64,000 bases of DNA from the NCBI GenBank assembly GCA_038867615.1, contig JAWBYA010000006.1:1-64000 (forward strand), read 5' to 3'. Both the position numbers and the translations under genes were made by a program. Position 1 is the first letter of the stretch; every line of letters starts with the position of its first letter. Below, in pieces: positions 1 to 64,000 of the stretch. Below the pieces are notes generated by a model. It saw only the letters and a program-made list of their open reading frames with translations. It was not told where the DNA came from and made no database searches. The DNA comes from Sulfolobales archaeon. GTDB lineage: Archaea > Thermoproteota > Thermoprotei_A > Sulfolobales > AG1.

Positions 1-1
1 T

Positions 2-252
2 AACGGCTCGAGAATAGGTATATGCTCGCTAGGTAGGGAGAAATGGCATAGGGATGTCGTTGCATGCTATAATTTATTGTTAAAAGCCCTGGGTGGTGAT
101 GGGAGCAGCGCTCCAAGCCACCCAGGGTTCAACCTAGATGGGAGCCACATGCCGTTTGGCTCGACGGCAGCCCATGAACCCATGGGGATAAAGAGATCCC
201 TGTGGGCGAGGTTGAAGTCCCTGGATATTCCTTCATATCCAGGGACAAACGG
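2..252 (+). mobile_element. tnpB: 3' end of an IS607-type element: tnpB C-terminus, omegaRNA region and right end (family A); 5' part lies outside the window
   Basis: Frame open from nt 2 reads ...C..WHRDVVACYNLLLKALGGDGSSAPSHPG..LWARLKSL, i.e. a RuvC-III-like motif plus a crenarchaeal TnpB tail. Hairpin GTCCCTGGAT...ATCCAGGGAC followed by AAACGG. The same sequence recurs at 15224-15412 on the minus strand. Confidence 0.8.
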
Positions 253-949
253 TTTGGTGAGATTCTCGGATGAGATGTTAAAGAGGGTTCACATTACTGG
301 GTTATCAAAACTACCTATACCCGAGGATGAAGAGACGCGAAGGAGGTTGAGAGGCTGGCTATTACCAGTTAAATTCGATGTCGGGCTATCGTTCTTCATG
401 GTATTCATCGTGACAATGCCTGCTGTAATACTAACTATAGAGGTTCTGCGCCCAATGCACACCGCGCCCTCAGGCCTTGCACTAGTCGCAGCCCAGGTGG
501 CATGGCTCACCCAGACCTTGGGACCCTGGGCAGGGGTTATATGGTGGCTTGGTGCATTCTTCGCACTCTGGGGGACTTTCTACTCGCTCCACGAGGTATA
601 TATGTGGACGATCTACGATATGCTGAGAGGCACGTTTAGAAAGGCTGTCGATATCACCCCCAACAAGGTCAGGCTATATCTATGGCCCTACCTAGTTATA
701 GTTGGTAGCATCTTATTCATCACAGGCTTCTCACTACCAATGCTAGCGGCTTTCGCAACTGCTGCTACCCATCTCTTCGCCCTAGCCCTATGGGGCATAG
801 CACTGCTCTACCTAAACATGAGATACCTACCAAAGCCCTATAGACCCCACATAGTGGTGGTAATACTAGCAACAATAGGTATTGCCGTGTACCTACCATA
901 CGGAATAATACAGCTAATCCAGGTCTTCATACCAACATTTAGAATATGA
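253..949 (+). pseudogene. C-terminal half of an Nramp/APC-like transporter, interrupted by the tnpB element and in frame with TnpB
   Basis: Multi-TM hydrophobic sequence resembling the C-half of the adjacent 514-aa transporter; begins abruptly at the element's GG end. Confidence 0.65.
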
Positions 950-1308
950 AAAGCAGCGCGCGAAGATAAAGTTCCTCGAGATCCCCGAGGCTCTTTTTCT
1001 CCTAACTCGAATCTTCGAGCTGGTTTGTCCGCCAAATTATCGATTCAGACAAGCCCCCATATTTCATCGTATATCCTATATATCCTGCGATAAGGTTCTA
1101 CATACCTCATATATGTATATTGAAAAATTTTTATCCCCAGCCAAACTATACCTCATTTATAAGGCTCGACTTTCAAAAAGCATTATATCAATGTATAATA
1201 CCTATGGTACCTATTAGTCTTAATTATATTATCGTTAATCTCTGAATTAAGATTTATAAGTTTGAATTAAGGTTTATAAGCTTAGTTTGAATAATAGAGT
1301 GCGAAGAG

Positions 1309-2853
1309 GTGCTCTTCGTGGGCGGCAACAATAACAACGATGATAGTAAAGCTGCTGTGAAGCTTGAGAAGGTTAAAGAGACATACCCACTCGGTGAGGG
1401 CCCTGCTCTGGAGGTTGTTGAAAAGCTACCCACGCCCCAGGAGGTATTCAACGTCTCCAAGCCTTCTTGTTGGAAGATCTATGCAGCAATGCTAGGCCCT
1501 GCATTCATAGCCCTGGGCGGGGCTATAGGTAGCGGGGAATGGCTGCTAGGCCCTGCGGTGGCAGCTAAATATGGGCTTGGTCTGTTCTGGCTAGTATGGA
1601 TCGGGGTAGTATTACAGACGATATATAATATAGCCTTCGCAAGAGTCACCGCAGCCATAGGCGAGCCAGCACTCGTCTATATGGCTAGGAATAAGCCTAG
1701 AGCCTTCTGGATACCATTCCTAACAGCTGCACTAATTATTGGCTACGTATGGCCCGGCTGGGCTTTAGCAGCTGCTACAGGCTTAGGCGTATTCATCCTA
1801 GGCCGAGTACCAGGAGCTGAAGAAGCAGCCTTTGTAAGGTATCTAGGCATGGCTCTATTCCTACTAGCCCTCCTAATAGTAATGATAGGAGGTAAAATAG
1901 CCGCAACCCTGGAGCTGATCTTCAGATACGCAGTCATCTTTATCACGATATCTGTATTCATCTTAGCACTGATGGTTGTTACACCTGAGGTGTGGAACGA
2001 ATTTCTAGCAGGTCTTGTAAATATAGGCTATATACCCAAGGGTGTTGATATCTTCCTCCTCGGAGGCTGGTGGGCATATATAGCATGGGCCTCGGCATTC
2101 AACTACCTGCTAACCAACTACTATAGAGATAAAGGCTATGGCATGAGCTATCTAGTAGGCTACATACCAGCCATGATAGGTGGTAAAAAGATAGAGCTAT
2201 CAGCAACAGGAAAAATATTCAAAATAACCCCTGAAAACCTAGCAACCTGGAGGCTCTGGGAGAGATTAATAATGGCGGATCAATGGCTAATATTCGCAAC
2301 CTTCGCCTTCCTAGGCATGGTTCTACCATCCATTATGGTTAGAAGCGTAGTACCCCTAGGAACAGATCTACCTGCCTGGGGCATTGCCGCCCATGTAGCA
2401 AACCAGTTTGGCGCCAGGTGGGGACCGATAGGTTTCTATTTCATAGCATTCATAGGATTCCTAATACTATGGACTACGCAGCTACAGATTATGGATATGC
2501 TGACCAGGAATGTTACCGATATACTCTGGAGCACTTCTGAGCGTGTTAGAAGATGGGCTAAGGGCGATGTCAGGAGGGTTTACTACGCATTCTTCCTCGG
2601 ATATACGGCATTCGCTATGTGGGCTATATGGCAGGCACCCCCGCTGGTTCTCCTACTGATCTCTGCTAATATCGCTAACTTCGGAGGCTTCTACGCATGG
2701 ATCCTGCTATGGAACATAAACAGAAAGCTGCCCAAAGAGATAAGGCTGAAATGGTACTACTGGCCACCAATAATACTCTTCAGCGCCATATGCATGTTCT
2801 TCTTCATATCAGTATTCATACTAGGACAGCTGCTGGGTATAAAGATATTCTGA
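1309..2853 (+). CDS. Nramp-family/APC-superfamily membrane transporter
   Basis: GPAFIALGGAIGSGEW TM1 motif, many TM helices, YYRDKGYGM motif. Confidence 0.75.
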   Translation: MLFVGGNNNNDDSKAAVKLEKVKETYPLGEGPALEVVEKLPTPQEVFNVSKPSCWKIYAAMLGPAFIALGGAIGSGEWLLGPAVAAKYGLGLFWLVWIGVVLQTIYNIAFARVTAAIGEPALVYMARNKPRAFWIPFLTAALIIGYVWPGWALAAATGLGVFILGRVPGAEEAAFVRYLGMALFLLALLIVMIGGKIAATLELIFRYAVIFITISVFILALMVVTPEVWNEFLAGLVNIGYIPKGVDIFLLGGWWAYIAWASAFNYLLTNYYRDKGYGMSYLVGYIPAMIGGKKIELSATGKIFKITPENLATWRLWERLIMADQWLIFATFAFLGMVLPSIMVRSVVPLGTDLPAWGIAAHVANQFGARWGPIGFYFIAFIGFLILWTTQLQIMDMLTRNVTDILWSTSERVRRWAKGDVRRVYYAFFLGYTAFAMWAIWQAPPLVLLLISANIANFGGFYAWILLWNINRKLPKEIRLKWYYWPPIILFSAICMFFFISVFILGQLLGIKIF

Positions 2854-2976
2854 GGTTCTTTTTAAACCCACCCCATCAATCTTTTTAATAATCGCTCTTT
2901 TTCAAGCAGGTGTGCTTTTATCTTTGACTACGAGAAGGCCTAGCAACATGGGGACCAACGGTGATCAGAGTAGCTC

Positions 2977-3588
2977 TTAATCATGCTTAAGTTTATAGAC
3001 CACCAACTCTTCGAAGAAGAGCTTCTTCCTAGCTATGATCCTATAGGTGAGTCCTTCTGCTCTCATACGATCTTCGAAGAGGCTTAGATCTCCTAGTGAG
3101 GATAGCACTATATATAGAGATCCTTGTCTTGAGAGTGGTTTGAGGACACTCTTAACCATCTCTATAGCTCTATCAACGCCCCGCTCTCCACCGCTCCACG
3201 TGATCTCGAGCCACGTGCTTCTCTCATTTACTGGGAGGTATGGAGGGTTTATTGCCACTAGATCTATGCTTTCTTCTCTGAGGCATGTGGCGCCATCGCA
3301 CTGCATGAGGGAGACGTGATCCACGCATTCTCTAGATAGATGTTTCCTCATATATTCGATTGAGCATGGGCTTATATCGATTGCTACTATCTCGTGAAAA
3401 GTGTCTTTCTTCATGAGTTCTAGGCATAGCTGTTGGGCTATGTAGCCGCTTCCGGTCCCCAGATCTAGTATGATCCTTGATCTACGTAGATCTTCTTGAG
3501 ATCCTAGGAGGGTTTCTGTGAGCAGGTAGGTGTCATCGGATGGCCTATAGATCTGCTCCTCGGGGTTTGGGCATCTATAGACCTCCAT
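2977..3588 (-). CDS. HemK2/PrmC-like release-factor glutamine methyltransferase
   Basis: YRPSDDTYLL, DLGTGSG and NPPY motifs; KKLFFEEL tail. Confidence 0.85.
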   Translation of the reverse strand: MEVYRCPNPEEQIYRPSDDTYLLTETLLGSQEDLRRSRIILDLGTGSGYIAQQLCLELMKKDTFHEIVAIDISPCSIEYMRKHLSRECVDHVSLMQCDGATCLREESIDLVAINPPYLPVNERSTWLEITWSGGERGVDRAIEMVKSVLKPLSRQGSLYIVLSSLGDLSLFEDRMRAEGLTYRIIARKKLFFEELVVYKLKHD

Positions 3589-4144
3589 GGTGCTGAGATC
3601 TCTTGTGCATTATCTCTTGTGCAGCTGTTACTATGATCCTCACCATGGTCTCCTGATCAATCCTCTCGGTGTTGATCACTATATCATGGATGCTCAGATC
3701 ATCTATGTCTATTCCATATAGCTTCTTAAACCTTCTCCTCATAGCCTCCTCCCTAACCCTTATCCTCCTCATAGCCTCTCCAAGATCTATACCATCCCTC
3801 TCAGAAACCCTCCTAGCCCTTGTCTCAAAAGGTGCTGTAACATAGACTAGAAGATCTGCATACCCCTTAACCATCCATGTAGCTATATGCCCCTCAATAA
3901 CTATATCTCCTCTCATAGCCTCCTCCTTAGCTCTACCATCTATCTCAAGGTCTATTGAGGGGTCTTGCTCAGCAACCAAGTCAAGCTCCTCCACCGAGAG
4001 ACCCCGCTGGGCAGCGATACTCCTAAATATAGATCCTGTGGAATGGTACCTCAGCCCAAGCTCCCTAGCAACCGTAGATGCTAGCGTTGACTTCCCAGAT
4101 CCTGGGGGGCCGCTGATCGCTATAACCAACCCCCTGCTCCTCAT
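3575..4144 (-). CDS. cmk: cytidylate kinase (archaeal type)
   Basis: ISGPPGSGKST P-loop, GSIFR, YGIDIDDLSI; adjacent to rpl34e. Confidence 0.9.
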   Translation of the reverse strand: MRSRGLVIAISGPPGSGKSTLASTVARELGLRYHSTGSIFRSIAAQRGLSVEELDLVAEQDPSIDLEIDGRAKEEAMRGDIVIEGHIATWMVKGYADLLVYVTAPFETRARRVSERDGIDLGEAMRRIRVREEAMRRRFKKLYGIDIDDLSIHDIVINTERIDQETMVRIIVTAAQEIMHKRSQHHGGL

Positions 4145-4413
4145 AACCCACTACTCCTGATACTCTCCTTAAGAATCTCCTCAAGGCATCTATGGCAGAG
4201 CATCCCGCCAAAAAGCCTGTTAGGCCTCTTAGAGCTCTTCGGCAGCGTCCTAAGATCCCCCATATCCCTCGGAACACCGTTGAGCACAGCACCGCATCTG
4301 CCACACCTAGCTATAACCCTGGTATCCCGTCTATAATGAGTTACCGTGTTACCCCCGGGTGTTCTAACCTTAATCCTTTTGAGAGACCTCGACCTGAGCC
4401 TCGGGCTCACCAT
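4141..4413 (-). CDS. rpl34e: 50S ribosomal protein L34e
   Basis: RTPGG, CxxCG..LNGV, KRPNRLFGGMLCHRC. Confidence 0.95.
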   Translation of the reverse strand: MVSPRLRSRSLKRIKVRTPGGNTVTHYRRDTRVIARCGRCGAVLNGVPRDMGDLRTLPKSSKRPNRLFGGMLCHRCLEEILKESIRSSGL

Positions 4414-4424
4414 GGTTCTCTGGG

Positions 4425-4958
4425 ATGTTTATATCACTAAGGCTTAAAAGACTTTTAGGTCTATGTATCGTGATGATACCAAATATATACGCGATACACA
4501 TCACCATCATGACGATCTACCTCGTACTGATCTCAGCCTATCTTATCAGGAGAAGCGTGAAGCCCGAGAGAATAGCAGGCGAGGTTCCAAGAATAGCTAG
4601 AGACATAGAGAAGGCATCGAAGGTAAAGTCTAAGAAAAAGGCGGGCGTGATTGGGATGAGGTATAGAAGGCTTAGGGGCAGAATATTCAGAGTAACAATG
4701 ATAATGGCGACAATACCGCTGATAATGATGGTACTCGTACTCCTCTACAGCTACGCCGTGTTCGGTGAAAGAGGTCTTGCAGCACCAGGTACATGCTCCC
4801 TCCCACCCCCAATAGAGATCGAGATCGTTGTCGAGGGTAGGAGTATCTGCTACGTATATATAGTCTGGATCAGCTTCCTAGCATATCTAATGATCCTCCC
4901 ACTATATAATAGAATATCAGGCACAGACATCCTAAAAAGCATTGGCGAAAGAAGATAG
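4425..4958 (+). CDS. DUF106/EMC3-TMCO1-like (Oxa1 superfamily) membrane protein; start uncertain
   Basis: TM1 - basic coiled coil - TM2 - loop - TM3 topology; neighbour of rpl34e/cmk as in archaeal gene order. Confidence 0.55.
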   Translation: MFISLRLKRLLGLCIVMIPNIYAIHITIMTIYLVLISAYLIRRSVKPERIAGEVPRIARDIEKASKVKSKKKAGVIGMRYRRLRGRIFRVTMIMATIPLIMMVLVLLYSYAVFGERGLAAPGTCSLPPPIEIEIVVEGRSICYVYIVWISFLAYLMILPLYNRISGTDILKSIGERR

Positions 4959-4968
4959 AGCTGAAAAC

Positions 4969-5832
4969 CTAACGGGATCCAGACTCCTTCTGCCTCTTCA
5001 AAGCATTATCCAAAGCAACAAGCTCCTCTGGATCCATGCTCCAATACCTAGCAACGTCAGGGAAAAGACCCCTTCTAGCCTCATCAGCATAGCTCTTAAT
5101 AGCATCCACAAAGATCCTATATGCATCGCTATACTTCTTAGCAAAGGGCGGAGGGTTTGGGTTAAGACCCACCAGATCGTGGAACACAAGGATCTGCCCA
5201 TCACAACCTGGACCCGAGCCTATACATATAGTCGGGATCCTGAGCCTCTTCGTAATAATCTCGGCAACCTCGCGCGCAGTATATTCTATAACTATTGAGA
5301 AAACACCCGCCTCTTCCAAAGCATGGGCAGCCTCGATAAGCTCCAGAGCCTCGTCAGCCTTCTTACCTTTCAGCCCCATACCCCTTGCAAGAGACCTCTG
5401 CGGGTTCAGCCCTAGATGCCCCATAACAGGGATCCCGGCTTTCACCAGGCTCTCAACGATCCCAACGATCTCGATACCCCCCTCGAGCTTCACAGCCCCA
5501 GCGCCTCTCCTTATAAGCTTAGAGGCATTCCTAAGAGCCTCTTTTCTCCCAAGCTCGTAGCTCATGAAGGGCATGTCAGCAACAACAAGACTCCTTGGAT
5601 TAGCATTCACAACAGCCCTTAGGTGGTGAAGGATCATACCCATAGTAACTGGGAGGGTTGATTGAAAACCCATCACAACCATTCCCAGAGAGTCACCGAC
5701 AAGAATACCGTCAACACCAGCCTCGTCAGCCGCTCTAGCCTGGTAATAATCATACGCTGTGACCATAACTATCTTCTCACCCCTCTTCTTAGCTTTAATG
5801 AAATCACTTGGAGTAACTCTCCTAACGCTCAA
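4969..5832 (-). CDS. panB: 3-methyl-2-oxobutanoate hydroxymethyltransferase
   Basis: TAYD, ILVGDSLG, VADMPF, VKLEGG, GHLGL, IGSGPGCDGQILV; TTG start after GGGG chosen. Confidence 0.95.
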   Translation of the reverse strand: MSVRRVTPSDFIKAKKRGEKIVMVTAYDYYQARAADEAGVDGILVGDSLGMVVMGFQSTLPVTMGMILHHLRAVVNANPRSLVVADMPFMSYELGRKEALRNASKLIRRGAGAVKLEGGIEIVGIVESLVKAGIPVMGHLGLNPQRSLARGMGLKGKKADEALELIEAAHALEEAGVFSIVIEYTAREVAEIITKRLRIPTICIGSGPGCDGQILVFHDLVGLNPNPPPFAKKYSDAYRIFVDAIKSYADEARRGLFPDVARYWSMDPEELVALDNALKRQKESGSR

Positions 5833-5933
5833 GAGACCCCTTAATGATAATGCTAAGGAGTTGATAAGCAATAACAAGATCCCACAGAGAAAACGCTTAT
5901 AGGCTTCGAGCATAAATGCTCTTGGAATGAGAT

Positions 5934-6242
5934 ATGCCGGCAATAGAGGTTGGGAGGATCTGTGTCAAACTGAGAGGAAGAGAAGCTGGGAGAAAATGCG
6001 TTATAGTAGATATCATAGACGATAACTACGTCCTAATAACAGGACCGAAAGAGCTATCAGGGGTTAAGAGGAGGAGGATCAATATAAACCACATAGAACC
6101 CACAGAGAAAAAGATATCGATAAGCAAAGGAGCACAGGACCCCGAAGTGATCGAGGCTATAAAGAGAGAGGGCCTCGAAGAATACATGAAAGAAAGAATA
6201 AAGATCCCGAGCACAAAGCTCATAACAGTGATTAAGAGATAA
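5934..6242 (+). CDS. rpl14e: 50S ribosomal protein L14e
   Basis: IEVGRICVKLRGREAGRKCVIVDIID..ITGPK..GVKRRRIN. Confidence 0.95.
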   Translation: MPAIEVGRICVKLRGREAGRKCVIVDIIDDNYVLITGPKELSGVKRRRININHIEPTEKKISISKGAQDPEVIEAIKREGLEEYMKERIKIPSTKLITVIKR

Positions 6243-6677
6243 AAACCAGCCACAACCAAAGACCTTTAAATACCCATCACTAGCCCATTAACACTAATCA
6301 GTGTTTATTAACATTATTTCGCATCTAGAACCCTCACTCCATAGGGATCACTTTAACTCTAAGACCCTTGCATGAAGAACCAAGCTTCATAGCAATCAGC
6401 ATTATTAATACTAGCTTGCATAAACGTTCTTGATCGAGGACAGGAAGTATTTCGCATCTTAAAGCTTACAAAGGGGTTATGCCATATAGTTTTAATGACA
6501 TAAAGATCCATACGAGTCTGAGCCATGATTTCCTGCTATCCCTTAACCTCCTGACATTCCCATGCATATCATTTGAGTTGCCCGTTTGACCTTCTCGTTT
6601 ATCAACAAACATCTCTCAAGTGTGTTGCAATCTATGATATATAAAAATTGATAGAGTCTGTGTCATGGGTTAGGCTT

Positions 6678-7835
6678 ATGAGGATAACTGGTGTTGAAGC
6701 GTATGTGTTGAGATACTATGTTGATAAGCCTGTAACAGGTTTTAGGAGTCATTATGCCGATGTCTCTTCGAGAATCGGTCATGGATTTGCTGCGGTATAT
6801 GTTAAGATAAGCACTGATGAGGGTATCACTGGCTGGGGTGAGGCTATAGCTAGGGAGGCGCCTTCGGCTAGTGCTGCTGTGATCAACGAGCTGTTCAGAC
6901 CCCTGCTTTTGGGTAGGGATCCTCTGGATCATGAGGTGTTATGGGAGGAGCTGTTCTCGGTAATGAGGGTTAGAGGGCACTTCGCAGGCTACTATATCGA
7001 GGCACTCTCAGGCGTGGATCTAGCTCTATGGGATATTAAGGGTAAGTATTTCGGCAAGCCGGTAAGCAAGCTACTGGGCGGCTCGTTTAGGGATAGGGTT
7101 AAGGCCTATGCATCCTCTATAGTGTTCATGAAGCCCGAAGATGCTGCTAGAGAGGCTGCTAAACTTTTAGAGCAGGGGTTTAGGTATATTAAGGTTAAGG
7201 TGGGTAGGGGCTTTGATATGGATAGGGAGGTTATCAAGGCTATAAGAGACTCTCTAGGTAGCGAGGTAGAGATCATGGCTGATGCCAACACAGCATACAA
7301 CGTGGCTACAGCAATAAGAGTGGGTAGAATGCTTGAGAGGTACGAAGCAGTCTGGTTCGAAGAACCAGTACCGCCTGATAATATCGAGGCCTATGTAGAG
7401 ATCTCCAGAACCCTAGACATACCAATAGCAGCTGCTGAAACCCTTTTCACCAAATACCAGTGGCTAATGTTTATGCAGAGAAAAGCCATGGATATAGCAA
7501 TGCCCGACATAGCAAGAGTTGGAGGCATAACCGAAGCCCTCAAAATCGCAGCCCTAGCAGACTCCTTCGGCATACCCATGACATTCCATATAGGCCTATC
7601 AGGCGCTGGGTGCAGAGCAGCAACACTCCAATTCATAGCCTCACTACCCAGCCACCTGATCTTCACACCAGCCTACGAGTATTACTACGTAGAGAAGAAC
7701 CCCCTAGCCTACCAGATAACCAAGGATCCCGTCGAAGTATTCAGCAACGACGACGTTCTAATACAAAACAAACCAGGACTAGGCCTGGTGATCGATGAGG
7801 CAAATCTAAAAAGCTACATTGCGGAGATTAAATAG
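6678..7835 (+). CDS. mandelate racemase/muconate lactonizing enzyme family (enolase superfamily) protein
   Basis: SGVDLALWDIKGK, KVKVG, DAN, WFEEP, AAE, PGLG motifs. Confidence 0.9.
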   Translation: MRITGVEAYVLRYYVDKPVTGFRSHYADVSSRIGHGFAAVYVKISTDEGITGWGEAIAREAPSASAAVINELFRPLLLGRDPLDHEVLWEELFSVMRVRGHFAGYYIEALSGVDLALWDIKGKYFGKPVSKLLGGSFRDRVKAYASSIVFMKPEDAAREAAKLLEQGFRYIKVKVGRGFDMDREVIKAIRDSLGSEVEIMADANTAYNVATAIRVGRMLERYEAVWFEEPVPPDNIEAYVEISRTLDIPIAAAETLFTKYQWLMFMQRKAMDIAMPDIARVGGITEALKIAALADSFGIPMTFHIGLSGAGCRAATLQFIASLPSHLIFTPAYEYYYVEKNPLAYQITKDPVEVFSNDDVLIQNKPGLGLVIDEANLKSYIAEIK

Positions 7836-8097
7836 TCTCACATAATAAATAAAGTTGTCGGCTCTCTAACCGTATTTCTCTCAACCAAACTCTTAGGCCT
7901 CTCAGCAAATTCCGCTGATCACCGGATCTTAAGGGATCTTTATATTACTTTAAACATGAAAGCAAAAGTTATCACACCCCTTGGACTGCCTCATACGCAT
8001 TTATAGTGTAGAAATTGTTAAAAGCTTTTACTTAGAGAACTATCTAATATACATATCTTTTACAACAATATTTATTATTCCTCATACTGTTAATTGA

Positions 8098-9561
8098 TTG
8101 GCGAGTCTTATGAAGATTGTTAGTTCTATCATTAAAGGAGAGCCTGTAATCCATGATGAAAAATATAAAATCTATAACCCCGCCGATACCAGAGAGATCG
8201 TGTCCGAGTACTCGCCAGCTACTCTAGATGATGTTAAATACGCGTTTGAGGTTGCTAGCGAGACATTCAGTTTATGGAGCTCGAAAACCCCTCATGAGAG
8301 GGCTAAAATTCTATATAGGGCTGCTAATATCGTTGAGGAGGAGTTTGAAGACCTAGCCAGGCTTTTGACCAGAGAGATGGGGAAGACTATTAATGAGAGT
8401 AGGGCTGAGGTAGAGAGGGTTCCCTGGATACTTAGGTTCTATGCATCGCTCATAGTCAGGATCAATGGTTATACAATCCCATCCCAACTTAGAGAGGGCC
8501 TCATACTAACTGTGAGAGAGCCTTTGGGCGTTGTGAGCGTTATAACGCCCTGGAATTTCCCCATATCAATACCAGCATGGAAGATAGTACCAGCAATAGC
8601 AACTGGAAACACTGTGGTGTTTAAACCAGCATCAATCACCCCAACAATTGCCTATAGATTCGTTGAGATCCTCCACAGAGCAGGACTCCCACCGGGTGTT
8701 GTTAACCTCATTATAGGCTCTGGGGGAAAGATCGGGAGAGAGATGGTTACTAATAAGCATGTGGAGGCAATATCATTCACAGGATCAACAGATACCGGGA
8801 CCGAGATCAGCAGGATTGTAGGGGATCTTGATAGGCATGTGAGACTCCAGCTAGAGCTCGGAGGTAAAAACGCTACTATAGTGACTGACGACGCCCCCCT
8901 AAACGAGGCTGTAGAGATCATTGTCAGAGGCGCCTTCGCAGTAGCCGGGCAGGTGTGTGCAGCAACGAGTAGAGTGATCGTGCATAGAGATCTCTATGAT
9001 AAGCTTGTCGAAGCCCTCAAAGTCAGGATCGATCGTATGAAGGTGGGGAACGGCCTCGACCCTTCAACAGATATGGGGCCTCTAGCCAGCATGGATCAGA
9101 AGAAGAAGGTTCTCTCATACATAGAGATCGGCAAGAACGAGGGCGCCAAGCTAGTATATGGAGGATATGCTTTGGAAAGCGGTGACTATGCCTATGGTTA
9201 TTACGTTAAACCAACACTATTCACAGACTGCGAGCCCAAGCACAGGATATTCCAGGAAGAGATATTCGGCCCCGTGCTCTGCGTAACCCCATACTCAAGC
9301 ATAGACGAAGCAATAGAGCTGGCCAACTCTGTTAAATACGGCCTTGTCCTCGGGATCGTTAGCAGGGATCCGCGTAAGTTTATGAAGATAGCCCGAGAAG
9401 CAAAGGTTGGGGTTGTTAGAATTAACAGACAGACCACAGGAATGGAGTTCCAAGCACCATTCGGAGGCGTAAAGGCTTCTGGCAATGACCTCTATAAAGA
9501 ACAGGGTATAGAGGCTTTGGACTTCTACACAAGAATAAAGACGATCTATATGCACTGGTGA
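8098..9561 (+). CDS. NAD(P)-dependent aldehyde dehydrogenase (2,5-dioxopentanoate dehydrogenase-like)
   Basis: ITPWNFP, FTGS, LELGGKN, GQVC, EEIFGPV, PFGGVKASG. Confidence 0.9.
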   Translation: MASLMKIVSSIIKGEPVIHDEKYKIYNPADTREIVSEYSPATLDDVKYAFEVASETFSLWSSKTPHERAKILYRAANIVEEEFEDLARLLTREMGKTINESRAEVERVPWILRFYASLIVRINGYTIPSQLREGLILTVREPLGVVSVITPWNFPISIPAWKIVPAIATGNTVVFKPASITPTIAYRFVEILHRAGLPPGVVNLIIGSGGKIGREMVTNKHVEAISFTGSTDTGTEISRIVGDLDRHVRLQLELGGKNATIVTDDAPLNEAVEIIVRGAFAVAGQVCAATSRVIVHRDLYDKLVEALKVRIDRMKVGNGLDPSTDMGPLASMDQKKKVLSYIEIGKNEGAKLVYGGYALESGDYAYGYYVKPTLFTDCEPKHRIFQEEIFGPVLCVTPYSSIDEAIELANSVKYGLVLGIVSRDPRKFMKIAREAKVGVVRINRQTTGMEFQAPFGGVKASGNDLYKEQGIEALDFYTRIKTIYMHW

Positions 9562-10604
9562 TCCCCATGAAGGCAGCTGTTCTTAAAAAACCTCAAGATC
9601 GATTCTACATCGAGGACATAGAGACTCCCAAGCCAACGGGGCACGAGATCCTTGTGAGGGTAAGAGCCGCTGGCATGTGTCACACCGATATACATATATG
9701 GGAGGGGCATTTCGGACCAATAAGGGTTGAGGAGAGGGGCGTTAGATTTCCCCTAGTAATGGGGCATGAGATCGCTGGCGAGGTTGCCGAGATAGGCGAT
9801 CAGGTTAGGGGGCTTCAGAAGGGAGACTATGTTGTTATTTACCCATGGATAGGTGATGGTGTGTGTAAGAGATGCCTCGTAGGGGATGAGAACCTATGTG
9901 TTAGAGGAACAGCACCCCTAGGGATCCTGAGAAACGGGGGCTATGCTGAATACGTCCTTGTCCCCCACTGGAGATATGCCGTGAAGATCGGAGGGGCTTA
10001 TCTCGATAAGATCGCCCCAGCAGCATGTGGAGGTATAACAGCCTATAACGCTGTTAGGAAAGCCGCATTAGAGCCTGGAGACCATGTGATGATCCTCGGT
10101 ATAGGCGGGCTAGGACACCTAGCAATCCAAATGGCTAGAAAGATCTATGGAGCCTCGGTGATAGCAGTAGACATTAGAGAAGAGGCTTTAAGACTCGCTG
10201 AAAAGCTCGGAGCAGAGTATCTGATCAACCCATCCAAGGCTAAGATCGACGAGGAGGTGATGAAAATAACAGGAGGCATAGGAGTCGATGCAGCCATAGA
10301 CTTCGTCGGCACCGCAGCCACATTCAGCGACGCCCTAAGATCCCTTAAAAGAGGAGGCAGACTCGTAGTAGTAGGATTAATGGGAGAATACGCAACATTC
10401 ACAATACCCCTACTACCAATGAGAGGCATGGAGATAAGAGGCGCCTACGTCGGGGGATTAAGAGATCTATATGACGTTGCAAGGCTTATCGAGAAACAGA
10501 TAATAAGTATCGAGACATCAACATACCCACTCGAAGAGATAAACGACGTATTCGACAGGTTTAGAAAAGGACTCATAACAGGGAGAGCAATAATCACACC
10601 CTAG
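9558..10604 (+). CDS. zinc-dependent alcohol dehydrogenase
   Basis: CHTD, GHE, structural Zn cysteines, GIGGLG. Confidence 0.9.
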   Translation: MIPMKAAVLKKPQDRFYIEDIETPKPTGHEILVRVRAAGMCHTDIHIWEGHFGPIRVEERGVRFPLVMGHEIAGEVAEIGDQVRGLQKGDYVVIYPWIGDGVCKRCLVGDENLCVRGTAPLGILRNGGYAEYVLVPHWRYAVKIGGAYLDKIAPAACGGITAYNAVRKAALEPGDHVMILGIGGLGHLAIQMARKIYGASVIAVDIREEALRLAEKLGAEYLINPSKAKIDEEVMKITGGIGVDAAIDFVGTAATFSDALRSLKRGGRLVVVGLMGEYATFTIPLLPMRGMEIRGAYVGGLRDLYDVARLIEKQIISIETSTYPLEEINDVFDRFRKGLITGRAIITP

Positions 10605-10760
10605 ATACCACCATGACATGAATAACACTAACCATAAAAGCCCGAACCATTCGTTCTTGAAGCGTTATCAAAGCCCCATAGTTTTCAGAAGCTATAAAAG
10701 TACTCCTATCTATATGCCTTAGACTCTTTATAGGCATAAGTATATAACTTGAGATTTAGC

Positions 10761-10794
10761 TATACAGCTTACTATATTGTTTAACAGCTGTATA
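10761..10794. promoter_or_regulatory. 9-bp inverted repeat upstream of the Psr-like operon (possible operator)
   Basis: TATACAGCT-N16-AGCTGTATA. Confidence 0.35.
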
Positions 10795-10908
10795 ATAATT
10801 ACAACTTAATAATACAGATCCATGAAGTGTTACGAATTTTTTTATAGGTTTATTGGGATCTATAATAATCCTTAATAATGCTGAAGGAATAATTTTAGGG
10901 GATCCTTA

Positions 10909-13440
10909 TTGAACAGTGAGGTTATGAAAACGCGTAGAAGGGATTTTATCAAGCTGTCTGCTGCGTCTACTATAGCAGCTCTAACGATGCTCAGCATACA
11001 GCCCCACAGCGTTGTCAGCAAAATGCTGGCAAAGCAGCTGCTATTAGAAGAGGCTTCTAAGACCCCTCTGGAGGGTTTAAGGTTTGTTAAAACATTCTGC
11101 GGCATGTGTGTAGCTTGTTGCGGTATCCAGGTAGGTGTTGATGGTAATGGTAGACCTAGAGTAGTCTTACCCATAACAAAGCATGCCCAGAGAGGTCTGT
11201 GTGGCAGGAGCGCTAGTTCCGTGTGGCTTTGGAATAATCCTCTGAGGCTCAAGAAACCCATGGCTAACGAGAGGAAAGGCGAGGCGATGTTCAAGGAAGT
11301 TAGCTGGGATCATGCTCTGGATGGCATAGCATCGAAACTTAGAGAGATAGTTAATAAATACGGATATAGAGCCATAGCTATAGCGTTTCATGATGTATGG
11401 TCTTACTACATGCCCTTATTCTCCTACCTCTTTGGAACTCCCAACACTGTATCCGTTCTTGGTACATGTGCCGGAAACGGTAACATAGCCAGAGCACATG
11501 TCCTAGGCGCGGGACCACCTTTCAGCGTCGACCCCGATTATGAAAACGCCAGCTTCATACTCTTCATAGGAAGGGCCTTAAGCGCGGCTAGCATGGGTGC
11601 TGCGAATAGAGCCATGACCAACGAGGGGCTAGAGATAGTCATTGTCGATCCCAGAATGCCTGAGATGGCTTTTGGAAACGCTAGATGGGTACCCATAACA
11701 CCTGGAACCGACGCTGCCTTTGCACTAAGCATCATACATGTCCTTCTAGAAGAAGGTCTTTATGACGAGGGCTTTCTCAAGAAGTACTCGAACGCACCAT
11801 TCCTCATAAAGCCTGATGGCAAACCCCTAACAGAAGCAGATATAGTTGAGGGCGGAGATCCCAAGAAATACCTCGTCTTCGACGCTAAGGAGAAGAAGCC
11901 TGTAGATCATAGAGCAGCTCTAGACCCAGACCTATGGTATGTTGGCGAAGTAACCCTCAAAGACGGAAGCAAGATCACAGTCAAAACAGCCCTAACACTC
12001 CTAAAAGAAAGAGCATCGAATTACAAGCCCGAAATAGCTGAAAAGATTACTGGGATTAAGGCTGAGGATATAAGATGGATCGCTAGAAAACTAGCATTGA
12101 GAAATGGCGTTGTTGATGACACATGGTGGGCGGCTAAGAGCGGGAATGATTATAATGATATACGGGCTTTTCTAATCATTAACGCATTGCTAGGCAATAT
12201 AGATAGACCTGGAGGCCTATGCTACCAAGAGCCCTCGAGATTCCCTTCAATAATATCGGTTAAAACCGTTGAGGGTAAGAGGGTTGCTGAGACGATCTAT
12301 GGAGCAGCCATGCCTGAAGAGCTATTCGGAGATGTAGATAGACCGAGGGTTGATAGGGCTAAGTACCCACTAACCCCCTCAACATCTGACGCAGTTCTAG
12401 ACGCTATATTGGAGGAAAAGCCCTACCCGATCAAGGCTCTGTTTGTAATGGGAACTAGCATGATAATGAGGGATATGAATACGAAGAAAGTTATAGAGGC
12501 TCTCAAAAAGCTCGACCTACTGGTTGTGATAGACGTACTACCCATAGACGATATTGACTATGCTGACTACGTTTTACCCGACACGATCTTCCTTGAGAGG
12601 GACGAGATCACGTTCACTAAATGGACTCTCCATGCCTCTGTGCAGAAGCAGTCCAAGGTTGTTGATCCCCCGAAGGGTGTTGATGCTAGAGACGCCCTCT
12701 GGATCATGTTCGAGATAGCTAGAAGAGCATTCCCAGAGAGGGCTAAAGCCCTTGGATGGGATGATAAATATGCGGATTACGAAGCTTATAGAAGGGAATT
12801 CCTACCAAAGCTTGAAAAAGCAATAATATCCAGGCTTGCCGCAGCATGGAATATCGATGTGGAAAAGCTTAGAGAAGCTCTCGACAACGAGGGCTACTAT
12901 CTGTTAAAGAAGAAGGAGTATTATGTGAGACCATATAAAACATCGATCCCAACGCCCTCGGGTAAGGTGGAGATATACTCCTTAGCAGCCCTAGCAGCAG
13001 GTCTAGACCCACTACCAGACTACAAACCTCCATCATATGCATTGCCAAAAGCGCCGGACGAGTTCTATCTGGTCAGCGGCAAAGGCCCGCTCACATCGGT
13101 CCACGCATGCATGCTAGAGCCCATGAAGTTTATCGAGGATAGGAGTGTCTGGATGAACCCGAAGGATGCCGAGAGGCTTGGGATAAGTGACGGAGATATC
13201 GTGGAGCTAGAGGGCATAGAGACTGGGTGGAAGGCTAGAGTGAGGGTTAAAGTGACCGAAAGGGTTAGGGAGGGTGTTCTCTTTGCATATGCCAATATGT
13301 GGGGTAGGATATCGAAATTCCTACCAGAGGATCACTTCGTCAAAGAAGGCGTGAATCCCAACTGGTTCGTCAAAGATCGCGTAACACCCATAGTGGGTGG
13401 GGGTGTTGGAAACAGTAGTGTGAGGGTGAGGAAGCTATGA
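10909..13440 (+). CDS. Tat-exported molybdopterin oxidoreductase catalytic subunit (polysulfide/thiosulfate/sulfur reductase-like)
   Basis: RRRDFIK Tat motif, CGMCxxxC...C Fe-S motif, PGTDAA, ADYVLP, C-terminal molybdopterin dinucleotide domain (MNPKDA). Confidence 0.88.
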   Translation: MNSEVMKTRRRDFIKLSAASTIAALTMLSIQPHSVVSKMLAKQLLLEEASKTPLEGLRFVKTFCGMCVACCGIQVGVDGNGRPRVVLPITKHAQRGLCGRSASSVWLWNNPLRLKKPMANERKGEAMFKEVSWDHALDGIASKLREIVNKYGYRAIAIAFHDVWSYYMPLFSYLFGTPNTVSVLGTCAGNGNIARAHVLGAGPPFSVDPDYENASFILFIGRALSAASMGAANRAMTNEGLEIVIVDPRMPEMAFGNARWVPITPGTDAAFALSIIHVLLEEGLYDEGFLKKYSNAPFLIKPDGKPLTEADIVEGGDPKKYLVFDAKEKKPVDHRAALDPDLWYVGEVTLKDGSKITVKTALTLLKERASNYKPEIAEKITGIKAEDIRWIARKLALRNGVVDDTWWAAKSGNDYNDIRAFLIINALLGNIDRPGGLCYQEPSRFPSIISVKTVEGKRVAETIYGAAMPEELFGDVDRPRVDRAKYPLTPSTSDAVLDAILEEKPYPIKALFVMGTSMIMRDMNTKKVIEALKKLDLLVVIDVLPIDDIDYADYVLPDTIFLERDEITFTKWTLHASVQKQSKVVDPPKGVDARDALWIMFEIARRAFPERAKALGWDDKYADYEAYRREFLPKLEKAIISRLAAAWNIDVEKLREALDNEGYYLLKKKEYYVRPYKTSIPTPSGKVEIYSLAALAAGLDPLPDYKPPSYALPKAPDEFYLVSGKGPLTSVHACMLEPMKFIEDRSVWMNPKDAERLGISDGDIVELEGIETGWKARVRVKVTERVREGVLFAYANMWGRISKFLPEDHFVKEGVNPNWFVKDRVTPIVGGGVGNSSVRVRKL

Positions 13441-14009
13441 GGCTCGCATATGTTTGGGATTCTCGTAGATGCATAGCATGCAGAGCATGCATAGTGGCAT
13501 GCTCCTCAGCAAACTACCCAGAGCTTGCAACAGACGCTAAACCCAACCCGCAGTGGAACTGGATTGCTAGCAACATAAGGGCTGTTGTTAGAGAGAAGGG
13601 AGGCAGACCTATACTAAGGCTTCTATCATGTCAGCACTGTGAGAATCCGCCATGCGTGCACTCATGCCCAACTGGGGCTAGCTATATAGATAGAAGAACA
13701 GGCCTCGTGAGGATCGATTATGAGAAGTGCATAGGATGCAAGACATGCTTAGTAGCATGCCCATATGGGGCTAGATGGCTAAACCCAGTAACAATGCTTC
13801 CCGAGAAATGCCCAGGTCCCTTCTGCTCCAAGCTAATCGAGAATGGCCTGAACCCGGTGTGTGTTGAGGTATGCCCAGCAGGGGCGAGGTATTTCGGAGA
13901 CCTCGACGATCCCGAGTCGCCTGTGAATGAGGTGCTTAGAAAGCACAGGGTTGAGAGAATGTTGGAGCACGTAGGCACTAGTCCTAAGTGGTTTGTGATC
14001 ACGGGGTGA
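13437..14009 (+). CDS. 4Fe-4S electron-transfer subunit (PsrB/DmsB-like)
   Basis: CxxCxxCxxxC, CQHCENPPCxxxCP and CIGCKTCxxACP motifs. Confidence 0.9.
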   Translation: MRLAYVWDSRRCIACRACIVACSSANYPELATDAKPNPQWNWIASNIRAVVREKGGRPILRLLSCQHCENPPCVHSCPTGASYIDRRTGLVRIDYEKCIGCKTCLVACPYGARWLNPVTMLPEKCPGPFCSKLIENGLNPVCVEVCPAGARYFGDLDDPESPVNEVLRKHRVERMLEHVGTSPKWFVITG

Positions 14010-14014
14010 TCTAG

Positions 14015-15166
14015 ATGGCAGGGGCTAAGATGGATCTCAAGAGGCTGACGGCTATAGGGATCCCGATAGTCCTCATAATAGTGGGCTTAGCTATGGTGGC
14101 TTACGGCTTTACTAAGAAAGATGTGCATGCTATAAACTGGGGATTGTTGAACGCTGGCTACACCTACCTAGCCCTAGTGGCTGGAGGCTCTATCCTTGTT
14201 TGGGGCGCCTTGATACTCGGTTATAAAGGACCTAAAGGCGAGCTTAGCAAAACGGCCAGGCTTGGTCTGCTATTCTCCATAGTAAGCCTAATATGCGCTT
14301 TACTCATAATAACAGTAGAGGTAACCAGACCAACAGCGTTCTGGCGGATATTCACAGGCTTCAACCCGATCTCTAGAGTAGCTTGGGACGCTCCACTCAT
14401 AACAGGATACATTATAATCCTAGCTATACAGCTGATCCTCATGATAAGGACCGCTGAGAAAGGTTTGGGAAGGGCTGAGCTAGCCCTGGCAGCCCTTGGA
14501 CTAATAGTTGCCGTGATATTCTATAGCAACCTAGCCCAGGTCTACGGCTCCATGGTTGCAGTGCCTGGATGGTATGGAGCCTACCTAGTACCATACTTCC
14601 TAGTAAGTGCGATCCTCCTAGGAGCGGCTGGGTACGTCGTATTCACAGCACCATATATCTGGAGAGACGGAGAGCTCAAGAGCTTCACCGCCTACTACTA
14701 CGGCCTGGTAATAGCTTCCTCAGTGCTCTTACTAGGACTTCTGACAATGTGGAACGTGGTGACAGCATGGTATAACCCGCAAGCATGGGCTACATATAGC
14801 ATGTTAGTAGGGGGCGCGTATTCCGCATTATTCTGGGGAGTAGTTATAGCCCTAGGAGTTATAGCTACATTTGCACTAGCACTATACGCCGCTATTAAGA
14901 GGAACATTACAGCAATACTATCCGCATCAACACTAGCACTAATAGCCGGGTTTATAAACATATATCTAACCATAGTCGTCCACCAAACCAAAGTACCCGA
15001 GATCATAAGCAGCCTCTACAGAGTAGCAGAATACTACGTATCAACATCCGAAGCCTTCATACTACTCGGAGCACTCATAATATGGCCCTCACTATACGCA
15101 CTAGGCCGAGCACTGCTACCACTACTACCAGAAGAAAAGCCAAAGAGACTCCTCATATTCAAATAA
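14015..15166 (+). CDS. nrfD: NrfD/PsrC-family membrane anchor
   Basis: WGL..YxY, RP..FW...NP.S..AWD, about 10 TM helices; operon position. Confidence 0.85.
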   Translation: MAGAKMDLKRLTAIGIPIVLIIVGLAMVAYGFTKKDVHAINWGLLNAGYTYLALVAGGSILVWGALILGYKGPKGELSKTARLGLLFSIVSLICALLIITVEVTRPTAFWRIFTGFNPISRVAWDAPLITGYIIILAIQLILMIRTAEKGLGRAELALAALGLIVAVIFYSNLAQVYGSMVAVPGWYGAYLVPYFLVSAILLGAAGYVVFTAPYIWRDGELKSFTAYYYGLVIASSVLLLGLLTMWNVVTAWYNPQAWATYSMLVGGAYSALFWGVVIALGVIATFALALYAAIKRNITAILSASTLALIAGFINIYLTIVVHQTKVPEIISSLYRVAEYYVSTSEAFILLGALIIWPSLYALGRALLPLLPEEKPKRLLIFK

Positions 15167-15223
15167 AAATAACCCAAACCAAACAATCCCTTTTTTATCC
15201 AATCTATCTCCACACCTGGGAAA

Positions 15224-15569
15224 CCGTTTGTCCCTGGATGTTCATCCCAATCATTTTTTTATTCATGGTCCATCCAGGGACTTCCACCTCAACCCTCAGG
15301 ATCTCTGATCCTGTGGGGTCATGGGCGGCCGTCGAGCCGAACGGCATGTGGCTCCCATCTAGCTTGCTCCCCGGATGGCTTGGAGCGCTGCTCTCATCAC
15401 CACCCAGGGCTTGTGTGGGGAGACCCACACTGGGGACGATATCTTTCAAAGCTTATAAATATCCTTAGGTGTTGGCGGGAGAGTGGCTTTCGGGCATGTC
15501 GCTCCCAATACTTATAAAAATTTCCAAAACCTATTAATCCTCACTATGCATATCAAAAAGAGAACAGCC
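15224..15569 (-). mobile_element. non-autonomous IS607-type mini-element (family A) retaining the omegaRNA and right end; left boundary tentative
   Basis: Homologous to nt 84-252 (AAGCCCTGGGTGGTGATG...CAGGGACAAACGG). No nuclease ORF. Internal TATA (TTTATAAG) upstream of the RNA region. Putative left end GGCTGTTCTCT. Confidence 0.72.
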
Positions 15570-15950
15570 CATAGACAGATTTTCCAGGCTTCTATTCATG
15601 AAACCCAAACGCTATTAGCTGTTGATATTGTTTTTATACCAATCACACGCTCCCTCGATCCCATAGACCTCGATGTAAGGATAACCCCTGATCCATAGCT
15701 GTGAGGGTATTGATTCTCCATAGATAATCGATAACCGGTATCGATTATTTAAAGCTTTTATTAAACCCGGGCGGATCGGCGTGGTTATTAAAAACGCGAT
15801 GCCGGTATACATAGCATCCCAGATAGATAGAAGTGCTAGTATATTGTTCCACACATCTATAGTAAAGTTATAACAATTATATGCATACTTATTAAGATCA
15901 ATACTAGTCCTTATAAGCTTAGATATGATTTTGGATTCGGTGAATTAATA

Positions 15951-16628
15951 GTGCCTAATGAAATTTCCCGACGTGAAGTTATCAAGGCTTTAGCCGGCTC
16001 AGCTGTCGCCCTCGCAGTCCCCTTCGCAGCGGCTAAGAGCGGGGCTCTCGTTGTTGCTGAGGATCGCGAGACTGGGAAGCATAGGTGGGCTATGTATATT
16101 GATGTTAGCAAGTGCTACGGCTGCATGGCCTGTGTCGTTGCGTGTGCGGCTGAGAACAACGTCCCCATAGGGTCTTTCAGGACATGGGTTGAGAGGCATA
16201 TCACTGGCAATGGTGTTGTTATGTTTGTCCCCAAGCAGTGTAACCACTGCGATAACCCTCCCTGTGTTAAGCCATGCCCTACTGGGGCTACTTTTAAGAA
16301 CAAGGATGGCTTGGTTCTCGTTGATGATAGCCTCTGCATAGGCTGCGGCGCCTGCATACAGGCTTGCCCCTACGGGGCTAGGTATTTCAACCCGATAAAG
16401 GGTGTTGCTGATAAATGCACCTTCTGCAACCACAGGATAAACATGGGTCTCCTACCAGCATGTGTCGAAGCCTGCCCCACTGGAGCAAGGGTTTTCGGAG
16501 ATCTCAAAGATCCTGAATCCCCTGTATCAAAGATCCTTGCTAAGACAGCGACCCAGAGGCTTAAGATAGAGGCCGGGACAGAGCCAATGATATTCTATAG
16601 AGATCTCCCGGAGGTGGCTAACAAATGA
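15951..16628 (+). CDS. ttrB: TtrB-like 4Fe-4S subunit with Tat signal
   Basis: SRREVIK Tat motif; four Cys clusters; ADKCTFC. Confidence 0.82.
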   Translation: MPNEISRREVIKALAGSAVALAVPFAAAKSGALVVAEDRETGKHRWAMYIDVSKCYGCMACVVACAAENNVPIGSFRTWVERHITGNGVVMFVPKQCNHCDNPPCVKPCPTGATFKNKDGLVLVDDSLCIGCGACIQACPYGARYFNPIKGVADKCTFCNHRINMGLLPACVEACPTGARVFGDLKDPESPVSKILAKTATQRLKIEAGTEPMIFYRDLPEVANK

Positions 16629-17755
16629 GCTACCCAACATACCCCTCAGGCTATTGGTACCCCAACGACTTTGCAGAGCCAGTAACATGGCTGCCTGTGG
16701 TATTCGCATACTCTATAATGGTATCAGGGGCTGCAATGCTATTCCTAGCATATATAGCCTATCTACTCAACAGGTTTAAAGAAGTAATACCCCACATGCT
16801 GGTAGTCGGTCTCTCATTATTCCTAGTGATACTCCTAGGACCCCTAGCCGATCTAAGGGCTCCTGATAATGCATGGAGAATGATGGTAAGCCCACGCATA
16901 CTACCCACCGATGCTAACCCGGGCTTCTCCGTAATGGCCTTCCAAGGATCTATCACATGGCCCCTAGTAACCCTGATCTCTATAGCCTTTACCCTGCTAT
17001 ACTTCTCCTACCCACTATATGTGAGGTATAGAGAGACAGGGAACCCTCTATATAGAATACTATCCCTAGGGATCTCTAGTGAGAAGAGCTACGCCGCTCT
17101 AGAAAAGCCCCTCAAGATCCTAGCCCTAGTGGGATCCATAATACTTGTAACCTGGCTAGTATATCCCGCAACACTCTTCATGCAGACATATAACTTCGTG
17201 TGGATAAACTCAATGCTACTCCCAATCATATTCTTCACAGAGTATCTCTTGATAGATATAAGTATAATAGTACTGCTACTCTGGATCATAGGGGCCGCCA
17301 AGCCCTGGCTCAACGCAATAAGATCCCTATCAACTATTATAGCTATAGCATCAGCCTCAGCAATAGTAGCCCTAACACTTCAAACCGGGATCTGGTTCCT
17401 CAAATTCGGAGGCTCGCCCTACTATTCATCGTTCACCCACCTCTACAGCCTTATCACCATAGCCGTAGCACTATACATCATAGCCCTCGTCCTATCACTC
17501 CTATCAAACCGCTATATACCGCTATCAATAATAGCCTCTATAGCCGGGATCGCTGGGGTTATAATCAATAGATGGAACTTCATAGTAAAGGCCCAAGAGA
17601 TCCCGAGAACAGGGTTGGGAGTTGTAGAAGTACCTATACCCCCCATAGAATATGCCATGATAATCGGGCTCTTCAGCCTAGGCATATTCCTCATCATAGT
17701 GCTCAGCTCGATATTCCCCCTAAGCATAGGGGTAAAGAGAGGTGAGGGTCCATGA
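16625..17755 (+). CDS. nrfD: TtrC/NrfD-family membrane anchor
   Basis: GPLADLRAP...S.MA motif, multiple TM helices, lies between the Fe-S and catalytic subunits. Confidence 0.8.
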   Translation: MSYPTYPSGYWYPNDFAEPVTWLPVVFAYSIMVSGAAMLFLAYIAYLLNRFKEVIPHMLVVGLSLFLVILLGPLADLRAPDNAWRMMVSPRILPTDANPGFSVMAFQGSITWPLVTLISIAFTLLYFSYPLYVRYRETGNPLYRILSLGISSEKSYAALEKPLKILALVGSIILVTWLVYPATLFMQTYNFVWINSMLLPIIFFTEYLLIDISIIVLLLWIIGAAKPWLNAIRSLSTIIAIASASAIVALTLQTGIWFLKFGGSPYYSSFTHLYSLITIAVALYIIALVLSLLSNRYIPLSIIASIAGIAGVIINRWNFIVKAQEIPRTGLGVVEVPIPPIEYAMIIGLFSLGIFLIIVLSSIFPLSIGVKRGEGP

Positions 17756-20700
17756 GCATAAAGATCAGTAGGAGAACCTATATCAAAGGAGCCCTAGCAG
17801 CAGCGACTCTCGCAGTCTTTCTAGGAAGCTACTGGGAGGTTGCTGATAAGATTATAAGGCCTAAGAGGCAGTTCTACGAACCCGACCTCCAGTTCGGAGA
17901 CAACGTTAGATATGTCTACTCAACATGCCTAGGCTGTAACGTGAGGTGCGGTATCAGGGCACGTGTGGTGAGATACGGCGATGTCGAGGTTATCGAGAGG
18001 ATACTAGGCAACCCGTATCACCCATATAACAGGGCAGTATCCTTTGAGAAGCAGGTTAACGTCTACGAACACCTACCCTACGTAACCCCTGTTAAGGAGG
18101 CCCTGGAGAAGTGGAGTGGCAGACTATGCCCCAGAGGTGCTGACGGAATACACTATGTCTACGACCCATACAGGGTTCTCAAACCCCTTAGGAGGGCTGG
18201 CCCGAGGGGTAGTGGTAAGTGGAAGACCATAAGCTGGGAAGAGCTGATCAAATGTGTTGTCGAGGGCTGCACAATACCAGAGACCGGGGAGAGGCTTCCA
18301 GGCCTTAGAGAATTCTTCGCTTATGGAAAGCTTAGAGACGCGGGCTTCGAGGATCCCAACAAGGTTCTCTCAGACATTAAGAAGGATTCAGACGCTATAA
18401 TGGCTATGGCAAAGGATCCCACAAAAACCTACGACGATATAGTCAAAGCAATAGAGGATTTCAAAGCCAAGTGGTCCAGGATCCTGGGTGAGAGAGGGTT
18501 AAAGCTCGAAGATATACTCATAAACCCCGACAGACCAGACCTGGGAACCAAGGCTAACATGGTAATATGGCTCAGAGGCAGGGGCCAGGATAACGCAGAT
18601 ATCTTCTATAGAAGATGGCTCTACGCCCTCGGCAGCGTTAACTGGGCGAGACACACATCAGCATGCCAGCTGGGCTACTATGCTGGCAACTACCTCTGGT
18701 CCGGGTATTACGATCTACAGCCGGATCAGAGTGCAAAGGTATTAATAGTCGCCGGCGTAGAGATGGGGAGAGTCCATCCCGGAGCAACAGGGCAGGGTCT
18801 CCTTATAGAGAAGGCCGCTAATGGAGAGCTAAAGCTCTACTACGTCAACCCAGTAGCACCGAGAACAAGGGCTAGGGGTAACATAGTATGGGTTCCCATA
18901 AAGCCGGGCGAGGATACAGCCCTAGCATTCGCAATGATAAGATGGATGTTGGAGAACAAACGTTATAACGAGAGCTTCCTCTCAGCACCACACCTCAAAG
19001 CGGCTGAGAAGCTCGGCTACCCAGTCCACACAAACGCTACATGGCTCGTGATATCTGAGGAGGGTCACCCGAGGTTCGGCGAGTTCCTAAAGGCTAAGGA
19101 TGTCAAGCTCGAGGATTCGGAAAAAGCTGTAGTGTGGACTGGTAAGGAGTTCGCAGTATACGATTCCGTCGATAAGGCTGAACTCCTCTACGAGGGCAGA
19201 GTGACACTAGCCACGGGAGAGACTGTTACTGTTAAGACTGCTTTCAAGATACTCTACGACGAGGCTTTCAGCCGCACATTCGAAGAATGGCTCGCCATAG
19301 CAAGCCCCTACAAGCCGGGAACACCGGAGTTTATGGACTATGTTGAGACTGTGAAGACTATGATCAAGGACTTCGCAGATGCCGCCCCGATGGCTGCAAC
19401 ATGGATCCACAGGGGTGTTGCTATGCACTCAAGCGGCGAGTATATAGTGTGGAGCTACAGGATCCTGGACACACTTATAGGCAACTACCACAGGAAGGGA
19501 GGCCTGCTAGGGCGTCCTAGCACGACAAGCTATAACTCCTACCTCTACGATCTCGGGGACGCCGGGTTCGGAGAGCCTGTGAAATGGGGACCTCCCATAG
19601 GTAGGCATAAATATAGCTATGAAGACACACTTGAGTATTGGCTAAGAGTCAAGAAGGCCTTGAAAGAGGGTAAAACAGGCGTTGATGCCGTGAAAGAGGC
19701 ATTCCCAGCGAAGAGGCCTTGGTATCCACACACACCCGAGGAGATATATACCGAGATATTCGCCGGCATAGCCGAGGGATACCCATACCCCGCTGGAGCC
19801 CTAATACTCTACTACGCAAACCCCGTCCTATCCTCCAACTACGGGGCTAAGTATATCGAGGTGCTTAAGGATACTAAGAAGCTACCGCTATTCATAGGCA
19901 TAACCACCACGATTAACGAGACCTTCCTATATGCTGACTATATAGTGCCGGACACAACATACCTAGAAACCGGAACCCTCGGCGTCCAGTTCCTATACGC
20001 CGCTGGCCTTGGCGTCCGCATAGCTGAGGCCTGGCGCTCTCCCGTCATAATGCCGCTGACACAGTATATAGGTACATGCCCCAATGGGCATCCAAGATAT
20101 GCTTCTATGTGGGAGTTCCTGATCGACACTGCTAAAGCCCTCGGAATGCCGGGTCACGGGGATAAGGCGTTCAGGGGTACCAAGGGTAGGAAATACGAGG
20201 GCCAGTGGTTCTCAATGCACTGCCTGTGGGAGTATATCATGAGGGTATATGCTAATGCCGCGGTCCACGCAAAGGATCTCAAGATCATTCCCGAGAGCGT
20301 ACCAGCCGAGGAGGTCGGGTTTGTTGAGAAGAACTACCCAATAGCAAGGTTCAAAGACATACTACCCCCTGATGAGTGGGCATACGTAGCCTATGGACTG
20401 GCTAGGGGAGGTGTGTTCACAAGCTATGAGGACTCATTCGACGCCCGCGGAATATCAAAGCGCCCGGTACCCGGGGACAAGGTGCTCAAGTTCTGGAATG
20501 AAAAGCTAGCTAAGACGAAGAATAGCATTACGGGGGAGAAGTTCTACGGAGGCCCCAGATACTTCCCAGCAGCAACATACGCCCCCATACCAGGGCTTGC
20601 TCTCGCCGAGGCTAAGAAGGATAAATGGCTCCATGGAACACCCTTAAGGCAGGCCTATAAATATGAGGAGTGGCCCCTCACCCTCATCTTTGGCAGCGGC

Positions 20701-21288
20701 CCGTTGTTCACAAAGCATAGGAGCCAGTTCTACTACTGGTTAAAGCAGATAATGCCCGAGAACTTCGCCATAGTGAATCCAGAGGATGCCGCGAGATATG
20801 GCGTGGAGACAGGCGATATAATCAGGGTTGAGACTCCAGAGGGCTCTATAGAGGTGCCCGCAGTTGTTTCAACAGACGTAGCCCCTGGCTCTATCTATAT
20901 ACCCTATGGTATGGGTAGGTGGGCTGAGACAGTGACTGTCAAGCCTAAGTACTTTAAGATAAAGGGCTTCGAGAAGCTTGCCGACGAGATCCCGGAGCGT
21001 GTTGAGATACCTGAGGATGCTGTTAACCCCGTGAGAAAGCTTCCAAGCATTGTGAAGAAGATACTCTTCACCAAGAGCCCGGCCGAGTATTATGAGAAGG
21101 GTCTAGAGCCTGATAGATGGAGATTCAATGGAGTAACACCAAACCTAGTTGAAGCATCAGACCCCTCACTAAAAGGCTGGCCACTGCTAAGCTGGCTAGG
21201 CGGGGCTCAGACATATTACGAGACACCAGCACGCATAGCCAATACTGGTAGGAAGCACAAGTTCGAAGCCCCCTACATAGTCTGGTGA
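17752..21288 (+). CDS. ttrA: TtrA-like molybdopterin oxidoreductase (tetrathionate or archaeal arsenate reductase clade)
   Basis: SRRTYIK Tat motif, CLGCNVRCG, GNPYHP, LCPRG..YDPYRV..PLRRAGPRGSGKW, ADYIVPD; B-C-A gene order. Confidence 0.8.
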   Translation: MSIKISRRTYIKGALAAATLAVFLGSYWEVADKIIRPKRQFYEPDLQFGDNVRYVYSTCLGCNVRCGIRARVVRYGDVEVIERILGNPYHPYNRAVSFEKQVNVYEHLPYVTPVKEALEKWSGRLCPRGADGIHYVYDPYRVLKPLRRAGPRGSGKWKTISWEELIKCVVEGCTIPETGERLPGLREFFAYGKLRDAGFEDPNKVLSDIKKDSDAIMAMAKDPTKTYDDIVKAIEDFKAKWSRILGERGLKLEDILINPDRPDLGTKANMVIWLRGRGQDNADIFYRRWLYALGSVNWARHTSACQLGYYAGNYLWSGYYDLQPDQSAKVLIVAGVEMGRVHPGATGQGLLIEKAANGELKLYYVNPVAPRTRARGNIVWVPIKPGEDTALAFAMIRWMLENKRYNESFLSAPHLKAAEKLGYPVHTNATWLVISEEGHPRFGEFLKAKDVKLEDSEKAVVWTGKEFAVYDSVDKAELLYEGRVTLATGETVTVKTAFKILYDEAFSRTFEEWLAIASPYKPGTPEFMDYVETVKTMIKDFADAAPMAATWIHRGVAMHSSGEYIVWSYRILDTLIGNYHRKGGLLGRPSTTSYNSYLYDLGDAGFGEPVKWGPPIGRHKYSYEDTLEYWLRVKKALKEGKTGVDAVKEAFPAKRPWYPHTPEEIYTEIFAGIAEGYPYPAGALILYYANPVLSSNYGAKYIEVLKDTKKLPLFIGITTTINETFLYADYIVPDTTYLETGTLGVQFLYAAGLGVRIAEAWRSPVIMPLTQYIGTCPNGHPRYASMWEFLIDTAKALGMPGHGDKAFRGTKGRKYEGQWFSMHCLWEYIMRVYANAAVHAKDLKIIPESVPAEEVGFVEKNYPIARFKDILPPDEWAYVAYGLARGGVFTSYEDSFDARGISKRPVPGDKVLKFWNEKLAKTKNSITGEKFYGGPRYFPAATYAPIPGLALAEAKKDKWLHGTPLRQAYKYEEWPLTLIFGSGPLFTKHRSQFYYWLKQIMPENFAIVNPEDAARYGVETGDIIRVETPEGSIEVPAVVSTDVAPGSIYIPYGMGRWAETVTVKPKYFKIKGFEKLADEIPERVEIPEDAVNPVRKLPSIVKKILFTKSPAEYYEKGLEPDRWRFNGVTPNLVEASDPSLKGWPLLSWLGGAQTYYETPARIANTGRKHKFEAPYIVW

Positions 21289-21372
21289 TCCGAACCAGAA
21301 CAATAATTATAGTTTTTTCTCCCCAACCACTCTATATGTTTTTTCTATCTAATCTTCCAGCATGCTGAGTAT

Positions 21373-21846
21373 TTGAGGCGATATGCTGTAAAAACCATGG
21401 TGGGATCCCTGGATAGAGCCTCCCTCTACCTAGCCATGGCGCTCGCACTCCTAGGGGTTAGAGAGGGTGTTGAGTTCTCCAGAGAGCTCGGAGCTGATCT
21501 CGAGGGATGCGATAGGAGGATCCTCAAAGCATCGATCCTAAGGGTAGATTACGACCCTGTAACGCGCAGCCTTCTACCAAGAGCAATAGCAGAGTTCTAC
21601 GAAAACACCGGTTTCGAAGCCGTAGAGGAGCCTGACAGCCTGGTGACAATGCTAACCTTCATAGCCCAGCTGGCAAGGCAAGACAGCATAGAATCACTCA
21701 AAATACAGCATAGGTTTTTAAGAGTACATCTAATCCCAACACTAGCCCACGCAGTAGAGAAATGCCAGGGCCTAAAACCATTCCTAGACATCGTAATAGA
21801 GGATGCAGACTATCTAAAACAAATGCTAACAACAGACTCTAGATAA
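21373..21846 (+). CDS. TorD/DmsD-like molybdoenzyme chaperone
   Basis: FYExxGF..EPD...LxF, QHRFLRVHL; directly downstream of the operon. Confidence 0.7.
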   Translation: MRRYAVKTMVGSLDRASLYLAMALALLGVREGVEFSRELGADLEGCDRRILKASILRVDYDPVTRSLLPRAIAEFYENTGFEAVEEPDSLVTMLTFIAQLARQDSIESLKIQHRFLRVHLIPTLAHAVEKCQGLKPFLDIVIEDADYLKQMLTTDSR

Positions 21847-22270
21847 AACAGACCCCACTACCTGGCAAAAATCGGAGTAGGTCTGAAGATTCAAATGCCT
21901 CTGCGTTACCTAATTTTGGTAACGCGCGGAATATCGAGAACCATTGTAGTGTTAGGACGTGACTGTTTCCTCCAAGAACTATTCCCATGCATTGGGAAAG
22001 ATCTACTTGGAATTAGTTGATATCGCCCTCAACTATGAATCTAATGCTGTTAGGGTTGTTCTATTTCCTCACATCCCCAAGCATCTCTTCAGGGATCTCT
22101 ATACCCTATAACACCTAGAGCCTATGTGTTTCTCTAGCTACCGGGCTTTAGTATGCTTCAAACCTCTTCTATCTAGCAGTGTGGTTAGGGTTATTCTGAT
22201 AGCTACTAATATTGTCTTTCGAAAGATACGGGCTTTAAAAACCATCTACCTCTTCATAAAACTTGGGATG

Positions 22271-23080
22271 CTATTTGCATCCTTCTCTAAGAGTTATCAT
22301 GGATATCCATATTCCGTTTGACACCTGCTCTGTTCGCGAGAAGTTTTGATTGAGACAGGGTTCGGTATTGAGCAGTCTGTGGTGGTGTGGTATGTGGTCA
22401 TGATCGCTTGTGAGGATCAGCATGTATATCTTTTCATCCTTGATCTCACGGATCTTCTCCTTTATAGCTGTGTGCCTCTCGTAGGGATCTAGGCCGATAA
22501 TATTCATGGCAACCGCCCCGCTTTTCAAGACAGTGTCTGAGAGACTCTTTTCTACCCTATCAGCCAGGCTGTGCATTCTCCCATGCTCGATATTTTCGAA
22601 GGCTTGAGATATTTTCCGCTCGCTAGCACCTGCCTTTAACAATGCATCCAGGATCTCTGGTATTAATACTTTCTCATCATACTCTATATGATCCTCCATG
22701 GCTTCGTGGTGAACAGCTGCTCTTGACGCAAGATCCCTCCCCCAGCCTTCTGTGATATAGGTTAGTGTTTTTACGAGATCCTTAAACCTATACTCAATCG
22801 TTAGATGGATATCTTCTAACTCCCTGATCAACATACGTCTTTTGGGAAAAGAACCCAGCAGGTCAGCAAGTATAGCCAAAGCCTCCTCATTCCTCTCATG
22901 GTGCGAGATAAACGCGTCCTTAAACTCCATATACAGCGGCAACACCTGCTCAAAAGGCTCCTTCTCACCCAGCATGTATGACGATGATGCAGAGAGTAGC
23001 AACGCGTTTAAAGGTCTCCTAAAAACCCCATGCTCCCTAACAAACTCATCCAGCCACTTAGAGCCTGCTCTATGGAGCAA
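22271..23080 (-). CDS. hemerythrin-like (HHE) domain fused to a DUF2249-like domain
   Basis: EH, HHxxxEE, H and HIxxxE..LIP pattern; C-terminal GLDPYERH..I....DHD. Confidence 0.6.
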   Translation of the reverse strand: MLHRAGSKWLDEFVREHGVFRRPLNALLLSASSSYMLGEKEPFEQVLPLYMEFKDAFISHHERNEEALAILADLLGSFPKRRMLIRELEDIHLTIEYRFKDLVKTLTYITEGWGRDLASRAAVHHEAMEDHIEYDEKVLIPEILDALLKAGASERKISQAFENIEHGRMHSLADRVEKSLSDTVLKSGAVAMNIIGLDPYERHTAIKEKIREIKDEKIYMLILTSDHDHIPHHHRLLNTEPCLNQNFSRTEQVSNGIWISMITLREGCK

Positions 23081-23127
23081 AACTAACAGCTCTTAAACAT
23101 AGTATCGCTTGGGGGGTATATATATTA

Positions 23128-23143
23128 GTTTACAGATGTAAAC
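23128..23143. promoter_or_regulatory. palindromic operator candidate at the hemerythrin-gene promoter
   Basis: GTTTACA-GA-TGTAAAC next to a TATATATA run; extra half-site GTTTACAGA near 23154. Confidence 0.45.
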
Positions 23144-23542
23144 ATAGCTATGGGTTTACAGAGAACATATAAGTTCTTCCACGCCATCCACTGGAAAGAA
23201 TATCCAGGGAGCGCATCCCTCTCTATCAAGACCCGCGATCTTAGCGATATGCACCATCCGCATCACGTCCACACAGAACTCCACAAACAGGTGGTGAGAA
23301 GAGCATCTAAGACAGAGGTTATGCTATTCTCCTACGAGGACTTATACTTATTTAATACAGATCCAGCTATGAGCAGATTTCAACATCGGTCTTGGATGAA
23401 AGGAGCGCGCCTCAAGCGGCTTGACGATGACCTTTCAGTAGATTGAGATCCTTGCAGGCTGGGCGTTAATTCCTAGGTATAAAGACAGTATAAAGACAAA
23501 GCTTCAGCCCTTAATGATCTATTTATAGTTAAACCATCTCCG

Positions 23543-23595
23543 GGATCAGCCCGTTGCTCGCATCACAGCTCAGAGCCGTCACCGTTCATCATTTA
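23543..23595 (-). ncRNA. box C/D guide sRNA
   Basis: Minus strand reads ATGATGA-ACGGTGACGGCT-CTGA-..GTGATG-CGAGCAACGGG-CTGA (C, D', C', D with 11-12 nt guides); TTTATAT about 35 nt upstream. Confidence 0.75.
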
Positions 23596-23656
23596 CTACC
23601 ACATCCAAGTTCTCTTCCTTCAGGCGGATATAAATTGGAGACACGGCTTAGGTTTG
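23576..23656. repeat. degenerate direct repeat, copy A (sRNA 5' half plus promoter); copy B at 25285-25356
   Basis: Shared ordered blocks CCGTC(A/G)CC..TCATCA, GTTCT, TTCCTT, GGATATAA(A/G)TTGGAG, GGCTT, GTTTG. Confidence 0.7.
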
Positions 23657-23663
23657 CCAAGCT

Positions 23664-25286
23664 ATAGCCCTGCTGTAGTGGTTTTCATAAAAGTTTATAA
23701 GAGTTGGTAAATGTTATAGTGGCCTAAGTAGGTTTGCCAGAGGTTGGGGGATAAGTTATATAAACCCTGCAAATATATTGGGGGAGGCGGTTCGGGTTCA
23801 AAGAGCTAGGGGGCTCTCAAAAATCTCGGCTGGAGAAGCCGAACTATGGTATAGAAACTCTAGCTATAATAATAACTCAGCTGGAAAACCCATGGAATAA
23901 GATCCCATGTATATGGTGATTAGAGATGCGGGGAAATCAATATAAGATCCTCAGCTATAAGATAAAACATAATTATGAGGTAAAAGATTTTCTAGTAGAG
24001 TATAAGCGTGTTCTACAGAGGGCTATTGATATTATATGGAATAATATTAAGTGGATCGAGAGGGAGAAGAAGAACTACTATTACATAGTTAAGAATGACG
24101 GAAAGCTAGTGAAAAAATACTATAAAGTTAAGAGGTTGATCCCAAAAATACTAAGATCCAGTTCTTTTAAGAGGAAATTAAGGGAGGAATTGTTGAGAAA
24201 CTGGGGATATGCTGCTCACTATATAGATTCAGCTATTAAGACAGCATACTCAATAATAAATTCGTGGCGCAAGAACTACTTAAAAGGATTAAGAAGAAGG
24301 AGCAAGCCCACTATTAAGAGAGAATTTGTGAGAATAAAAGAAACACTATACAGAGTTAAGGATAGTAAGGTAGTTGTTACGATAAAGCCTCAGAAGATCT
24401 ACCTAGAGTTCGATTTATCGAAAGCATGGTTTAGAAGGAGAGTTAAGGGACTTGAAATGGGAGAATTAATATTGAAAGAAAAAGAACTAATAATAACATA
24501 TAGAAAGAATGCTGAATCCCAGAAGCCTCAACTGAGAATAGGATGGGATATTAATATACACACACTAGACGGGTTCTCACCAAAACTTGGATGGATCAGG
24601 ATCAGCCTAGCCGAATTACACCATATCCATAGGGTTTATGAGATTAAGAGAGCCAGGGCTCAAAGTATAGCCTCTAAAAAGCCCTCTATTAAGAATATAG
24701 TCTCTAAGTACGGCTCTAGGGAGAAAAATAGATCTAGGGATTTCGTACACAAACTAACTACAGATCTGGCTAGAATGTTTCCACACACAATACACGGATT
24801 CGAAGATCTAGAGAAACAAGGGATGTATAGCAATTTCAAGAAACATAATAGGGAGATCTCTAAGCAGAACTGGAAACAAATAATCCGGAACATGAGTTAT
24901 AAGTCTAATATTAAACTAGTAGATCCTAGGGGTACTTCTTCAACCTGCCCCATGTGTGGGGATAGGGTTATAAAGCTCCGAAAGGGGCAGGTTGTAAAAT
25001 GCCCCAGATGTAATCTAATTCTAGATAGGCAATTGTGTGGTGCCATAAATATATACCTTAGGATGTGCGGATTTCCCCAGGAGCCGAGCACCTTCTACAG
25101 AGCGGTGATCAGAAAAATGATCCCTCTGTGGAAGGAGCGGATGAGGCTCCTGGGAAGGGTTACCGCGAATGGGGGAGAGGGCTGTGACAAGCCCCCGAGG
25201 AACCCAGGAGGGGGTGGGAGCCTGATGATCCCCAAGGGTCTAGGGCTGATATCTTGTGATATCAGCCACTATGAGACCCAAACCCC
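23664..25286 (+). mobile_element. IS607-type element (family B) with decayed tnpA remnant and full-length tnpB
   Basis: Left end ATAGCC..GCTGT..GGTTT(T)CAT..GTTTATA and right end CTATGA..CCC.AACCCC both match 62260-62610; a frameshifted SAGK..GIRSH remnant of the IS607 TnpA C-terminus lies near 23878-23908. Confidence 0.75.
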
Positions 25287-25308
25287 GTCGCCAGTCATCA
25301 CGTTCTAA
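23926..25308 (+). CDS. tnpB: RNA-guided endonuclease TnpB
   Basis: RuvC-I GWDIN, RuvC-II FEDL, TSSTCPMCG...CPRC zinc ribbon, DRQLCGAINI. Confidence 0.9.
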   Translation: MRGNQYKILSYKIKHNYEVKDFLVEYKRVLQRAIDIIWNNIKWIEREKKNYYYIVKNDGKLVKKYYKVKRLIPKILRSSSFKRKLREELLRNWGYAAHYIDSAIKTAYSIINSWRKNYLKGLRRRSKPTIKREFVRIKETLYRVKDSKVVVTIKPQKIYLEFDLSKAWFRRRVKGLEMGELILKEKELIITYRKNAESQKPQLRIGWDINIHTLDGFSPKLGWIRISLAELHHIHRVYEIKRARAQSIASKKPSIKNIVSKYGSREKNRSRDFVHKLTTDLARMFPHTIHGFEDLEKQGMYSNFKKHNREISKQNWKQIIRNMSYKSNIKLVDPRGTSSTCPMCGDRVIKLRKGQVVKCPRCNLILDRQLCGAINIYLRMCGFPQEPSTFYRAVIRKMIPLWKERMRLLGRVTANGGEGCDKPPRNPGGGGSLMIPKGLGLISCDISHYETQTPSPVITF

Positions 25309-25356
25309 GGTTCTATTTCCTTGGGCAGGATATAAGTTGGAGTATAGGCTTGTTTG
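25285..25356. repeat. degenerate direct repeat, copy B (orphan C box, guide and promoter on the minus strand)
   Basis: Minus strand GTGATGA-CTGGCGACGG is cut off by the element end; aligns with 23576-23656. Confidence 0.7.
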
Positions 25357-25407
25357 TGGGCTTCTGTTGATTGGGAAGTCCTTAATATCTCAATAGCTTA
25401 AACCTCT

Positions 25408-26280
25408 TTGGTGACCATGGAGGCTTTCTTTAGAAGTGTTTTGGTTATAGCTAGGTATGAGGTTAGGAGGGCTCTTGCTAGGAAGAAGGTTCTTGCTGGT
25501 GTGCTCCTCATAGTGGCTTCACAGATTCTTGGTGTATATGCGTATTCAGAGATCCTGAGGACTGTGAGGACTGTGAGGACTGCGGGATTGCCTATGGCTC
25601 CTGAGCCTTCGCTCGCATGGATCTTCTCCTACTTCCTCCCATCCTATTTCCTCTCAGGTCTTGCGGCCCTCATAGCATCTGGATCTTTTTCTGAGGAGTT
25701 TGAGAAGGGGCACTCGGAGCTTCTCTTCACGAAGCCTGTTACAAGGCTTGAGATCTTTTTGGGAAAGCTTCTCGGGGGGTACGGGTTGCAGGCTTTCTTC
25801 GTAGTACTCTTCCTCATATTATCGCTCATAGCTTCATCCATAGCTTTCGGTCCGCAGAGTGAAGTTGGCCTGGCGCCAGAGATCCTGGTTGCTAATATCT
25901 ATTCCAACATGGTTTTCTTCTCAATAGCAATGGCTCTCAGCATCATCACTAAGAACACTCTTATATCGAGCACAGTACCCCTAGCCCTGCTCCTCTTCCT
26001 CCCATTTATAAGCGGGATCCTGATCTTTCTTGAGAGGAGCACAGGGGCTAGCTACTCCCTCCTTGTTAGACTACTCCCAACATGGGGTTCTCTCCTACAG
26101 GCATACATAATACCAGCAGAGATCCTCCAGAAGGCTTTCATAGTATCACCACTCGTCTTAGCCCTCTACGGCTACGGCGACCCTCTAGGAGCAGCTATAT
26201 CTGTCGCGGGCTACTCGATCCTCTTCTTCTCAATATCCCTCCTAAAAATCCTCTACGAGGATATACCGAGAAGATCCTAG
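25408..26280 (+). CDS. ABC-2 type transporter permease
   Basis: EEFEKG..LLFTKPVTR.EIFLGKLL motif, about 6 TM helices. Confidence 0.8.
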   Translation: MVTMEAFFRSVLVIARYEVRRALARKKVLAGVLLIVASQILGVYAYSEILRTVRTVRTAGLPMAPEPSLAWIFSYFLPSYFLSGLAALIASGSFSEEFEKGHSELLFTKPVTRLEIFLGKLLGGYGLQAFFVVLFLILSLIASSIAFGPQSEVGLAPEILVANIYSNMVFFSIAMALSIITKNTLISSTVPLALLLFLPFISGILIFLERSTGASYSLLVRLLPTWGSLLQAYIIPAEILQKAFIVSPLVLALYGYGDPLGAAISVAGYSILFFSISLLKILYEDIPRRS

Positions 26281-27224
26281 ATCCTGCTTCTAAGATACTC
26301 AACCACAGCCTCGAAACCCCTAGACACTACCCCGGGATCTATCTGGGCTCCCGCCACATGCGGATGCCCCCCGCCCCCAAGCTTCCAAGCGATCTCAGCA
26401 CAGTTGATATTCTCAGAACCCCTCGCTATAATCACAGCCCCGTTCTTATACACAACAAATGCTAGATCGTATCCCCTTCTACCACTCTCCCTCACAGCTA
26501 TTCTAGAACCAACCACAGGGTCTGAGATGATCACTAGGGCCTTATAACCGCCTATAACAACCTCGCGGGAGTTGTTCCTAATATCCTCAATAGCTTTTCT
26601 CTTCCTCTCAATAGCCAGAGCCCATTTGCTATCAACCTCATAATCCCAGAAAACGCCTTTCGAGAATTTGAGGGCGAGTCTCTTGAGGAAAGCCTTATCG
26701 CCTTCAGCATAGAGGCTATATCTAATAGTATCTGTGAGGGGTTCGGAGAGCGGGTGTCTAAACAACCCGTAATCAGTATCTCTCGATAATTCTAGAAGGG
26801 GCTTTAAGGCCGGGTCGCTCTCCACGTTAAAGAACCTAGCCATATTCTCAGTAGCTGTTCTAGACCTATCTATATAGAGATCTATATAGCCGAGTCTCTC
26901 TGCAAAGGATAATACCTCATCCCTCCACACATGATGATCCACCCACGAGATCTTCTTAGAAGGACAGCCCACCAGGGATTCCGCGAGGATCTCTATATGC
27001 CTCTTACCAGGGTTGAGATCAGATATAAGGATCTCTATAGAACCATTGGATCTGCAGCTCTTCCTAAGCAGCCTACCAAGATCCGCCCAAGCGCTGAGAT
27101 CATAGCCAACTAGGTATAGCCTCCTAGAACCCGTGTTTCTAAGAGCTATAGCAGCAGATCCAATACCATCTACATCCTCCTCGTGAGAGACTATATATAC
27201 CTGACCCGAGACAGCTCCCACCAC
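26277..27224 (-). CDS. DHH/DHHA1 family phosphoesterase
   Basis: H..DVDG, SDL, VDHH, GGGGHPHVAGA. Confidence 0.85.
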   Translation of the reverse strand: MVGAVSGQVYIVSHEEDVDGIGSAAIALRNTGSRRLYLVGYDLSAWADLGRLLRKSCRSNGSIEILISDLNPGKRHIEILAESLVGCPSKKISWVDHHVWRDEVLSFAERLGYIDLYIDRSRTATENMARFFNVESDPALKPLLELSRDTDYGLFRHPLSEPLTDTIRYSLYAEGDKAFLKRLALKFSKGVFWDYEVDSKWALAIERKRKAIEDIRNNSREVVIGGYKALVIISDPVVGSRIAVRESGRRGYDLAFVVYKNGAVIIARGSENINCAEIAWKLGGGGHPHVAGAQIDPGVVSRGFEAVVEYLRSRI

Positions 27225-27340
27225 ACAGGCTCTCCAGCAATATTAACACACAATATATATACATGTTTTTTAACTAGTCTATGATAAAAATCTTTCAACC
27301 ATCTGTAAAGCTTTTTAAGCCTGGTAAGCAATGCATCTTG

Positions 27341-29134
27341 GTGATTCCTTTTGGTGATGCCCTCGGAACTCGGGGTGACGGACATGGAAATTCAGTAAAG
27401 ATAAGAGCAGCCGACGCTCTAGTAAAGGCTATGAAGAACTTAGGAGTTAGACACGTCTTCGGAATACCTGGAGGAAGCATAATGCCTGTATACGATGCCC
27501 TCTACGATGCCGAAGATATAAAGCACTATCTATTCAAACACGAGCAGGGAGCCATACATGCTGCAGACGCCTATGGAAGGATCACTAAGAAGCCAGGGGT
27601 AGTGCTTGTAACAAGCGGGCCTGGAGCCACAAACCTCGTTACAGGGCTAGCCAACGCCTATATGGATAGCTCCCCCCTGGTCGCTATAAGCGGGCAGGTT
27701 GCAACACCCATCCTCGGTAGAGACGGGTTCCAGGAGACAGATATAATCGGGGTAACATTCCCAATAACAAAGCTCAACATGCAGGTGAGATCTCCTGACG
27801 ATGTTGTGAGCGCCTTCACAACAGGCTATATAGTCTCTACCGAGGGGAGACCGGGCCCTGTCTTGATAGACATACCAAGAGACGTTCTTCTCGGTAGCAC
27901 CGGATCTATAGAGCCTATACCCAAGATCCATCCCAAGACCTTCGGGGGAGAGCCGAGCAGGGAGGAGATTCTAAAAGCCCTCAGGCTCCTCCTCAACGCT
28001 GAGAGACCAGTGATCCTTGTTGGTGGGGGTGTGTGCTGGAGCGGTGCTTGGGATGATGTGATAACCCTTGCAGAGATCCTCTGGGCACCGATTGTCTCCA
28101 CATTTCCCGGGAAGAACTGTGTGCCCAACGATCACCCACTCTACCTAGGCCCCTCAGGAATGCATGGAAGGCTTGAGGCCGACGCAGCCCTAGCCAACGC
28201 TGATGTAGTGCTAGCAGTTGGTACTAGGTTTAGCGATAGAACTGTAGGTAGGTTTAAGGAGATGAATATGAAGACCATAATACACATAGATATAGATCCC
28301 AGCGAGATTGGTAAGAACGTTAGAACAGAGGTCGGGATCGTTTCAGACGCTAAGAAAGCTCTAAAAGCGATGCTCAGAGAACTCCCCTCAGCAATCCAGG
28401 AAGAGTATAACAGACAACACAGCGGTAGGAGAAGCTTCATCGCATGGCTAAAAGAGATCAGGAGAAAATACGAAGAACATATAGAAGCCAGGGTTGGGAG
28501 TATGAAGCCATTCGCGCCATGGAAGGTGCTCAAAGTGCTTAGAAGAACAGTCCCCCCAAGCACAATAGTAACCACCGGGGTTGGGAGTCACCAGATGTGG
28601 TGCGAGCTCCACTGGGATGTCTATATCCCGGGGACGTTTATAACGAGCGCCGGGCTCGGGACAATGGGTTTCGGGCTGCCGGCAGCATTAGGCGCTAAGA
28701 TCGCTGCTAGTAATAGGCCTGTTATGCTCATAGACGGCGACGGATCTTTCCAGATGACTATGAACAACCTATCCCTAGTAAGAGACTACGGGTTACCCAT
28801 AATAGCTGTTATCTTTGACAACAGGGCTCTGATGCTTGTGAAACAATGGCAGATCTATATGTACTCCAGAAGAGTTATAGCAACAGAGTTCACCAAAAAC
28901 CCCGACTTCGTAAAAATAGCCGAGGCGTACGGGATAGAGGGTTATAGACCCTCATCATACGAAGAGATCGAGAGCATAGTTAGGAGGGCTTTGAGAACAG
29001 ACGAGCCTGTAATTATAGACATAGAGCTTGATAATGAGAAGGACATAGTCCTCCCATGGGTAAAGCCCGGGGAGTGGCTTACAAACGCAGTACCGCCTGA
29101 GGGGTTAGAGGTGGATCTGGTTTGGAGAGGGTGA
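27341..29134 (+). CDS. ilvB: acetolactate synthase large subunit (start uncertain)
   Basis: FGIPGG, HEQGA, TSGPGATN, FQETD, GLGTMGFGLP, GDGSFQM. Confidence 0.92.
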   Translation: MIPFGDALGTRGDGHGNSVKIRAADALVKAMKNLGVRHVFGIPGGSIMPVYDALYDAEDIKHYLFKHEQGAIHAADAYGRITKKPGVVLVTSGPGATNLVTGLANAYMDSSPLVAISGQVATPILGRDGFQETDIIGVTFPITKLNMQVRSPDDVVSAFTTGYIVSTEGRPGPVLIDIPRDVLLGSTGSIEPIPKIHPKTFGGEPSREEILKALRLLLNAERPVILVGGGVCWSGAWDDVITLAEILWAPIVSTFPGKNCVPNDHPLYLGPSGMHGRLEADAALANADVVLAVGTRFSDRTVGRFKEMNMKTIIHIDIDPSEIGKNVRTEVGIVSDAKKALKAMLRELPSAIQEEYNRQHSGRRSFIAWLKEIRRKYEEHIEARVGSMKPFAPWKVLKVLRRTVPPSTIVTTGVGSHQMWCELHWDVYIPGTFITSAGLGTMGFGLPAALGAKIAASNRPVMLIDGDGSFQMTMNNLSLVRDYGLPIIAVIFDNRALMLVKQWQIYMYSRRVIATEFTKNPDFVKIAEAYGIEGYRPSSYEEIESIVRRALRTDEPVIIDIELDNEKDIVLPWVKPGEWLTNAVPPEGLEVDLVWRG

Positions 29135-29349
29135 TAAAAATAGGGGCTTGCATGGGTATGGATTCTCTCGCAAGGGTGATAAACACTATTAGAAGGGGGA
29201 AGGTGCAGGTGCTAGAGGTCTCGTCGAAACTAGGATCTAACGGCGATATAAACATAGTGATAAGGGTTAGGGGCGAGGAGAGCGAGATAGAGTGGATCAG
29301 GAAAAAAATATTAGTCCTGGTAGACGTAACCAGTGTTGAGGTGCTCTAG
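29122..29349 (+). CDS. ACT-domain acetolactate synthase small subunit
   Basis: 75 aa ACT-like protein (LARVINTIRR...LVDV) between ilvB and ilvC. Confidence 0.7.
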   Translation: MERVIKIGACMGMDSLARVINTIRRGKVQVLEVSSKLGSNGDINIVIRVRGEESEIEWIRKKILVLVDVTSVEVL

Positions 29350-30316
<967 letters not shown>

Positions 30317-30336
<20 letters not shown>

Positions 30337-30607
30337 CTCGGGATCCCTTTATCCCGAGTAGCCTGTTCCTAATAATCTTTATAGCTCTCCACCAGCTATA
30401 GAGCCACACAGCCGTTAGGATAACCCCGTATAACCCTATCGATAGCTCTCTAAAGGGCGATGATAGATCTAAGAGGATCCTTACACCATAGCTCAAGAGC
30501 AATATATATATGATAAGTATAGCTAAGCCTGATGCATATATTGCGAGGAGGTTTCTCAAGGCTAGGGCTAGTCTAGAGAGATCTATCTCTCTATTGGTAT
30601 TCATCAC
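30317..30607 (-). CDS. small two-TM hypothetical membrane protein
   Basis: ORF directly downstream of Alba with two hydrophobic segments. Confidence 0.55.
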
Positions 30608-30612
30608 ACCAC

Positions 30613-30894
30613 CTAGATCTTCCTCGAAACCTTTATCTCTATATAGGAGATCCTCTTATTCCTCTTAGTATATGTCGACCCTATGCTCACATCCCTAAGC
30701 TCTAAAGCGTTCCCCAGCCTATCCCTAAGGATATTATAGACAGTAACAGCCTTCGGTATATTCTTACTCCTACCAATTATAGTTATATTATCGCTACCCT
30801 GGTTCATCCTAACTATTATGTCAAGCGCATATCTATAAGGCCTCTCCCTACCAATAACGATAACCTCCTCCCTGGCAGAACTCATAGCAACCAT
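30613..30894 (-). CDS. Alba family (Alba2-like) nucleic-acid-binding protein
   Basis: VIG....Y.L...I.GR..NI.KAV...IGS...ISYIEIKV. Confidence 0.8.
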   Translation of the reverse strand: MVAMSSAREEVIVIGRERPYRYALDIIVRMNQGSDNITIIGRSKNIPKAVTVYNILRDRLGNALELRDVSIGSTYTKRNKRISYIEIKVSRKI

Positions 30895-31040
30895 TTACAA
30901 CCCCACCATATTATTATTCCACATATTATAACCTTCAACTCTCCCCAACCGTGGAAGGATCTTGTAGGGAGTGTTGAGACAAGCCTGCTGAGAACCAATG
31001 CTTACTAGCCCCAGAGCCCTAACTCTACGGGGTCTGCTAG

Positions 31041-32513
31041 GTGCTTTTGGAGAGGCTGGGCCAGTATAGGTTTGGATCTTCTAGATCGCCTGAATGGGGA
31101 TCCGGAGGGATCTTTGGCCTAAAATACCATGGAGGCTATCTCTATTTTATGCTATCCATGGATGCCAAGGCTTATTTCGTTTCAAAGGATCATGTTAAGA
31201 TCTATGGGTTAGACCTTATAGGAAAACCCCCGAGATCTGGTGGTGATACATATAACGCCTCCGATGCTATTGATAACAAGATCTTTTTTGGAGGCTGGGT
31301 TCACGCACCTATAAGCATATCCCATGACAGGAGGGTTGATTTCAGCAATAAGTATTCACATATACATGTCTTCAACGCAGACGAGCAGGAGGTAAGGCTC
31401 TTATGGAGCGAGACAGGGGGTTATAGAGATACATGGGTCGGGGAGGTTTCAAACATACTCTACGATCCAGTAGGCCAGAGGTTATTAGTATCGAGGGCTG
31501 ATGGTAGCACAAACCTGGGAGTATATTCAGTAACACTCGATGGTAAGTCGGAGAGGCTTAGCGATAGACCAAGCCTTAAAGGAACACTTCTATGGGATCT
31601 GGCATGCTTCGACATATCCATGGGCTTCGAAGGATTCAGGGGGATACAGTGCCTAGATCTTGTTGAGGGGAGATGGTTCCAAAGAATCCCCGGAGATCTA
31701 TCTAGGATCTCTGTAGATGGTGGTAGCGTGACCAGAGCAGGTGTAGGGGTTATGGCGAGCATGTATAACAGGATCTTCGTCTTCGTGAGAGGGGGTCTCA
31801 TTATATGGGAGCCCTGGGAGAGGGAGGGCGAGGATCTATATTTCCTAAGACTATTCGACTTCCCATCAACCGACTACGGGCCCTTGAGGACATCATACAC
31901 ACACCTAGGAGGAGGGATCCTGGTACCTTTCAACACGTATCCCCACGGGATCCTGAGGGCCTCTGATGAGAAGCTCCTAGAGATTGCTAGAAGGCTTAAC
32001 AGCCCGCCAGCACCAACACTCCTCACATATATAGCCCCACCAACAATAAGGATCCTATGCCCCCTAGGAGCTAGGATAACATCGCTAGAGAGCCTCGGAG
32101 ATAAGATCGTTCTGGGAGCAAACACACAGCCAAACCTGGGCGGGGGAGACGCAAACCACCTTGACACGGGGGATAGAAGCCTACTGATCCTCTCAACAGA
32201 CACTCTCATGAGAGGATGCGGAGGCAGCATTGCTATAAGCATGAGAGGACTTGACATCGGTACAACGAGATGGGGAGGGATACCGGTGTCTTCGCTAAGT
32301 AGGGCTTCACTAACGATCTATGCCTCTAAGGATAACGAGCTGAGGGTTTACGAGTACGAAGCCTCGCTACCCCCAAGAATGCTGAGTACTGAGAAACACC
32401 TGATTAGGGGTGGGAAGAACACACTAGATCTCAAGGCCTATAGAGGAGTAGTGAGTTTCGAGCTTAGGGAGATGGATGGCGATGCAAAGATCCATATCGA
32501 TCTAACACCATGA
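31041..32513 (+). CDS. DUF2139-like conserved crenarchaeal protein
   Basis: PEWGSGGIFGLKYH, GGDTYNA, FGGWVHAP, FSNKYSHIH. Confidence 0.7.
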   Translation: MLLERLGQYRFGSSRSPEWGSGGIFGLKYHGGYLYFMLSMDAKAYFVSKDHVKIYGLDLIGKPPRSGGDTYNASDAIDNKIFFGGWVHAPISISHDRRVDFSNKYSHIHVFNADEQEVRLLWSETGGYRDTWVGEVSNILYDPVGQRLLVSRADGSTNLGVYSVTLDGKSERLSDRPSLKGTLLWDLACFDISMGFEGFRGIQCLDLVEGRWFQRIPGDLSRISVDGGSVTRAGVGVMASMYNRIFVFVRGGLIIWEPWEREGEDLYFLRLFDFPSTDYGPLRTSYTHLGGGILVPFNTYPHGILRASDEKLLEIARRLNSPPAPTLLTYIAPPTIRILCPLGARITSLESLGDKIVLGANTQPNLGGGDANHLDTGDRSLLILSTDTLMRGCGGSIAISMRGLDIGTTRWGGIPVSSLSRASLTIYASKDNELRVYEYEASLPPRMLSTEKHLIRGGKNTLDLKAYRGVVSFELREMDGDAKIHIDLTP

Positions 32514-32588
32514 GGTAAAACCTGGAAAACCTATGCATATTTATCTACAACAAAATAAACTCCTATATATCTCCTAAAAAGGATTATA

Positions 32589-33599
32589 GTGAGCGGGTTG
32601 AGCAGCAGGCTACCCTTAGTGGCTGTCTTTGGAGACTGGGATGCTGATGGTATCATAGCCTCCGCTGTTATAGTTAGCTCCCAGAGATATGGAAACGTCT
32701 ACCCCATTAACGGTGAAGCCTTGATCGAGTATACTCCTGCAGAGCCCCTCTACCTCTCCAGAGTTCTCTCCAAGAGTAAGTGTTATGATGCCCTCGTTAT
32801 CCTCGATATACCCCTCATAGATCCTGTTCTCAGCGTTCTCAGAACCTATAGATCTGGATGCGGCTCCTCCAGGATCATCTATATAGATCACCATATAACA
32901 TCACACGAAAAGCTCGAGGATCTCTACGGCTTGGTTGACGAGCCACTAATAGGCTATGTCCCCACCTCAAGAATAGCTCTCGATAGAGCTGTCTCAGCAG
33001 GCTTCAAGCCCAGCGAGAGGTTGAGATCCTTTGTCGAAGCGGTCCATCTAATGGATCAGGGTCTCAAGATCCCGAGCAACATGATAAGCCTCTACAGGGT
33101 TGTCTCAGGGATCTCTAAAGCCCTAGCGAGTAAGAAAGACCCCTCGCTCTGGAGAAGGGCTGTTGAGTGGATCTCATCACCAATACCGCTCCCAAACATA
33201 CCAGGGGAATCTATGGCGGAGATCGCTAGACTCGCTAGAGAGGCTGATAAGAGGATCAAGGAGGAGGCTAATCTCCTAGCAATATCAGCCCAGAAGCTCG
33301 GGATCTTCAAATACATCGATGCTAGGAAGAGATGGAAGGGTAGGGGTGCAAGTGCCCTTGCATCAGCACTCTATAGAAAGCTGAGGAACCCAGTGATCCT
33401 CTGTGTAGCTGGGGGCGAGGGACACGTGCTCCTAATAACCAGGCTTCCTGGGAAGGCTTATAGGGTTATAAGGATCCTGAGGGAATCTGGGATCGCTGTT
33501 AACGTGGGAGGCCACTCATCCCTAGGGATAGCAAGGATCCCTGAGAACAGGCTTGGAGAAGCCCTCGAGCTGTTGAGGAGGATATCTTATAGCCTCTAG
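32589..33599 (+). CDS. DHH family phosphoesterase
   Basis: DWDADG, ILDIP, YIDHH, GGH. Confidence 0.8.
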   Translation: MSGLSSRLPLVAVFGDWDADGIIASAVIVSSQRYGNVYPINGEALIEYTPAEPLYLSRVLSKSKCYDALVILDIPLIDPVLSVLRTYRSGCGSSRIIYIDHHITSHEKLEDLYGLVDEPLIGYVPTSRIALDRAVSAGFKPSERLRSFVEAVHLMDQGLKIPSNMISLYRVVSGISKALASKKDPSLWRRAVEWISSPIPLPNIPGESMAEIARLAREADKRIKEEANLLAISAQKLGIFKYIDARKRWKGRGASALASALYRKLRNPVILCVAGGEGHVLLITRLPGKAYRVIRILRESGIAVNVGGHSSLGIARIPENRLGEALELLRRISYSL

Positions 33600-33655
33600 A
33601 CTCTTTAATAAGGATATATGGATGCTGGGTGAATCATATTATGGGTATAGCACCA

Positions 33656-35458
33656 ATGCTATTTGAAACACTTTCAGAGACTTTCGAGAGGCTTGAGACC
33701 ACGTCAAGCAGGATCCAGATGACAGCGATACTCACGGAGCTCTTCAAAAAAGCAGATCCTGAGGATATAGATAAGGTTGTATATCTACTCCAAGGAGAGC
33801 TATGGCCCCAGTGGAAGGGAGAGCCTGAGATAGGTGTGGGGGAGAAGCTCCTGATCAAGGCCCTCTCCCTAGCATTAGCAACACCGGAATCGGAGGTTGA
33901 GAAGCTATATAAAAGACTAGGCGATCTGGGAAGGGCTGCTGAGCAGCTCAAGGCTTCTAAGAAAACCCCCACAGGAGGTCTTATAGCTTTCATGGGTGGG
34001 CAGACTAGAAAGCTAAGCGTATCTGAGGTTTATAACTCTTTGGCGAGGGTTGCAAGGCTTGTTGGCGAGGGTTCTAGGGATCTTAAGATAAAGATCCTTG
34101 TCTCCTTATTACAAGACGCATCGCCTAAAGAGGCTAAGTATATCGTGAGACTTGTTGAGGGTAATCTAAGGCTGGGTGTGGGGGATGCAACGATAATGGA
34201 TGCTCTTGCCCAGGCTTTTGGTGGGAGCGATGCTGCTAGACCTATTGTTGAGAGAGCCTATAACCTAAGGGCTGATCTTGGGAATATAGCGAAAATCCTT
34301 GCTAAAGAGGGTATAGAGGCTCTCAAGAAGATCTCCCCGGAGGTTGGTATACCTATCAGACCAATGCTTGCCGAGAGGCTTGACAACGCGAGAGAGATCC
34401 TTGAGAAGGTTGGTGGGAGAGGTGTTGCTGAGTATAAATATGATGGTGAGAGGGCCCAGATCCATAAGAAGGGAGACACAATCCAGATCTTCTCGAGAAG
34501 GCTTGAAAACATAACCCACCAATACCCCGACGTCGTGGAGATGGCTAGGAAGCATATAAAAGCTAGGGAGGCGATCGTTGAGGGAGAGATAGTAGCAATA
34601 GACCCCGAGACGGGGGAGATGAGACCCTTCCAAGAGCTAATGCATAGGAAGAGGAAGCATGATGTGAGCGATATTGCTAAGAAATACCCAGTCGTTGTAA
34701 AGCTCTTCGACGCTCTCTACGTAGATGGCGAGGATCTTACAGATAAGCCTTTCACCGTTAGGAGAGAGATCCTCGAGAAGATAGTTGAACAAGGGCCTAG
34801 CTTCTCAATAGCCAGCTACATGGTAGTAGAGGATCCAGAAGATCTCGATAGATTCTTCCTAAAAGCTATAGAGGATGGGTGCGAAGGAGTAGTGGTTAAG
34901 GCAATCCACCAAAAAGCAGTCTACCAGGCTGGTGCGAGAGGCTGGCTCTGGATCAAGTACAAGAGGGATTATAAGAGCGAGATGATAGATAGCGTGGATC
35001 TCGTTGTCGTTGGAGCGTTCTATGGGAGAGGGAGGAGGGCTGGCTTGTTCGGAACAGTACTCCTAGCAGCCTATGATCCGGAGAAGGATGTGTTCAAAAC
35101 GGTATGCAAGGTTGGTACAGGATTCACAGACCAGGATCTAGCTGAGATGAACAAGATGCTCCAACCACTAATAATAAAGCATAGGCACCCAAGAGTAGTA
35201 TCGGATATAGAGCCAGATGTATGGATAGTCCCCCAACTCGTAATGGAGGTAATAGGAGCAGAGCTAACACTCTCACCCCTCCACACATGCTGCAAAGACG
35301 CAGCAAGACAGGGGGCAGGGATCTCGATAAGATTCCCGAGATTCATTAGATGGAGAATGGATAAAAAACCAGAAGACGCCACCACAGAGAAAGAGCTCCT
35401 CGAAATGTATATAAGGCAGATGAAGAAGATCGAAGAAACAGAAGCCCCAGCCCCGTAG
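33656..35458 (+). CDS. lig: ATP-dependent DNA ligase
   Basis: PMLA, EYKYDGERAQIH, EGVVVK, WIKYKRDY, SIRFPRF. Confidence 0.95.
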   Translation: MLFETLSETFERLETTSSRIQMTAILTELFKKADPEDIDKVVYLLQGELWPQWKGEPEIGVGEKLLIKALSLALATPESEVEKLYKRLGDLGRAAEQLKASKKTPTGGLIAFMGGQTRKLSVSEVYNSLARVARLVGEGSRDLKIKILVSLLQDASPKEAKYIVRLVEGNLRLGVGDATIMDALAQAFGGSDAARPIVERAYNLRADLGNIAKILAKEGIEALKKISPEVGIPIRPMLAERLDNAREILEKVGGRGVAEYKYDGERAQIHKKGDTIQIFSRRLENITHQYPDVVEMARKHIKAREAIVEGEIVAIDPETGEMRPFQELMHRKRKHDVSDIAKKYPVVVKLFDALYVDGEDLTDKPFTVRREILEKIVEQGPSFSIASYMVVEDPEDLDRFFLKAIEDGCEGVVVKAIHQKAVYQAGARGWLWIKYKRDYKSEMIDSVDLVVVGAFYGRGRRAGLFGTVLLAAYDPEKDVFKTVCKVGTGFTDQDLAEMNKMLQPLIIKHRHPRVVSDIEPDVWIVPQLVMEVIGAELTLSPLHTCCKDAARQGAGISIRFPRFIRWRMDKKPEDATTEKELLEMYIRQMKKIEETEAPAP

Positions 35459-35704
35459 CATCTCAACTCCACACGAGATCTTGGGTATCGATAATAACAA
35501 GCATGAAGATCCTCAGAGCCGCCTGTATCTATTACAAACCCTAACACCAATTACCTACCCATAGAATCGTTAGAAGATCTCTACCTACGATCTTATATGG
35601 GATACATAACAGGGATTCTAGCTTGGATCTATGGTTATCTTCACAGCTCAATAGCTATCTCGATACTTATTTTTATCCTTGGGCTCATATATTGTGAGGC
35701 ATAG

Positions 35705-36493
35705 GTGTTGGCTGAATCTGTTGCCAAGTCGATTATCGAGAGCGTCCTGGCAGAATATGTTAAACGTATCGTTGAGAAGGCCTCCAAAGGTAAGAGGCTG
35801 AGCGACTGGGAGGTTGGGATACTTATGATAGACTATACCAGATCCATTATGAATGAGAGGATAAGTAGTGTTGAGAAAAGCCTAAGCGAAAGAATTAATA
35901 ACGTTGAGAAAGGTCTTAATGAAAGAATTAACAACATAGAGAAAAACCTCAGCGAAAGGATCAACAACGTTGAAAAAAGCCTCAACGAAAGGATTGACAA
36001 TGTTGAGAAAAACCTAAATGAAAGGATCAATAGTGTTGAAAAAAGCTTAAGTGAGAGAATCAGCAGTATTGAAAAAAGCCTTACAGATAGAATTGACAGC
36101 ATCGAGAAAAGCCTCAACGAAAGGATCAACAACGTTGAAAAAAGCCTCAACGAAAGGATTGACAATGTTGAGAAAGATCTTGGCGAAAGGATTAATAACG
36201 TTGAGAAAAGTCTTACAGATAGAATCAGTAATACCGAGAAAAACCTTAATGAAAGGATTAATAACGTTGAGAAAAGTCTTAATGAGAGAATCAATAGTGT
36301 TGAAGAAAGCTTGGGTGAGAGGATTGATAACAGAGACAAGCTGGTGGCAGAGAAGATAGAGAGTATAAATGCAAGGCTTAAAAAGGTGGAGGATGATATA
36401 GACTATATTAAGAGGAGCCTTGATAGCCTGAGGGATAATGTGATAAATGTTCTTGTAGCAGAGCTTAAGAGGAGGATGGAGAAAGAGGTCTGA
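35705..36493 (+). CDS. paREP15-like coiled-coil protein
   Basis: LAEYxKRIVxKAxKGxxLSDWEVG N-terminus shared with 50965-51576; hendecad repeats. Confidence 0.75.
   Translation: MLAESVAKSIIESVLAEYVKRIVEKASKGKRLSDWEVGILMIDYTRSIMNERISSVEKSLSERINNVEKGLNERINNIEKNLSERINNVEKSLNERIDNVEKNLNERINSVEKSLSERISSIEKSLTDRIDSIEKSLNERINNVEKSLNERIDNVEKDLGERINNVEKSLTDRISNTEKNLNERINNVEKSLNERINSVEESLGERIDNRDKLVAEKIESINARLKKVEDDIDYIKRSLDSLRDNVINVLVAELKRRMEKEV
35849..36343 (+). repeat. about 15 tandem 33-bp (11-aa, LNERINNVEKS-type) coding repeats
   Basis: Counted from the translation and visible in the DNA. Confidence 0.9.
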
Positions 36494-36515
36494 GGATTCC
36501 AAGGGTCAGGCTAGG

Positions 36516-37814
36516 TTAGGAGATCTCTATAGGCTCGAGTGATGAGAATTTGCTGAATAGTCTGAAGTGCTCTCTTAGATCGCCGTAAACCACTACTGTG
36601 TGGTTGCCTAGGGCTTTGTCTATGATATCCCTTACCTTGCCATTAACCTTCACCTCGATCTGTGTTCTGCAGAGGTCTTTTCTCCCGAGATCTCCGTTCA
36701 CGATAACCCCTGTTCCGAAGAATATTTTGTCGAGATCCTTGCCACCTATCCTTGCGAACGTGACTGTCTCGCCTTCTCTCATCTTACCCCTTATAGCTAC
36801 TGTTCTATCTGTCTCGTAGTATGAGAGGAGCACGGATGCCTTGGGATCTATCATTGATATTGGTACTGTGCAGTGGGAGAACACGGCTGTATTGGCACTC
36901 TCATTGATCCTTGTTATGTTAGCCATAAACGATGCCCTCCCAACCATGCGGTGTATTATTAGCTTTGTTATCACAGCATCATGCTCACCCTCATAGTCCG
37001 AGGGGATTCCGTCATCGCTTAGAAGGGCTACTCCTAGATACGGGCCCCAATCCCTGAGGGAGAGGTCAAGCATGTCTCTGGCCTCAACGGCTGCTGAGGA
37101 TATAGAGTATTTCTTAACAAGCTCCCTCATACCTATATATAGCCTCACGGCTTTCTCAAGATCATCGTCACTCCTATCCACCTTCCCAAAGGTGTTTTTA
37201 AGCCATGCAATCTTCTCACCAACCTCTCTAGCATCTGCTTTCAAGGCTATATCGAACATCTCCTCCCACCTGATCTTAACCATCTCAAGCCCAAGCCTTT
37301 TCCTCAGGGTCTCTGGTGACCTTCTAATCAGGAGCCATGGCTCCTGCTCACCGATCTGGGCAAACCTCGATCCTGGGAGCGTTACAAAAGCCCTTAGAAC
37401 GCTGAGGAATGGCGAGATCTTTTCACCAACCTCTGGTACATCGCCATAGCTAACACCAACATCCACACCATCGTATCTCAGGGCTGCAACAGCTTCTCTA
37501 ACAGATGCTAGAGAATTATGACCAGGGTGAGCATACACCAAAAGGGGTTTCCCAAACTCCCTACCAATCCTATAGATCATCCTATCAGTACCCCCGCTCC
37601 ACACAACAATAACCCCTCCATCAACCCAATCCCTATACCTGCGTGCCATAAGCTCGGCATGATCAGCGCTTGTCACCAGGGGTGCAAACTCGAAGTGATC
37701 TCCTATAGATGAGAGCCTCGTCTTAACCTCCTCATACATCTCTTCAGCATATCTTCTCTGGACATCCGAGAGGGGGGATGCAACCATAAATACAGCTATC
37801 CGCATGGCAAACAC
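36516..37814 (-). CDS. L-fucose/L-arabinose isomerase family protein
   Basis: SGGT, NSL.S..E, EGE, FMAN, HCTVP, CRTQ, LGNH. Confidence 0.8.
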   Translation of the reverse strand: MFAMRIAVFMVASPLSDVQRRYAEEMYEEVKTRLSSIGDHFEFAPLVTSADHAELMARRYRDWVDGGVIVVWSGGTDRMIYRIGREFGKPLLVYAHPGHNSLASVREAVAALRYDGVDVGVSYGDVPEVGEKISPFLSVLRAFVTLPGSRFAQIGEQEPWLLIRRSPETLRKRLGLEMVKIRWEEMFDIALKADAREVGEKIAWLKNTFGKVDRSDDDLEKAVRLYIGMRELVKKYSISSAAVEARDMLDLSLRDWGPYLGVALLSDDGIPSDYEGEHDAVITKLIIHRMVGRASFMANITRINESANTAVFSHCTVPISMIDPKASVLLSYYETDRTVAIRGKMREGETVTFARIGGKDLDKIFFGTGVIVNGDLGRKDLCRTQIEVKVNGKVRDIIDKALGNHTVVVYGDLREHFRLFSKFSSLEPIEIS

Positions 37815-38070
37815 CCCAGGTTATATTATCACAAATCTTATTAAACCTTCCTATAGAGAACCCTGCCTATCTGTCCCAAACATGGCTTAACGTTCTTTTA
37901 CTATAGCTTATACCTAGTCATAGGTTTCTCTTTATCCTTGGATATGGAGAAAAGCAATGGATATCAATAAATATTAAGGGATAAGTGGCGAGCATGGGTT
38001 ATGGTGTGGTTTTAGTATAATAAGGCTTGTTGTTTTCAAAAATCTATTGTTTAGATAGGGTCGTGGGAAA

Positions 38071-39402
38071 CTACCTGCTTCTGATAAGAGCTATGGCTCC
38101 GGCTATGAGGCCTATGACTGCGAGGCCTAGTGCTGCGTAGATCATGTTAAGGCTTCCAGAGATCTTTGAGTCGAGGCTGCTAACACTATTGCTGAGATCG
38201 CTGCTCAGGCTATTCACTCTACTCTCAAGACTAGATACTCTGTTGGAGACATCGTTGATCCTGGATCCCAGCTGGTTTGCCTGAGAGCTGAGCTGTCCTG
38301 ACAGCTGTGAGATCTTTGAATCGAGATCCTTTATCATAGACATCGCGTTTGATAGGCTTGTCTCTAGATCCCTCATCCTTTTCTCCGTCGATGCAACATA
38401 TTTAAGCTCACCCATATACCCGGTTGCCCAGAGAACCATGTTTCTAACAAACCTGGGGCCGTCGAGCATAACACCATAATACTGGGCAGTTATCCCTGGC
38501 TGGTAGTCACCAATAGGGCTTTCAGACGATACTATTATTGTCGCGTTCTTGATTACCTGCACAGCAACCATCGGGAATGATCCTGTGTCGCCAGCGCTAT
38601 AAGCCTGGCCCAGAAGACCCCTGGGCGGGGCTGTGTTCTCAACAATCTTACCGTTCGGCGATGACCATACTATAACACTTATACCTTGCGGAACATTGTC
38701 AGGCTTTATAGCGCTCCACGAGCCTGTAGCTAGATCTCTATATGCAACAACCCCTGGACCGTGCATCAATATCTTCTCAGCCCCGAAGCCTAGGAAGGAG
38801 AGACCCTGAGGCGGTTTGATCAACGCGACAACCCTATATGGTGCCTGAGCGTTTGACACAGGATCCTCTACCGAAGCATAGTCCAGGGCTAGATTGCTCC
38901 CCAGGGCCTCGAGGATCTTATTAACAATCGCTATAGAGGTCTCTCCAGGGGGATAATCACTATCTCCAGCGACCCATAAGGCTCTACCGCGAGTCTCTAG
39001 ATAGCTCTTTATAGCCTGTATCTCCTCCGCTGTGAACTCCTTAGTGGGCTGGGGTATTATGAGGAGATCTGTTAGGAGTGATGTGAGTGTAACGGTCTTC
39101 CCATCGGGTGTTGTCATCTTATCAAGGGTTCCTATAAGGTATCCCGATATAAGGCTCCTAGCTACTGGGTCGAGCTTTGCTAGATCCTTCTCCGATGATA
39201 GAAGCACATAGACCTCGCCATCATATAGAGTTTTAACAAGTATATCGAGACCCTTCGGCGACTCACCATGGGCTAGGTCTACAACAACTACATACCCAAC
39301 AGCTGATCTAGCTGGCAGAGCTCCATAGATCGAGAATGCGGCAGCGGCTAGAGCAAGGATCAGGGTTAGCGATAAAGCTAACCTGAAACTGCTTCTCACC
39401 AC
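38071..39402 (-). CDS. secreted, membrane-anchored protein with a GATase-like (DLAHGE) domain and coiled-coil stalk
   Basis: Signal peptide, DLAHGE, GDSD, C-terminal coiled coil and TM anchor. Confidence 0.65.
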   Translation of the reverse strand: MVRSSFRLALSLTLILALAAAAFSIYGALPARSAVGYVVVVDLAHGESPKGLDILVKTLYDGEVYVLLSSEKDLAKLDPVARSLISGYLIGTLDKMTTPDGKTVTLTSLLTDLLIIPQPTKEFTAEEIQAIKSYLETRGRALWVAGDSDYPPGETSIAIVNKILEALGSNLALDYASVEDPVSNAQAPYRVVALIKPPQGLSFLGFGAEKILMHGPGVVAYRDLATGSWSAIKPDNVPQGISVIVWSSPNGKIVENTAPPRGLLGQAYSAGDTGSFPMVAVQVIKNATIIVSSESPIGDYQPGITAQYYGVMLDGPRFVRNMVLWATGYMGELKYVASTEKRMRDLETSLSNAMSMIKDLDSKISQLSGQLSSQANQLGSRINDVSNRVSSLESRVNSLSSDLSNSVSSLDSKISGSLNMIYAALGLAVIGLIAGAIALIRSR

Positions 39403-39565
39403 CTATAACACCCCCAGAAATATTTGTTAAACAGAATATAAATACAATGCATCCTTTACACAAAATCATGAAATACCACACATTATCTATAAAAAACAAT
39501 TTATTATCCTAATCCATGCTACCAAGCTCCGCAAAGCCTGCCTTCTCATAGCTAGTTGGTTATCC

Positions 39566-41158
39566 TCACATGCTCGCTAGGATTTTTAGGAGCTCTTGAT
39601 ACCTGCTCTCAGCAGCCTTGGCTATTGCAGCCCTGTAGGTATCTATAAGGTTCTGATCCTTGAGCAAAATGCTATTGATCCTCTGGGCGTTCTCCTTAGT
39701 AAACACTATCTTCTGACCACTCACCGGGTCTGTGAATTCAAGCAGACCGCCTATATATTTGCTAGCAAGCTCTTGGAACTTCTCCCTCGTTATAGTCTTA
39801 TCCCTCAGCAGCTTTGCCACAAGGGCTTGCCATGCTAGCTTGAAGCTAGGCGGATCCACGAAGGCTCCGTCGAAATAGACCTGCATAGCTACCTCATAGC
39901 TCAATGCCTCGTCATCGCTGAAGTTGATGCTTCTAAGGCTTAACGTCTGCTGGTAAGAATTTCTCAGATCAGGTCTCTTAGCACCCTCGGGCGTGTCGAA
40001 AACCTTGGGGTTGGCTGGCATCCTGTTTATACTGGGGTCAAGCCATATCTTCTGACCCTCTGGCGAGAGAACCCAGGCTATGAATGCCTGTGCAGCCTCT
40101 CTGTATTTTGTGTTATAGGCCATCGCTATAGGATCCCCATTGATCACTGTAGCCCCTTCTGGCACAATATATCTTGTAGCTGGGTTCTGATTCATAGCTG
40201 TATAGCCGTAGAAATCTATAGTGAGGGCTGCGGCCACCTCGCCATTTATCACAGCATTCCTGGCATCCTCACTCCCAGGCTTTATATCAGAGTTAGCTGC
40301 TATGTATGCCAGCACCTCCCACCCCTTCTCCCAGCCATAGGCTTGGAGTATTATTTCAGCCATCCTTGTTGTTGAGGTGCTCCTACTAAGCTGTGCAATA
40401 GCTACCGAGGGTTTCTTATATGTATAGAGTGTTGTTCCATACTCAGGCTTACCGAGATCCTCCCAAGTGCTTGGTACGGGGAGGTTGAACTGCTTTATAA
40501 CATCGTTGTTTATAGTGATCCCGAAGGAGGATATAGCAGCAGCAATCCAGTAGATCTTACCATCGCTCCCTATCCTCTTCATAGGACTCCCACCAATCCT
40601 GTCAGGTATATCCCTAGCAACACTGAGGACAAGGTCAGAGTCTAGAGGAGCGAGAAGGTTATTGATATAAAGACTATCAAACAGCGTGGGACCCCCGCCC
40701 CACAGAACATCAGCACTCCCCCTCCTTATGAACTCAGGCCAGACAGCAGCATCTATAACCACTGTCCTTATATCAACTACACCGTATCTCTTAGCAAGAT
40801 CGCTCTTAAGAAAAGCATTCCTAGCCATATCGAGAATATTTGTCGGATGCCTCGAAAGGATCCTCAGAACTATACCCTGCGGAGCCTGAGCAGTAGTCTG
40901 GGGAGTAGGTGTGGTGGTAACCCCAACCACTGTAGTCTGGGGGGTTGTCTGTTGATACGTCTGCGTAGCAGTCGTAGGCGGTGTTGTGATCGTATATGTA
41001 GGTGTCGGGGTAGTCTGAACAGGGGCAGCCGGCCCCCTCGGCATCAGCACAGCAACGGCCCCGAGCACTGCGGCGATAACGATCACTATTACCGAGATAG
41101 CCATGGTTTTTGAGAGAGCATATCTATAGCCCACAGATGGTACCCAATATCTGCTCAC
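39566..41158 (-). CDS. ABC transporter substrate-binding protein (Fe3+/AfuA-like family)
   Basis: N-terminal TM, Thr-rich linker, ADVLWGGG, P.TWEDL, GWEKGW, GDPIA. Confidence 0.85.
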   Translation of the reverse strand: MSRYWVPSVGYRYALSKTMAISVIVIVIAAVLGAVAVLMPRGPAAPVQTTPTPTYTITTPPTTATQTYQQTTPQTTVVGVTTTPTPQTTAQAPQGIVLRILSRHPTNILDMARNAFLKSDLAKRYGVVDIRTVVIDAAVWPEFIRRGSADVLWGGGPTLFDSLYINNLLAPLDSDLVLSVARDIPDRIGGSPMKRIGSDGKIYWIAAAISSFGITINNDVIKQFNLPVPSTWEDLGKPEYGTTLYTYKKPSVAIAQLSRSTSTTRMAEIILQAYGWEKGWEVLAYIAANSDIKPGSEDARNAVINGEVAAALTIDFYGYTAMNQNPATRYIVPEGATVINGDPIAMAYNTKYREAAQAFIAWVLSPEGQKIWLDPSINRMPANPKVFDTPEGAKRPDLRNSYQQTLSLRSINFSDDEALSYEVAMQVYFDGAFVDPPSFKLAWQALVAKLLRDKTITREKFQELASKYIGGLLEFTDPVSGQKIVFTKENAQRINSILLKDQNLIDTYRAAIAKAAESRYQELLKILASM

Positions 41159-41339
41159 CTACAAAGGTAAAAATGCCACGCATATGGAGCCTCTCACCTA
41201 TAAACACATACCAGGTAATACTAATGCTCGGCCATGCAGAGCGGCTCAGCATCATCATAGCACTAGAAACCCTATTTAGCTCACCATAGGTTATGTAATA
41301 TATTATCTCAACCGCCCTAACTATTGCGGGGAGGTTTCC

Positions 41340-43484
41340 ATGGAGAGATCTAGGTTTTACCTGTTATTGCTCAGCATATTAATAACGCTCTCCATACTCT
41401 CAGGAGCCTACCAGGCATCGTCTCAGCTGTCTGGGGGTCTAGAGATCATTGATCCGAGCTACTCCGTCGCCCAGATCCTCAAGCCAGGCTCGTGGTTCTC
41501 TGCAGAGCTGAGGGGACCGCCGGGATCTATTGATGAGGCAAGCCTTTCAGCCTATCTAGCATGCTCTATAGAGGGGAGGATCTCTAATATAAGCTTAACA
41601 ATATCAGGATATATGAGGGATGGTAATAAGTATATCATTAACCTCTCAACCCCGCTGATAAGCATTCCACAGGGGTCTATGTATCCATGCAGCCTTGTCA
41701 TCAACAACAAAGGCTCGCAGCTCATCAGCGAGAGGAGTGTTTATCTATATAACAAGAGCCTCACAAGACTCGGGATAATGCACATATCCGATGTTCATAT
41801 GCTGCTACCAACACCCCTGGGGACAGCATTCCAGACCCTCACTTCCGCGGTTTTCCTAGCCAACGCTCTAAGCGATGTCGACATAGTTATCAACACAGGC
41901 GATACCTCAGACAGGCCGGGGGATACAGAGCTCTATAGATACTATAAAGCAGGTGTCAGGACGCTGCTCAAACCCCTCCTAGCTGCTCCAGGGAACCATG
42001 ATGGCTCGGGGATAAGCCCGGATCTATTCTCCTCGGTATACGAGCCCAGTGTTGGTAAGATAACATGGTATAGGAGGATAGAGGGCTATCTAATAATAGG
42101 TCTAGACACATCATCAACAGGCGTTATAGATAAGTCACAGCTAGCATTTCTCGAGAACGTCCTGAGAAGCAATATCGATGCCAAAACAAAGATCATCGTG
42201 TTCCACCACCCAGTATTCAGGGCAAGCGCTAGGGGGACTTATATAGACCAGCCCCTCGCAAGTGTACCGAGCAACCTCTTCTACGCATCATGGGCAAACG
42301 CTGAGGATATAGCGAGGGAGTTCCTCAGGATCGTTGATGTCTATAACGTCTCGGCAGTCCTTGCTGGGCATGTGCATCAAGACTCCATAGTAATCTATAA
42401 GAACAAAACCATATTCATAACCACAGGAACCCTGGGAGGACCTAGATCCGAGTATAACGCCTTCAGACTGATAGACGCCTATAGCAATGGGACGGTCATA
42501 CCAAGACTAGCCCCTCGCACCAACCTTGAGACCATGATGAATAGCTATAACGTGGAGAAGGCTGTGATAAGATACTGGCAGGGAGAGCTCTACTCAGGCG
42601 TCTTTATAAACATCTCAAGAGACATCGGACTCTCGATAAGCAACCTGGATATCTATGTAGAGGCTCCCAAGAAGGGTGACGTGGTTATAGAGAGAATCAC
42701 ATACGATGATGGAAAGAGGCAAAACATAGACCAGCTATCCAGGATAGAGATCCTGGGCGAGGATGGAGGCATAAGAACCCTATATATGGTTAGAATACCA
42801 GCCCAGGAGATCCATAGACCCCAGGGCATAGTGGTGAGGGATAAAAACATGGATATCTTCGCAAAACCCTCTATAATAGATATATCTATAAACCCACCCA
42901 GACCGAGACCCAATCTAGATCCGATCATAACCAGCATAAAAGTCTCCAGCGGCTCCACCTATGTATATAGGGTTGAGACCAAGCTTGTTATCACCATGAG
43001 GAGTGGGAGCTCTATAGAGATCTATGGAGAAGCCCTCCCAAGCTGGGATTACAGCTCATACCAGATCATATTCGATAAGGTAGACGCGGTTACAGCAAAC
43101 CTCGTAGTAAAAGCATATGATCTCTATGGAAACACGGACGAGAAGACAATAACCATAAGGTTCAGAGAACCAACCACAACGCCAGTAACAACACCTACAC
43201 CTATAACAACAACCACAACAGTAACAACAGCAAAGCCAGAGGTCACGCAATCACCAACAATAACAGTAACAACACAGTACGGAGGGATAACACAAACAAC
43301 AACATATCAAGAGCAAACAACCCCCACAACCACGAGAGCAACAGAAGCCCCGACAACCACTACAGCTAGACAGGAAGCCCAGGCTGGGTGGAGCTCGATA
43401 ACCACAGCGGTTATAGTGCTTGTAGCAGCAGTGGTTCTGATCGTGGCTCTTGTGATTAACATGAGGAGTAGGGCTAGGAGCTGA
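41340..43484 (+). CDS. cell-surface metallophosphoesterase
   Basis: HISDVH, NTGD, PGNHD, FHHP, AGHVH; signal peptide, Thr-rich linker, C-terminal TM. Confidence 0.85.
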   Translation: MERSRFYLLLLSILITLSILSGAYQASSQLSGGLEIIDPSYSVAQILKPGSWFSAELRGPPGSIDEASLSAYLACSIEGRISNISLTISGYMRDGNKYIINLSTPLISIPQGSMYPCSLVINNKGSQLISERSVYLYNKSLTRLGIMHISDVHMLLPTPLGTAFQTLTSAVFLANALSDVDIVINTGDTSDRPGDTELYRYYKAGVRTLLKPLLAAPGNHDGSGISPDLFSSVYEPSVGKITWYRRIEGYLIIGLDTSSTGVIDKSQLAFLENVLRSNIDAKTKIIVFHHPVFRASARGTYIDQPLASVPSNLFYASWANAEDIAREFLRIVDVYNVSAVLAGHVHQDSIVIYKNKTIFITTGTLGGPRSEYNAFRLIDAYSNGTVIPRLAPRTNLETMMNSYNVEKAVIRYWQGELYSGVFINISRDIGLSISNLDIYVEAPKKGDVVIERITYDDGKRQNIDQLSRIEILGEDGGIRTLYMVRIPAQEIHRPQGIVVRDKNMDIFAKPSIIDISINPPRPRPNLDPIITSIKVSSGSTYVYRVETKLVITMRSGSSIEIYGEALPSWDYSSYQIIFDKVDAVTANLVVKAYDLYGNTDEKTITIRFREPTTTPVTTPTPITTTTTVTTAKPEVTQSPTITVTTQYGGITQTTTYQEQTTPTTTRATEAPTTTTARQEAQAGWSSITTAVIVLVAAVVLIVALVINMRSRARS

Positions 43485-43660
43485 GGAGCAATACGCCGCT
43501 ATAATGAGGAAAACAGTTCATCTTTAAAAGAAGCGTTTTTAACCCTCAAAGCCTGTTGGGTTCTTTAAAGCCCTCTAAATAGCGTTGAAAACGCTGAGAA
43601 GAGCTGCAAAGACCTCTATAATATTAACGCTTCAAACCCACTATGCAGGGGTAGGGGCGT

Positions 43661-45451
43661 TTGCTTAGAAGAGAGCCCCTAGTACTCTCACAGCTTGTTT
43701 TCGCCTATATATTCTACATAGCCTTCCTGATAATCCCGATCTCATATGTGCTCTTCATGGCCTTTAAAGCCGATATAGGTAGCCTGCTCGTCAACCCCAA
43801 ATACATCTCGCTAGGAGTGCCTCAGGAGCCTATAGCCCAGTATGTTAGACCCGATGGTAAGGTGATCTTTATAGTGAGGGGTTTCAACTATGGGATAATA
43901 CCTAACTCGCTATTAATAGCAACCATAACAACGATCATAACCCTCTTAATCGGGTTAGCAGTAGCCCTCCTAATCTCTAGATATGACTTCCCCCTCAAAG
44001 GGCTCTTGAGGTTCATCCTCTACATACCAATGATCCCCGCACCCTTTATAAACGCCTTCGTAGCCTTCAAACTCTTCGACCCGGTTTACGGGCTCATACC
44101 ATGGCTCATGGTAGATGCCCTAGGCCTCCCATGGGGGATCGGGTTCCAAGAGATGGCTGGTGTTATCCTAGCCCAGGTCATGGCCCTATACCCCATAGCC
44201 TATATCAATATAAGCGCCTCCATGCTCTCCCAAGACCCCTCGGCTGAGGAGCAGGCTGAGAATCTTGGTAGCAGGGGTTTCAGGCTTTTCAGGACAGTGA
44301 CCCTCCCGCTATCAACCCCTGGTATTGTTGCCGCTGCATCCACGATCTTTATATTAAGTCTAGAAGATCTCGGAGGCCCTATAGCCTTCAAGTTCAGGAG
44401 CACGATATCCTACGAGATCTTCTCATCCTTCAGGAGCGAGGCGGCTGCAGGCTATATAAGCCCCCTCACAGCCTTCCTAGGATTTCTCCTCCTAGTCATA
44501 GCCCTCTCTGTATTTATAACGGTCAGGGAGATCTCGTCTAGAAAGCAATACGTATTCATATCCAGGGGAGGAGGCGGTTATAATAGGTTCAAAAAGCTCG
44601 GCTGGAAAGGGCTTTTAGCAGTATATCTACTAGCATTCCCCTTCGCGATCTTCACATCCCTCCCACAAGCAGGGGTAGTTATATTCGCACTAGCCGGTCC
44701 GGCATGGCTTAGAAGCCCTCTTCCCCAGGAGATCAGCTTGGGACATCTCATAGAGATGTTCCAAGACCCCGTAGCAATGAGGGCTCTCCACAACTCCCTG
44801 CTATACTCACTAACAGCCCTCGTATTCATGATAGTTCTCTCAGTATCGATAGCATATGCAGCCCAGAGGTTTAGAAACCCTTACACACTAGCCATAGACT
44901 CGATAGCGATGAGCTCTCTATCAATACCTGGTCTCGTGATAGCCCTGGGTTATCTATACTACTTCATGGATCTATCATCTATACTAGGGTTCAACTACCT
45001 CGACAGCGTTGAAGCTATAGCAGCATCGATAATCATAGCCTATAGTGTTAGAAAAGCCCCATTCATATTAAGGGCAGCCTATTCAGGGATCCAGCAGATC
45101 CCTGTGAGCCTTGAAGAGGCTGCGTCAAACCTAGGCTCGGGGAGGGCTAGGATTATAGCAGGTATCACGCTACCCCTAGCAAGGCTAAGCATAGCCGGGG
45201 GCTCCCTACTAAGCTGGGTCTATGCATTCAGCGAGACAAGCGTCTCGGTAACGCTTGGTGGATTAGCAGGTGTTGGGATGAACCACGCAGCACCAATCAC
45301 ATTCATCATGGGCGACTATATATTGGGAAGGGTGCAGGCGATAGCTGTTGTAGCATCGCTCGGGGTTATTCTAATGATGGTTGAGGTGATAGCGATAAGC
45401 ATTGCAAGCTACCTAACAAAACAGAGACTCGCGGTGATCAGCATAACATAG
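43661..45451 (+). CDS. iron-type ABC transporter permease (duplicated)
   Basis: Two EAA loops (EEQAENLG, EEAASNLG) each followed by TLPL. Confidence 0.85.
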   Translation: MLRREPLVLSQLVFAYIFYIAFLIIPISYVLFMAFKADIGSLLVNPKYISLGVPQEPIAQYVRPDGKVIFIVRGFNYGIIPNSLLIATITTIITLLIGLAVALLISRYDFPLKGLLRFILYIPMIPAPFINAFVAFKLFDPVYGLIPWLMVDALGLPWGIGFQEMAGVILAQVMALYPIAYINISASMLSQDPSAEEQAENLGSRGFRLFRTVTLPLSTPGIVAAASTIFILSLEDLGGPIAFKFRSTISYEIFSSFRSEAAAGYISPLTAFLGFLLLVIALSVFITVREISSRKQYVFISRGGGGYNRFKKLGWKGLLAVYLLAFPFAIFTSLPQAGVVIFALAGPAWLRSPLPQEISLGHLIEMFQDPVAMRALHNSLLYSLTALVFMIVLSVSIAYAAQRFRNPYTLAIDSIAMSSLSIPGLVIALGYLYYFMDLSSILGFNYLDSVEAIAASIIIAYSVRKAPFILRAAYSGIQQIPVSLEEAASNLGSGRARIIAGITLPLARLSIAGGSLLSWVYAFSETSVSVTLGGLAGVGMNHAAPITFIMGDYILGRVQAIAVVASLGVILMMVEVIAISIASYLTKQRLAVISIT

Positions 45452-45514
45452 ATTGATTCTAAGCTGTTACAGCATAGTCCATGAGGCTTAGGCTTGGTTA
45501 TTGGTTTTCAGCTT

Positions 45515-45537
45515 GATACTAACAGATCGTTAGTATC
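45515..45537. promoter_or_regulatory. perfect 9-bp palindrome upstream of the TATA of the Met-rich protein gene
   Basis: GATACTAAC-AGATC-GTTAGTATC, followed by TTTTAAG near 45553. Confidence 0.55.
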
Positions 45538-45589
45538 GATCGTGAGCTAGCCTTTTAAGACACGGAACGCCGTTGATCATGGTGAGGAT

Positions 45590-46411
45590 ATGAGATCTAT
45601 AGCTATTGTGGTGTTGCTAGCCGCTGTCTCTATAGCTATTCTAATCCCTAGCATGGCTGTTGCACAAGCAATGTGGGGCGGCTGGGGCTTTATGATGAAC
45701 ACAGCATATAGCGGCTACTCCAAGGCTGCGTCATCCTATGGCGGAATGATGGGAGGAATGGGCGGTATGATGGGTGTAGGAAGTTGGAGCGGCTATATGG
45801 GCAGGATGATCAATGCCAACGGTATGATGAACACCAACTACACAGAGATCACGATCACCGGGATCTTCCTGGTAAGCGAGGATATAGAGGATATGGAGCA
45901 CATGGCCATCCTAGACTCCAATGGAAAGAGATACGCACTAATCCTACCATCAGAGGAGTGGGTTCTCAGAGGTCCTAACGGATCTACAACTAAGATAGAT
46001 CTCGAGGATCTTAGGGAAAGGTTAAACGCAACCAAGGTCACAATCAAAGGGATCTATATAGGAAGTATGGAGGATATGATGAACAGAATGATGGGCATGA
46101 TGCATGGAATGATGGGAGGTATGGGAGGAATGATGGGAGGCTACGGAGCTCCAATGTGCCATTCAACACAAACCATGGGGACAGGATCTGCAGGGATGCC
46201 AATGATGCCAATGGGTATGGGGATGCACGGCATGGGAGGAATGATGGGAGGCGGAATGATGGGACAAGGAATGCAAGGAATGCGTGGCAATAGCGATGAA
46301 CACGACGAGGATCACGACCACATGGAGGCATGCATGAACCTAATGACACTACCCCACGTAGTAGTCACAGAGATAAAGTTCAACGAATACACAGCAACAC
46401 CATATAAATAA
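45590..46411 (+). CDS. secreted Met/Gly-rich protein (possible metal-binding)
   Basis: Signal peptide, GMMGG repeats, HDEDHDH patch. Confidence 0.7.
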   Translation: MRSIAIVVLLAAVSIAILIPSMAVAQAMWGGWGFMMNTAYSGYSKAASSYGGMMGGMGGMMGVGSWSGYMGRMINANGMMNTNYTEITITGIFLVSEDIEDMEHMAILDSNGKRYALILPSEEWVLRGPNGSTTKIDLEDLRERLNATKVTIKGIYIGSMEDMMNRMMGMMHGMMGGMGGMMGGYGAPMCHSTQTMGTGSAGMPMMPMGMGMHGMGGMMGGGMMGQGMQGMRGNSDEHDEDHDHMEACMNLMTLPHVVVTEIKFNEYTATPYK

Positions 46412-46863
46412 AAAATAATCGAAGTGTAAACATAAAAATAATTTTTTATAAGTATCAATAAAAATAGATGTTTTTACACTCTATAAATGGTGTGGGTATC
46501 TCAACCCACACTTAGCTCAAATCACTGTTTATTAGACGCAGAACTCCTCAAGATCATGCCCACAAACCTATAGGGATCTTTATTATTGTTGCTCAAGCTG
46601 TCTCTCATGTTTTACCATGAATATCTTGTCCGCTTCTTTCTCCTGGCAGCTGTGTTGCTATCGAGATAAGCTTATCATGTGTATATGTATCCTTATTCGA
46701 CTGTTGATAGGTGTAAAAGTCCTTAAAAGCTCTTCCCAAACTAGCAGGTTCTCCATAGATCTTGGCCATTTCGTGTTGGGGGGTTGCTTTATAGAGCATG
46801 ATACGATGTATAGATCTATGTTATGACTTTATCTGGATATATTAGTTCTCATCTATAAATTAT

Positions 46864-47433
46864 TTGGAGTTGTTTTTGTCCCTCACGCTGCCCGGGCCTC
46901 TGGATCTTCCATTGCTGGTTTTCGAGATCTTCTCTCTAGCACTGATCCTGAGGATCTGTGTGAGCCTTTACAGGGTTTCTAGGTATGCTTTCGACGATAG
47001 ATCTTTATTGCTCTTCACAGGCTTCCTACTCCTCTCACTATCCCTACTCCTCTCCGTTGTTTCTATTTTTATAGATGATCTCTTCATCTTCTCATCCCTC
47101 GTACTATTCTCGATCTACGCCTCCCTCGCCGGATACATATCGATCCTCTCAGCAAGATTCCTCGGAGAACCCGTGCTACTACTCATAGTCCCGTTAGCAC
47201 AATACTACCTCTACGGAGAACTAGCATCAATGATACTCTCAACAACGATAGCCCTGGGATCTAGGTCTAGGCTTGTATTAACAGGCTTTCTCTTGCTATC
47301 ATTATCACACCTCCTAAGACTCCTCTCCATGAGCATTGCACAGCCACTCCTCATCCTCCTACTACCGGCGGCAGAACTACTCAGAGTCGCCGGTTTCCTC
47401 GCACTATCCATCGGAATCGGTGGTGCTAAGTGA
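46864..47433 (+). CDS. hydrophobic multi-TM hypothetical protein
   Basis: Internally repeated GFLLLSLS helices; overlaps the wHTH start. Confidence 0.65.
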   Translation: MELFLSLTLPGPLDLPLLVFEIFSLALILRICVSLYRVSRYAFDDRSLLLFTGFLLLSLSLLLSVVSIFIDDLFIFSSLVLFSIYASLAGYISILSARFLGEPVLLLIVPLAQYYLYGELASMILSTTIALGSRSRLVLTGFLLLSLSHLLRLLSMSIAQPLLILLLPAAELLRVAGFLALSIGIGGAK

Positions 47434-47705
47434 AGAAAAGATCGAGGGCAAGGATTGTCTATGATATCCTCAACCACCTAGCATTCAGAGGCTCAACAAC
47501 AATCACAGGAGTAAGCTACATAGCCAGAATGCCCTATGACAGAGCCGAAGAGCTAGTGATGGATCTTGAAAAGAGGGGGCTGGTTAGGATTACAAAAACA
47601 GAGAGCGGCAGAATAGTATCTATAACAGATAAAGGGCTGAAAGCCCTAGAGGATCTCGAGAAAGCTATAAAGATCCTTGAGAAGCTAGGTCTAGACACCA
47701 CATAG
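47430..47705 (+). CDS. winged-helix transcription regulator
   Basis: KRSR..IVYDIL...T...Y.AR..Y......L...GL.....ITDKG. Confidence 0.8.
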   Translation: MKKRSRARIVYDILNHLAFRGSTTITGVSYIARMPYDRAEELVMDLEKRGLVRITKTESGRIVSITDKGLKALEDLEKAIKILEKLGLDTT

Positions 47706-47865
47706 ATAGATCAACGCTAACAGCATATCCACTCCCACGGGATCTCCCGTAGATCTATGTGAATGCATCCGAAGAATCATCAAACATCCGGGTTAGAAAT
47801 CCTTGAGAGTTGCGGTGATACCTTATAATAAAAATTATTATAGCAGTATTTTGGTAGGTGATGAT

Positions 47866-48219
47866 ATGGTTGCTAAATATTACCTAAGCATCTAAGAAAT
47901 ACCTAGGAGAAGCTCAAGTCTTCATTCTCAAGGGCGATTATATTCAGGCGAGTGGGAAGCTTTGGGGCGCTGCTGCCGAGATCTTTAAGGCTGTTGGTGC
48001 TTTGAGGAGAGTTGAAATGAAAACCCATGCGGACCTTTTCCGTTATGTTGCGAAGCTAAGAGAAGAACTCAACGATCCAGAGCTTATAACGCTATTCCAT
48101 GTAACTAATACCCTACACCAGAACTTCTACGAGGAAAACCAGCCCTCGAATTCGTCATAAGCGGGGCTGAAGCAATAAAACAGCTGGCAGCAAAGCTCGA
48201 GAGACTAAACCGGCAATAA
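47866..48219 (+). pseudogene. PaREP1 (HEPN-like) family pseudogene with two frameshifts
   Basis: Internal frame KGDYIQASGKLWGAAA...H..L...LHQNFYE; frameshifts near 47890 and 48140. Confidence 0.75.
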
Positions 48220-48399
48220 GTCTCCGCCATTATCCGGTAATTATTATAGCTATTCGACAACGTTTATTGGCTAGTATTGGCTAGAGATCTCCTAATGGCG
48301 ATTTATAGGTTCTCAGGGTATCTCCTAGTTGGTGCGAGCTTTTATGGCTGGGGGTGTTAGGGGTCGCTGGGGCTGAGGCTTATCGCTATAATCCTGGCT

Positions 48400-49518
48400 T
48401 TGGATACCCTTGCATCGGCAGCATACTACACAGCGTCGAGGGCTTATGTTAGGGATGTTTTGGGCGGGGTTGAGGCTTATAGGTATATTGTTATGCTAGT
48501 TGCTGCTGAAACTATACCTGTTATTGTGGTTGTGGCTTTGGGGATTCTAGGCGGGGTTTATGGGAAGCGCAGAGTAGCTGCAGCCATTAGCAGTTTAAGG
48601 GCGTTCTTCTATCCCTTGATAGTCCTTGTAGATCCTAAGCTTATCGTCATCCCCGTTTTCATCGGGAGCGTGTTTGTATATATGTTCTTCATCAACGCAT
48701 TAGGAGCCTTACTAGAGTCTGCTCGAGGCTCTGCCAGAACCTATGCCGATGTGACGCTTGTTTTCCCTATATCTTGGGGCATCGGCCCTCTAATCCCCGG
48801 AGTTCTTGAACCCGTAGGAGGCTATGTGATGGTGTTCACGGTCACGGGCTTTCTAGCAGGTCTCTCATCGATACTCTTAGCGATAGCCTCAAAGGCTGAG
48901 GATGATGGTGTTTCAGAGTATCCCAATATCATGGCGTCTTTCAAACTCTTGGGATCCCAGCTTATACTAGCGCTTCTAGCCGCAGGGGCTGGGTTGAATC
49001 TTTTCTGGAATATTATGAGCATTAAACTCTACGAGACTTCTGGGAGCCTTATCCTCTTCGGCTTGATAGGGGGGACATTAAGTACGTTACTCTCAATAGC
49101 TGCACGTCGACTAGCCGGGATGATAGCAGACAGGATCGAGCCTATAAAAATGCTTGCAATAGTCTACGCTATATATGCGGTCTACGGGCTAATCATGTAC
49201 AAGCTAGAGGGACTACCATTCATGATACTCTGGCTCACACCCCTCTACCCGTTCAGAGAGGTATCCCAAACCATGACTATAAGCAGAGCACTGCCGAGAG
49301 AAGCCCAAACAACTGCGGCAAGCATAGTAACTCTAACATACAGCCTACCATCAATAACATACCCTATACTATACTTCATAGGTATCGGCATCGCCGAAGC
49401 TACAGTCATATACACGGTAGCCTTGATATTATCATCAGTACTCATCGGCAGGCTAGCTATACGCACCGGCAGGAGATCTGAACAGCTACTGCATAAAACC
49501 CGAGATGTTGGGGCTTAA
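48400..49518 (+). CDS. MFS transporter (start probably further upstream)
   Basis: About 12 TM helices; G..GKRR and G.IADRI loops. Confidence 0.7.
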   Translation: MDTLASAAYYTASRAYVRDVLGGVEAYRYIVMLVAAETIPVIVVVALGILGGVYGKRRVAAAISSLRAFFYPLIVLVDPKLIVIPVFIGSVFVYMFFINALGALLESARGSARTYADVTLVFPISWGIGPLIPGVLEPVGGYVMVFTVTGFLAGLSSILLAIASKAEDDGVSEYPNIMASFKLLGSQLILALLAAGAGLNLFWNIMSIKLYETSGSLILFGLIGGTLSTLLSIAARRLAGMIADRIEPIKMLAIVYAIYAVYGLIMYKLEGLPFMILWLTPLYPFREVSQTMTISRALPREAQTTAASIVTLTYSLPSITYPILYFIGIGIAEATVIYTVALILSSVLIGRLAIRTGRRSEQLLHKTRDVGA

Positions 49519-49628
49519 CGACCATAAACAGTAATCCCGTGTTTCAACTATTGTGGGGGCTTGCCAGTTTCAAAGATCGCTAAAATGTATATCTTTTAAC
49601 CCTGCTAGCAGTTTTATATTAGACAGTT

Positions 49629-50930
49629 ATGGGAGTCTATAGTGATTTCGAGAGACTCTGGATCTGGGAGTCTCTTGGTGATAGGCTTGAGTGGTATCTA
49701 GGGGTCTCTGTAAATAGGTATCCCGCTAAATACCTCATAGCCAAGAGGATTGGGATCCCTGCAAGGGGTTTCGATGAGATCGGATCTATTGATAAGGGGT
49801 TTGAGATCTATAAGAGATACACAGAGGATTTCCTAAAACTCTGGAGGGATGTGAGGAATGGCGAGGATATATCCAGGCTCGAGGTTCCGAGATATAGTCT
49901 CCTAGACCTTGCCAGGGATCTTGTGAGGGCTATTGTTAGAAAATGCATCTTCTGCAGGTGGAAGTGCGGCGTCGATAGGGCTGAGGGTAAGAAGCTGGGA
50001 GCCTGTATGCTCACAACAGAGAGTAGGGTTGGTTCTTACTTCCACCACTTCGGTGAGGAGCTTGTTTTCAGAGGAACCCACGGCTCTGGTACTATATTCT
50101 TCACCTCCTGCAACATGAGATGCCTCTTCTGCCAGAACGGGGATATATCGAGGGATAGGTTTAACGGGATCCCCTACACACCGAGGGAGCTTGCCCAGAT
50201 AGCATTCCTCCTAAGGATAGAGGGGTGTCATAATATAAACTGGGTTGGGGGCGAGCCCACGATCCACCTCCACTCGATCGTTGAGGCTATATGGTACCTG
50301 GCTAAAGAGGGGTTCGGGCTGATGCCCAGAGGATCTGAGCTGGACAAGATCCTCTTGACAAAGGCTGATGCATATATACCATACCCCATGGATAAGAGGT
50401 TCGCGTTATATAAGGGGGAGTTCAACGCACCAATGCTCTTCAACACAAACATGTTCCTATCAGAGGAATCGATGATCCTCCTAAGACCCCTAATAGACAT
50501 ATGGCTCCCAGACTTCAAATTCGGCCCAGGGAGATGCTCAATAAGACTATCAAGAACACCATGGTACTTCGAAACAGCAGCGAAGAACCATAAAATGCTC
50601 TACGAATGGGGAGAGAACATGGTTATAAGACACCTAGTAATGCCAAACCACATAGAGTGCTGCACAAAACCAGTGCTAGAATGGATAGCCAAAAACATAC
50701 CAGGAACACCCGTAAACATAATGGATCAATACAGACCGGAATCATACGCAGACCCACACTCACCCCACTTCGATCCAGACGCCCACGACATAGCTAGAAG
50801 ACCGACCAGAGAAGAGATAATAAAGGCATGGACATACGCAGGAGAACTAGGACTCAACTACCGAGAGATCACATTCGAGAAAAAACTATCAAAAAGAGCA
50901 ATAGAAGGCCTCAAAGCCCTGATCCAGTAA
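49629..50930 (+). CDS. PflX-like radical SAM protein
   Basis: GSGTIFF..CNMRCLFCQN, NINWVGGEP, PDFKFG, RHLVMPNH, MDQYRP. Confidence 0.85.
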   Translation: MGVYSDFERLWIWESLGDRLEWYLGVSVNRYPAKYLIAKRIGIPARGFDEIGSIDKGFEIYKRYTEDFLKLWRDVRNGEDISRLEVPRYSLLDLARDLVRAIVRKCIFCRWKCGVDRAEGKKLGACMLTTESRVGSYFHHFGEELVFRGTHGSGTIFFTSCNMRCLFCQNGDISRDRFNGIPYTPRELAQIAFLLRIEGCHNINWVGGEPTIHLHSIVEAIWYLAKEGFGLMPRGSELDKILLTKADAYIPYPMDKRFALYKGEFNAPMLFNTNMFLSEESMILLRPLIDIWLPDFKFGPGRCSIRLSRTPWYFETAAKNHKMLYEWGENMVIRHLVMPNHIECCTKPVLEWIAKNIPGTPVNIMDQYRPESYADPHSPHFDPDAHDIARRPTREEIIKAWTYAGELGLNYREITFEKKLSKRAIEGLKALIQ

Positions 50931-50964
50931 ACCTATACGCATAAGTGAAACCTGTAACAACCTA

Positions 50965-51576
50965 CTAAGCCTTCTCCCCAGCCGGTGCTTTCGCCGGAGC
51001 TACCCTCTCGAGTAGGAGTTTTATTATATCGTTTCTAATACTATCCATGCTTGTCTTAACATACCTCATATCAGCCTCTATAGCATCCATTCTCCTCTCT
51101 AAACCATCCATCCTGATCTTCATAGCCTCTGTGAGGGCATTCATAGCCCTCTCAACACTCTCTATCCGTGTGTTTAAGTTCCTATCCAAGCTCTCTATCC
51201 GTGCATTAAGATCTTTTTCAACACTTTCTATTCTCGCATTCAAGCTTTTCTCTAGGCTCTCTATTCTTGAGCTAAGGTTTCTCTCGATACTCTCTATCCT
51301 CATATTTAAACTCTTATCCATGCTATCCATTCTTCTCTCCATATCATCCATTCTCTTCTCCACAGCATCTATTCTTTTCTCTATTATAGCGCTCATCTTT
51401 GTTTCAAGAGCCTCCATCCTAGCCTCAAGGGATCTCCTCATAGCATCCATAAATAAGAACCCTACCTCCCAGTCGCTCAGCTTCTCACCCTTCATAGCCT
51501 TATCAACGATCCTCTTACCATACTCGGCAAGAATGCTGGCAACTATATCAGCGCCTATAGATGTAACATGTCCCAT
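50965..51576 (-). CDS. paREP15-like coiled-coil protein
   Basis: Paralogue of 35705-36493; five LNxRIESxExx hendecads. Confidence 0.75.
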   Translation of the reverse strand: MGHVTSIGADIVASILAEYGKRIVDKAMKGEKLSDWEVGFLFMDAMRRSLEARMEALETKMSAIIEKRIDAVEKRMDDMERRMDSMDKSLNMRIESIERNLSSRIESLEKSLNARIESVEKDLNARIESLDRNLNTRIESVERAMNALTEAMKIRMDGLERRMDAIEADMRYVKTSMDSIRNDIIKLLLERVAPAKAPAGEKA

Positions 51577-51699
51577 GAAACATCTGTATACTAATAAGCT
51601 AGAAAGTAAATAAAGCCTCCCAATAATATGAGATCCTTTCAAGAACTCCATACAACAAATTCCATATACACCGTATTTTGGAATGAACTAGGGAATGTT

Positions 51700-54309
51700 T
51701 TAACTTTTTTCTTCTTTTTCTACTTCTATCTGTGATTGGTTAATAGCTTCTTCTATTTTCTCTTTATATTCTTCTGGTTTCAGTCCTCCTCCCCTGGCTA
51801 AGATATCAACTTTTACAGTTACTTCTTCAAATTTTGTTTTAAGAAAGTTAGTCATCTTCACTACATCCGAGAGTTTCCCGGAGGGGACTTTCAGTACTAG
51901 GTGTACAAAGCTGTATTCCTTAGTTTTTCTTATTCTTAGATCCTTTTCCTTTAACTCTAGCTCTTTTTCTAAAGCATCTTTTTGCTTGTCAATTAACTTA
52001 TTCCATGGTATTCTCTTCTTTATCTCCTCAAGCTCTTCTACGCTTGTTGCTTTTCTTATTTCATCGACGAAAACCTGTAGATCTGTTTCAGCGACACATA
52101 ATTCTGGCCGTATTAAGATGCTATCATCCGTAATCTCTGGGGTGAAATCGCTTTTGAAATGCTTGCAGACGGGCTTTTCGCCTTCTAGAACTCCGTATCC
52201 GAATCTACCTTCAGCCACACCTTTCTTCACACTTTCTTTGAAGATATCGTCTGAGATTATCCTCAACTCTCCTGGAGTATTGTAGAATGAGTTGAGCAGG
52301 CTTTTCACGTTAATATAATCCCTCCCTTTGAGATATTTCTCTCCCAGAAAGCTTGGATCAATCTTAGTTGCTATCTTCTCCCCAGCTAATCTCTCGAAAA
52401 CTTCGTTATCTAAAGCTGTTTGTGCGCCTATAACGGGTATCCCCATGTCTATCTCTTCTAAGCCTTCTCTTGAGGGAAGATATAGCGTTCTATACAGTTC
52501 TCTTACTTTCTTCACAACATCCCTCCTTAAGGAAGCTATTTTTTCACTTACCTCCTTTTTCTGGGATTCTGTTAAAGCAAGCAGCTCGTCTTTTTGTATA
52601 GCTTCCCATGCGATCTTTCTCCTTAAGAAGTCGTCAAAGCCCATTCTCTCAGAACTTCTTGGGCACAAGAAGATCAAGGTATTTCTATGAACCCTCGGAT
52701 TTTCTCCATAATTCTCGATAATGCTTTTACAGAATTCCTTATCATCGTTCTGAAGAATTACTAATTTAAGCTTCTTCGTATCTGGAACATCCTTTGTATT
52801 CTTTGGCCAAAGGTAAACCTCAAAATATCTTTTTGAAAAGAGGTTGGAGAGTATTTTCTCCTCTTCCTCTCTTACCTCCTCATCCGTTATATTCTCCATT
52901 TTTGTGATTACAATGCGGTTGAGGTTCGGTTGATCGCTGAAGAAAAGCTTCCCATCGGACTGTAAATAGAAGAGTCTCTCTTTTAATTTCGATATAACTT
53001 CGATAATTACACTGCTCGGCACCCCTATTTCAGAGCATGTGAGCTTCACGTCAGCTATCGTTGCTCCTCTCTCCACACCTCCTGAGAACGAGTAAAGGAA
53101 GATGGTGGTTGCCACTCTTGTCCCAAAGCGATAAGCTAAGTAGGCCTTTCCAAGATCTGCGTCAACCCTCCTCGCCCCAGCATCACTGCCAGTAATATCA
53201 GAAGCTAAAACACTATCGTATTGCGAGCCGATATGTTTTATCAACTCCCTCCTTATCTCGTCATTTGCTAGATCGAAATCCCCTAGCCTGATAAAAGGCA
53301 CTTTAGACTCCTTAAGAGAATGAACAACTAGAGAGAGAAGTCTTAGAACACCCCTAGTCCTCTGAAAGGTGGGGAAAGAACCCCACCTAGTATAGAGAAC
53401 CTCGATCACCTCTGGCTGGAAGGGATAGCTTTTCAAGAACCTCTTTTTATACTCCGACCTCTCTAGACCCCTTGGCAGTAGTCCCTCCCTTTCCGCATAA
53501 TCTAAAAACTCATCGATTACCTTCTCAGCCTCCTTCTCATCAACACTGCTGAAAAGCCTAGCCCTTATTACTGAAGCCACCTCCTCATCTTTTACTGGTG
53601 CGTAAACCTTCTCCATTCTACCTGCAACTTTCTGTAGTTGTTGGAAAAGCATCTCAGCACTCTCATCATAACGCTCTAGCAGACTCGATGGCAAGGTTAA
53701 AACCAAAAGGCATTTATCAAGGGAACTAACAGCCCTAGTTAATTCATGCATGAAAACAAGAACCTGGGCTGCCAAATTAGACTCGCCAACCCTTATTCCA
53801 GCAGCCTTCGTAGTATATGTTAAGATCTCATCCATCAAGATTAAAACCGGCTGATGCTTTTCAAGCAGATCTCTCAGCTTCTCAGTCCCCGGCGGTACTT
53901 GCCCTTCAAACTTCTCCACCCTACCCGTTAGTTGTCTTTCGATCTCACCCCATATGGTTTGCTCCTTAGGATCTAAAGCTGTACCGTCTAAAACAACAAC
54001 ATTAACCCCCCAAGACCTAGCCTTATGGTACAACGCGATTAATGAATGGGTTTTCCCACCACCAAAAGGTGTTTGCAGCTGGATTACAGGATCGCCACCC
54101 AAACCCTTAAGCCTCTTTTCAGCAACGCTTAGTAAATTCCTTATTCCCTCAGTAAGATAGGTCTTCCTGAAGAAGGTATCCGGATCCCGGTAATCTTCAG
54201 GCCCCCTTCCTTTAAAAACCTCCCAGAGATCGGCTGCGAAAACATCTTCAGTAAGCCTCCCCTCAATGATATCTATATGCGGAATGGCTATAGAAGTAAA
54301 TGGTTTCAT
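51700..54309 (-). CDS. DUF499 family AAA+ ATPase (defence)
   Basis: FAADL..Y.DP..FF.KTY, TPFGGGKTHSL, MDE, YPF.P, FQRTRGVLRLL. Confidence 0.88.
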   Translation of the reverse strand: MKPFTSIAIPHIDIIEGRLTEDVFAADLWEVFKGRGPEDYRDPDTFFRKTYLTEGIRNLLSVAEKRLKGLGGDPVIQLQTPFGGGKTHSLIALYHKARSWGVNVVVLDGTALDPKEQTIWGEIERQLTGRVEKFEGQVPPGTEKLRDLLEKHQPVLILMDEILTYTTKAAGIRVGESNLAAQVLVFMHELTRAVSSLDKCLLVLTLPSSLLERYDESAEMLFQQLQKVAGRMEKVYAPVKDEEVASVIRARLFSSVDEKEAEKVIDEFLDYAEREGLLPRGLERSEYKKRFLKSYPFQPEVIEVLYTRWGSFPTFQRTRGVLRLLSLVVHSLKESKVPFIRLGDFDLANDEIRRELIKHIGSQYDSVLASDITGSDAGARRVDADLGKAYLAYRFGTRVATTIFLYSFSGGVERGATIADVKLTCSEIGVPSSVIIEVISKLKERLFYLQSDGKLFFSDQPNLNRIVITKMENITDEEVREEEEKILSNLFSKRYFEVYLWPKNTKDVPDTKKLKLVILQNDDKEFCKSIIENYGENPRVHRNTLIFLCPRSSERMGFDDFLRRKIAWEAIQKDELLALTESQKKEVSEKIASLRRDVVKKVRELYRTLYLPSREGLEEIDMGIPVIGAQTALDNEVFERLAGEKIATKIDPSFLGEKYLKGRDYINVKSLLNSFYNTPGELRIISDDIFKESVKKGVAEGRFGYGVLEGEKPVCKHFKSDFTPEITDDSILIRPELCVAETDLQVFVDEIRKATSVEELEEIKKRIPWNKLIDKQKDALEKELELKEKDLRIRKTKEYSFVHLVLKVPSGKLSDVVKMTNFLKTKFEEVTVKVDILARGGGLKPEEYKEKIEEAINQSQIEVEKEEKS

Positions 54310-54314
54310 ATGGG

Positions 54315-57032
54315 CTACCTCATATAATCAAGTAACTTTCTTTGTTTATAAATATGTTGCTCGGAACCGATCTCAGATATGATCTTCTCTTTCCCAGATA
54401 AAAATCCATCCAAGAGCTTCTTCTCCTTGCTTTCAGGAGGCAATGTCTCAGAGATTGCCTGAGCAACCCTATAGAATACATCCCTCATACCCCATCCAGT
54501 TTCAACAAGCACATTCTTTAATTCCTCACTCTTCCCCTCTCTCCATAATATGAGGACACGGTGCAACACATCTATGAGTTCATTGGTCTTTATTTCATCA
54601 AGCCTTCTATCCTGAGGACCTAAAACTCTTATGAACTCTTTCTCCTTCCTGATAAAACCTCTATTCCATTCAGAAGCTAGATCAACCCCGACTCCTTGAG
54701 CAAGCTTTCTCGCATCATCGAAATGAACGACCTGCTCCCCATAAGTCCATCTCCAGAGAATATAAAACTTCGTTAAAGGTGAAAGCTCCCCAGCAATTCC
54801 ATTATGAAGCACTTGCCTAACAACATAATCTGTAACTATAGACCTCACAAACTCCAATAATTTATCTGCTTTCACAACATTACCTTCAAGATCCTTAACC
54901 TCTTTATACCTTCCAAAAACCTCTATAGCAGATCCTATCGCAGCAATGAAATAATCCGCACCAGAAATCCCCTCTTTCCACAGCCTTTCAAGCTTCTCAT
55001 AAAGCCTCTTCCTGATCTCCTCCTTTACCTCATTATACCACCCAACATCCTCCTTCGGAGCCTTGTGAGCCACAAAGTAAATAGAGGAAGCTAAAGCTGC
55101 AGACTCCCTAGCCCTTAATCTAGCTTGCATCTCAGTATGTATAGGCCATGAAGCCGTAATAACAAGACCAGATTCTAACAAAGAATTTATCAAAGCCTCC
55201 CAACCAGAAGTAGATTTATGAGTATAAACTATTGTTGCCACACCATTCGGCTTCAACACCCTATAAATTTCCTTGAAAGCCTTCTTTAAACCTTCTTCAA
55301 AATACCGCTTAGCCTCCTCCCATGTCCTGTTAATTGTATAAGCAACGATCTCCTCTGATTTAGGAGTTAAAGGTGTGGCGAACAAATCCGGATATAAATC
55401 TCCAATACTTCTTTTAAGCCAAACATAGAAGAAATCAGACAAGTAGGAATAAGGAACATTATCGTAATATGGAGGATCTGTAAAGACTGCATCAAAGTAG
55501 TTATCTGGATAGGGAAGAGAGGTAGCAGAAAATTGGGATACTGCAGCTGGAAAATTATTTATTCTAGAAACATTATCAATTACTCTTAAAATCTGTCTAT
55601 GCATGCTTTCAAAAGTACCACTTAACACGGGTGAAAATAAATTCAACTCTCCATAATCCCACATCATTGGCAAAGCTTGTCTAGCAAAGGTATTTGGTAT
55701 AAACTCCCATTGAGGATGCCACTTGCAAATAGTACTTTCGAAATCTGCCATCCTGCTAACGATCAATCCTAAATAACTTACTACTGCCTTTGCATATTCT
55801 TTATCGTATCCTTCCTCGATCATCTTTTGGTAAGCTATTCTCACTTTTTCTGTGAATGTTATTAGAGCGAGTTTCTGACGAGAGTTGAAAAGATCGCCGT
55901 AGGTATTTAGACCAAAATTTCTAACAGAGAACGCTCTTTCAGCCCCTTTTCCTTTGCCCTCTGGTGTAGGTTCATCAGGTATAGGATCTATTCCCCATTC
56001 TTCCATCAACTTGGCCCTCTTTTCTTCAAGGTATTCCTCTGCCTCTCTATATGCTTCTAAATCTTTTTCTGTTGCAATTCTATAGAATTTTCCCTTAGTT
56101 TTTGGGTTATAGAGAACTACTGCTATCATTCTTTGTCCTGCTTTTCCTTGTTGGAATAGTCTTCTCACGGTTTTGTCGTCGATCATAGTGCCACATACCA
56201 AGCATCGTGCTTTTGCCCCTTTTACGGTTCCTTTTGATGGATCGAAATCTTCAGGGAAAGGTTTCTCTTGTCCGACTATTTCGAACTCTATCCTTCCGTC
56301 TTTGATGTATGGTTTTAAAGCTATTTTTCTATTGCTCTTTTTTGCGAGCCAGAATTGTCTCATTAGGGGAATTTGTGCTCCGCAATTTGGATTTTGACAT
56401 GGAATAGCTCTCGCCCAGATATAGCCGACGGGTATTGATCCGTCTTCATCTTTGGGATAAAATCTTTCAAGTTCCTTCTTTGCTTCATTGAGAACCCATT
56501 CTCCCCATTTTTTAACATCTTCGAGTAGAGGGTTCTTTCTTGTTTTAAGCCAGCCTTCTTTCGCTTTTTCTAGGTTTCCGTATTTCTGTGGATACTCCAG
56601 TGTGCACTTTAAAATCAGGACAGCAACAGGGTTATACTCGCCCGCATAGGTTTCTAGGCCAAGCCTTAAACACTCAAGCGGTATAGAGCCTCCGCCTGCG
56701 AATGGATCTAGAACCTTAAGGGTTTTCCCACCGTTTGCTTCTAAAATATCTTTTCTCGCCTTATCAATAATTACAGAGTTTAAAGAGTTCTCCCACTTCG
56801 AGAGCTCTATTATGAACCGCTTCTTTCTCTCATACTCTGAATCATCTTTTGGAGCCGGAATTAGAGCTGCATAGCTAGTTGCTCTAGAAGCTGCTAGGGG
56901 TCTTCTAGCCCACCAAATGTGGAGGGTAGAGATATGTCCATGCCTGATATTTTTCTCTCTAACAGATTCCCTGCTTACCTCCTTTATCGGAAAACCAACA
57001 TCGATAAATCTTTTTTGAACCATAATACTCAC
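54315..57032 (-). CDS. DUF1156 family adenine DNA methyltransferase
   Basis: HIWWARRPLAASRA, DPFAGGGSIP, TDPPYYD. Confidence 0.9.
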   Translation of the reverse strand: MSIMVQKRFIDVGFPIKEVSRESVREKNIRHGHISTLHIWWARRPLAASRATSYAALIPAPKDDSEYERKKRFIIELSKWENSLNSVIIDKARKDILEANGGKTLKVLDPFAGGGSIPLECLRLGLETYAGEYNPVAVLILKCTLEYPQKYGNLEKAKEGWLKTRKNPLLEDVKKWGEWVLNEAKKELERFYPKDEDGSIPVGYIWARAIPCQNPNCGAQIPLMRQFWLAKKSNRKIALKPYIKDGRIEFEIVGQEKPFPEDFDPSKGTVKGAKARCLVCGTMIDDKTVRRLFQQGKAGQRMIAVVLYNPKTKGKFYRIATEKDLEAYREAEEYLEEKRAKLMEEWGIDPIPDEPTPEGKGKGAERAFSVRNFGLNTYGDLFNSRQKLALITFTEKVRIAYQKMIEEGYDKEYAKAVVSYLGLIVSRMADFESTICKWHPQWEFIPNTFARQALPMMWDYGELNLFSPVLSGTFESMHRQILRVIDNVSRINNFPAAVSQFSATSLPYPDNYFDAVFTDPPYYDNVPYSYLSDFFYVWLKRSIGDLYPDLFATPLTPKSEEIVAYTINRTWEEAKRYFEEGLKKAFKEIYRVLKPNGVATIVYTHKSTSGWEALINSLLESGLVITASWPIHTEMQARLRARESAALASSIYFVAHKAPKEDVGWYNEVKEEIRKRLYEKLERLWKEGISGADYFIAAIGSAIEVFGRYKEVKDLEGNVVKADKLLEFVRSIVTDYVVRQVLHNGIAGELSPLTKFYILWRWTYGEQVVHFDDARKLAQGVGVDLASEWNRGFIRKEKEFIRVLGPQDRRLDEIKTNELIDVLHRVLILWREGKSEELKNVLVETGWGMRDVFYRVAQAISETLPPESKEKKLLDGFLSGKEKIISEIGSEQHIYKQRKLLDYMR

Positions 57033-57631
57033 CTCGGTATCTTTAAAATCACCTTGAGAACATTCCTCCTCCGCCTGACTTCTTCTTTATAAAGAAGGGG
57101 ATTTAGCTTTTTCCTGCAATACCCTGGTAGAGAGTTTAAGGTGATATCAGCTTCATATTGATAGGACGTTGAAAAGGGAGAGAAGAACTCGAACTTCCTA
57201 TTTTCGTAAAACTTAGTTGCAAGATATACGAGTGGAAGATCGAAGCCCTCGATCAGCTCGCTAATCGTTCTAACATAACCCTCTATGATTCTATTTTCAA
57301 GCTCCGCAGCGAAAATATGCCATAAAACCAAGCTATCAAATCCAAATAAGCCGAAAGATAAAGCCTGTTCAAGGCCCCTATATGGATTTCCTTTAACATT
57401 CTTGAAATACTCCACCTCCGCTCCGACAAGCAAAACCTCTCCGGAATCAAGGAATACAAAAATCAAATCAACCTCTTGACGGGGAGGTAGTTCGCCTTCC
57501 CACCAGCTTGACCATATATCTTTAAACCGCTTTGTTGCTAAATTCACTTTCGCAAAAACCTTCTTTAATGTTAGAGGCTTCTTTTCCTCAAAGAGGTTCT
57601 TTAACAGATCTAGAAGTTGTTTTTCATCCAT
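57029..57631 (-). CDS. hypothetical protein with a PD-(D/E)xK-like fold
   Basis: EVDLIFV....GAEVEYF...GLEQAL; overlaps the methylase start. Confidence 0.6.
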   Translation of the reverse strand: MDEKQLLDLLKNLFEEKKPLTLKKVFAKVNLATKRFKDIWSSWWEGELPPRQEVDLIFVFLDSGEVLLVGAEVEYFKNVKGNPYRGLEQALSFGLFGFDSLVLWHIFAAELENRIIEGYVRTISELIEGFDLPLVYLATKFYENRKFEFFSPFSTSYQYEADITLNSLPGYCRKKLNPLLYKEEVRRRRNVLKVILKIPR

Positions 57632-57642
57632 CTCTTTTAGAT

Positions 57643-60600
57643 CTATGCTCTCACCCCCTTATTGATTAGCTCATCTAATGGGATTAAGAATCTTACAACC
57701 TCTATTCTCTCTTCATACTTCAAATTCTCAGCAGGGTTGTTTATGATTATCAGTTCGGGTTTTTTAGCTGCATTAAGAACAACGTATAACCAATACTGCT
57801 CTTTGAATCTTCTAGCCTTGAACCACTCATTCTGAGTCAAAGCTACAGGGCCTATACCAGCTCTTGCCTTCACTTCGATATACCTTATCTCATTTTTCCC
57901 TCTAGATCTTATGTCAAAACCTAGATTCTCTTTTGAAACATCTTCGGGCTCTCTACCTTGTCTCCTCTCGTATTCCATAGCTATCTGCATACCGATCCTC
58001 TCAACCTCTTCGTCCGAAACCATCTCAGGGGCTTTAATCACGGGTTTAACATAGATCGCACCTACGAATCTAGGCATCGAGATCGTTAAAGAAGTCTCCT
58101 TATCGATCTCTAGTTTTAAGTTTCTCAAGGCCTCCTCATACCGTTTCTTCCTCTCCTCCTTATTCCTTATTGCTATCTCTACCTTTTCTCCTCTGGCTTG
58201 CCTCTCATAGAGTTCTGCGAGATCAGCGTCCAGCTCGCTTATAAGATATTGTAGAGATCTAACACCATACCTTTTCTTAACCTCAGCCTGTCTCGATCGC
58301 TCTAAAAGAATTTCTCCTTTGTATCTTTCTGCTATCCTAATCACATTCTTTTCTACTTCCTCCTTCGACCTAACGGGTTTCTCAACATTTATACCACCCT
58401 TCTCCTTAGACGGAACTAGATCCCATATTATTGCAGGGTTAACCTCTTGTAAGTTTTCACCATTATCATAGACTGTAATGAGCTTTTTACCCGCCACCTC
58501 CCCTTTTCCATCCCTAACTTCTACCTCGAAGAACCAGAGAATCCCATTATATCTCCCAGAAGGATCCTCAAAAACCGCTCCTCTCCTGAGTTTATGAGAG
58601 AAATTCTTCTCTATCCACTCAAGCAGGGCTTCGAGGAGCGGGTGGCCAAAAGAAATGAACTCCGCATCAGGGTTTTTGAAGGCTAATTCTTTATCGAACG
58701 TTACCTTCGGGTACTCCTTCAACACTATTCCATATTTGTTCTTAAAGTTAACATCGTCTGCCAACTTTCTTATTTCATAAGGTACAGACTCTATCGCGAG
58801 GAAACCATCTTTACGCACTCTGAACTTTCCACCAGCAAGCTCCATTGCTTTTTTAAAGAATTCTTCCACATATTCAGGTATCAACCTATATTCTTTCGCT
58901 TTTTCAGCCATTTCCCTAATCCTTGTATAATCAATATGCCTTGTCGCTAAGCTTTCGCCAAGAGCTTCTTTGATTTTTCGAATGTAATTTTCATCGATTT
59001 TAACATCCAGCTCTTTAATTATCTCGTCAATGCTCCGCGTATTCGCAACAGCCTCTAGGATTAACTGGTACAGGTTTTTGCCATAGAATATATCTCCAAT
59101 CACGTCAAAGACTTTATCGCTTCCCAGAGCCCTTCTTATTTCATCGAGCTTGTCAAGGAGCTTTATCAGGACTTTCCCTTCCCTAGTGTTCTCAGCTACA
59201 AGGTTAAAGACATAAACATCTTTCTGCTGCCCATACCTATGGATCCTTCCCATCCTTTGCTCAAGCCTATTAGGATTCCATGGTATATCGTAATTGATCA
59301 TTAAATGACAGAACTGCAGGTTGATACCTTCGCCGCCCGCTTCTGTAGACACCATAATCTGCGTCTTATCTCTAAAAATCTTCTCTGCACGTATTCTCTC
59401 TTCAAGGCTCATCCCGCCATGCATATAATTAACCAAGTAACCCCAGCTTTGTAATTTCTTCACCAAATACTCCATGGTATCCTTGGATTCAGTGAAAATC
59501 AGGATCTTCTCATTCCCACCGATCTCCCTTATCTTCTTAAAGCCCTCTTCGATAGCCTTTTTTAGCTCCTGAAGCTTAACCTCACATTCCTCTCTAATAA
59601 TCTCCTCAGCTTTTTTGATCAAGTTATCGATGGTCTCAATTTCCCTTCTTAACTCCTGCTTGTTCGCAGCAATACTTACCGTCTCCCACCTTTTTTCATG
59701 CTCCCATCTCTCCTTCTCTTCGTAATCCTCAACCTCCTCTAAATCAACTTCTATCTCCTCTTTGGGAAGCTCGGATTTCTCTAATAGCTCTTCCAAACGC
59801 TGCTTTCTCCTTTTAAGGGATTTCAGCAACGCATAGGTGCTCGAAGCCATTCTGCGTTGTAGTATTAGTAATGCAAAAGCTATATTCCTTCTCCTTTTCT
59901 CCTGTATCCTTTCTAACGCAAGGTTATACTGTGTGATCACGTATTTCGATAATTCGTTATAGAGCTCTGTCTCCTTATCCGAGAGGATGAACTTTATAGT
60001 TTTAGGATAGCGATTCGTAAAAATCGGCCTGCCTTCAAAATCCCGTAAGTCCTCTTTCATTCTCCTAATGAATAAAGGGTTGTCTTTGTTCTTCAAAGAT
60101 TCATATATCAAATCGGTTGTTGCGAAAAACCCAGGACTTAGAAGGTCTAGGAAAAGCCTGAAGTTCTCAGGATCTCCCTTATGTGGGGTAGCCGTAAGAA
60201 AGAGAAGATTAGATGCATTCCTCGATAATACCTCACCAAGCTTATATCTTTCAGTCTTTGAGATTTTATCACCATATTTATATGCCGCCATCTTATGGGC
60301 TTCATCTACTATCACTAAGTCCCAATCAACATTCTGAAGAGAAAGCAATATATCATCCTGTTTCGCAAAATCCATCGATGTGATAACCTGGTTCTCCCTC
60401 TCCCACGGGTTTTCCCCATAATGTGCATAGAAAGAACTTCTGTCAATTATCGTAAAATGTTCGTGAAACTTTTCCTTCAGCTCTCTCAACCACTGATCCT
60501 TGAGATGACCGGGAACAACTATCAAAGTGCGATTAACAACACCTCTAAGTTTAAGCTCCTTATGAACAAGCCCTGCCATGATTGTCTTACCAGCTCCCGG

Positions 60601-60981
60601 ATCGTCTGCTAAAAGGAACCTAACCTTCGGCAATTTAAGAATATACCCATAAACCGCCTCTATCTGAAATGGGAGAGGATCTATTTTTGATACATTCATT
60701 GCTAAAAGAGGGTCGAACAATGATGCAAACCTATACCTTTCAGCCTCAATCGCTAAAAAAGCCTCTTCTGAAGGGGTTGAGAAATCTAATGAAACATCTT
60801 CCACCTCCAGCTTTTCATAATCGCTCTTCGATATCAATTGATCTACGAATCTTCGAGAATGAAGAGTAACCCCAATAACACGGACATATTCATCTATCTC
60901 CTCGATCTTCTTGACTTCTATTGGTTCAGGCCAGAGAGGTCCCTTAACAATCGACCCCTCCTTAATTATTTGATGCATCAT
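57643..60981 (-). CDS. SNF2-family helicase with a C-terminal DUF3883-type nuclease domain
   Basis: LLADDPGAGKT, DEAH, TATPH, QRMGRIHRYGQ, GFDIRS..YIEVK..NEW. Confidence 0.9.
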   Translation of the reverse strand: MMHQIIKEGSIVKGPLWPEPIEVKKIEEIDEYVRVIGVTLHSRRFVDQLISKSDYEKLEVEDVSLDFSTPSEEAFLAIEAERYRFASLFDPLLAMNVSKIDPLPFQIEAVYGYILKLPKVRFLLADDPGAGKTIMAGLVHKELKLRGVVNRTLIVVPGHLKDQWLRELKEKFHEHFTIIDRSSFYAHYGENPWERENQVITSMDFAKQDDILLSLQNVDWDLVIVDEAHKMAAYKYGDKISKTERYKLGEVLSRNASNLLFLTATPHKGDPENFRLFLDLLSPGFFATTDLIYESLKNKDNPLFIRRMKEDLRDFEGRPIFTNRYPKTIKFILSDKETELYNELSKYVITQYNLALERIQEKRRRNIAFALLILQRRMASSTYALLKSLKRRKQRLEELLEKSELPKEEIEVDLEEVEDYEEKERWEHEKRWETVSIAANKQELRREIETIDNLIKKAEEIIREECEVKLQELKKAIEEGFKKIREIGGNEKILIFTESKDTMEYLVKKLQSWGYLVNYMHGGMSLEERIRAEKIFRDKTQIMVSTEAGGEGINLQFCHLMINYDIPWNPNRLEQRMGRIHRYGQQKDVYVFNLVAENTREGKVLIKLLDKLDEIRRALGSDKVFDVIGDIFYGKNLYQLILEAVANTRSIDEIIKELDVKIDENYIRKIKEALGESLATRHIDYTRIREMAEKAKEYRLIPEYVEEFFKKAMELAGGKFRVRKDGFLAIESVPYEIRKLADDVNFKNKYGIVLKEYPKVTFDKELAFKNPDAEFISFGHPLLEALLEWIEKNFSHKLRRGAVFEDPSGRYNGILWFFEVEVRDGKGEVAGKKLITVYDNGENLQEVNPAIIWDLVPSKEKGGINVEKPVRSKEEVEKNVIRIAERYKGEILLERSRQAEVKKRYGVRSLQYLISELDADLAELYERQARGEKVEIAIRNKEERKKRYEEALRNLKLEIDKETSLTISMPRFVGAIYVKPVIKAPEMVSDEEVERIGMQIAMEYERRQGREPEDVSKENLGFDIRSRGKNEIRYIEVKARAGIGPVALTQNEWFKARRFKEQYWLYVVLNAAKKPELIIINNPAENLKYEERIEVVRFLIPLDELINKGVRA

Positions 60982-61060
60982 TTTCCTCACTCTATAATAA
61001 CATGAGGATAATATATCATTAATTATTATCAATAAATTAACAACAAAAATCTTTACCAAA

Positions 61061-61104
61061 GCAGACTTGCAGAGATTCGAGCCCTAGACCGCCGACTTAG
61101 AAGG
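61061..61104 (-). repeat. degenerate copy of the tRNA-Arg 3' half (att site)
   Basis: 33/44 identities, ungapped, to 63939-63982, ending at the anticodon loop. Confidence 0.75.
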
Positions 61105-61312
61105 AGTATTTTAAGCCTCAGTCTATATGAGACTATAAACCAGTTGGATTAGGATGTTGTATAGCAGGGGAAAGCGTTATGTGAAGGCATATTTCGCAAT
61201 AAACATGGATGCTTAGGGGTTATAGGTTATTAAAGGTATATATAGCTAGAAGGTTAGATCGGCTATAACCAGTGATAGCTCTAATTAGGGGTTCTGCGGA
61301 GCTGTTTCTTAC

Positions 61313-62917
61313 TTAGAGGTCTTTCCATTTTGTGGTTAGTGTGGCGGCTAGGATGAAGATTGCTGATAGGGTTGCTAGTATTATGAATGGTGTTAGTGCT
61401 GCTTCTGGTTTTTGGAGGATGAGGGTTTGTCTTAATCCTTCGCTGAAGTAGTAGAGGGGTAGTGTTTGGGCGATTTGCTGCATATATCCTGGCATGATTT
61501 CTAGGGGCCAGAAGGAGCCGGATAGGAACATCATTGGGAAGGCTATTGTGTTGCCTAGTGCTGTGGCAGCCTCTACATCTTTAACCAGTCCTCCTAGGAA
61601 TACTCCCATGCTGCAGAAAGCAATAGAGCCTAGGAGGATTAGGAGTATTGCATATATGTCTGGGATTGCTTTGATCCCAAAGACAGCCCAGCCCAGGGCT
61701 ATCATGACCGTCATTAGCATTAATGCTAGTAATGCCTGCACCAATATGTTACCCAGTATCCATGTCGGCTTTGAGAGTGGTGTTGCAATCAGTCTCTTCA
61801 GAACACCAGTCCTCCTGTATTCCGAGATGTTGGATGTAACCCCTATCAACCCGTTGGTCATGATGAAGGCAGCAATATAGCCTGGCAGATAGTAGTCAAC
61901 AGCCTTAAGTCCTCGCACCTTGACAGCCTCCTGCTCGAGGGAGATGATAGGTGAGGCGCCTATCATCCTCTCACCAAACTTAGCAGCTATGTTATCTATA
62001 ACCCCCCTTATGATCGGGGCAGCCTGGTCGGCAGGGCTGGTTAGAAGGATAAGCCGTGCTGGTTTAGCTTCAAGGCTTATATTAGCCCTCTCTATCCAAG
62101 AGACCCCTTGCTCTAGATACTGGCGCTGAGACTCATTCATATACTGACCAAACCTCTCTAGAATAAGCTTCATCATACCGAAAGACACCTGGAACCTGAC
62201 AGCCATATCCGCCTGGATCAGGCTCTTCTCAAAACCCTCAGGTATTATGAGAACACGCCATAGCCAGCTGTTTCAGGTTTCATGATGGTTTATAGGGGTT
62301 GATATTAAACCCGAGTTCTGCAGTAATGGAACATTATATAAGCTCTGAAATATTTATGGATACCCGCCCAACAATGAGGGTAGAGATAGAGACCCAAGTG
62401 GGCGGGTTAAAGGTAAAGAGATCCAGGATGTGGGGGTTTCCCCACAGCAGTGAACCAGAGCAATGCAATGAAGGGGAGCTGTGGGCTGGGGTCACCCCGA
62501 ACGGGTGGAGGCCAGTGATAAGGGCTCCAATGAAAGGAGCCCTGAGGCCTATGAAGCCAAGGGCTGAGCGGTTGGTATTTTTATATCAACCGCTATGAAG
62601 CCCGAACCCCTGCTCTGAAAACCCGCACCACGTGTCATATATTCTTGAGCATCGATCCCAGGATCTATCTCTTTTACATTGAACACACTCTGGTTAAGCA
62701 GATCTATGAACACCTTTGAGAGCGCCGTGGGCTCGCCATCTGGCTGGCGATCTAGATTCTGCACCTCCAGCGTGTAGGAAACCTGCTGCTCACCACCAAA
62801 CACGGTTCCAAAGATGAGCAGAAGCATTGCTGGGAAGAGGAAGCTGAAGAAAACACCAGTCCTGCTCCTCAACCAGTTCTTGAGAAGCATCTCCACCAGA
62901 ACCAACAACCCCTTCAC
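61313..62917 (-). pseudogene. ABC-2 permease split by a 351-bp mini-element
   Basis: Removing 62260-62610 joins GAGFQSR to RVLIIPEGF in frame (417 aa). Confidence 0.85.
62260..62610 (+). mobile_element. non-autonomous IS607-type mini-element (family B) with omegaRNA region
   Basis: CC core at both junctions; ends match the 23.7-25.3 kb element; carries the tnpB-tail sequence (MWGFPH...GVTPNG...MKP) but no RuvC motifs. Confidence 0.85.
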
Positions 62918-63855
62918 GCCAGATCACCCGTCTCAGTCAACCTAGCACCCGTTAGCCTTAGAAAAGCTTCCTCCAACCCGCCATGGGTCATCTCAGCACC
63001 GCCAGTATAGCCTGACTCGTAGAGCTTTGAAAGAATCGAAGCCGCTTCCTGGTGCGATAGACCACTAACTATAACCCTACCCTCAGGAGTCCTGATCCAC
63101 TCATAACCCATCCTAGATAGTGTTTCCTCCACATTCTGGCTAGAACCCGATAGGATAAGGCGGACACCTCTGCTCTCTCTCCGTATTAATCCTTCTACAC
63201 TATCGAGAGCAACGATCTTACCTTTAAGCATGATAGCTACCCTATCGCTAAGCCTCTCAGCCTCCTCTAGATAGTGTGTCGTGAGAACCACAGTCTTCCC
63301 ATAACGCTTAAGAGACTGGATAAACCTCCAAGTCTCCCTCCTAGCATATACATCAAGCCCTGTTGTGGGCTCGTCCAGAAACACCAACTCAGGATCGCTG
63401 ACAAGAGCCATGGCTATACCAACACGCCTCTTAAGGCCTCCAGAGAGCTTCATATAGAGCCTCTTACGATACTCCCACAACCCGAGCTCCTCGAGAAGCC
63501 TCTTGAGATCGGGTTTCACACCATATATCGCAGCGATAAGCCTCACATTCTCCTCAACAGTAAGCCTATCAATAGCATTGAACTCCTGCGGCATCACACC
63601 AATGAGGCGCTTGATCTTCCTAACCTGACCCTCATCCCTAACATCATAACCAAACACACGCACCTCGCCCGAGGTAGCGGATCTGAGGCAAGCGATTATC
63701 TCCACAGTTGTTGTCTTCCCCGCACCATTATGGCCTAGGAGTGAAAAGACCTCCCCCTGCTTAACGCTGAAACTCACATTATCCACAGCCAACAGGTTTC
63801 CATATCTTTTTGTAAGCTGATGAACCTCGATAACATCTCTAGTCATTGTAACCAT
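62914..63855 (-). CDS. ABC transporter ATP-binding protein
   Basis: GHNGAGKTT, LSGG, LDEPTTGLD, TTHY. Confidence 0.92.
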   Translation of the reverse strand: MVTMTRDVIEVHQLTKRYGNLLAVDNVSFSVKQGEVFSLLGHNGAGKTTTVEIIACLRSATSGEVRVFGYDVRDEGQVRKIKRLIGVMPQEFNAIDRLTVEENVRLIAAIYGVKPDLKRLLEELGLWEYRKRLYMKLSGGLKRRVGIAMALVSDPELVFLDEPTTGLDVYARRETWRFIQSLKRYGKTVVLTTHYLEEAERLSDRVAIMLKGKIVALDSVEGLIRRESRGVRLILSGSSQNVEETLSRMGYEWIRTPEGRVIVSGLSHQEAASILSKLYESGYTGGAEMTHGGLEEAFLRLTGARLTETGDLA

Positions 63856-63939
63856 CCATCTTTTAATAACCTATAACAACACGAGGGTAATATATCGATA
63901 TAGGGAGGTAATGGGGGTTAGGAGCTCTGGATGTTGTAG

Positions 63940-64000
63940 CGGGCCCGCGGGGATTTGAACCCCGGACCGCCGGCTTAGAAGGCCGGCGCTCTATCCTGGC
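63940..64000 (-). tRNA. tRNA-Arg(TCT), 5' end outside the window
   Basis: Reverse complement shows CCGGC-CTTCTAA-GCCGG anticodon arm, GGTTCAAATCC T arm and acceptor strand CGGGCCC-G. Confidence 0.92.

Follow-up and report, generated by a model that had tools for sequence, protein, structure and literature searches.

How can a TnpB element occupy a conserved RNA gene and leave the host with that gene? A conserved gene is a good homing address, yet insertion into it costs the host the gene, and TnpB elements are thought to persist by cutting the empty site and then being copied back. The locus described here lies in the window (the whole stretch of 64,000 nucleotides that was analysed) of a hot-spring archaeon of the Sulfolobales whose draft genome, G000, comprises 28 contigs. 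Here a box C/D sRNA gene is interrupted by a TnpB element, and the loss is offset by a foreign-looking spare copy of the displaced part at the element's own left end; the same pair is found in a second species. The earlier note, made from the sequence alone, had proposed that a circular intermediate captured flanking DNA and then restored its target in the manner of an attP site. Every element of what it observed is present in the sequence, and its interpretation is partly supported.

Anatomy of the interrupted sRNA gene

Table 1. Features of the locus, with positions in the window.
Feature	Position	Strand	Basis or remark
Intact dual-guide box C/D sRNA	23543-23596	minus	boxes read from sequence
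C box ATGATGA	23592-23586	minus	intact sRNA
D′ guide ACGGTGACGGCT	23585-23574	minus	intact sRNA
D′ box CTGA	23573-23570	minus	intact sRNA
C′ box GTGATGC	23566-23560	minus	intact sRNA
D guide	23559-23550	minus	intact sRNA
D box CTGA	23549-23546	minus	intact sRNA
U*, 86-nt allelic copy of sRNA 5′ part, leader and TATA promoter	23578-23663	minus	missing from G003 and L075
TnpB-only element of IS607-family ancestry, without transposase gene	23664-25286	plus	ends align with the genome's MITE family
TnpB ORF, 460 aa	23926-25308	plus	Pfam and structure match
Predicted omegaRNA scaffold	25167-25286	plus	consensus fold; overlaps tnpB 3′ end and right end
Predicted omegaRNA guide / former target GTCGCCAGTCATCACG	25287-25302	plus	directly 3′ of right end
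Orphan native sRNA 5′ part and promoter	25287-25372	minus	93/100 nt identical to the G003 single-copy locus

The sRNA gene to the left of the element (Table 1) has the layout of a box C/D sRNA, with terminal C and D boxes, internal C′ and D′ boxes, and spacers of 12 nt and 10 nt. An Rfam scan of positions 20000-29000 returned 13 matches, 10 of which were to C/D-box families on the minus strand of this gene, all under their gathering scores (the top family, sR12, reached 35.5 bits against 38); the same scan gave no match for the orphan. The 16S sequence that the earlier note had named as the partner of both guide variants (GGCCGTCGCCAG) is present at position 1054 of the full 16S rRNA of the second species, G002, which was used for pairing, the 16S rRNA of G000 ending prematurely at a contig end. 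The D′-proximal 10 nt of the U* form of the guide form 10 of 10 pairs with GGCCGTCGCC (8 Watson-Crick, 2 G-U), and the D′ guide in the form found in G003 pairs at 12 of 12 positions at the same site. Through the D′ guide, complementarity to rRNA places a predicted target at the fifth nucleotide from the D/D′ box, the 16S G at position 1058 in G002, and the sRNA probably functions as a guide. For the D guide, a search of 16S and 23S rRNA gave no 10-nt match. This dual-guide pattern was found in only 3 of 201 genomes of the order (G000, G002 and G003). The sRNA located upstream of a homologous ABC-2 gene at L008 (G001) and L007 (G005) is a different one, on the opposite strand.

Two element-free alleles were available for comparison, one in G003 and one on the metagenome contig L075. 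Compared with both, the window has 1709 nt extra, located exactly between GCC and GTC (23577|23578), and this insert (23578-25286) consists of the 86-nt U* followed by the TnpB element. The 3′ part of the intact sRNA (23543-23577) is common to the empty alleles and its 5′ part (23578-23596) comes from the inserted U*, which makes the gene a chimera. As the earlier note had it, the element interrupts the sRNA gene exactly at CC, and a copy of the displaced half regenerates the gene. Both empty alleles carry a single sRNA, and the tandem duplication in relatives that would have spoken against that account is absent from each of them; the empty allele that it predicted exists in G003 (...CTCAGAGCC|GTCACCAGTCATCAC), one base off the prediction.

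U* contains 8 nt of the D′ guide, the C box and a TATA promoter (GGATATAAATTGG, 23627-23639), and terminates in AGCT. The orphan on the other side of the element has a C box GTGATGA (25301-25295), 10 nt of guide and a promoter (GGATATAAGTTGG, 25328-25340), and is devoid of D′, C′ and D boxes. As described earlier, it adjoins the right end: GTCGCCAGTCATCAC follows directly and reads GTGATGA-CTGGCGAC on the minus strand. The two copies are 65.9% identical over 82 columns according to blastn (23576-23656 versus 25285-25356), and their Smith-Waterman score of 24 was reached by none of 2000 dinucleotide shuffles (8.2±1.5, maximum 16), while about 2900 random 86-mers from the window scored 16 or less. 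The diverged copy that had been noticed outside the left end, where it completes an intact sRNA, therefore stands far above shuffled controls. With 39 of its first 41 nt identical to the native single-copy allele of L075, U* is a real allele. Compared with the single copy of G003 it has 55 matches in 110 alignment columns, non-homologous tails counted, a divergence similar to that of the other non-coding DNA in the left flank of the window (54-73% identity to G003 per 100 nt). L075 itself joins a U*-like left part to a right part resembling G003, a case of fine-scale allelic mosaicism at the locus. No older hidden copy of U was found inside the element, the score of U against the interior (11-12) being that of shuffles (about 11±1.5), and neither a 22-mer of U* nor a 20-mer of the right end had any match (0 each) in viral contigs. 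Identity between the window and G003 is 82-84% over 15 kb to the left of the element and 98% over 12.65 kb to its right, with the switch at the element; homologous recombination inside the element would be expected to give such a switch, and it is counted against the explanation favoured below.

The TnpB element and its IS607 kinship

The element starts with ATAGCCCTGCTG and finishes with CTATGAGACCCAAACCCC. Its right end (...CCCAAACCCC) stops at 25286, with the terminal CC at 25285-86, and the dinucleotide at its left joint is CT (23662-63) and not CC, as had been noted. These boundaries are also fixed by the empty alleles, and the ends match an abundant MITE family of G000, in which the element is present in one copy. 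A boundary of the MITEs placed by reading frame does not agree with their alignments and empty sites.

The coding strand of the element has a single large ORF, that of TnpB (the other overlapping ORFs are at most 77 aa), and this ORF crosses the right end, its last 7 residues being coded by flank DNA. Pfam places a Cas12f1-like TNB domain in it (PF07282, 43.3 bits, cut-off 26.3), as well as OrfB_IS605 (PF01385) at 27.7 bits, which is under the cut-off of 30.5. The structure of ISDra2 TnpB (8bf8) was matched with an E-value of 1.7e-7, the RuvC Glu (FEDL) and last Asp (DRQLCGAINI) being aligned and the first RuvC Asp (GWDIN) assigned by eye only. The protein thus combines the TNB/zinc-finger region with a RuvC domain carrying catalytic residues, as is expected for TnpB. 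Its cluster has 3 members in about 15 billion proteins, with the next relative 66% identical. Complete C-terminal tails are found in two of the three members, both reading through the insertion point after the GCC at 23575-23577, hereafter P1 (PSPVITF, PSPLIISM...), while the third is truncated; the TnpB of G002 has 488 aa and a different tail.

The consensus fold of 7 related right ends comprises 26 pairs, of which 15 show compensatory changes, and this conserved fold is a putative omegaRNA scaffold. The sequence directly following it, GTCGCCAGTCATCACG, is antisense to the C box and guide of the orphan and would, on the model of TnpB systems already described, be the omegaRNA guide. This predicted guide matches the orphan, that is, the sequence of the unoccupied site, and is mismatched to U* at positions 4, 7 and 8, as claimed in the earlier note, and also at 15 and 16, so that the restored U* gene should escape cutting by TnpB-omegaRNA.

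The full-length TnpBs closest to this one are encoded by IS607-type elements that have a serine recombinase. In five relatives, 57-65% identical, tnpB is immediately preceded by homologous sequence, which in L063 is an ORF with MerR-HTH and Resolvase domains, and the right ends of these relatives finish in ...GAACCCC. An IS200/IS605-like reading of the element was ruled out by the MITE alignments, the empty sites and the tnpA of the relatives. A single GCC/GCT is kept at the insertion point in two of two MITE empty sites, and the target at P1 is GCC|GTC; insertion at GG/CC without target duplication is thus found for this element also, the CT of the left joint excepted. For IS607, insertion at GG without duplication, exchange of a 2-bp core and a double-stranded intermediate are described, and core dinucleotides that differ between left and right end have been observed experimentally. 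The exchange of a 2-bp core fits the "CC core" of the earlier note.

The 262 nt between the left end and tnpB hold no ORF for a serine-recombinase tnpA, and the element is thus an IS607 derivative and not a full member of the family. An integrase or recombinase of its own, as in attP/attB-type elements, is likewise absent from it. Neither an IS607-type TnpA nor a Y1 transposase was found in G000, where the sole ORF with a resolvase domain (C23, 203 aa) has an ordinary domain order and no adjacent tnpB. The only IS607 copy examined in the genus (G003:C4) encodes a TnpB that is 24% identical and has unrelated ends, and the left-end motifs of the element were not found in the IS607-type relatives or in the IS607 copies of the genus.

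Origin of the composite

G000 and G002 (a draft of about 70 contigs) are the only two lineages that carry the composite of sRNA, U* and element. Over 23543-25286 they differ at 6 of 1744 positions (99.7% identity), with no difference in 23543-23785 and a U* that is 100% identical. On the left side, differences begin at 23542, and because the 3′ half of the sRNA is conserved, the block's left limit can be narrowed only to 23543-23577. On the right side, the first difference is at 25294 and identity drops from 8 nt past the right end; the two orphans are 74.7% identical, and the sequence farther right 88-91%. The same gene is thus the site in different hosts, with a restoring copy in each, although in two lineages only. 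Position 4 is G in both orphans, and A in U* and in both empty alleles, which suggests that a few flank bases may have travelled with the element; this would be unexpected under exchange of a CC core.

Three origins come into consideration: the block may have been carried as a unit, insertions at two CC sites with 86 nt between them may have recombined, or the structure may reflect an old duplication. Our leading explanation, held tentatively and at somewhat less than an even chance, is a composite generated by recombination of two element copies, the block then having passed between lineages with the restored gene spared from cutting. A non-autonomous TnpB element of IS607 ancestry occupies a CC in the sRNA gene, at P1. 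By itself, this insertion would leave the remainder of the gene separated from its C box, its promoter and the greater part of its D′ guide. Lying between P1 and the left end of the element, U* keeps the gene whole, the putative working sRNA being composed of the resident 3′ half and of the 5′ half and promoter of U*, and the native 5′ half is left as the orphan. The left joint (U* ...AGCT|ATAGCC) aligns with another GCC, termed P2, that precedes the promoter of the sRNA (G003: ...GTGAGCC|TCTGTTG), so that the structure amounts to the left side of a P2 insertion combined with the right side of a P1 insertion. Such a structure would have to come from recombination between two element copies, either through a circle holding the element and U or through exchange between alleles. 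Later, the block of U* and element would have spread from one species-level lineage to another, entering at the same conserved site and leaving the native orphan of each recipient lineage in place. U* and the element would thus have moved as a unit.

The circle that captures a flank, as put forward in the earlier note, gains from the IS607 kinship and from the block shared with G002, and has against it that no circle or excision joint was found in the contigs of 4 of the 24 listed runs (X13, X14, X16 and X20, each of a different study), contigs being a form of data that drops rare forms. The locus is present in 20 runs from 13 studies, and the 24 runs listed include no RNA data set that contains it. 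Nor did the carried segment turn up in other copies of the family: likeness between left and right flanks was absent from all 21 full-length MITEs and from both of the other TnpB elements of G000, and carrying flank is therefore not a family habit (0/23). A further step, possible in our view and yet doubtful, would be that the U* 5′ half with its promoter and the TnpB element together form a homing unit, which brings a cleavage-immune spare for the part it displaces. The omegaRNA guide would then read a part of the sRNA gene kept constant through the C box and rRNA complementarity, so that unoccupied sites in many lineages would be targets.

Allelic homologous recombination would by itself yield the same anatomy, although we consider this origin rather unlikely. 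Insertions at P2 (harmless, since upstream of the promoter) and at P1 (gene-breaking) would have occurred in separate lineages, independently or by a local hop, and a crossover inside the element would have given U-element-U; the element would carry nothing, the sRNA being restored by a by-product duplication. Both joints do resemble ordinary CC-site joints, the jump in identity to G003 falls exactly at the element, U* is about as diverged as the non-coding DNA of the left flank, L075 demonstrates mosaicism at the locus, and an aberrant transposase reaction becomes unnecessary. However, P1 insertions in two lineages (the orphans being different) and a P2 insertion are required, all within 86 nt, while alleles with P1 only or P2 only were not seen, a P2 tail is found in 0 of the 3 TnpB cluster members, the other joints are absent from the contigs of the 4 runs, and the left crossover in G002 would be confined to about 35 nt.

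An older 86-nt tandem duplication, with one ordinary insertion at the junction of the copies and later collapse to the single-copy alleles, appears improbable. The junction (...AGCC|GTCGCC...) would supply a normal GCC target, and repeat collapse would leave a mosaic allele such as that of L075. Against this, both element-free alleles are single-copy, and the right copy is 93% identical to that of G003 where U* matches in only 55 of 110 columns; the duplication would have to predate the species by far, and still U* does not differ between G000 and G002. That two strains were joined in assembly through the shared 1.6-kb element, the two copies never being on one chromosome, is very improbable. 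Both genomes are drafts and the identity to G003 shifts at the element, which would fit such a join. Yet contigs from 3 further runs, each from a different study (X14, X16, X20), repeat these two joints and none other, where two strains predict four joint types, the 460-aa TnpB with the P1 tail is found on 7 contigs, and G002 has the same architecture with other flanks.

Comparison with known systems

A full-text search of the literature, judged from titles and the openings of abstracts, returned no description of a TnpB/IS607 element in a C/D sRNA gene. The element resembles IS607 and its TnpB-only and MITE derivatives in that its TnpB is related to those following a MerR-HTH/serine-recombinase tnpA, in its right end (...AACCCC) with insertion at CC (GG on the other strand) without duplication, as in both MITE empty sites and in descriptions of IS607, and in the conserved omegaRNA-like fold at its right end. 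It differs by the lack of a tnpA, of a type not found elsewhere in G000 either, by a core that is C-rich on the tnpB strand, whereas the bacterial TAM is given as TGGG, and by the flanking 86-nt allelic repeat, the family being described as never producing such repeats. The orphan and U* constitute a natural pair of matched and mismatched targets for an archaeal IS607-type TnpB.

In certain archaeal and bacterial integrative elements, attP holds part of a tRNA gene and restores the gene on integration. Here too, the insert supplies a substitute for the stretch of a small-RNA gene that it displaces, the native orphan remains, and different hosts have the insert in the same gene. In contrast to those elements, there is no integrase, the insert is only 1.7 kb long, the substitute covers the 5′ half and promoter of the gene where those elements restore a 3′ part, its likeness to the native sequence is only about 66%, and site-specific integration is putative. 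If the pair does move as a unit, it would represent a new route for a transposon to become harmless, and possibly a step from insertion sequences to site-specific integrative elements. As a homing unit, it would be a DNA-level counterpart of homing endonucleases borne by introns and inteins and of tRNA-restoring attP sites.

IStrons are IS605/IS607 elements fused to a group I intron, TnpB-bearing and harmless on insertion to the interrupted gene. They share with our element the neutralisation of its own insertion by a TnpB transposon, and differ in using RNA splicing and not a putative DNA-level repair by a spare gene part. An intron-like RNA was not found in the Rfam scan of 20000-29000.

Composite, transposed and duplicated C/D sRNA genes are reported from Pyrobaculum (Lui et al. 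2018, PMC6009581), where module exchange comparable to that seen here is described, with guide replacement, composites, nearby pseudogene remnants and MITE-like copies. A TnpB/IS607 agent is not named in the passages concerned, while at the present locus the exchange of a 5′ half is physically linked to such an element. A homing unit of this kind would act as a motor swapping halves of methylation-guide RNAs between species, and the locus shows in concrete form how archaeal C/D sRNAs can evolve by modules.

The sRNA locus with and without the element

The TnpB-only element stands beside a complete dual-guide box C/D sRNA gene (coordinates are collected in the table), in a 2.2-Mb draft genome of 28 contigs (G000), whose contig C6 supplies the window (positions 1-64000). 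Ten C/D families in Rfam match the stretch 23543-23596, each below its threshold, the top one with 35.5 bits versus 38. The last base of the element (25286) is followed directly by a C box in reverse complement (GTGATGA), then by 10 nt belonging to a D' guide and by the second promoter copy; this orphan has no D', C' or D box. The left and right segments share 65.9% identity over 82 alignment columns, and the flanking duplication claimed in the earlier note is far beyond chance: the local alignment score is 24, compared with 8.2±1.5 (maximum 16) for dinucleotide shuffles, none of 2000 reaching 24, and with 16 at most for about 2900 random 86-mers taken from the window as a control.

Table: Features of the sRNA locus, the element and the MITE insertion
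Feature	Coordinates	Strand	Description
Complete dual-guide box C/D sRNA	23543-23596	minus	Boxes read in the sequence: C box ATGATGA; 12-nt D' guide ACGGTGACGGCT; D' box CTGA; C' box GTGATGC; 10-nt D guide; D box CTGA
TATA-like GGATATAAATTGG	23627-23639	plus-strand reading	Upstream of the sRNA C box
TnpB, 460 aa (P0121)	23926-25308		Pfam: TNB domain over the cut-off, OrfB_IS605 just under
354-nt MITE	62257-62610		Interrupts an ABC-2 permease gene; related to the two TnpB elements of contig C1
Halves of the split ABC-2 permease gene	ORFs 61313-62206 and 62549-62917	minus	

A search of G000 and 30 relatives, 31 genomes in all, found both flanks without the element in G003 alone, with one sRNA reading ...GATCAGCCCGTTGCTCGCATCACGGCTCAGAGCC|GTCACCAGTCATCACGTTCC..., one base off the empty site that had been predicted. 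Metagenome contigs were scanned with a 20-mer from the 3' half of the sRNA, which gave two contigs: L076, with the same left joint as the window, and L075, another empty allele, likewise with a single sRNA. The sequencing runs in which the locus occurs are mostly hot-spring metagenomes. The sRNA is thus single-copy in both element-free alleles, neither of which has the pre-existing tandem duplication that would have contradicted the earlier note. Compared with them, the window has 1709 additional bases (23578-25286), placed exactly after the GCC at 23575-23577 (site P1). In the first 86 of these (23578-23663, here U*), the displaced 5' part of the sRNA, its leader and its promoter recur in diverged form, and the remainder is the element. 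Farther right, a 9-nt repeat unit in an ABC-2 membrane protein gene (25556-25564) is present in the window and absent from G003 and from the contigs of three runs. In two relatives, G005 (L007, about 1270-1320) and G001 (L008, about 1155-1210), the homologous ABC-2 gene has a different C/D sRNA upstream of it, on the plus strand and with the pattern ATGATG...CTGA...GTGATG...CTGA.

The pairing of both guide variants with 16S rRNA, proposed in that note, holds on inspection. The 16S of G002, another species of the genus, has GGCCGTCGCCAG at position 1054, of which the leftover 10 nt of the orphan are a perfect complement (read by hand). The U* guide pairs at 10/10 over its D'-proximal 10 nt, including two G-U pairs, the two nucleotides adjoining the C box being unpaired, and the G003 guide pairs at 12/12, also including two G-U. 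Since the fifth-nucleotide rule sets the methylation target position, the predicted target G is the same as before. For the D guide, neither the 16S of G002 nor the 23S of G003 contains a match of 10 nt. The 16S of G000 itself (G000:C9:47278-48314) stops at the contig end and matches the model piecewise; that of G001 (G001:C14:15775-18122) is 2348 nt long for a model of 1478 positions, a hint of rRNA introns in the genus.

Origin of the flanking copy

Of the first 41 nt of U*, 39 agree with the L075 native allele, including an 8-nt stretch absent from G003, and from TTGGGCAGG on L075 is identical to G003. By these matches, U* is a natural allelic form of the region and not a decayed fresh duplicate, and the alleles at the sRNA locus are mosaic in structure. 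An alignment by eye places the end of U* (...GGTTTGCCAAGCT) against G003 ...GTTTGTGAGCC|TCTGTTG, which is a second GCC site upstream of the sRNA promoter (P2). The structure thus corresponds to the left side of a P2 insertion joined to the right side of a P1 insertion, 86 nt apart.

The same architecture is found in G002, with six differences from the window over the 1744 positions of 23543-25286 and none in 23543-23785. Leftward, the differences start at 23542 and homology is gone by about 23513; right of the element the first difference is at 25294, the two orphans are 74.7% identical, and identity farther right is 88-91%. The tnpB frame reads across the right end (25285-25308), so that the C-terminal tail is encoded by the flank: PSPVITF in G000, and a different tail of 35 residues in G002 (488 aa in total). 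As the tail records the flank, the tails of near-identical TnpBs offer a cheap census of insertion sites. In a large protein collection the TnpB cluster has three members. Two of them have complete tails, both reading through P1, and the remaining one is truncated; outside the cluster, identity to the nearest relative falls to 66%. From the G002 comparison and these tails, the element is known at this sRNA site only; wherever its left side can be seen, U* accompanies it, and the orphans differ from lineage to lineage.

That U* and the element move as a unit, as the earlier note supposed, is the reading we tentatively prefer, and we give it nearly an even chance. Element copies at both P1 and P2 would flank U, and recombination between them would release a circle of element and U, for which ordinary reactions would suffice. 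In its favour, the boundary in the G000/G002 comparison is sharp at the right end, and no P1-only or P2-only allele was found. The earlier interpretation has partial support: the CC core, a family with circular intermediates and the shared block all fit it, but recombination between alleles is a serious rival to the proposed circle capture and site-specific integration. Homologous recombination within the element, between a P2 and a P1 allele, is possible though on balance unlikely. It would agree with the identity to G003, which switches at the element from 82-84% over the left 15 kb to 98% over the right 12.65 kb, and with the divergence of U* from the G003 type, which is about that of other non-coding left-flank DNA. 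It would also agree with position 4 after P1 (window 25290), where both orphans (G000, G002) have a G, pairing Watson-Crick with the 16S, and G003, L075 and U* have an A, giving G-U. One insertion into an old tandem duplication is improbable, as both the single copy in the empty alleles and the way the identities are distributed speak against it. An assembly chimera is very unlikely, since contigs of three further runs from three studies show the two joints of the window and none besides, and the P1-tailed TnpB is present on seven contigs.

The block 25287-37936 is 98% identical to G003, against 82-84% for the DNA to its left and 90% for that to its right. This profile has the look of a recent transfer between species, with the left edge of the block at the right end of the element.

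TnpB, its predicted omegaRNA and IS607 ancestry

The RuvC Glu and last Asp of TnpB align with the solved ISDra2 TnpB structure. The element, which ends in ...CTATGAGACCCAAACCCC, has one DNA-level copy in G000, and contig C1 holds two TnpB genes whose products are 39-41% identical to its own. A conserved fold over seven related right ends, with compensation in 15 of 26 pairs, supports a predicted omegaRNA scaffold ending at 25286, after which the next 16 nt would, by analogy with known TnpB systems, be the guide. Against the restored copy, this predicted guide, GTCGCCAGTCATCACG, has the mismatches at positions 4, 7 and 8 that had been claimed and two more at 15 and 16; it mismatches G003 at position 4, and L075 at 4, 8, 15 and 16.

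The end architecture of the element (left GCC-RTAGCCAGCTG..., right ...CCCGAACCCC) recurs in the two C1 TnpB elements and in a family of 354-nt MITEs, of which G000, G002 and G003 each carry dozens. For two MITE insertions in G002, the matching empty site in G000 keeps a single GCC (or GCT) at the point of insertion, without duplication, so the GCC heading every left end is target DNA, or the CC is common to both joints. A general attP-like habit of the family did not emerge: neither likeness between left and right flanks (scores 6-15, null 99th percentile 15) nor a carried segment was found in any of 21 full-length MITEs or two other TnpB elements. A different repeat of about 350 nt at 15222-15571, with many copies in G002 and G003 (73-90% identity), is probably another MITE family.

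No Y1 transposase was found in G000. The nearest full-length TnpB relatives are 57-65% identical, their right ends likewise end in ...GAACCCC, and homologous sequence lies directly upstream of tnpB in all five examined. At one such locus, L063, the upstream ORF has the domain order of an IS607 TnpA, a MerR-type HTH ahead of a resolvase catalytic domain. All five of the other genomes in the genus have IS607-type TnpA homologues, and none was found in G000 (94% complete); the single copy examined has an unrelated TnpB (24% identity) and unrelated ends, and hence no cognate transposase was found. The exact 10-mer AGGTTTGCCA occurs at 23650-23659 and 23730-23739 and nowhere else in the 64-kb window, the copies lying 80 nt apart and flanking the conserved left-end core. 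It is a candidate subterminal transposase-binding repeat, which could shift the true left boundary.

As far as we searched the literature, we found no description of a TnpB or IS607 element accompanied by a substitute for half of the C/D sRNA gene that it targets. For IS607, Chen et al. 2018 (PMC6188088) describe a GG dinucleotide target without target duplication, GG termini and short direct repeats in the ends. A preprint (bioRxiv 10.1101/2023.11.20.567912) describes a double-stranded intermediate, a TnpB TAM coinciding with the transposase target, retention and homing driven by TnpB, and products whose two ends differ in their core dinucleotide. Given that GG target and those GG termini, the CC core of the earlier note is the IS607 GG on the opposite strand, and for IS607 a left joint with CT (23662-63) is uncommon but permissible.
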